Below are positions 1 to 27,886 of a DNA stretch of 27,886 nt, in pieces. This DNA is from a virus (taxonomy: Duplodnaviria > Caudoviricetes), in the IMG/VR virus record IMGVR_UViG_3300047272_000419, positions 1 through 27,886 of that record. One strand, given 5' to 3'. How positions within the stretch are numbered: position 1 is the stretch's first letter; every line of letters begins with the position of its first letter. A model generated the notes under the pieces. That model saw nothing but the letters and a program-made list of their open reading frames with translations. It made no database searches and was not told the DNA's origin. The position numbers were made by a program, and so were the translations under genes.

Positions 1-831
1 GTTTCTGACTTGTTTGGCGGTGTTCGCACTGACATCGGAACCCAGCTGGTAACGCAACCCGGAGGCGACGTCCGTAGGGGTGGCGTCCTGCTGAACGTAC
101 CGGCCGCGCTAGAAGCTGACGCCGCATTCACCCCCGAGGAAGCCGAAAGGATCCGCAAGGAGAAAATCGCCGCAGAGCTAGCCAAGGCAGAGTCTACTGC
201 CAACATTACCGCAGGTGGTGCCGCCGCTCGTGCGAAAGCAAACAGAGAAGCCAAGGCCAAAGCCGACGCGGCCGAAGCCGCCGGCGGAGACAAGTACGAC
301 CGATACGTCTTTACGCCAGAGCAGGTCAATGGACCGGTTCGCCAGGCAATCGTAGATCTTTACAGCCAAGGTACGGAAAAGGGCGGAGACTACGTCAAGG
401 TTGACGAGGGAGTGATCAAGAAGATCATCGACACCCAGCAAACCCTTATTGCGACCGGCCTATCCACCAGGTCTTCGTCACTCACTGACGCGCTTGCGGC
501 CCTTGGTTACGTCAACAGTGAGGACAAGAAGAACCGATACGACACCCAGGTAGCAGTGACCGACCGCCCCGGCGCTGGCACCGGCGACGATGTCGTCCGA
601 ACTCTTACCCCGAAGAAAGGGGCTGACATTGATCCCAGCGTGTTGATCCCTGGAGACCCGGCACTGGAAACCCGCGGAGGACTTATTGAGATCCCGCTCG
701 AAAGCGCGCGAGACATGCTTCCGCAGATCCGCGACCAGGCCGAGCTTGGAACCATGTTCAAGCTGGGCAACCGTATCTACGAAAAGGTTCAGATGCAGGA
801 CGGCTCGTTCGCCCTCAAGGCAGTTCGATAA
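1..831 (+). CDS. Hypothetical phage protein, 5'-truncated; probable internal virion/ejection protein
   Basis: Frame is open from base 1 to TAA at 829-831. Ala/Lys-rich helical stretch (KAELAKAESTANITAGGAAARAKANREAKAKADAAEAAG). Lies directly upstream of the giant protein, as in podovirus internal-protein gene clusters (positional inference). Confidence 0.6.
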   Translation, partial: VSDLFGGVRTDIGTQLVTQPGGDVRRGGVLLNVPAALEADAAFTPEEAERIRKEKIAAELAKAESTANITAGGAAARAKANREAKAKADAAEAAGGDKYDRYVFTPEQVNGPVRQAIVDLYSQGTEKGGDYVKVDEGVIKKIIDTQQTLIATGLSTRSSSLTDALAALGYVNSEDKKNRYDTQVAVTDRPGAGTGDDVVRTLTPKKGADIDPSVLIPGDPALETRGGLIEIPLESARDMLPQIRDQAELGTMFKLGNRIYEKVQMQDGSFALKAVR

Positions 832-890
832 GCCCAGGAAGGATGCGCCGGATTGCTGGACTTCCAGCTTGCCGGCGTTAATCCTATTGC

Positions 891-3800
891 ATGGCCGACA
901 AAGAGCTTCCCGACATCATCCCTCTCGGTACCGCGAGCCCGGTAGCAGACGAGTTTGAGACCATCTTCGACAACGACTCCGGCGCAACGGTCACCCGTCG
1001 CCGAGCTTCCCGATCTGGTGGCGCCGCCGAGAACACGACTCAGATCGTCGGCAAGCTTGACGCCATCGGACAGGGCGTAGCGCGCGATTGGTACGGCGAG
1101 ACTAAGGCAGACCTGGCCGGCGAGTTCGCCAAGACCTTCTTTACGAAGCAGGAGTTCGACAAGCTCGCACCGCTTTCCGCCGAAGAAGAGTTCGAGCTGG
1201 CCTCGCTTAAGAAGACTCCTCAGCGGGTCTCTTATCCGTCCGGGCCGTACATGCCGCCGCACACCCAGTCGACGCTATCCTTCCAGCGCCAGGTCGAGCT
1301 CGAGCGACGAAAGAACGCTCCCGCCTTTTCTGCACAGATGCAGAAGGAATTGCTCCGCATTGCTTCCGAGCTGAAGCTCGTCAACGAGGCCCTTGCAAGA
1401 AACCAGGGCGTGACCGAAGGTGCGGCCCAGTTCAATAACGCCAAAGACTGGTGGGAGAAAACGAAGATTGCTCTCTCCAACCCTCTTGACGTTGCCGCGA
1501 CCAAGGGATCCGAAAGCGCTTACACTGGCGCAAAGATTTCCGGCGCCGCCGCTGGCACCGCACTGGCCGCCGGCCTGAGCGGTGGTGGCACTCTTGCCGC
1601 TCAAGCCGCCGCCCTGGCTACCGCTGGTGCCATGACCGCGAACGAAGGTTACGATCAGACCCTTCTCGAGGAACTGGTCAAGATGGACCCTCTTATCGCA
1701 GACGACCCAGAAGGCTTTCTGGCGGCGTACAAGGCGAACCCGAAGGACTATCGCAAGGCGTACGAAGACGCCAGGACCAAGGCCGCGATCAGCGGTGTCG
1801 CTGAAGGTGGAGCAGAAGCCCTGACTGCTGGTTTGTTCAAGTTTGTTCCGGGAGGAAAAACCCTGATTGGCAAGGCCGCAAACGAGCTCGGAGGAGAGCT
1901 GACCGAAGAGTTTTCATCCCTTCTTGCCGGCAAGGCGGCTCGCGGAGAAGGACTGCCTACCGCCGCCGAAGTCGTCGATACCTTTGTCAGCACGGCCGCA
2001 GGCACCGGAATGCAGACCGCCGTGACCTCAGCCGGCGGCAAGATCGCCGACAAGACCGGACTTTCTCAGGCCGCGAGTAACACGTTGACCAGGGTTGGTA
2101 GCGCCATCGAAAGGGCAATGATGCCCCAGATGAACGTCGACCAGGGCACGCTCACGCCCATGGCCCCGCGTCCGTTCAGCCTGATGCCTCAGGCCGGAGC
2201 TCCCCAGATGGCGGTGGATCTCAACACGCTGACCCCGATCGGAGCCCCGGCCCAACAGGCGCAAGATCAGGCGCCCGTAACGCCCCAGCTACGCGTCAAC
2301 ACCAGCTCTCTTACGCCGGTAGGCCAGGCCAGTCAGGCCGGATCCTTGCCGGATGTCATCCCCCTTTCCGGCCCCACCCAACAGCCGGCCCAGCCGGCGG
2401 CTCAGGCCGCGACCCAGGCGAGCACACTCCCTGACGTCATCCCTCTCCCCGGGCCCACGGCTCAGACCGCCCAGGCCCCGGCCCCCCAGACCGCCCAGGC
2501 GCCCGCCCAGACTGCGCAACAGCCGGCCCAGGGGCCGAGCTCCCTCTTTACTCCTCCGGCGCCCCAGGCTACGCAGGCCCAGGCCGGCACGAACCCGGCC
2601 GTCCAGCAGAGCCCCAACGCGGCGCCATCCGTTCAGCAGACCCAGACCACCCAGCCCCAGGTGACTCAAGGGCAACAGCAGGCCAGGACCAATCCCCTCG
2701 CGCCCGTCCAGACCCAGACCCAGCAGGCCGGCCAAACTCAACAGCAAGGCACCAACGTCCTTCCTTCCCCTGGCGGAGGCGATGGGCAGGGATTGCAGAC
2801 CCAGGGCGTACAGACCCAGGGCTCTCAGATCCCGTTCACACAGCAGGGTCAGCAGGCCGGTCGGACCCAACCCCAACAGGCCGGTGGCGTGGCTTCAGCG
2901 TTTAATCCACAGGGACAGCAGACCCAGGGACAGCAGACCCAGGGACGTCGCCAGATCCCTTTCGCCCCGGTCCGAGGCGTTACCCCTCTCAACGAGAACG
3001 AGCGCACGCAGGTCGCGGACATGAAGTTTGCCGGCGAGCAGATGCTCCGCGACTCCGATGCGATCAGCTTCCCGGACGCCGAGACCGAAGGTGTCGCCGC
3101 ATCCAAGCGAGACAAGAAAGGCGACAAGCCGGCCAAGGAAAGACTCGCCGGCGGCTTCGAGTCTGGCGCCGCGCTTTACATTACCGCACGACAGTTCGAG
3201 GGTGCCACGCGCGAGCAGGCCTGGAATGAGGTGCTCGAAAAGTTCAAGGACAACAAGACAGTCCTTAACCAGGCCATCAAGACCAAGGACGCGATCTTCA
3301 GGACGGCCGACTCTCTTGACGGGCTCCCGGTGTCGAAGGCCTTCGAGAAGGGATCCAAGCTGGCCAGCACCCGGTTCCCCACAGCGGTATCCGCGACGGA
3401 AGACGCTGGCGCTTACAACCTTCAATCTGACATCGCGACAGTCTACTCTAACCCGACCAAGATGCGCGACTTCGCCGCATCATTGAAGAAGATCGCCGGC
3501 TTCAAGTTTGATCCGTCCATGGACGATCGACAGATCATCGACGCGTTCATGAAGCACGTCGAAGGTAACCTGTTGCACATGTTCGACAGCGTCCCTCCGG
3601 AGATCCGCGGCAGGAGCAAGCTCTGGTATGTTGGCGCAAACCTTATCGCGAAACGCCTTTCCGAAGAACACGACATCTCTCACGAAGCCGCGGCCGGCGT
3701 TCTCGCCGTTCTTTCCCCTCAGATGGACTGGTACAAGAATGTCTCCCTGGCCGAGCGCGCCTTGGACATCATTCTCAACAAGTCCGGCCACGCCGTTGAC

Positions 3801-6800
3801 CAGAAGATGGTCGACGTTATGAAGAACCGCGAGGCGATCGCCAAGATCGCCCTCAAGTTCATCGAGACGTCCAGGGGTGTGAAGAAGGATGACCTTACCA
3901 AGTACCCGGAAGACGACGACAAGAGCCGCAAAGCTAACATCATCAGAAAGAAGGCGCGCGACGCCGTCGACGAGCTCGGTCTCGCCGGCCAGAAGATCGG
4001 CGACATCAAGGACAAGCGGCTCCAGGCTATCGCACTGCGTGCCTACGATGAAGCCTACAACGGACGTTCGTACGACGTCATCACCCCAGAAGGTGGAAAG
4101 GACGGCCCCTTCACCAGCCTTGACGGCGAAGACTCGGAAGTCGGCTGGGGTAGCTTCGGCACCATTGAAAAGTGCTTCGCGATCGTCGCCGACCAGAGCA
4201 TGGAGAACATCAGCCTCCAGCTGGGCGAAGAACACAAGGTCCGCAACTTCTACAATAACATCATCGATCCGGACGCCATGGACGGCCAGGTCACGATCGA
4301 CACCCATGCCGTCGCCGCGGCCCTTGTCGAGCCCCTGTCCGGAGAAGACCCAGAAGTGAAGGCAAACCTGGGCGGCGGCGGTGGCACGGCCATGACCGGA
4401 CTTTCCGGACTTTACCCGATCTACGCGCACGCCTATGGCCAAGCGGCCAAGGCTCGCGGCGTCCTGCCGCGCGAGATGCAGTCCATCACCTGGGAGGCAG
4501 TCCGAGGTCTCTTTACCGCAAAATACAAAAATGAAAAATCAAACATCGCCGCTATCAAGTCTATTTGGAGCTCCTACAAGAGCGGACAAATCGACCTTGC
4601 CGAGGCCCGATCCCGCATCGAGTCAACCGTCGTCGAGCACCGCGTCAACGCAATCGAGGGACTCGTCAAATCGAGAGAGATCGACCGAGCCGAAGCCGAT
4701 CGCCGGATCGCGCTTGTCCGCGAACATGGAGCGTACGGACGCCCGACCTGGCATCGATCCGACGGACAGGGCGCTAAAGGATCTCGGGCTGGAACGGACC
4801 AGGGAAAACTGGATCGAGCTCAACTGGGGGGAACTGGAACGCAATCTGACCAAGGAACAACTGGCCGAGGTTCCCAGGGATCTAACCCCAGGTCCGAACG
4901 CGACGACGCCAGCTGGAGCGAGCTCGAGCGCAAGGCCGCTGAGCTAGACCGCCGGCGCGCCGCGCGCGCCCAGGCGCAGGCTAGTAACACCGACCCGGCC
5001 ACGCGCCGGCGCGGCAACGAGCAGATCGTCCAGAAGATGGTCAACGAGCTCCGTAGGGGCGGAAGACTTTCCTTTGAGGAAGTGACAGCCGCCCTGCGGA
5101 TCATCGAGAACCTGATGGAGAAGGGATACCTCGACAACCTGTCAGTCTCGGTAAGCGACGCGAACAAGGGCGGACCGGCCCGAGGTGAATACGAACAGGC
5201 GACCGAGCTTGTTCGCTTGTTCGTCCGTAACACCAACCGCCCCGGCGTCCTGAGGTATACGTTCGCCCACGAGGTAGCGCACCACCTTGAGCGCATGATC
5301 CCGGCTAAGGATCTCGAGGCCGCGCGCCAGCAGTTCCTGCGCGATCGTGCCAAGTGGCTCAAGGACAAGGAAGGCCTCCGGGCTCTCCTTGGCGATGGCA
5401 ACTGGCTGGACAAGAAATACAGCGAGGCCGAGATCAAGCGCTTCCTGGCCAGCAACAATCTAAACCCCGCCCTCCTCAACAAGTACTTCATCCGCGACAC
5501 CAGCGATCCGAAGCGAATTATCTGGCGCATCAAGAACACCGACGAGACTTACCGGCTTACTAACTTCTCCGAGTACTTCGCCGACAAGGTCGCCGACATC
5601 GCGACCGCCCGGGACGACGCTCGCGTCAACAGCCAGAACCTACTGCCCGTCTTCGCCAAGCTCAAGGAGCTCCTGGCGCAGATCAAGAAGTCCCTCATGG
5701 ACATCTTCGGAAAGGACAAGGTCGAAGCTATCTGGGATAAGTTCCAGGAAGGTACCTACACCTCAGACTTCAAGCGCGAGAAGCTTGTTGGCTACGAGAA
5801 GACCGGAAACCAGAACCCGGTCATGGATGACCCTAGGACCGCCGATTACAAGAAGCCGCGCTTCGGACCGGCCGACGCTGATCGCCAGACCCGCGTCGAC
5901 AACATCGACAAGCTTGAGCCTAACAAGCCGATCCCGCGAACGCGATCCGCGCGCGACGACGGCGAGAACACCCCGATCCCAGGCGGCTACCGCGAAGCAT
6001 TCTTCAAGGCGAAGCAGGGCGCCGGCGCTCCTGAGCCTAAACAGATCAAGTGGTGGACCGACGTCGGTCATGACGTAGAGGCCGACAAGTCGAAGCAATT
6101 CCTGTGGGCTGTCGACCGTCAGGGTCAGCTACAGGTAACCTCCGTCCAGGAGCTCGAGGACAAGGGGATCGGAGTCAGCCAGTTCGAGGCAGACGACATG
6201 GATCTGTCTGGATACGAACGCATGCCTACCCACCTCGACTGGGAAGAGCAGGGTGGCCTGTCTGGCCTGCTGAGCGGTCCGGCACACGGACGTATCGACG
6301 CGACCGGTGACGTCGTAAGGATCTCCCTGCTCCAGAAAAACCAGTCTTCGCCGGCGATCAAGGCCGAGACCCGCGAGTACCTGAAGGGCAAGCTCGCCGA
6401 GTACATGGGCGAGTCCCAGGATGACATGGCCGGCTACGACTTCACCGACGCCGGCCCGTTCACCGGCCCGGAGGTCTTCAGTGCTCGAGACGAGGAAGGC
6501 GCCGATGTTCCTAAGCCATCCCGCCCTGGATCCTACAGGGCGTTCGACGAGATGGTCACCAGCCGCGAGATCGCGAAGCCGGAAGGCATGCCTTATCCGT
6601 ACCACCTGAAACGCTTCACGGTCCTCTCTCCTACCAGCAAGACCGCACGCGCGAACCTGGAAGGTTACCACCTTGTCCAGCAGGGTAGCGATCTTGGCCC
6701 CCCTGGCCGAGATGACCGCCGGGAGTTCCGGGCAGTCTCCAAGGATGTAGACCCGGTCAGCGGAAAGCCTACCACCTACCGGATCTTGTTCCAGTACGCT

Positions 6801-9800
6801 CAGAGCGGAAGCCGTGGATCGAAGGGTAGTGTCTTTGTCACAATTACAGACGACGTCTTCGACAACGTCCCTGACTCGGTCAAGATCGGCCTGATCTCAG
6901 AGCTCTTCGAGCGCACTCGTCAGGCCGGGCTCAAGGACATCACGATCGACAAGAAGTATGCCGGCGAAATGTCTCCGGAAGACGTCGGCCTGTGGGGCCA
7001 CGTCGCCAAGAACGAGCCTGAGATCAGCTTCCAGGGCGACCTTAACACCTACGACATCGACAAGAACACCGCCTACAGCGCCCGCGACGAGGAGCCGGCC
7101 CAGGCCCCCATGTCCGTTGAACAGCGCAAGGCCAGGATCGAAGAGATCAAGCGACAGATCATGCCGCTTGCCCAGAAGGGGGCTCTCAGCCGAGAAGATG
7201 GAGCTCTTTATTCCAAGCTTGGAATGGAGCTTGAGACTCACCGCTTCGAGATGCGTGCCGGCCGAGGCCTGAAGCTGGAGCTGGTCAAGCCTATGCAGGA
7301 ACGCGGAAGCGCCATCCCTTCCGAGATCGTGAAGATCGCATCCGACGAGCTCGCCTCGAACCGTGCGGCCTTTGAAGCCCTTACCGAGGCGTCTCTTGGT
7401 GTTGGCATGAACAAAGACACCGCGGTTGACGTGATCATGAACGGGAAGAACCCTGACGTATCTCCGGCTGACCTTTACTCTGCGTTTGACCGAACCCGCG
7501 AAGCTCTGCGCAAACAGTTCGGTGACACGATCGTGCTTTACCGAGCACACGGCAAGCAGAAGCAGAAGGCCACGCAGAACTGGCACTCTACCGAGGCCGG
7601 CGCCAGGGAGTATGGTAACGACATCGAGCGTCGCGTAGTCGCAGTTGATGACATCGTAGCCGTGAACGTCGGACTGAGGGGAGCTTACGAAGAGTTTGTC
7701 GTAGGAAAGAACCCCGCGTCCGCAGACATCACTGATGGCGCCGAGTTCACCACTCCGGGCGGCGAACTGACGAACCACGGAGACAAGGATCTGGCAAATG
7801 GTGGTTTCCTTACTAAGCAGGCCATGCGTATCCCGAAGGGCGAGCGATCCAGGTACAGCTTTGCTTTCGAGCAGGATAGCCGTAGTGGCGGTCATGTGGC
7901 TCAGATCAAGTACGACGGCAATGTTGTCGCCGAACTTGACATGAGCTCTGAGGTTTATGAAGAAGGCAAGGGCCTGATCAAACTGGACATGGTGGACGTG
8001 ACCCCCTCCTTCCAGGGTCGAGGTCTTTCGACAATCATGCAGGCCGAGGTGGCAGAGCTAGGAAAGCGCGCCGACACACCTGTCGACACGCTTGTGGCCA
8101 CCGTGCTTGACCCGAAAGTACGTCCCCTGAAAAGCATGCAAAGGATCCTTGGTAAGGACAACGTCGAGATCCTTGAGTCCACCACCGAAACAACGGACGA
8201 GACCGATCAGTTTGGATACGAAGGAAACGAAGACGACATCTCAGACATGTCTCTCGATCCTGACTTCTTTAAGGACGGAAATAGGCTCCGTAATCGAGTC
8301 GAGGTCCAGGGTAACGTACCGCAATACACCCCTGAACAGCGCCAGATGATCAAGGACATCAATGCCGCGAAAGCTTCAGGAGACATGGCAAAGGTGAAGA
8401 AGCTGAAGGCTCAGTTCGATAAAAGCGTTAAGGATAACGACACTCAGATCCTGAGTGCCCGAGACGAGGACGGCGACTACCGCGGATCCCACCGAGCCCC
8501 CGACGGTGCCAACGGCGAAGGATCCATGGACGCCATGGATCGCACCTACCCGGAGGACATTTACGGACCGAAGGGCGCTCAGTACTACGGCGCACGCCGT
8601 CCCGACGACGTCAAGATCCACAAGCTGATCCAGTCTGTCCGAGGAAATCCGGACGCCAAGGTCACCGTCTACCGCGCCGTCCCCAAGGGGGTCGGAGCCG
8701 AGATCACCCCAGGCAACTGGGTCACCCCTTCGCGCGAGTACGCCGCCGAACACGGCGAGCGCTTCGCGAACGGGTACGAAATCCTCGAGCGCCAGGTCCG
8801 AGCCGGCGATCTGTTCACCGAAGGCAACAGCCTCCAGGAGTTTGGCTGGAACCCGACCGGTGAGCCGATCCAGTCAGCACGCGACGAGGACGGCGAGAAC
8901 ACCGTCATCCCTGGTGGCAAGCGCGAGCAGTTCCTGAAGAAGAAGCCGGCCTACAAGCCGCCTTACTACACCGAGATCGGCCACGACCCTGCAAACGCTG
9001 AGAACAGCTACCTGTTCATGGTCGACGCCGATGGCGTCATGTACGTCAAGCGAGTATCTGATCTAAGAAAGCAGGTCGAGGACAACTTCCCGCTCGGCGA
9101 CCGTGGTGTTCACGAGGTTCCAGGCAAGACGTACGGCATGGACATCAACTTCTTGACCCACAATGACTGGGAGGATGTAGACGACCAGCTTGAGTATGGC
9201 ACCATCAGGCAGGGCACTCGTGACGCAATCGCCTTTGGCCGCATTGAGGTCAAGGACGGCAAGCCGTACATCGCTGTCGGTGGGCAGGGTGATAACGGTT
9301 CAGAAATTGCAATGAATGAGGGACGAAAGGAGTTTCGCGCCATCATCAAGGATGCGGCAAAAGCTGTCATCGACGCCGGTGAAATCACCGGTGTCACACA
9401 GAAGTCCACCGGCCTGGACTACTCCTTCGTCGACGGCGGTGACAACGGAGCACCCGCCGTATTCAGCGCCCGCGACGAAGACACCACGGACATCCCGTCC
9501 ACCGGGTCCGGCCGTAAGGCCGGCCTGGCCGCAGGTGCCCTTGCCCTGGCACCTACCACCCTGGAGGCCGCGACCGGTGCCGCTAAGACCGGCGCAATGA
9601 TCGCCGGCGTCGCCGCTGGTGATCTGATCGCGGTCGCCACCGGCATCGCCTTCACCTCGTCGGATCGTCTGCTCAAGGGGCTCAATCCGATCGCCGCCAA
9701 CATGCACCTCCTGGCCAACGACACTAAGTCGCCGACCATGAAGCGCATCGCGGAGATGTTCAACCGCCTCGGCGGCAATACGTCTGCCGGCGCCCAGGAA

Positions 9801-12146
9801 ACCTACCACGACGAACGCGACGCCAACCGTCGCATCTATCGCAACAAGCTCGCCGCGGCCTTCGAGCCCCTGGCTAAGCTCAGCCAGGCCCAGATCCGTG
9901 CGCTCGACATCACGATCGCGCGTGCGCTTGCCGGCGAGATCCCGATGCCGACCGGCCCTGTCGGCGAAGTGGTGCGAAACCTCCAGGATCTTTCCGACGA
10001 GCTGTACCGCTACCTCCGCGAAGCCGGCGTCGAAGTCAACTACGCCAAGGACTACGCTATCCCCCACTCCTTCAACGCGGAACTGATCGCCAAGGACGAG
10101 CAGGCATTCATCGACGCGGCCGAGCAGGCCTACATCGACAACAACCCCAAGCGCATCCAGCGACTTCAGGCATACATCCAGCAGATCGACCGGGAGGCCG
10201 CGCAGAATGGCGGCTTCACCCAGGACATGACTGACCGCAAGAACGCGCTCAACGAGGAGATCAACAAGCTCCAGGTCGCCAACCCACGCCAGCAGGCGGA
10301 GGACCTTGCGGCCGCGATCATGGCCGGCGAAGAGGGAGGCGACCAGAGCCAAGGCCTGATCCTGGCATCCAATCCGAGCAACCAGAACCGGGCAGACTTC
10401 CTGAAGGACCGAGTCTTTGAGCAGTCCGCTCGAGCCATGCTACGCGAATACTTCCAGAACGACCCGCGCCACGCATGGAACAATTACATCGCACGAGCCA
10501 CCACGCTGGCCGAGTTTGCCCGACGCTTCGGTAGCAAGGGTGAGACCTGGATGAAACTTGTCGAACAGATGCGAAAGGAGGGCGTCAAAGAAAAAGACAT
10601 CACCCAGATCAAGGAGCACGTGCTCGACGCCATGGGTGCGCTCACCCCTGCGGCCCAAGGTTCGCACGCATTGGCCAACGCCCTTGTCGGACTCAGCAAC
10701 ATGTCCAAGCTCAAGAGCACGTTCCTCACGAACTTCCTCGAAGCCCAAGCCCAGGCCGTCCCAGGAGATCTCCTGGACGCCGCGTTCGCGCCGGTCGTCA
10801 TGCTCAAGGAGTTTGCCGCCGTTCTAGCCGAACTTACGCCCCGCCAGCGAGCGCTCCTTAAGCAGTATCTCCGCGTGGACATCAACACGCAGACCGGCAA
10901 CATGGAGCTCGCCCGCATCGTGGGCCTCATGGACGCGGCCGGCGTTCACAACATCATGGAAAACAGTGCGTTCGCATTGGAGAACAAGGCTGACTTCCGC
11001 GAGGACAGTAAGACCGACCGGGCCGCACGCGCTGTCTCCACTGCGACCAGCGCCATGGCCCAGGCCTACGGCATCGAAGCCTCTGAAAACGCCAAGCGAG
11101 CCATGGGAGCGCGTTACGCCGCAGGCCGTCTTGACCAGCACGTATCGGAGTTCCTCCGGGACAACATCCTGGCGCGAGCGCTCAAGAAGGTCGGGTATAC
11201 CGGGGACGCCATGACGACCCGGAATGAAGCCATCATGCGCCTTCGCCGTGCCGGCATCAATGACTCCAACATGTCCGCGTTCTCGACCTGGTGGGAGGCC
11301 GCTCGCAACAGCAATAACTTCAACGAGCGCCTGGCCGATACCACTGACCCTATGGCCGCGATCGCCCGCAAGGCTATCCGCATGGAGTCTGCCCGTGCCA
11401 TGGTTAATTCCAACCGTGCCATGAAGCCGGGCGGCGTGCGCAACAAGGCGATCTCCCAGGACAACTTCTTCGGCAAGATCGTCATGAGCTTCCTTAACTA
11501 CCCGGCCGCGTTCCGAGAGCAGGTAGGAAAGCCGATGGCGCGAGACATCGCGACCGGCGTTCGCGGGTACGAGTCTGAAGGTGGCCAGTCCACTTTCTTC
11601 AGCCCGGCCGAGCGAGCCCGCATGGTTGCACGTGTCGCCGCGATCCCGGCCATGGCCGTCTCCGCCGCAGTGTTCCTAGCCCTTCGCGTGCTCGCCCTCG
11701 GCGACGACGAAGACAAGGAAGAGCTCGCCGAGAAGACGATGCTCAGCCACATGATTGACGGCGTAAGCTACACCGGCTTTACCGGCGGCAAGACCGAAGC
11801 CGTCCAGCGTTTCCGACGTGGCCAGCTACCTCCGATCATCGACGAAGGTACGCGCCTCGCGAAGAACCTGGACCGCGAGTCCACCAACTCAAACGGTAAG
11901 GAGCGCGCGGTCACCAAGAGCTTGACGCGCTCGGTCGGCGTGCCGGCCACCCAGGCGGTCGTCAGTACCTACGCACCCGTGCCAATCGCCGCGGCGGTGA
12001 ACCAGGCCCTGGCTTCCAAGACGTTTAATGAGACGGTCGTAAACGTCGTCGCCGGGCCCGAGCAGAAGAAGGGCACCGGTAGCGGATCCACCCGAAGCTC
12101 AGGACGCGAAAGCAACCGGAGCGGAGGACGGTCCGACGGGCGCTGA
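891..12146 (+). CDS. Giant (3751 aa) multidomain polyvalent/internal virion protein
   Basis: Uninterrupted 11.3-kb ORF with phage-typical codon usage. Ala/Gly-rich N-terminus, Q/P/A linker, central enzymatic modules separated by S[AE]RD[DE], ~890-aa helical C-terminal region. Confidence 0.9.
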   Translation: MADKELPDIIPLGTASPVADEFETIFDNDSGATVTRRRASRSGGAAENTTQIVGKLDAIGQGVARDWYGETKADLAGEFAKTFFTKQEFDKLAPLSAEEEFELASLKKTPQRVSYPSGPYMPPHTQSTLSFQRQVELERRKNAPAFSAQMQKELLRIASELKLVNEALARNQGVTEGAAQFNNAKDWWEKTKIALSNPLDVAATKGSESAYTGAKISGAAAGTALAAGLSGGGTLAAQAAALATAGAMTANEGYDQTLLEELVKMDPLIADDPEGFLAAYKANPKDYRKAYEDARTKAAISGVAEGGAEALTAGLFKFVPGGKTLIGKAANELGGELTEEFSSLLAGKAARGEGLPTAAEVVDTFVSTAAGTGMQTAVTSAGGKIADKTGLSQAASNTLTRVGSAIERAMMPQMNVDQGTLTPMAPRPFSLMPQAGAPQMAVDLNTLTPIGAPAQQAQDQAPVTPQLRVNTSSLTPVGQASQAGSLPDVIPLSGPTQQPAQPAAQAATQASTLPDVIPLPGPTAQTAQAPAPQTAQAPAQTAQQPAQGPSSLFTPPAPQATQAQAGTNPAVQQSPNAAPSVQQTQTTQPQVTQGQQQARTNPLAPVQTQTQQAGQTQQQGTNVLPSPGGGDGQGLQTQGVQTQGSQIPFTQQGQQAGRTQPQQAGGVASAFNPQGQQTQGQQTQGRRQIPFAPVRGVTPLNENERTQVADMKFAGEQMLRDSDAISFPDAETEGVAASKRDKKGDKPAKERLAGGFESGAALYITARQFEGATREQAWNEVLEKFKDNKTVLNQAIKTKDAIFRTADSLDGLPVSKAFEKGSKLASTRFPTAVSATEDAGAYNLQSDIATVYSNPTKMRDFAASLKKIAGFKFDPSMDDRQIIDAFMKHVEGNLLHMFDSVPPEIRGRSKLWYVGANLIAKRLSEEHDISHEAAAGVLAVLSPQMDWYKNVSLAERALDIILNKSGHAVDQKMVDVMKNREAIAKIALKFIETSRGVKKDDLTKYPEDDDKSRKANIIRKKARDAVDELGLAGQKIGDIKDKRLQAIALRAYDEAYNGRSYDVITPEGGKDGPFTSLDGEDSEVGWGSFGTIEKCFAIVADQSMENISLQLGEEHKVRNFYNNIIDPDAMDGQVTIDTHAVAAALVEPLSGEDPEVKANLGGGGGTAMTGLSGLYPIYAHAYGQAAKARGVLPREMQSITWEAVRGLFTAKYKNEKSNIAAIKSIWSSYKSGQIDLAEARSRIESTVVEHRVNAIEGLVKSREIDRAEADRRIALVREHGAYGRPTWHRSDGQGAKGSRAGTDQGKLDRAQLGGTGTQSDQGTTGRGSQGSNPRSERDDASWSELERKAAELDRRRAARAQAQASNTDPATRRRGNEQIVQKMVNELRRGGRLSFEEVTAALRIIENLMEKGYLDNLSVSVSDANKGGPARGEYEQATELVRLFVRNTNRPGVLRYTFAHEVAHHLERMIPAKDLEAARQQFLRDRAKWLKDKEGLRALLGDGNWLDKKYSEAEIKRFLASNNLNPALLNKYFIRDTSDPKRIIWRIKNTDETYRLTNFSEYFADKVADIATARDDARVNSQNLLPVFAKLKELLAQIKKSLMDIFGKDKVEAIWDKFQEGTYTSDFKREKLVGYEKTGNQNPVMDDPRTADYKKPRFGPADADRQTRVDNIDKLEPNKPIPRTRSARDDGENTPIPGGYREAFFKAKQGAGAPEPKQIKWWTDVGHDVEADKSKQFLWAVDRQGQLQVTSVQELEDKGIGVSQFEADDMDLSGYERMPTHLDWEEQGGLSGLLSGPAHGRIDATGDVVRISLLQKNQSSPAIKAETREYLKGKLAEYMGESQDDMAGYDFTDAGPFTGPEVFSARDEEGADVPKPSRPGSYRAFDEMVTSREIAKPEGMPYPYHLKRFTVLSPTSKTARANLEGYHLVQQGSDLGPPGRDDRREFRAVSKDVDPVSGKPTTYRILFQYAQSGSRGSKGSVFVTITDDVFDNVPDSVKIGLISELFERTRQAGLKDITIDKKYAGEMSPEDVGLWGHVAKNEPEISFQGDLNTYDIDKNTAYSARDEEPAQAPMSVEQRKARIEEIKRQIMPLAQKGALSREDGALYSKLGMELETHRFEMRAGRGLKLELVKPMQERGSAIPSEIVKIASDELASNRAAFEALTEASLGVGMNKDTAVDVIMNGKNPDVSPADLYSAFDRTREALRKQFGDTIVLYRAHGKQKQKATQNWHSTEAGAREYGNDIERRVVAVDDIVAVNVGLRGAYEEFVVGKNPASADITDGAEFTTPGGELTNHGDKDLANGGFLTKQAMRIPKGERSRYSFAFEQDSRSGGHVAQIKYDGNVVAELDMSSEVYEEGKGLIKLDMVDVTPSFQGRGLSTIMQAEVAELGKRADTPVDTLVATVLDPKVRPLKSMQRILGKDNVEILESTTETTDETDQFGYEGNEDDISDMSLDPDFFKDGNRLRNRVEVQGNVPQYTPEQRQMIKDINAAKASGDMAKVKKLKAQFDKSVKDNDTQILSARDEDGDYRGSHRAPDGANGEGSMDAMDRTYPEDIYGPKGAQYYGARRPDDVKIHKLIQSVRGNPDAKVTVYRAVPKGVGAEITPGNWVTPSREYAAEHGERFANGYEILERQVRAGDLFTEGNSLQEFGWNPTGEPIQSARDEDGENTVIPGGKREQFLKKKPAYKPPYYTEIGHDPANAENSYLFMVDADGVMYVKRVSDLRKQVEDNFPLGDRGVHEVPGKTYGMDINFLTHNDWEDVDDQLEYGTIRQGTRDAIAFGRIEVKDGKPYIAVGGQGDNGSEIAMNEGRKEFRAIIKDAAKAVIDAGEITGVTQKSTGLDYSFVDGGDNGAPAVFSARDEDTTDIPSTGSGRKAGLAAGALALAPTTLEAATGAAKTGAMIAGVAAGDLIAVATGIAFTSSDRLLKGLNPIAANMHLLANDTKSPTMKRIAEMFNRLGGNTSAGAQETYHDERDANRRIYRNKLAAAFEPLAKLSQAQIRALDITIARALAGEIPMPTGPVGEVVRNLQDLSDELYRYLREAGVEVNYAKDYAIPHSFNAELIAKDEQAFIDAAEQAYIDNNPKRIQRLQAYIQQIDREAAQNGGFTQDMTDRKNALNEEINKLQVANPRQQAEDLAAAIMAGEEGGDQSQGLILASNPSNQNRADFLKDRVFEQSARAMLREYFQNDPRHAWNNYIARATTLAEFARRFGSKGETWMKLVEQMRKEGVKEKDITQIKEHVLDAMGALTPAAQGSHALANALVGLSNMSKLKSTFLTNFLEAQAQAVPGDLLDAAFAPVVMLKEFAAVLAELTPRQRALLKQYLRVDINTQTGNMELARIVGLMDAAGVHNIMENSAFALENKADFREDSKTDRAARAVSTATSAMAQAYGIEASENAKRAMGARYAAGRLDQHVSEFLRDNILARALKKVGYTGDAMTTRNEAIMRLRRAGINDSNMSAFSTWWEAARNSNNFNERLADTTDPMAAIARKAIRMESARAMVNSNRAMKPGGVRNKAISQDNFFGKIVMSFLNYPAAFREQVGKPMARDIATGVRGYESEGGQSTFFSPAERARMVARVAAIPAMAVSAAVFLALRVLALGDDEDKEELAEKTMLSHMIDGVSYTGFTGGKTEAVQRFRRGQLPPIIDEGTRLAKNLDRESTNSNGKERAVTKSLTRSVGVPATQAVVSTYAPVPIAAAVNQALASKTFNETVVNVVAGPEQKKGTGSGSTRSSGRESNRSGGRSDGR
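2121..2970 (+). repeat. Low-complexity Q/P/A/T/G linker with short peptide repeats in the giant protein
   Basis: LPDVIPLxGPT twice (2346, 2427), echoing N-terminal LPDIIPL (906). MNVDQGTLTPM / MAVDLNTLTPI / LRVNTSSLTPV. QTQG four times, QIPF twice. Confidence 0.85.
3590..4560 (+). other. HhH-GPD/Ogg-like DNA glycosylase-type domain within the giant protein
   Basis: WY (3624)...AAGVLAVLSPQMDW...HKVRNFYNN (Lys codon 4236)...VTIDTHA (Asp codon 4299)...YGQAAKARGVLPREMQSITW. Follows the K-xxx-F-xx-N...IDxH...W pattern of Ogg-type glycosylases. Confidence 0.55.
5010..5770 (+). other. Zincin-like metallopeptidase domain (MPTase-like) within the giant protein
   Basis: RGEY...VRLF...TFAHEVAHHL (HExxH at 5268-5282) and downstream SEYFAD (Glu at 5571) as putative third metal ligand. 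Confidence 0.75.
7500..7720 (+). other. ADP-ribosyltransferase-like domain 1 within the giant protein
   Basis: IVLYRA (Arg at 7542), NWHSTEAGAREY, YEEFVV (7686-7703): R-S-E class ART pattern. Confidence 0.6.
7840..8330 (+). other. GNAT acetyltransferase-like domain within the giant protein
   Basis: IKLDMVDVTPSFQGRGLSTIM contains the acetyl-CoA-binding motif A (QGRGL at 8013-8027) after a beta strand. Confidence 0.7.
8469..8870 (+). other. ADP-ribosyltransferase-like domain 2 within the giant protein
   Basis: VTVYRAVP (Arg at 8673), GNWVTPSREYA (8712-8744), NSLQEFGW (Glu at 8838). Exactly fills the interval between SARD motifs 5 and 6. Confidence 0.6.
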
Positions 12147-12151
12147 ACCTG

Positions 12152-12179
12152 TTGACACGTGTTGGGCATGGGGCATGCT
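12152..12179 (+). promoter_or_regulatory. Putative sigma70-type promoter TTGACA-N16-CATGCT
   Basis: Perfect -35 just after the giant gene's stop. Same spacing as three other candidate promoters in the window. Confidence 0.5.
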
Positions 12180-12188
12180 GATGTTCCC

Positions 12189-12527
12189 ATGCCCAACATG
12201 ATCAATACCGACGCCCTGGCCGACAAGCTCCACGAAGAGCTCGGCCTCAAGACCGAGATGGGTCGCGAGTACCTCCGCGCCATCCTCCCCCTGGCCCAGC
12301 TGATGGACCGCAAACAGCAGGACTACGGGTCGAGCAACATCAGCCTCAACGGCGAGCTTGGCGTCATGGTACGCTCACAGGACAAGGTCAGTCGTCTCCG
12401 CAATCTCCTGACCAAGGAGATGAAGGGCGACCTGGCCGTGAACAACGAGAGCGTCGAAGACTCCTGGGCGGATCTCGCCAACTACGGTGTCATCGGCCTG
12501 CTCCTGCGGGCCGGCAAGTGGCGCTGA
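12189..12527 (+). CDS. Nucleotide modification-associated domain 1 (Nmad1/DUF1599, MazG-like fold) protein
   Basis: RKQQDYG...GVMVRSQDKVSRL...NESVEDSWADLANYGVIGLLL pattern. Start is ATG 12189 or ATG 12198 (the latter preceded by CCCAAC). Confidence 0.75.
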   Translation: MPNMINTDALADKLHEELGLKTEMGREYLRAILPLAQLMDRKQQDYGSSNISLNGELGVMVRSQDKVSRLRNLLTKEMKGDLAVNNESVEDSWADLANYGVIGLLLRAGKWR

Positions 12528-12599
12528 TCGGCGACGGCCCAGACCAGACAAGAGCGCCTGGACTGGATCCGGCGCTACCGTAAGGACAACCCGGCAAGG

Positions 12600-12902
12600 G
12601 TGCTCCTGGCTCTCGCCCGTCAACGGGCGAAGAAGTCGGGCATCCCTTTCGCGATCACAGAAAAGGACATCGTGATCGGCACCAAGTGTCCGGTCATGAA
12701 CGTGCCATACGAGACCGGCAAGGACCACGTCCCGCACCCGCACGCCCCGAGCCTGGACAGGATTGATCCGCGCCTGGGCTACGTGCCCGGGAACGTCGTC
12801 GTGATCAGCCGTATGGCCAACACCATCAAGCACGACGCGAGCGTCGAGCAGATCGGCAAGGTCTACAGATGGCTGAAACGTTTGACCCGCGGGCGCCGGT
12901 GA
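12600..12902 (+). CDS. HNH-type endonuclease-like protein (start uncertain)
   Basis: ARQRAKKSGIPFAIT...CPV...PSLDRIDPRLGYVPGNVVVISRMANTIK. Coding-like sequence extends in frame upstream to 12528. Confidence 0.75.
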   Translation: MLLALARQRAKKSGIPFAITEKDIVIGTKCPVMNVPYETGKDHVPHPHAPSLDRIDPRLGYVPGNVVVISRMANTIKHDASVEQIGKVYRWLKRLTRGRR

Positions 12903-12909
12903 ACAGGCT
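12882..12909 (+). promoter_or_regulatory. Putative promoter TTGACC-N16-CAGGCT
   Basis: Ends 8 nt before ATG 12918 of the lysis-like cassette; same architecture as the 12152 element. Confidence 0.4.
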
Positions 12910-12917
12910 GGATGGGT

Positions 12918-13046
12918 ATGATCTTCATCGCAATTTCCTTCCTGGCCGGAGTCACGGTCGGAGCCCTGGCGTATCGAAAGAATGCCGAACGCGCCCAGGC
13001 CATCGAGGCCAAGGCCAAGACCCTGGCTGACGAGTTCCGGAAGTGA
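12918..13046 (+). CDS. Small single-pass membrane protein (42 aa), absent from the ORF track
   Basis: MIFIAISFLAGVTVGALAYRKNAERAQAIEAKAKTLADEFRK*. Stop overlaps the next gene's GTG (GTGA coupling). Confidence 0.7.
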   Translation: MIFIAISFLAGVTVGALAYRKNAERAQAIEAKAKTLADEFRK

Positions 13047-13795
13047 GGCTCCTGGCGGTAACTCTCCTCGCCCTGGCCGGATGCTCATCCGCGCCGGACG
13101 ATAAGCCGTTGCCGCCGGCCCCTGCTCCAGCTATCCAGCAGACTACCCTGCTCGGGGTATGGGAGAAGGAGGTCGCCGAGGATCTGGCGATCTTCAAGGC
13201 GATCCGCCCATCCATCACCGGGCCGGCTCCTGCCCTGAACCTTTACGACTCCGCGACGCAAGGCCTGGCATCACTGTCCGGGGAGCCGACCGCCAAGGCG
13301 ATCGACCGGTTCCGCGGCTACGTCGAAAACCCAGACCAGGCAAAGCTCGACGCCCTCCGCGCGGAAAAGGTAGCTCTCGACAAGAAGACGGCAGAGCTCG
13401 AGCGCAAGGTGTCCGAGGAGCGCGACGCCAGGCTACTGGCCGAGGCCCAGGCTACCCAGGCGCGTAAGGACAAGGCCGAGGCTGATCGCCTGGCCAGCCT
13501 GGCCGCGTCGGCCGCACGTCTCACCGAGTACGGATCCTACGCCATCGCGGCCGGCATCCTGGCCCTGCTGTTCGGCCAATGGCTGGGGATCCAGAAGTGG
13601 GTCGCCGGCCTGACGATCGGAGCCGGGGTCCTGGTCGCCGCGACTGCCCGACCCCTGATTGACTTCTTCGGCGGGGACAAATCCGAGTATGTCCTGATCG
13701 GCACGCTCGGCTTCCTCGCCCTCAACCTATCCATCGTCGTCGGGGTCAAGACCTGGCGCTTTATCCGCCGTGAGAAAGAAACGCCCACTGCCTAA
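13043..13795 (+). CDS. Lipoprotein with coiled coil and C-terminal TM helices; candidate spanin
   Basis: MRLLAVTLLALAG-C lipobox, Pro-rich linker, heptad-like helix, three hydrophobic segments at the C-terminus; near the holin. Confidence 0.7.
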   Translation: MRLLAVTLLALAGCSSAPDDKPLPPAPAPAIQQTTLLGVWEKEVAEDLAIFKAIRPSITGPAPALNLYDSATQGLASLSGEPTAKAIDRFRGYVENPDQAKLDALRAEKVALDKKTAELERKVSEERDARLLAEAQATQARKDKAEADRLASLAASAARLTEYGSYAIAAGILALLFGQWLGIQKWVAGLTIGAGVLVAATARPLIDFFGGDKSEYVLIGTLGFLALNLSIVVGVKTWRFIRREKETPTA

Positions 13796-14015
13796 GGTGA
13801 TCGTGCATCCCCTTCCGGGGGACGTCGCAGGCCTGGCATGCAAGGCCGACAACACGATTGAAATTGATCCAAACCTGTCTCCGAGCAAGGCCTTGGAGGT
13901 GGCCGTTCACGAGGCTCTCCATCTGGCGGATTGGGGGCTCAGCGAACGCAAGGTGAAGTATCGCGCCAAGTACATCGCCGAGGTCCTGTGGGCTCAAGGC
14001 TACCGCAAGAAGTAA
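13770..14015 (+). CDS. Small zincin-like (HExxH) protein
   Basis: GLA...TIEID...LEVAVHEALH...SE pattern of minimal metallopeptidases. Confidence 0.65.
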   Translation: MRKKRPLPKVIVHPLPGDVAGLACKADNTIEIDPNLSPSKALEVAVHEALHLADWGLSERKVKYRAKYIAEVLWAQGYRKK

Positions 14016-14016
14016 C

Positions 14017-14316
14017 ATGGAGCCCCCGACCAACAACCCGCTTCACGAGGCCATCGTCTCCTTCGGCCTGGGTCTCGCCGCCTACTTCGCAAGGCACGCC
14101 ATGTCCAAGGATCGTTACCCATGGGTGGTCCTGCTAGGTCGCTTCTTCGCGGCCGGCATCACCGCCGTCTTCGCCGGCTGGGCTGTCGAAGGCCTGGGCG
14201 TAGAGAAGCAGAACCTCCGGTACGCGATCGTCGGATGCTTGTCCTACGCGTCACCGGAGGTCCTCTTCTACGTGCTCGCCACCGTCCGCAAGAAGGGCGA
14301 CGCGATCATCAAGTAG
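14017..14316 (+). CDS. Putative holin
   Basis: 99 aa, about three TM segments, basic C-terminus (RKKGDAIIK). Confidence 0.7.
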   Translation: MEPPTNNPLHEAIVSFGLGLAAYFARHAMSKDRYPWVVLLGRFFAAGITAVFAGWAVEGLGVEKQNLRYAIVGCLSYASPEVLFYVLATVRKKGDAIIK

Positions 14317-15331
14317 ACTGATCGCGGAAGTTCACCGCCCCGCGCAGGTGATCCGGGCAGTGGTGGGCGTAGACGCGCATCACGGTGGCCAGGCAATCGC
14401 CCAGCACGCCGGCGATCTGGAACAACTCGACGCCGGCCTGGGCCGCGAGGGTCGCCCAGGTGTGGCGCAGGGTGTGGGGAGTGACGTCCTCCAGGCCGGC
14501 CGCTTTGACGACCGCCTCGAAGTGGTGCTGGATCGAGTAGGGCGTATCGAGCACCCACTCGTCCTGGGTGCGCGCGATCCAGGCGCGCTCGAGGAACGCC
14601 TTCAGGCGCGACGACATCGGCACCGGCACGCGACGCTTCTTGGTCCGGGCCTTGCCGTCATTCTGGAAATTGATCAGGCCGCGCTCGAAGTCGACCTGCG
14701 ACCAGCGAAGCTCGACGACCGACGTCTTGCGCGACGCCGTCTCCGACGCGATCACGATGAACCGGTGGATCCGGGACATGTCGCCGTACGTCGACGCGCT
14801 CACCGCGATCAGCTTGTCGAGCTGTTCGCCGGTCAGCCACAGATCCTTCGGCGCCGGAGCCGCGGGCAGGTCGATGTGAGGAACATCGGCCGAGCTGAGC
14901 CGGCGCTGGCGCACCGCGTGATTGATCGCGGCGACCAGGCAGTTGAGCTCGCGACGCAGTGTGCCGTCGCCGACCTCGCGCCCGTTGATCTTGCCGGCGC
15001 GACGATCCTCGCGGTACTTCAGCATGACCTGGCTGTCGAGATCGGTGACCAGCTTTGAACCCAGGCCGGCCTTGAGCACGGCGACGCAGTCCTCCTGGCG
15101 CTCGGTCGAGACGACCTTCTGCGAGACGTGCTCGGCCATGTAGTCGTCCAGGATCTTCGAGACGTCGACGACCTTGGCCTGGTCCTTGGTGATCATCCAC
15201 CGGCCGTAGAATGCGTAGGCCTCGCGGAGATCAGTGGTGCCGGTCGACTTGCGTTTGCTACGCTTCCCGCCGAAGCGGATCTCGTAGATGCCGGCGTCAT
15301 TCTTAACAATTCGTGCGTCGTTATTATTCAT
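14309..15331 (-). CDS. int: Tyrosine recombinase / phage integrase (340 aa)
   Basis: ETASRK (Arg I), KARTKK, HTLRHT (HxxR), VLGD...RVYAH (catalytic Tyr). Start ATG 15331 follows CCCAAC. Confidence 0.9.
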   Translation of the reverse strand: MNNNDARIVKNDAGIYEIRFGGKRSKRKSTGTTDLREAYAFYGRWMITKDQAKVVDVSKILDDYMAEHVSQKVVSTERQEDCVAVLKAGLGSKLVTDLDSQVMLKYREDRRAGKINGREVGDGTLRRELNCLVAAINHAVRQRRLSSADVPHIDLPAAPAPKDLWLTGEQLDKLIAVSASTYGDMSRIHRFIVIASETASRKTSVVELRWSQVDFERGLINFQNDGKARTKKRRVPVPMSSRLKAFLERAWIARTQDEWVLDTPYSIQHHFEAVVKAAGLEDVTPHTLRHTWATLAAQAGVELFQIAGVLGDCLATVMRVYAHHCPDHLRGAVNFRDQST

Positions 15332-15439
15332 GTTGGGGCAGTAACAACACCGACAAAATGTAGGAATGTCAATACTGAGATTTTTTCCCATTGACCGGAG
15401 AGGATCGCCAGGCAGAGTGATCACATCGGACCCAACGCC
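15332..15439. promoter_or_regulatory. Divergent promoter/switch region
   Basis: AT-rich gap. Minus-strand TTGACA (15372-15367) points to int; plus-strand TTGACC-N16-CAGAGT (15391-15418) points to the HTH gene. Palindrome GTGATCAC at 15417-15424. Confidence 0.6.
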
Positions 15440-15727
15440 GTGACCATCAATACCAACATCGACGTCAGAAAACTCGTCGCACGCTTCGGCGGGCAGGGCG
15501 AGCTCTGCCGGCGCATGAATGCTAAGGGATACGCGGTCACCCTCAAGGCGATCGAAAAATGGATCGAGCGCGACAGCATCCCGGGCAAGCGCATCATCCA
15601 GCTTTTCGAGCTTGGCATTTCCGAAGGACATCCCATTGACCTTTACGGCTTCCTGCTCCGTCCCAACGCGGAGGCCAGACTTTCCCCCAACCGACATGAA
15701 GAAAAACAGCAAGACCGCGCCGGCTAA
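15440..15727 (+). CDS. Cro-like helix-turn-helix regulator
   Basis: LVARFGGQGELCRRM...TLKAIEKWIERDSIP is a typical Cro/YdaS-type HTH; first gene of the rightward operon. Confidence 0.75.
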   Translation: MTINTNIDVRKLVARFGGQGELCRRMNAKGYAVTLKAIEKWIERDSIPGKRIIQLFELGISEGHPIDLYGFLLRPNAEARLSPNRHEEKQQDRAG

Positions 15728-16130
15728 GCCGACGCTCCCCGAACTCCGCGATCTGATCGCGGCCAACAAGAACCTGATCGACGCCGCCAAGGCGAAGATC
15801 GCCGAGGCTGAAGCCATGATCCTGGCCGAGCACAGCGCGATCTTCGACAAGCACCTGGCCGAGTCCGGCCTGACGCACGGCCAGCACTCGACCGAGATCG
15901 ACGGCGTGAAGCTCACGTTCAAGATCAGCCAGCGCGTCGACTGGGACAGCAACGTCCTCGAGTCGATCGCGAACACCCTCCCCTGGGAGCAGGTCCGCCG
16001 GATCATGAAGATCGAGTTCTCGGTCCCCGAGAAGAACTTCAACGCGCTCCCGGACGACGAGCTCAAGGATCGCCTCATGGACGCGCGCACCGTCAAGTAC
16101 GCCGCCCCCTCCGTCACCTTCCCCAAGTAA
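15696..16130 (+). CDS. Phage hypothetical protein preceding the AAA_24 ATPase
   Basis: ATG 15696, strong codon bias, N-terminal coiled coil; position typical of recombination modules. Confidence 0.75.
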   Translation: MKKNSKTAPAKPTLPELRDLIAANKNLIDAAKAKIAEAEAMILAEHSAIFDKHLAESGLTHGQHSTEIDGVKLTFKISQRVDWDSNVLESIANTLPWEQVRRIMKIEFSVPEKNFNALPDDELKDRLMDARTVKYAAPSVTFPK

Positions 16131-16141
16131 TTCCACCCAAC

Positions 16142-16993
16142 ATGCTCCGCATCATCAAGGCCGACGAGCGCCTCAAGCTCGCCCCCAAGGTCAACATCGC
16201 TCTCTTCGGTCCGTCCGGAGTGGGCAAGACCACCCTCGCCCGCACGCTCGACCCCGAGTCCACGCTCTTCGTGGACCTCGAGGCCGGCACGCTGGCCATC
16301 CAGGACTGGCCCGGCGACGTGCTCGACGTCCGCGCCGCGGCCCAGGCCTTCGGCAAACAGCCGTGGGAGATCGCCCGCGCCCTGGCCCTGTACATCGGTG
16401 GCCACGACCCGTCCGATCTGAACGGCGCCTACAGCAAGCCGGTCTACGACGCCGTCTGCGAGGCCTTCAAGGAGATCCCTCTCGCCAAGTACAAGACCGT
16501 CTTCGTCGACTCGATCACCGTCGCCTCGCGCGACTGTCTCAAGTGGGCTGAGAAACAGCCGGAAGCCATGAACAAGGACGGCAAGCCCGACACCCGCGGA
16601 GCCTACGGCCTGCTCGGTCGCGAGATGATGCGCTGGCTGACCCATCTCCAGCACAGCAACAAGTCGATCGTCGTCGTCGGCATCCTGAACCGCGAAGAGG
16701 ACGACCTCAAGCGCGTGTCCTGGGTGCCTCAGATCGAAGGCGCCAAGACCGCCCGCGAACTGCCTGGTATCTTCGACCAGGTGATCACCCTCCAGAACTT
16801 CAAGGCCGAAGACGGATCCCTCTACCGCGGCCTGTGCTGTCAGCAACAAAACCCCTGGGGCTATCCCGCGAAGGATCGCTCCGGTCGTCTCGAGCTCCTC
16901 GAGGCCCCGCACCTGGGCGAGCTGATGGTCAAGATCCGCGAGGGCAAGCGCCTCGACACGACGCTGATCACCACCATGCCGGCCAAGGCCTGA
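16142..16993 (+). CDS. AAA_24 / Sak4-like ATPase (recombinase)
   Basis: Walker A GPSGVGKT, LFVDLEAG, VFVDSIT, AKDRSG; followed by an SSB-like gene. Confidence 0.85.
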   Translation: MLRIIKADERLKLAPKVNIALFGPSGVGKTTLARTLDPESTLFVDLEAGTLAIQDWPGDVLDVRAAAQAFGKQPWEIARALALYIGGHDPSDLNGAYSKPVYDAVCEAFKEIPLAKYKTVFVDSITVASRDCLKWAEKQPEAMNKDGKPDTRGAYGLLGREMMRWLTHLQHSNKSIVVVGILNREEDDLKRVSWVPQIEGAKTARELPGIFDQVITLQNFKAEDGSLYRGLCCQQQNPWGYPAKDRSGRLELLEAPHLGELMVKIREGKRLDTTLITTMPAKA

Positions 16994-17027
16994 CCTTTCT
17001 CACCCACCCAGATACACACCCAATACC

Positions 17028-17639
17028 ATGAACAACATGTTCTCCCCCGACTCCGGCGCCGCCAAGGCGCCCGAGCTCATCCCCAACGGCACGCTCTCCT
17101 GGGCGATCATCACGATCCAGGCCGCGCGCCAGTCCGGCACGACCGGCGGCACCTACTACCCGGTGACGCTCACCCTGGTCGAGAACGGCTACGAGGGCCG
17201 CAAGGTCTTCGACATGCTCCCGGACATCAACGACGAGCGCAACAACCCGAAGTGGCGCGAGATGGGCAAGGGCTCCATCACCCGGATCTTCGAGTCCGCC
17301 GGCGTCTTCAATCCGCACAAGCTCGAGACCTACGCCGCCTTCGCCGGCAAGGAGACTCTCGCCCTGATGAACGCGATGGACGGCCTGCGCGTCGCCATTA
17401 AGGTCAAGGTCGAGGCCTCCAAGGATCCGGCCTACGCCGACAAGAACAAGGTCGGCGAGTGGCTCAGCCCGAACCCGAAGAGCGCCGGCTCGCGTGACTA
17501 CAACACCCTGACCGGTGGCCAGCAGGCCGCTAACCAGGCGCGTGGCCAGGCGTTCGCTCCTCAGGCTCCCGCCCCGGTCTTGGGCCAGGGTCCCGGCTGG
17601 ATCGTCAAGGGCCCGGCCGCTCAGAACAACCCGTTCTGA
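17028..17639 (+). CDS. Putative single-stranded DNA-binding protein
   Basis: Beta-rich N-terminus (ELIPNGT...IKVKVE...KNKV), Q/A/P tail ending NNPF; Sak4-SSB synteny. Confidence 0.65.
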   Translation: MNNMFSPDSGAAKAPELIPNGTLSWAIITIQAARQSGTTGGTYYPVTLTLVENGYEGRKVFDMLPDINDERNNPKWREMGKGSITRIFESAGVFNPHKLETYAAFAGKETLALMNAMDGLRVAIKVKVEASKDPAYADKNKVGEWLSPNPKSAGSRDYNTLTGGQQAANQARGQAFAPQAPAPVLGQGPGWIVKGPAAQNNPF

Positions 17640-17645
17640 TCTAGC

Positions 17646-17761
17646 CAGGACCGGCACAACCCAACGCGTCGAACCCGACCTCACAAACATGGTGACTTTT
17701 CCAAAAAGCCTGCCAACATGTGAGCTCGAGGTTCGATGCACCACCGGTGCCGGCGTTCCTG
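17646..17761 (+). ncRNA. Putative structured RNA: long imperfect rod hairpin
   Basis: Nested pairs CAGGA/TCCTG, CCGGCAC/GTGCCGG, GCGTCGAACC/GGTTCGATGC (G-U), CTCACA/TGTGAG, CTTTT/AAAAG. Confidence 0.5.
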
Positions 17762-17776
17762 ATCTTTCAAAAACAA

Positions 17777-17908
17777 GGGCGGAGCAAGTGATCGGGGTGC
17801 CACCGTCGGTTGGCGATTACCCTGTTAAGACTTGCGCTGGGATGACGCGGATGTTGGGTCTGCCTCTCTCCCCCGCCCCCCACTTTGCCTGTACGCGCAA
17901 GCAACAGG
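17777..17908 (+). ncRNA. Putative multibranched structured RNA
   Basis: GGGCGG/CCGCCC closing stem; GCAAGT/ACTTGC; CGGGGT/ACCCTG; GCCA..TGGC; GCGGAT/GTCTGC; then CCTGT..GC-GCAA-GC..ACAGG. Confidence 0.45.
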
Positions 17909-17918
17909 AACTACAACG

Positions 17919-17960
17919 GCTCCCCTCCCTACCGAAAGGCACAGGGGAGTCTTCCTTTTT
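17919..17960 (+). terminator. Putative intrinsic terminator
   Basis: CTCCCCT...AGGGGAG stem with inner CC-GAAA-GG, followed by TCTTCCTTTTT. Confidence 0.5.
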
Positions 17961-17986
17961 GACCGCCCGGCCCTCTCAACGATGGT
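17959..17986 (+). promoter_or_regulatory. Putative promoter TTGACC-N16-GATGGT
   Basis: Same -35 / 16-bp spacing / xAxxxT pattern as the other candidates; directly upstream of the structured leader. Confidence 0.45.
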
Positions 17987-17992
17987 TTCTCT

Positions 17993-18212
17993 CGAGCGGT
18001 TTTCTTTCCCGCGCAAGCGGGCCTGCTCACGCAGGGTGGTCGGGAGGCACCAGGTCCGGGTGCCGGCTGAAACCGAGGCGTAAGCCTGTCGCGAGTCAAG
18101 CCGTAGGCCGCCGCCGTTCCCAGACGCCATGCGTGGCGGCTTATGCCGGGGCGCCTTGGCTAACACGCCACGAACGGCGCGATACCAAAATCGACACTAT
18201 CGTATTTTGGTC
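17993..18212 (+). ncRNA. Putative structured leader RNA of the helicase operon
   Basis: CCCGC-GCAA-GCGGG, CCTGC-TCAC-GCAGG, GGCACC/GGTGCC, AGGC-GTAA-GCCT, CGCCGTTC/GAACGGCG, and ACCAAAAT/ATTTTGGT abutting the ATG. Confidence 0.5.
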
Positions 18213-19874
18213 ATGAAACTTCGACCCCGCCAGGCGGACTTCGTGTCCCGCGTACTGACCGCGCTCGCCGACAAGGGTAACACCCTCGGCGTGGCGCCGA
18301 CAGGCGCAGGCAAGACGGTCATGCTCAGCTCGGCGATCGCCCAGTCGCGCAAGAAGGACAAGCCCTTCCGCGCGCTCGTGATCCAGCACCGGGAAGAGCT
18401 CGTCAACCAGAACCGGGCCACGCTCAGACGCGTCGACCCGGACCTGGCATCTGACATCTACGCCGCCGACCGCAAGAAGTGGTCGGACGGTGTCACCTAC
18501 GCCATGGTCCAGACCCTCAGCCGGCCGGACAACCTGGACACCATGCCGGCCATGGACCTGGTCGTGATCGACGAGGCGCACCACGTCGCCGCGTCCAGCT
18601 ACAAGAAGATCCTCGAGCGCGCGCGCTCCCTTAACAAGGACGTCCGGATCCTGGGCGTCACGGCCACACCCGAGCGAGGTGACAAAGCCGCCCTGAAGGA
18701 CGCCTTTTGTAACGTGGCCGACGTGATCTCGATCCGCGAGCTGATCGAGGCAGGCCACCTGGTAAGGCCTCGCACCTACGTCATCGACTGCGGACTGCGC
18801 GAAGAGCTCGCCGGCGTGAAGCGCACGATCTCCGAGTTCGACATGGCCGAGGTCGAGGCGATCATGGACAAGAGCGCGGTCACCGAGAAGGTGATCGAGG
18901 AGTGGCGCCGGCTTGCCGGCGACCGTAAGACCATCGTCTTCTGCTCGACGATCGAGCACGCCAGGCACATCACCCAGGCCTTCGCCGACGCCGGCATCAA
19001 GGCCACCGAGATCCACGGCGAGATGACCGACACCGAACGTCGTCGCGCCCTGATTGACTTCGAGAAGGACAAGTACCAGGTCCTGGTCAACGTCGCGATC
19101 GCGACCGAAGGGTACGACTGCCAGACGATCGCGTGCGTCGTACTGCTCCGGCCGTGCTCCTACAAATCCACCATGATCCAGATGGTCGGCCGGGGCCTGC
19201 GCAAGGTCGACCCGGAGAAGCACCCCGGCGTGATCAAGACGGACTGCGTCGTCCTGGACTTCGGTTATTCACTGCTTACTCACGGAGGCCTCGAGACCGA
19301 CACGGTCCTCGAGCCGGTCAAGGGCAAGGGCATGACCAAGGACTGCCCGTCCTGCGAGATGGAGATCCCCGCCGGCTGTGGCACCTGCCCCTCCTGCGGC
19401 CACATCTTTGACGCGGTCGAGCGCCGTGCCCAGGAAGTGAAGGAGCGCCAGGCCCTGGCCGACTTCGTCATGACCGAGGTCGAGATCATGAAGCTCAGCC
19501 CCTTCCAGTGGGAAACCTTCTGGGGCGTCGTCACCATGGCGAACGCCATGTCTGCCTGGGCCGCGATCATCAAGCACGCCGGCGTCTACCAGGTGATCTG
19601 CGGGAAGGACGCCGATCGCGTCGTTCACCTGGTCGCCAAGACCACCGACCGGCTCCAGGCCCTGGCCTCCGCGGACGACTACCTCCGGGAGCACGGCGAC
19701 AAGGACGCCGCCCGGAAGACCAAGCGCTGGATCAACGAGCCGGCCAGCGACGACCAGCTCCGCTACCTCTCATCCCAGGCCAATGATTTTTCCATGACCA
19801 AGTACCGCGCGTCGTGCCTTTTGACGTGGACTTTCAAGGAGAAGCTCATCAGAGCTAAGGTTCTTTCCGTATGA
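18213..19874 (+). CDS. Superfamily 2 DEAH helicase (RadD/YejH-like) with zinc ribbon
   Basis: APTGAGKT, DEAHH, GVTATP, TEGYD, QMVGRGLR, CPSC...CPSC. Start MKLRPRQ at 18213. Confidence 0.92.
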   Translation: MKLRPRQADFVSRVLTALADKGNTLGVAPTGAGKTVMLSSAIAQSRKKDKPFRALVIQHREELVNQNRATLRRVDPDLASDIYAADRKKWSDGVTYAMVQTLSRPDNLDTMPAMDLVVIDEAHHVAASSYKKILERARSLNKDVRILGVTATPERGDKAALKDAFCNVADVISIRELIEAGHLVRPRTYVIDCGLREELAGVKRTISEFDMAEVEAIMDKSAVTEKVIEEWRRLAGDRKTIVFCSTIEHARHITQAFADAGIKATEIHGEMTDTERRRALIDFEKDKYQVLVNVAIATEGYDCQTIACVVLLRPCSYKSTMIQMVGRGLRKVDPEKHPGVIKTDCVVLDFGYSLLTHGGLETDTVLEPVKGKGMTKDCPSCEMEIPAGCGTCPSCGHIFDAVERRAQEVKERQALADFVMTEVEIMKLSPFQWETFWGVVTMANAMSAWAAIIKHAGVYQVICGKDADRVVHLVAKTTDRLQALASADDYLREHGDKDAARKTKRWINEPASDDQLRYLSSQANDFSMTKYRASCLLTWTFKEKLIRAKVLSV

Positions 19875-20668
19875 TCTTCTCACCCAACGAAGGCCGCGAG
19901 GCCACGACAACGGAGCAAGCTATCATCGCGTCCATCGACGCGGCGATGCTGTCCAAGAACAAGGAGCAGGCCAGGCGCCAGTACCTCGGCGCGTCCCGGA
20001 TCGGGCACCACTGCGAGCGCGCCCTGGGCTACGAGTACCACATGGCCGAGAAGGACGAGGGCGCCGACTTCAAAGGCAAGACCCTCCGGATCTTCGACAT
20101 GGGCCACGACGGCGAAGAGCGCATGGCCAGGTACCTACAGCTCGCCGGCTTCGAGCTCCAGACCCACGCGCCCGACGGCAAGCAGATCGGAATGTCAGAC
20201 GCCGGCGGAAAGTTCAAGGGACACCTCGACGGAGTGATCCACTCCGGCCCGGTCGCGGATCTCAAGTACCCCATGCTGTGGGAGAACAAGGCCCTCGGCG
20301 ACAAGAGCTGGAGCGACGCCGTGAAGAAAGGCATCAAGCTCAGCAAGCCGGTGTACTACGCCCAGGTCCAGATCTACATGGCGTACCACGAGCTCGAGTC
20401 GTGCATGTTCACCTGCCTCAACCGCGACACCGGCGAGATCCACGTCGAGCTGATCCCCCTCGTCACGCGCGACGCCCAGGACTACATTGACCGCGCCGTC
20501 CGCATCGTCAGCTCCAACGCCCCGGAGGAGCTCGGCAAGGCCGGGCGCTCTGCCGACGACTTCAACTGCAAGTTCTGCGACTACAAGGCGCGATGCTGGC
20601 AGAAGACCACTTCCCAACCCAACACCAACCACCAAACCATCAACCCCTCATGGCTAAGAAAAGAGTAA
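19871..20668 (+). CDS. Cas4-like PD-(D/E)xK exonuclease
   Basis: GASRIGHHC, GHLDG, WENK, YYAQVQIYM, CKFCDYKARC (four-Cys Fe-S pattern). Confidence 0.85.
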   Translation: MIFSPNEGREATTTEQAIIASIDAAMLSKNKEQARRQYLGASRIGHHCERALGYEYHMAEKDEGADFKGKTLRIFDMGHDGEERMARYLQLAGFELQTHAPDGKQIGMSDAGGKFKGHLDGVIHSGPVADLKYPMLWENKALGDKSWSDAVKKGIKLSKPVYYAQVQIYMAYHELESCMFTCLNRDTGEIHVELIPLVTRDAQDYIDRAVRIVSSNAPEELGKAGRSADDFNCKFCDYKARCWQKTTSQPNTNHQTINPSWLRKE

Positions 20669-20973
20669 GCAAGAAGCCTATCAAGTTCACCGATCCTTTC
20701 GAGGTCGAAGGCAAGCGCCTCCGCGCCCTGGTCGACGAGTTCGCCGACAACCTGGGCGACGGCGAGATGCTCGTCGCCGACGGCTTCGACGCCGCGATCG
20801 TCGGCATCACCGAGGACAACGAGCCGACCGTCGTCTACGACTGGGACATGTGCGTCGAGATCCTCCAGGTCCGCGACGAGATGACCGAAGAAGACGCGCT
20901 CGAGCACATGTCCTTCAACGTGACCGGCGCCTACGTCGGATCCCGCACCCCTCTCTTCATCCGGTTCCTCTGA
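20650..20973 (+). CDS. Phage hypothetical protein
   Basis: ADGFDAAIVG...VYD...EDALEHMSFNVTGAYVGSRTP; stop coupled to the next start (TGATG). Confidence 0.75.
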   Translation: MAKKRVSKKPIKFTDPFEVEGKRLRALVDEFADNLGDGEMLVADGFDAAIVGITEDNEPTVVYDWDMCVEILQVRDEMTEEDALEHMSFNVTGAYVGSRTPLFIRFL

Positions 20974-23258
20974 TGGACGCTCCCAACAGCGTCGACGCGA
21001 AAGCGATCGAGGCACACCTGCGCCTGCTCTTCGGCTACGAGGCCGAAGGCTACGTCTGCCTGCGTGGCATCGGCGAGAAGGGCACCGCCCGCGAGGGCGT
21101 CTTCCGCGAAGACATCTTCCTCGAACCCAACGTCCTGGGGTGGCCGGCCTTCGTCGCGTCCATCATCCATCACGCCACCCGCTGGGGACAGCACGACGTC
21201 GCCAGCTTCGTCGTGCCTTGCACCCTGAAGGCGGACCGTGGCACCGCCGAGAATTGCCAGACCTTCCGCACCCTGTGCGCCGACTTCGACACCGGCGACA
21301 CCGACGCGAAGCTTCACTGGATCACGCTCGAGTGCGGACCCCCTGACATGGTCGTGCTTTCCGGAGGCGTGACCGAAGAGGGCAAGGCCAAGCGACATGC
21401 CTACTGGTCGATCAAGCCGACCGAAGACGTGGCAAAGGTGGTCGCCGTGCGCGACGCGATCGCGCGCAAGGTCGGAGCCGACATCCAGTTCGGCTTCGGC
21501 GTCGACGGCAATCCCTATGGCCGTGCCCACCAGCCTATCCGCCTGGCCGGATCCATCCACGGGAAGAACGGCGTACGCAAACCCGTGCGCATCGAGGCCC
21601 TGGTCGAGGACGCGTACGAAGGAGCCGACCTGGCTACCTACGCCGAGGTCATGGAGCGAGTCGTGCCGAGCCCCTGGGCCCTGGCCGAGAAGGTCGCCCA
21701 GGTCGGAGCCATGTTCCGCCCGGAGGGCGGCGACATGTCCGACGTGCTGACCACCGACGTCGCCGCAGGCGCCGAAGGCGGAGAGACCAGGTGGTCCGCG
21801 TTCACCCGCGTGGCCGGCCACTACATCCACGTCGCCCGCAAGGGTGACATGTCCATCGATGAGGCGAAGGCCGCGGCCGAAGGCTGGATGCTCGCCCACA
21901 TGGATCCGCCCTGGCCTGCCGGCCGGTTCGCTTCCGAGTGGCAGGGCCTGGTCCGCAAGGACATCTCCGGGCACGGCCCCTTCCCCAAGCCCGAGGCCCC
22001 GATCGCGAAGCCGGAGACCGGTGGGATCCTGGCATGGGCCGCCCACCGGTGGAGCCTGGGCGCCAGCCCCAAGCGCCAGTTCCTCGTCGACAAGCTGATC
22101 CTCGCCGGCAAGCACCACCTCCTGGTCGCCGAAGGCGGAGCCGGCAAGACGTTCCTGTGCCTCGACCTGGCCCTGAAGATCTCCAGCCCCAAGCCGAGCG
22201 ACGACTGGTGCGGTCAGCCCATCACCCGCAAGGGCAAGGCCGTGATCATCACGACCGAGGACGACCAGGACGAGCTCCACATCCGACTCAACGACCTCGA
22301 CCCGGACGGCTCCCGCCGACGCGAGGCCGGCGACGACCTGATCATCCTGCCCACCATCAACACCGGCGGATCCTTCGCCGTCGTCGAGCACGACGCCAGG
22401 ACCGGCGAGGCGAAGGCCTCCCGCAAATGGGTCGAGCTGATGGACATGCTACGCCAGGTGAAGCCGGACGTCGTCGTCATCGACACCCTTAACTCCGTCC
22501 TTCACGGCGAAGAGAACAGCGCCACCGTCATCAATGAGTTCATCCGGTTCGCGTCTCAGATCTCCGGCGAGCTGGGCTCGGCCACGATCTTCACCCACCA
22601 CATCCGCAAGCAGGGAGAGGAACCGATCCGGGGCATCGACGGGATGAAGGCCGCGATCCGCGGATCCTCCGCCCTGCCGGCCGCGTTCCGCGCGGTGCTC
22701 GGCATCTGGGCGTGCGCCGACTACGACCGACGCATGACCGCCATGGGCCTGAAGCCCAGGCGCGGATCCCTCTGGAAGCTCGGCGTGCTCAAGGCCAATA
22801 ACCCGGAGATGTACGAAGGCGAGAAGACCCTGCTCCGATCGGAGTCCGGCCTGCTCGTCGACGTCACCGCGAACGACTCCTACTCCCTGGTCAACCTGTC
22901 CGAGCGACATGCCTGGCTCCTGGCCGCGATCACCCTGGCCGCGAGGGCCGGACACCCGTACAGCAACGAGGGCAAGAACGCGAAGAGCGGTCTCTACCGC
23001 CGGCGCGCGGAGCTCCCGCCCCTGCTCAGGCAGACCGGCGCTCACGAGTTCGCCGGCATCGTCGAAGAGCTCTTGATGAACAAGGCCGTCGTCGTCGCGG
23101 CGTCGAAGGGATCCAAGTCCAAGACCTGGCTCGACATCCCGACCGGCCCGATCGCGACCGACTCCGCCGGTGCCGAGCTCAACGCCGGCGCCTACCAACC
23201 CCAGGACTGGGACCTCTTCCAGTTCGACGAGGTCACCAAACAGATCGCCCGCAAATGA
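20973..23258 (+). CDS. Primase-helicase (RepB-like primase + AAA_25/RepA-type helicase)
   Basis: N-terminal LCADFD...RHAYW...IRLAGS; C-terminal AEGGAGKT, VVVIDT, HHIRK, RGSSA. Confidence 0.85.
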   Translation: MDAPNSVDAKAIEAHLRLLFGYEAEGYVCLRGIGEKGTAREGVFREDIFLEPNVLGWPAFVASIIHHATRWGQHDVASFVVPCTLKADRGTAENCQTFRTLCADFDTGDTDAKLHWITLECGPPDMVVLSGGVTEEGKAKRHAYWSIKPTEDVAKVVAVRDAIARKVGADIQFGFGVDGNPYGRAHQPIRLAGSIHGKNGVRKPVRIEALVEDAYEGADLATYAEVMERVVPSPWALAEKVAQVGAMFRPEGGDMSDVLTTDVAAGAEGGETRWSAFTRVAGHYIHVARKGDMSIDEAKAAAEGWMLAHMDPPWPAGRFASEWQGLVRKDISGHGPFPKPEAPIAKPETGGILAWAAHRWSLGASPKRQFLVDKLILAGKHHLLVAEGGAGKTFLCLDLALKISSPKPSDDWCGQPITRKGKAVIITTEDDQDELHIRLNDLDPDGSRRREAGDDLIILPTINTGGSFAVVEHDARTGEAKASRKWVELMDMLRQVKPDVVVIDTLNSVLHGEENSATVINEFIRFASQISGELGSATIFTHHIRKQGEEPIRGIDGMKAAIRGSSALPAAFRAVLGIWACADYDRRMTAMGLKPRRGSLWKLGVLKANNPEMYEGEKTLLRSESGLLVDVTANDSYSLVNLSERHAWLLAAITLAARAGHPYSNEGKNAKSGLYRRRAELPPLLRQTGAHEFAGIVEELLMNKAVVVAASKGSKSKTWLDIPTGPIATDSAGAELNAGAYQPQDWDLFQFDEVTKQIARK

Positions 23259-23449
23259 ACCAACCACTACGCCCGGAAAACACGGGGGACAACCTGAGCG
23301 CATACGAAAGGTGCGCCAGGCTGATCTCCAAGTACGCCCCGTTCTACATCAAATACGGGGACCTTACCGCGATCTCAGGCACCGGCAGGTCGCACAAAAA
23401 CAAAGCGAAAAAGAAGGTTGCCAAACCGAAGCGTAAGGGCAAAACCTAA
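23255..23449 (+). CDS. Small basic hypothetical protein
   Basis: ATGA overlap with the upstream gene; Lys-rich tail. Confidence 0.55.
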   Translation: MNQPLRPENTGDNLSAYERCARLISKYAPFYIKYGDLTAISGTGRSHKNKAKKKVAKPKRKGKT

Positions 23450-23464
23450 GGCCTTCCTCCCAAC

Positions 23465-23902
23465 ATGAAGAACAACAAATACGAACTGCCCACCTTCTGG
23501 TGGGTCAACCCCTGGGCTCACGCCCGCTACCTGATCGGCGCCGCTGAAGAGCTCGCCGGTAGGTACCTCGAGACCTGCGAGAAGCTCGACCGGACCACCG
23601 GCCAGCTGGCGCAGGAGCTCGTCGACCACGCCGAAACCAAGGCCAGGCTCGACAGGCTGGAACAGCAGTACGACATCCTCGAAGGCCAGCTCTGCGAGGC
23701 CGAAGACAATGTCAACGGCCGGCAATACGGCGAGCTGATCCGCGACACCGTGCGCAAGGCTTGCGCCGAAGGCCTGACGATCGACGAGGCCTGCAAGAAG
23801 TACAAGCTGAACAAGGGCTCGGTGCGCACCGTAGCGTCCATGCTCGGCGTCTCCTTCAAGTGGTCCGGCAAGGGCCGCAAGCCTAAGAACCGCCGTGGCT
23901 GA
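23465..23902 (+). CDS. Hypothetical protein, coiled coil plus possible C-terminal HTH
   Basis: CCCAAC-ATG start; EGLTIDEACKKYKLNKGSVRTVA resembles an HTH. Confidence 0.7.
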   Translation: MKNNKYELPTFWWVNPWAHARYLIGAAEELAGRYLETCEKLDRTTGQLAQELVDHAETKARLDRLEQQYDILEGQLCEAEDNVNGRQYGELIRDTVRKACAEGLTIDEACKKYKLNKGSVRTVASMLGVSFKWSGKGRKPKNRRG

Positions 23903-24122
23903 GTTCACCACCCTGCACGATCGCAAGCGCACCGGCCTCTCCGCTCTCGGTACCGCCCTCGGTACCGCGAAGCGGTCGGGGCACAGCTTCGTCATGCTCA
24001 GGATCTCCGACGCCGAAGAGATCCATGACCTGGTCGGCCCGGTCATGAAGCGCGAACAGCACAAGGTCTACATGCGCCAGGTCCGGGCGCGCAAGCGCGC
24101 CATGAAGGCGATCAAGCGATGA
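23895..24122 (+). CDS. Hypothetical protein
   Basis: Overlaps both neighbours in an operon-like arrangement. Confidence 0.6.
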   Translation: MAEFTTLHDRKRTGLSALGTALGTAKRSGHSFVMLRISDAEEIHDLVGPVMKREQHKVYMRQVRARKRAMKAIKR

Positions 24123-24559
24123 CCGGCATGCTCATGATGGCGCTCCTCTCCGGCGCGCCCACCGTGCCCGACACCTGGGTCGACGCGGTCGCCCATGTCG
24201 AGACCGGCGGTCACAAGGACCCGGACCACGCGGTCGGCGATGCCGGCCGTGCGGTCGGTCGGTTCCAATTCTGGCAGGTCGCGTGGACCGAGTGCTCGAA
24301 GATCCGCGCGAAGCACGGCCAGGACGTGCACCCCTACAGCAAGGCCACCGATCCGGTGATCGCGCGAGAGTACGCGCGCACCTGGATCGCGATGTGCCAG
24401 CGAGGCGTGTCCCTCGAGCTTGGCCGGCCGGCCACCCTGGCCGAGACCTGGGCCTGCTACAACCGCGGGCTGACCGGCTTCCGCCGGCTAGGCTTCAAGC
24501 TCTACCGCATGCCGAAGCACACCCAGAAGCACATCGCCTACCTATCCAAGATCAAATGA
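24119..24559 (+). CDS. Lysozyme-like / lytic transglycosylase protein
   Basis: AVAHVETGG (catalytic Glu), AVGDAGRAVGRFQF, ACYNRG; hydrophobic N-terminus. Confidence 0.75.
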   Translation: MTGMLMMALLSGAPTVPDTWVDAVAHVETGGHKDPDHAVGDAGRAVGRFQFWQVAWTECSKIRAKHGQDVHPYSKATDPVIAREYARTWIAMCQRGVSLELGRPATLAETWACYNRGLTGFRRLGFKLYRMPKHTQKHIAYLSKIK

Positions 24560-25158
24560 ACCCGAACGCAGGACAAGGATCCGCCTGGAAAGGCGGAGTC
24601 ACCGTCAACGACGCCGACACCGGCCGGATCGTGCCGACCATGAACCTCACCGAGATGCAGGCCAAGTTCGTCGAGGCCTACGTCGAGAACGGAGGCAACG
24701 GCACCCAGGCCGCGATCACCGCCGGCTACTCCCAGGACTGCGCCCGCGTCCAGGCACAGCAGAACCTCGAGCGACCGAAGATCCGCCTGGCCGTCGAACA
24801 GCTACGCGATCAGAAGATCAAGACCGACGGGGCGACGCGCGCCTGGCAGACCATGTACAACATGCTCAACGATCCTTCGGCGCCGGCACAGGCCCGGTTC
24901 CAGGCCGCGCGCTGGGTGCTCGAGGCCTCCGGCCATGGGCTGTCCGCGGTCGCGGCCGGCCTCCAGCTGGGGCTCCAGAAGTCCAAGAAGGATCTGTCCC
25001 AGATGTCCATCCATGAGCTCGAGGAGCTGATCCGCAACGGCCAGGCCTCCTTCGAGTCGATCAAGACCACCGTCAAGACCGTCGTCAAGGGGCACGAGAA
25101 ATCCCTTGAGATCGACGGGCGCCCGGTCATTGATGTGCCCCCTTCCCAACATGAGTGA
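24556..25158 (+). CDS. Terminase small subunit-like protein
   Basis: LTEMQAKFVEAYVENGGNGTQAAITAGYS...AQQNLERPKI is the TerS N-terminal HTH signature; ATGA overlap at 24556. Confidence 0.75.
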   Translation: MNPNAGQGSAWKGGVTVNDADTGRIVPTMNLTEMQAKFVEAYVENGGNGTQAAITAGYSQDCARVQAQQNLERPKIRLAVEQLRDQKIKTDGATRAWQTMYNMLNDPSAPAQARFQAARWVLEASGHGLSAVAAGLQLGLQKSKKDLSQMSIHELEELIRNGQASFESIKTTVKTVVKGHEKSLEIDGRPVIDVPPSQHE

Positions 25159-25378
25159 TACCGATAACATCAACCGCCTGGGCTTCGAGGCCTGGGCTGA
25201 CAACCTGATCGTCAACATGATCGAGGACCTGGCGCCGAAGCTCGACCGCGAGTCCGTCGCCGTGCGTTGCGAGAAGTACGCCGAAGAGACGTGCTACGTC
25301 GTCAGCGCCTACGTCGCCGGCCATGGCTGGCTGACCCATCACCGCACCGTCAAGCACGCGAAAGGAGATGCGTCGTGA
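25151..25378 (+). CDS. Hypothetical protein
   Basis: CCCAAC-ATG start; coupled to neighbours. Confidence 0.65.
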   Translation: MSDTDNINRLGFEAWADNLIVNMIEDLAPKLDRESVAVRCEKYAEETCYVVSAYVAGHGWLTHHRTVKHAKGDAS

Positions 25379-26010
25379 GCAATCTCCCTAACTACGACGA
25401 GCTCGTGGCCGTGCGCCTGGAGCTCGCGCGGATCCGGGATCACCGGGACGCGCTCCAGGCCGGCCTGACCAAGGAGATCCGCGAGCTGATCCGGTCCGAG
25501 CTGTCCGCCCAGCTCGACGCCGTCAGCTGTCAGCTCGTCGAGCGCGACGACCTGAAGGCCGAGAACGCCCGCCTCAGGGCCGAGGTCGAGAACCTGAAGA
25601 AACCCGCCGTCATCGGAGGATACAACATCTCCGAATACATCCGCATGGCCAACTCCGAGACGCTTGAGTTCGACAACGGGGACATGTTCGCAGACATGAC
25701 GCTCCCAGAGCGTATCAAATACATCGTTGAGTCACACGCACGCCTTCGCTCCGTGGCCGAGGACAACAAGCGTGAGTGCGAAGCGACCCGCATCGAGAAC
25801 GCCCGCCTCAAGGCCGAGGTCGAGCGGCTTAAAGAGGGCAACGAGTGCCTTGACCAGATGCACGAAAAGGAAATGGCAAGGTCGGCTTTCCTGTGCGAAC
25901 AGGTCGAGCGTCTGACCAAGGCTGTGATGCACTCCCCTGCGGCTCAACTCAAACTCAAGGAACTTGAAGGCAAGACCACCTACGAGGAAATCAACCCAGA
26001 CAACCAATGA
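25375..26010 (+). CDS. Coiled-coil hypothetical protein with ARLKAEVE repeats
   Basis: AAGGAG upstream of GTG 25375 (GTGA overlap). Confidence 0.7.
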   Translation: MSNLPNYDELVAVRLELARIRDHRDALQAGLTKEIRELIRSELSAQLDAVSCQLVERDDLKAENARLRAEVENLKKPAVIGGYNISEYIRMANSETLEFDNGDMFADMTLPERIKYIVESHARLRSVAEDNKRECEATRIENARLKAEVERLKEGNECLDQMHEKEMARSAFLCEQVERLTKAVMHSPAAQLKLKELEGKTTYEEINPDNQ

Positions 26011-26131
26011 GCGAACCAATGCGATTCAGTCTCAAGCATCACGGACAACTGTCCTGCGTTGAGCATTGTCCAGAAGGCGAGTATGTCCTGCACTCCGACT
26101 ACGCCAGACTCAAGGCCGAGGTCGAGCGGCT
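25561..26131 (+). repeat. Three dispersed copies of a ~30-bp repeat encoding ARL[KR]AEVE
   Basis: 25561-25590 vs 25795-25824 match 29/30; 25807-25829 is identical to 26109-26131 (23 bp). Confidence 0.85.
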
Positions 26132-26276
26132 CCGCGCCGGATCCTTCGTCACGGCCGTGCCGGCCGAAGAGCACGAGAAGCTCCGGTCCGAGCTCGATCT
26201 GATCTACAGCCTGGACCCCATGATCCGCGAAGCCGTCGCGTCCGCCAAGCTCGCCCGGGAAGGAGGCCGGCCGTGA
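26007..26276 (+). CDS. Hypothetical protein
   Basis: ATGA overlap; GEYVLHSDYARLKAEVERL. Confidence 0.7.
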   Translation: MSEPMRFSLKHHGQLSCVEHCPEGEYVLHSDYARLKAEVERLRAGSFVTAVPAEEHEKLRSELDLIYSLDPMIREAVASAKLAREGGRP

Positions 26277-26533
26277 GCGAAAGCATGACCGACTACGCCC
26301 GCATGCTTGTGCTGGCCGACGACGTGAAGCGGATCGAGAGAGAGAAGCGTCTCATGGCTTCATGCCGGAACATCGAGGTCGCCGAACTGCGCGCCAAGAT
26401 CGACAGGCTTACCAAGGCCGGCGAGAAGCTCGCACGCAAGCGCGCCGGAGGCACGTACCGCCGGCGCTGGAGAGAGATCGGCGACCCGCTCCTGGCCGAA
26501 TGGCTGGACGCCACGGAAGGGGGCGCATCGTGA
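26273..26533 (+). CDS. Hypothetical protein
   Basis: AGGAGG upstream of GTG 26273; GTGA overlaps at both ends. Confidence 0.65.
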   Translation: MSESMTDYARMLVLADDVKRIEREKRLMASCRNIEVAELRAKIDRLTKAGEKLARKRAGGTYRRRWREIGDPLLAEWLDATEGGAS

Positions 26534-26787
26534 CCGCCGAGTTTGAGCTGGAGCACCTGGGCGAGATGTACTGGGTCGAGGTCAGCTTCTCCAAGACCTA
26601 CGTCGACGACAGCTTCGACTGCCACATTAACGGCCGGCCAGGCACGCACAAGTGCGGACACTGGGAGCCGGATCAGGACAGCCTGGAGGTCGAGTCATGC
26701 ACCGACGGCGAGGGCGTCGAGGTGCACGTCGACAACGACCTGATGTCCGCGATCTCCGAGCGCGTGGGGGAGCTGGACCTGTCATGA
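26530..26787 (+). CDS. Acidic hypothetical protein
   Basis: GTG start overlapping the upstream stop. Confidence 0.65.
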   Translation: MTAEFELEHLGEMYWVEVSFSKTYVDDSFDCHINGRPGTHKCGHWEPDQDSLEVESCTDGEGVEVHVDNDLMSAISERVGELDLS

Positions 26788-26990
26788 TCCACGAGTTCCG
26801 CAACCCGATCCCGGTCGAGACCCCGCTAGGCTACGGCCTGCTGATCTACGTCCGGGACGGGGGCACCTTCTGCAACGACGTCTTCGCGATCGTCCTCGAC
26901 GAGGACGGCGTGATCCGGCACATGACCACAGACCAGTTCAAGCTGATCCGTAACGACACCTTCGGGATCCGCGACCAGGGCAAGGCATGA
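26784..26990 (+). CDS. Hypothetical protein (68 aa)
   Basis: ATGA overlap; MIHEFRNPIPVETPLG. Confidence 0.7.
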   Translation: MIHEFRNPIPVETPLGYGLLIYVRDGGTFCNDVFAIVLDEDGVIRHMTTDQFKLIRNDTFGIRDQGKA

Positions 26991-27190
26991 GCAAGGCGAC
27001 CGAGGCCCGCGCGCGTCCCGGCCTGAAGGGCCTGACCCCATGGGAGCAGACCCTGGTCGAGCGCACGCGCGCCCAGGATCTGGCCCGGTGGGCTGAGCTC
27101 TTCGCCCGGAACAAGTGGGCGCCGGCCGATCCGGATTTGAGGACGCGAAGCGCGTCCTCGTCGCGTCCTCGTGCGTCCTCGAGCGTTTGA
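26987..27190 (+). CDS. Hypothetical protein running into the repeat cluster
   Basis: ATGA overlap; the C-terminus is encoded by the GCGTCCTC repeats. Confidence 0.5.
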   Translation: MSKATEARARPGLKGLTPWEQTLVERTRAQDLARWAELFARNKWAPADPDLRTRSASSSRPRASSSV

Positions 27191-27381
27191 GGACGCGGGG
27201 TCACTTCCGTAAGTGACGTAACGACAGTTGGTTAAGTGAGGTTTTCAAAACGAGGACGCGAGGACGCAGGTTTTTTCGATCGTCGCGTCCTCAAGTTAAG
27301 TCACTGATAGCACGTCACTTAACTCACTTTTTCTGAGCTCGAGGACGCCGAGGACATACATAGTATGTACCTAGCGTCCTT
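27139..27381. repeat. Iteron-like GAGGACGC cluster; putative replication origin or protein-binding array
   Basis: Nine perfect copies (+27139, -27152, -27163, -27173, +27189, +27252, +27260, -27285, +27341) and two imperfect (27350, 27374), with AT-rich spacers and AAGTGA/TCACTT motifs. Confidence 0.8.
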
Positions 27382-27463
27382 GGGGCACGCCCCTAGGGGT
27401 GCCGATCCGCTGGTTACCATACAACCCAACCCCGTCCCCGGATCTCTTGCACCTGGCTGTCAC

Positions 27464-27880
27464 ATGTCACACAACCTACCAGTGCAACCCATCATGCTCC
27501 AGGTCGACGGGATCCCCAGGCCTCAGCCCCGCCCTAGGTTTGTCCGGGGCCGGGTGATCTCCTGCGCCGACGCCAATGCCAAGCGCTGGATCTCCGCGGT
27601 CGAGGCTAAGGCCGGCGAGCTGAGGCACCAGGACGCCCCGCTGAAGGGGGGATTGTTCGTAGGCCTAGACTTTACCTTCCCGGCCGGCAAAGGGCGCCAG
27701 GAGGGCGAGCCACACACCTCCAGGCCTGACGCCGACAACCTGGCCAAGCTGGTGCTCGACTGCCTCATGCGCGCCGGCCTGATCGGCGACGACGCGGTGG
27801 TCTCGTGCCTCATGATCCGGAAGAGCTACGGCGCCAAGCCCGGCGTCCTGATCTATCTCAACCAGGATCGGCGCGCATGA
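27464..27880 (+). CDS. rusA: RusA-family Holliday junction resolvase
   Basis: GIPRPQPRPRF...RPDADNLAKLVLDCL...IGDDAVV...KSYG. Confidence 0.88.
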   Translation: MSHNLPVQPIMLQVDGIPRPQPRPRFVRGRVISCADANAKRWISAVEAKAGELRHQDAPLKGGLFVGLDFTFPAGKGRQEGEPHTSRPDADNLAKLVLDCLMRAGLIGDDAVVSCLMIRKSYGAKPGVLIYLNQDRRA

Positions 27881-27886
27881 GGCAGT

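Follow-up and report, generated by a model that had tools for sequence, protein, structure and literature searches.

Short sequence motifs mark the cuts in phage head proteins of the T4/SPN3US type. The phage-type polyvalent proteins with a zincin-like MPTase, as presented in passages of Iyer et al. 2017 (PMC5512222), are giant virion-module proteins that join an HExxH domain and its downstream Glu to ART-like and GNAT-like modules. Autoprocessing by this zincin domain, releasing separate units, was proposed in those passages in 2017, which counts for self-cutting, and the literature searched yielded no cut site; the same passages list N4 vRNAP, ArdC and TraC1 as delivered full length, which counts against it. 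The polymorphic toxins that they also describe resemble the locus presented here in varying by recombination of cassettes into a main locus. The N4 virion RNA polymerase gp50, likewise very large (~3,500 aa), is ejected and includes an HExxH domain among its several domains, but it carries an RNA polymerase and, according to passages of PMC13434306 that mention no junction tag, the recombinant protein including this domain shows 'no evidence of degradation', which also counts against self-cutting. Another comparable protein is phi24B gp47 (2811 aa), a polyvalent protein with a metallopeptidase domain that is present in podovirus virions and proposed to be ejected; unlike the present protein, it carries LPD1/5/38 domains, and the passages concerned (bioRxiv 10.64898/2026.04.10.717836) propose peptidoglycan degradation for its peptidase and mention no junction motif. 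Finally, ejected head proteins of SPN3US undergo proteolytic maturation by a prohead protease (passages of PMC5694885 and PMC10052503).

The window, i.e. the whole stretch of 27,886 nt from an uncultured phage of the Caudoviricetes that was analysed here, encodes a giant protein whose gene is divided as follows:

891..12146, plus strand: giant polyvalent protein gene (3751 aa), final slot of a podovirus-type virion module
891..3101, plus strand: N-terminal region with a Gln/Pro/Ala-rich stretch
3102..4892, plus strand: cassette C14, DUF7178 (Pfam PF23802, E 9e-30)
4893..5945, plus strand: cassette C4, predicted zincin metallopeptidase (MPTase-type)
5946..6479, plus strand: cassette C1, copy a, alpha/beta domain with conserved GH, H-x-D-W and GRI
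6480..7076, plus strand: cassette C5 (199 aa), GNAT-like by eye only, no significant library match
7077..7730, plus strand: cassette C8, ART-like by an R-S-E pattern seen by eye (YRA, WHST, YEEF), no library match
7731..8453, plus strand: cassette C9, probable GNAT acetyltransferase (PF00583, E 0.016, sub-cutoff; E 0.0015 in P0009)
8454..8873, plus strand: cassette C3 (140 aa), probable ART-fold domain (phrog_2579, E 7e-35)
8874..9464, plus strand: cassette C1, copy b (28% identity with copy a)
9465..12146, plus strand: constant C-terminal chassis (882-900 aa in 15/15)

The close homologues (15 proteins of 3087-3908 aa) contain 8-11 profile-defined modules each, in differing orders, and thereby show the combination of several unrelated domains in one large polypeptide that characterizes polyvalent proteins. 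Location among phage virion genes, another such feature, is found in the complete relative G001, where terminase, portal, major head protein, SU10-type adaptor, internal virion protein and three small ORFs precede the giant gene; the gene order of the cultured phage OP028995 matches that of G001. Judging from this order, the gene occupies a podovirus-type ejection slot and its product is likely an ejection protein, likely packed into the particle and injected. No relative was found in GTDB genomes, no cultured phage was found to carry the constant chassis, and no RNA holder is listed. In relatives, a cassette that looks ParB-like by eye (C13) may occupy the N-terminal region.

Sixteen cassette families, most of them without library match, are delimited by a junction tag (see below) and are candidates for enzymes of host takeover or anti-defence. 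Each of the 15 proteins carries a single member of the set C12, C14 and C15, and C1 occurs in 26 copies across them. In BFVD, C1 matches other uncultured-phage proteins (43-49% identity), one of which is named large polyvalent protein associated domain-containing protein; in the Atlas it matches unnamed clusters and one DUF8093 cluster, all below 0.9. Foldseek found no match of C1 in the PDB at E<=0.001, and a search at 92-336 aa found no stand-alone homologue, which is a weak negative. The domain names proposed by the sequence-only reading are less secure than its motif positions: GNAT for C9 has a sub-cutoff match, ART for C3 has a lead from its nearest named Atlas clusters, mostly ART families but all below 0.8, the 199-aa 'GNAT-like' segment has no significant library match, and the first ART, C8, is named from its R-S-E pattern seen by eye. 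Since profile comparison gave no link among C12/C14/C15, among the GNAT-like C5/C7/C9/C17 or among the ART-like C3/C8/C11, these groupings stay by-eye ones.

The giant ORF (891-12146) carries seven S-[AE]-R-D-[DE] motifs, against 0.025 expected from composition, at the positions given by the sequence-only reading. They enclose segments of 351, 178, 199, 459, 140 and 197 aa, as that reading had it, and their Ser codons are indeed TCC, TCC, AGT, AGC, AGT, TCA and AGC. The 459-aa segment consists of two cassettes, C8 and C9, that are SARD-separated in relatives. The sites are:

3102..3116, plus strand: eroded eighth site SKRDK, aa 738 (the same junction is SGRDE in P0002 and SARDD in P0004)
4893..4907, plus strand: SERDD, aa 1335
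5946..5960, plus strand: SARDD, aa 1686; DNA joints end here
6480..6494, plus strand: SARDE, aa 1864; DNA joint at 6493
7077..7091, plus strand: SARDE, aa 2063; DNA joints at 7076 and 7093
7707..7766, plus strand: C8/C9 junction without motif, near aa 2273-2292 (motif lost also in P0008)
8454..8468, plus strand: SARDE, aa 2522; DNA joint at 8454
8874..8888, plus strand: SARDE, aa 2662; DNA joints at 8890/8891
9465..9479, plus strand: SARDE, aa 2859; DNA joint at 9470

All 15 close homologues possess the motif, in 6-12 copies per protein, with a wider consensus [VAI]-x-S-A-R-D-[ED]-[EDGA] (133 sites). The proposed location at domain boundaries holds: S-x-R-D is found at 119 of the 123 profile-defined module junctions and only once in 29,861 core residues, and, when the motif is masked, 118 of the 144 breakpoints in homology fall no more than 20 aa from it (against a null mean of 20.6 and a maximum of 42 over 2000 draws). 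Some joints can do without the tag, since four of the 123 junctions, including C8/C9 of the window's protein, have no S-x-R-D. The TARDD at aa 1572 is not counted as a junction: it directly follows the helix bearing the peptidase Glu and is replaced by GDRDD, GERDD or GEEDA in relatives. P0016-P0018, which share the chassis (~50% identity) and in which the HExxH domain is different or absent, lack the motif (3/3). No junction motif of polyvalent proteins was found in the literature searched (subscription journals and the PMC5512222 supplement lay outside it), and the passages of PMC5512222 name no recurring junction peptide, whereas here a rigid tag is the crossover point. The SARD-jointed protein belongs with the phage polyvalent proteins, as a variant with a rigid junction tag in which crossovers fall.

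As expected by the sequence-only reading, cargo varies among the homologues while the junction motif persists: 110 single-motif junctions display 55 different cassette pairings. The N-terminus and the C-terminus stay constant, and permutation affects as many as eight internal slots between them, unlike in polymorphic toxins, where, in the passages of PMC5512222, it is mostly the C-terminal toxin that varies. Inside the motif, ancestry changes from one cassette to its neighbour, residues at -1 and before tracking the upstream cassette and those at +6 and after the downstream one. In public metagenome contigs, nine of ten cassette-changing DNA joints end within 11 nt of a motif. Junction pairs are identical, in register, over stretches that reach 15-19 nt. 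Two genes of the window could act in these exchanges:

16142..16993, plus strand: Sak4-like single-strand annealing protein (phrog_124, E 1e-41), candidate agent of cassette swaps
19871..20668, plus strand: Cas4/RecE-like exonuclease (phrog_1990, E 8e-75), candidate Sak4 partner

The crossovers located in the motif, the shared runs and the Sak4-like protein could all be explained if the motif were only a DNA recombination hinge, kept uniform through frequent crossover, with the peptide as a by-product. However, synonymous divergence affects 10 of 29 codons at motifs and 35 of 106 in the peptidase core, so that selection acts on the peptide: third codon positions are as free to vary as in this core, whereas S, R and D are unchanged. 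Furthermore, Ser is split between TCN (11 times) and AGY (13 times), the 24 sites include 20 distinct 15-mers, and modal codons do not significantly exceed what is usual in the gene (p 0.056-0.15). The tag is constrained as a peptide rather than as DNA, and a hinge as sole explanation is largely refuted and highly improbable. The earlier view that conservation is at peptide level is therefore upheld as regards selection, but its exclusion of a recombination site fails: as crossovers fall inside the motif codons, peptide versus DNA was a false choice, and the motif combines a conserved peptide signal with a crossover point.

The explanation that we prefer, with the balance tipping only slightly in its favour, is that of a likely injected polyprotein in which the peptide-selected S-A-R-D-[ED] tag is the module-swap point and would likely also be cut by the zinc metallopeptidase predicted within the same protein. 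As the sequence-only reading had noticed, one segment bears the hallmarks of an HExxH peptidase:

5268..5282, plus strand: HEVAH, predicted zinc-binding/catalytic motif, aa 1460-1464 (HExxH in 15/15)
5571..5573, plus strand: downstream Glu in N-F-S-E-Y, predicted third zinc ligand, aa 1561 (kept in 15/15)

An HExxH with downstream Glu is the pattern described for MPTase in passages of PMC5512222. A profile of 46 HExxH regions from other giant phage proteins matches the domain in 15/15 (E 4e-10 to 3e-6 in the 15-sequence set; hhalign probability 96%), and a profile of the peptidase retrieves 1402 proteins of a representative library at E<=0.001. By these profile matches, the embedded domain is homologous to the HExxH domains of other giant phage proteins. 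It would be an active protease. A zincin fold should show a three-stranded sheet plus helices; the domain's model, based on an alignment of 10 sequences, lacks these strands, its pLDDT being <50 where they are expected. Foldseek and VIA fold searches, like a sequence search of solved structures, gave nothing significant and were uninformative rather than negative. No LPD or MPTase Pfam family matches the giant protein at cutoff, and a word-limited search at 446-2000 aa retrieved no peptidase relatives (a weak negative).

Self-cutting at the tag is further weakened by 144 other proteins from the peptidase profile search, none of which has SxRD[DE] two or more times and most of which lack any repeated motif exceeding the shuffled background. 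A peptidase tree of 48 rows, from which 11 of the 15 family members and the HEGRH/HEHGH rows were left out, groups the SARD clade as one branch and is unable to show co-evolution; a single clade and a single sister comparison underlie the association of motif and peptidase. For another peptidase clade, a putative motif class L[NFY]Q failed the significance test. One SARDE of P0009 lies inside the peptidase domain, which counts against a cut site.

The tag might instead be a binding or threading signal that is never cut, docking each module on a partner, be it the chassis, a protein of the ejection channel or the HExxH domain in a peptide-binding capacity, so that the chain travels intact as beads on a string. 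N4 gp50, a beads-on-a-string protein not degraded in vitro (passages of PMC13434306), offers a precedent, and loss of the tag at C8/C9 is tolerated. However, a mere docking role fits poorly with the retention of the predicted catalytic Glu and zinc ligands in 15/15, and the strict S, R and D, the tolerant second position and the small hydrophobic residue at -2 would resemble protease subsite specificity; an uncut tag is considered unlikely.

Cleavage might also be due to another protease, either of the host or the following one, the embedded domain then acting on host proteins:

13770..14015, plus strand: stand-alone HExxH protein (81 aa), candidate rival cutter, conserved in the window, L001 and L008

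This conservation, the lack of the motif in most relatives of the embedded peptidase and the cutting of head cargo by a separate protease in other phages such as SPN3US (passages of PMC5694885 and PMC10052503) would fit such a scheme. However, the gene adjoins putative lysis genes, away from head genes, its protease matches are weak (phrog_87 metallo-protease, E 0.078; DUF6782, E 0.02), and sister proteins devoid of this embedded peptidase are also devoid of the tag. The separate prohead protease of the SPN3US/T4 type acts on many head proteins, whereas here the tag is confined to the giant protein: in G001, S-x-R-D-[DE] is absent from the other virion-module proteins, including scaffold, capsid (which has SERDV) and portal. 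No prohead protease was recognised between its portal and capsid genes, nor any protease family match in its head module; a weak phrog_530 match (E 0.04) concerns a coiled-coil-like ORF outside this module. Cutting by another protease is judged quite improbable.

Taken together, self-cutting would proceed as follows. The giant protein would be packed in the head, then ejected. Either in the head or after entry, the embedded HExxH domain would cut at or beside the tag and so release the modules of ART-like, GNAT-like and DUF7178 type, whose targets would lie in the host. The 15-19 nt encoding the tag may serve as microhomology for the phage's Sak4/exonuclease pair, in which case swaps would land in frame and keep one cut site per joint. 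A more ambitious version, which we advance tentatively and with somewhat more doubt than belief, is a modular self-processing weapon chain whose code has a dual use. The same five to seven codons would specify where an embedded protease particular to the lineage cuts, and would provide the microhomology by which wild phage populations permute, add or drop effector cassettes in frame, as in an integron-like cassette array inside one protein. Protease and tag would co-evolve in each lineage (SARD here; FSPxR, S[AT]DR, SKQS and RESR in other giants).

What the SARD family contributes is a candidate site of unusual rigidity, a candidate enzyme to go with it and, in its eroded sites and motif-less sisters, controls provided by nature; together these make the autoprocessing idea testable with one expressed domain and a peptide reporter. 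Whatever the role of the peptide, the data reveal the way in which these proteins diversify, namely by exchange of whole cassettes, in living populations, at a fixed hinge of five codons.

The giant polyvalent protein encoded by the window, a single virus record of 27,886 bases, contains the motif S-[AE]-R-D-[DE] seven times (aa 1335, 1686, 1864, 2063, 2522, 2662 and 2859) for 0.025 occurrences expected, and SARD is its commonest 4-mer (6 copies versus 0.12 expected). The segment lengths and the Ser codons that the sequence-only reading had given for these motifs are both reproduced on recount. SKRDK at aa 738 is an eroded junction site, and the 459-aa segment consists of two cassettes that have lost the tag at their joint, as also seen in the homologue P0008. 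The genes concerned are the following:

891-12146 (+): giant polyvalent protein gene, 3751 aa
12159-12527: nucleotide-modification-associated domain 1 gene (PF07659), directly after the giant gene
12600-12902: endonuclease gene (phrog_3322), downstream of the giant gene, after the PF07659 gene
13770-14015: stand-alone HExxH protein, 81 aa, adjoining putative lysis genes and conserved in the relatives L001 and L008

A search with the full-length protein, in which 2005 candidates were scored, returned 57 proteins. Fifteen, including that of the window, are close homologues with 6–12 motifs each (133 in total); the wider consensus of these sites is [VAI]-x-S-A-R-D-[ED]-[EDGA], with A at position 2 in 116 of the 133. 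Once cut at the motifs and clustered, these proteins resolve into recurring cassettes, whose order differs among proteins, flanked by an N-terminus that varies and a ~890-aa chassis that stays constant. Two tests lessen the circularity of this approach. In the first, run with the motif masked, the distance to a motif is at most 20 aa for 118 of the 144 clustered BLAST breakpoints, whereas random positions that close number 20.6 on average and 42 at most over 2000 draws. In the second, junctions were delimited with profiles built on the trimmed cores of the cassettes; S-x-R-D is found in 119 of 123 (SARD in 104) and is absent in four, and inside the cores S-x-R-D-[DE] occurs once in 29,861 residues. 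As the cores were first obtained by cutting at motifs and the proteins are kin, these counts do not represent independent events. Thus, as the sequence-only reading had proposed to check, cargo varies while the motif persists at the junctions; the SARD tag is a real feature.

The crossover between cassettes lies inside the motif. Among 110 single-motif junctions, representing 55 cassette pairings, residues up to -1 follow the upstream cassette (sharing of residue -1 is 0.71 for the same upstream cassette versus 0.14 for the same downstream cassette) and those from +6 on follow the downstream cassette (0.49 versus 0.15). Eight of 17 listed public metagenome runs, compared with the region at 85% likeness, gave 22 joints (X1, from which the window itself may come, contributes two, one having a side of 29 letters; a single X10 contig contributes four; X3 and X4 belong to the same study; joints below 95% likeness may be foreign, as the joint-mapping tool warns), including 12 gaps inside one cassette and 10 cassette changes. 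Of these 10, nine stop at most 11 nt from a motif (eight of them at most 3 nt), and the tenth (5595 to 6381) has a short side of 20 letters only. The main assembly of X1 is interrupted at the aa-2063 motif (window 7052-7093), where a minority contig runs on into a different cassette; therefore, two cassette orders may coexist in this sample. Exact DNA runs common to junction pairs within a gene reach 15–19 nt (median 5–8). The window encodes an integrase, a Sak4-like annealing protein, a helicase, a Cas4-like exonuclease, a primase/helicase, a terminase small subunit and RusA. As Sak4-type single-strand annealing proteins recombine diverged DNA (PMC5499656), a microhomology-driven exchange of cassettes could plausibly be carried out by enzymes that the phage itself encodes.

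Such swaps could be taken to mean that the motif matters as DNA only, an explanation that we consider very improbable. In the three genes whose DNA was compared (those of the window, P0002 and P0013), the 24 sites comprise 20 distinct 15-mers, Ser is encoded 11 times by TCN and 13 times by AGY, and the modal codons show no significant excess over their use in the gene (p 0.056–0.15). Between the window and P0002, synonymous differences affect 10 of 29 unchanged residues at six homologous junctions and 35 of 106 in the peptidase core. Since the codons are varied and synonymous divergence at the motifs is close to that of the peptidase core, the motif is under selection as a peptide. The earlier claim of conservation at the peptide level rather than of a DNA recombination site therefore stands for the constraint, but the DNA joints make the motif a place of swaps as well.

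Exactly one of the cassettes C12, C14 and C15 is found per protein (5, 6 and 4 of the 15, respectively), which suggests one functional slot; profile comparison gave no link among the three. C14 (window 3102-4892) is DUF7178 and, by eye, all three resemble helix-hairpin-helix glycosylase-type domains. Library matches below the cutoff make C9 a probable GNAT, and C3 matches phrog_2579, its nearest named Atlas clusters being mostly ART families with scores <0.8. Judging by sequence patterns, C8 may be ART-like and C5 GNAT-like. The cassette C1 is present in every one of the 15 proteins (26 copies, up to three divergent ones per protein; window 5946-6479 and 8874-9464) and keeps the motifs GH, H-x-D-W and GRI. 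In BFVD, the C1 model matches further proteins of uncultured phages (43–49% identity), one of them annotated as a large polyvalent protein; it matches none of the solved structures. C1 also occurs in other phage giants. Among the modifying enzymes of polyvalent proteins, ARTs are the most frequent (PMC9503650).

The virion genes lie beyond the left end of the window. In G001, a complete relative of 45.7 kb, the order is terminase large subunit, portal, scaffold-like ORF, major head protein, small ORF, SU10-type adaptor, 893-aa ORF, internal virion protein, three small ORFs and giant gene. Its capsid protein shares 47% identity with that of the cultured phage Mae-Yong1326-1, whose gene order is nearly the same, plus an HNH gene, and ends with a 2441-aa protein that has two HExxH motifs and zero S-x-R-D-[DE]. 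These gene orders place the giant protein in the ejection-protein slot of short-tailed phages, and it would be packaged in the virion and injected. A comparable virion protein is described for phi24B (bioRxiv 10.64898/2026.04.10.717836). A small virion-module ORF upstream (window 10-831) has ESARDM, outside the [DE] consensus, close to its C-terminus, also in G001. A tyrosine integrase gene (14309-15400, -) lies opposite the replication module, which makes a temperate lifestyle likely. Metagenomes from freshwater and lakes contain near-identical pieces.

The candidate cutter is the HExxH domain embedded in the giant protein. Its catalytic signature, HExxH and a Glu ~100 residues downstream, is intact in all 15 family proteins and is the arrangement of the zincin-like metallopeptidase (MPTase) of polyvalent proteins (PMC5512222). 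The domain matches no named family in Pfam and PHROGs; searching with a profile built on 46 HExxH regions of the other giant proteins detects it in 15/15 (hhalign probability 96%), and a library-wide profile search with the peptidase gave 1402 proteins at E≤0.001. Its predicted structure is without the expected strands, and fold searches gave nothing informative. Three sister proteins (P0016–P0018) have the chassis in common (~50% identity), another HExxH domain or none, and zero S-x-R-D-[DE], a single comparison that links motif and peptidase; the GNAT cassette C9 of P0016 is without tag. These sisters have little cargo. TARDD is found directly after the Glu helix of the peptidase (window 5604-5618, aa 1572), its R-D-D being kept in 13 of 15 family proteins. 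In P0009 this site reads SARDE. The likeness to the tag may be coincidental or a form of mimicry built into the protein.

Self-processing at the tag, in which the embedded domain would be an active protease and its cuts would free the enzymes, is a reading that we hold with scarcely better than even confidence. The work that defines the polyvalent-protein class proposes processing by the MPTase (PMC5512222). Two observations weigh most against self-processing: N4 gp50, which has an HExxH domain, showed no degradation as a recombinant protein (PMC13434306), and several MPTase proteins are listed as delivered whole (PMC5512222). The undegraded N4 gp50 would suit a tag that stays uncut and serves in binding or threading, an explanation that we judge unlikely. 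Cutting by another protease, a candidate being the 81-aa HExxH protein, seems somewhat less likely still. The head module of G001 yielded no recognisable prohead protease, and the other virion-module proteins lack S-x-R-D-[DE]. Main-text passages of PMC5512222 name no junction peptide, whereas the tag described here is rigid; the DarA cut site is left undefined in the relevant passages of PMC9024508, and the literature searched yielded no published junction motif in such giant proteins. The particular value of the present tag thus lies in its rigidity plus the direct evidence that it is a hinge of cassette exchange.

None of 144 further peptidase-profile matches carries two S-x-R-D-[DE], and most are without a repeated motif above shuffled background. 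[FY]S[PT]xR or S[AT]DR is repeated at p<0.001 in 6 of 42 non-family proteins, a descriptive count as the patterns were chosen after viewing; P0056, one of the proteins with the nearest peptidases, has six copies of SKQS, and P0189 has six of RESR. Such peptides are compatible with, rather than proof of, lineage-specific enzyme-site pairs. Repeated peptides (FSPxR, S[AT]DR, SKQS, FSR, RESR) are seen in P0026, P0027, P0032, P0034, P0035, P0048, P0056, P0112 and P0189, and are often preceded by D-I-R or similar.
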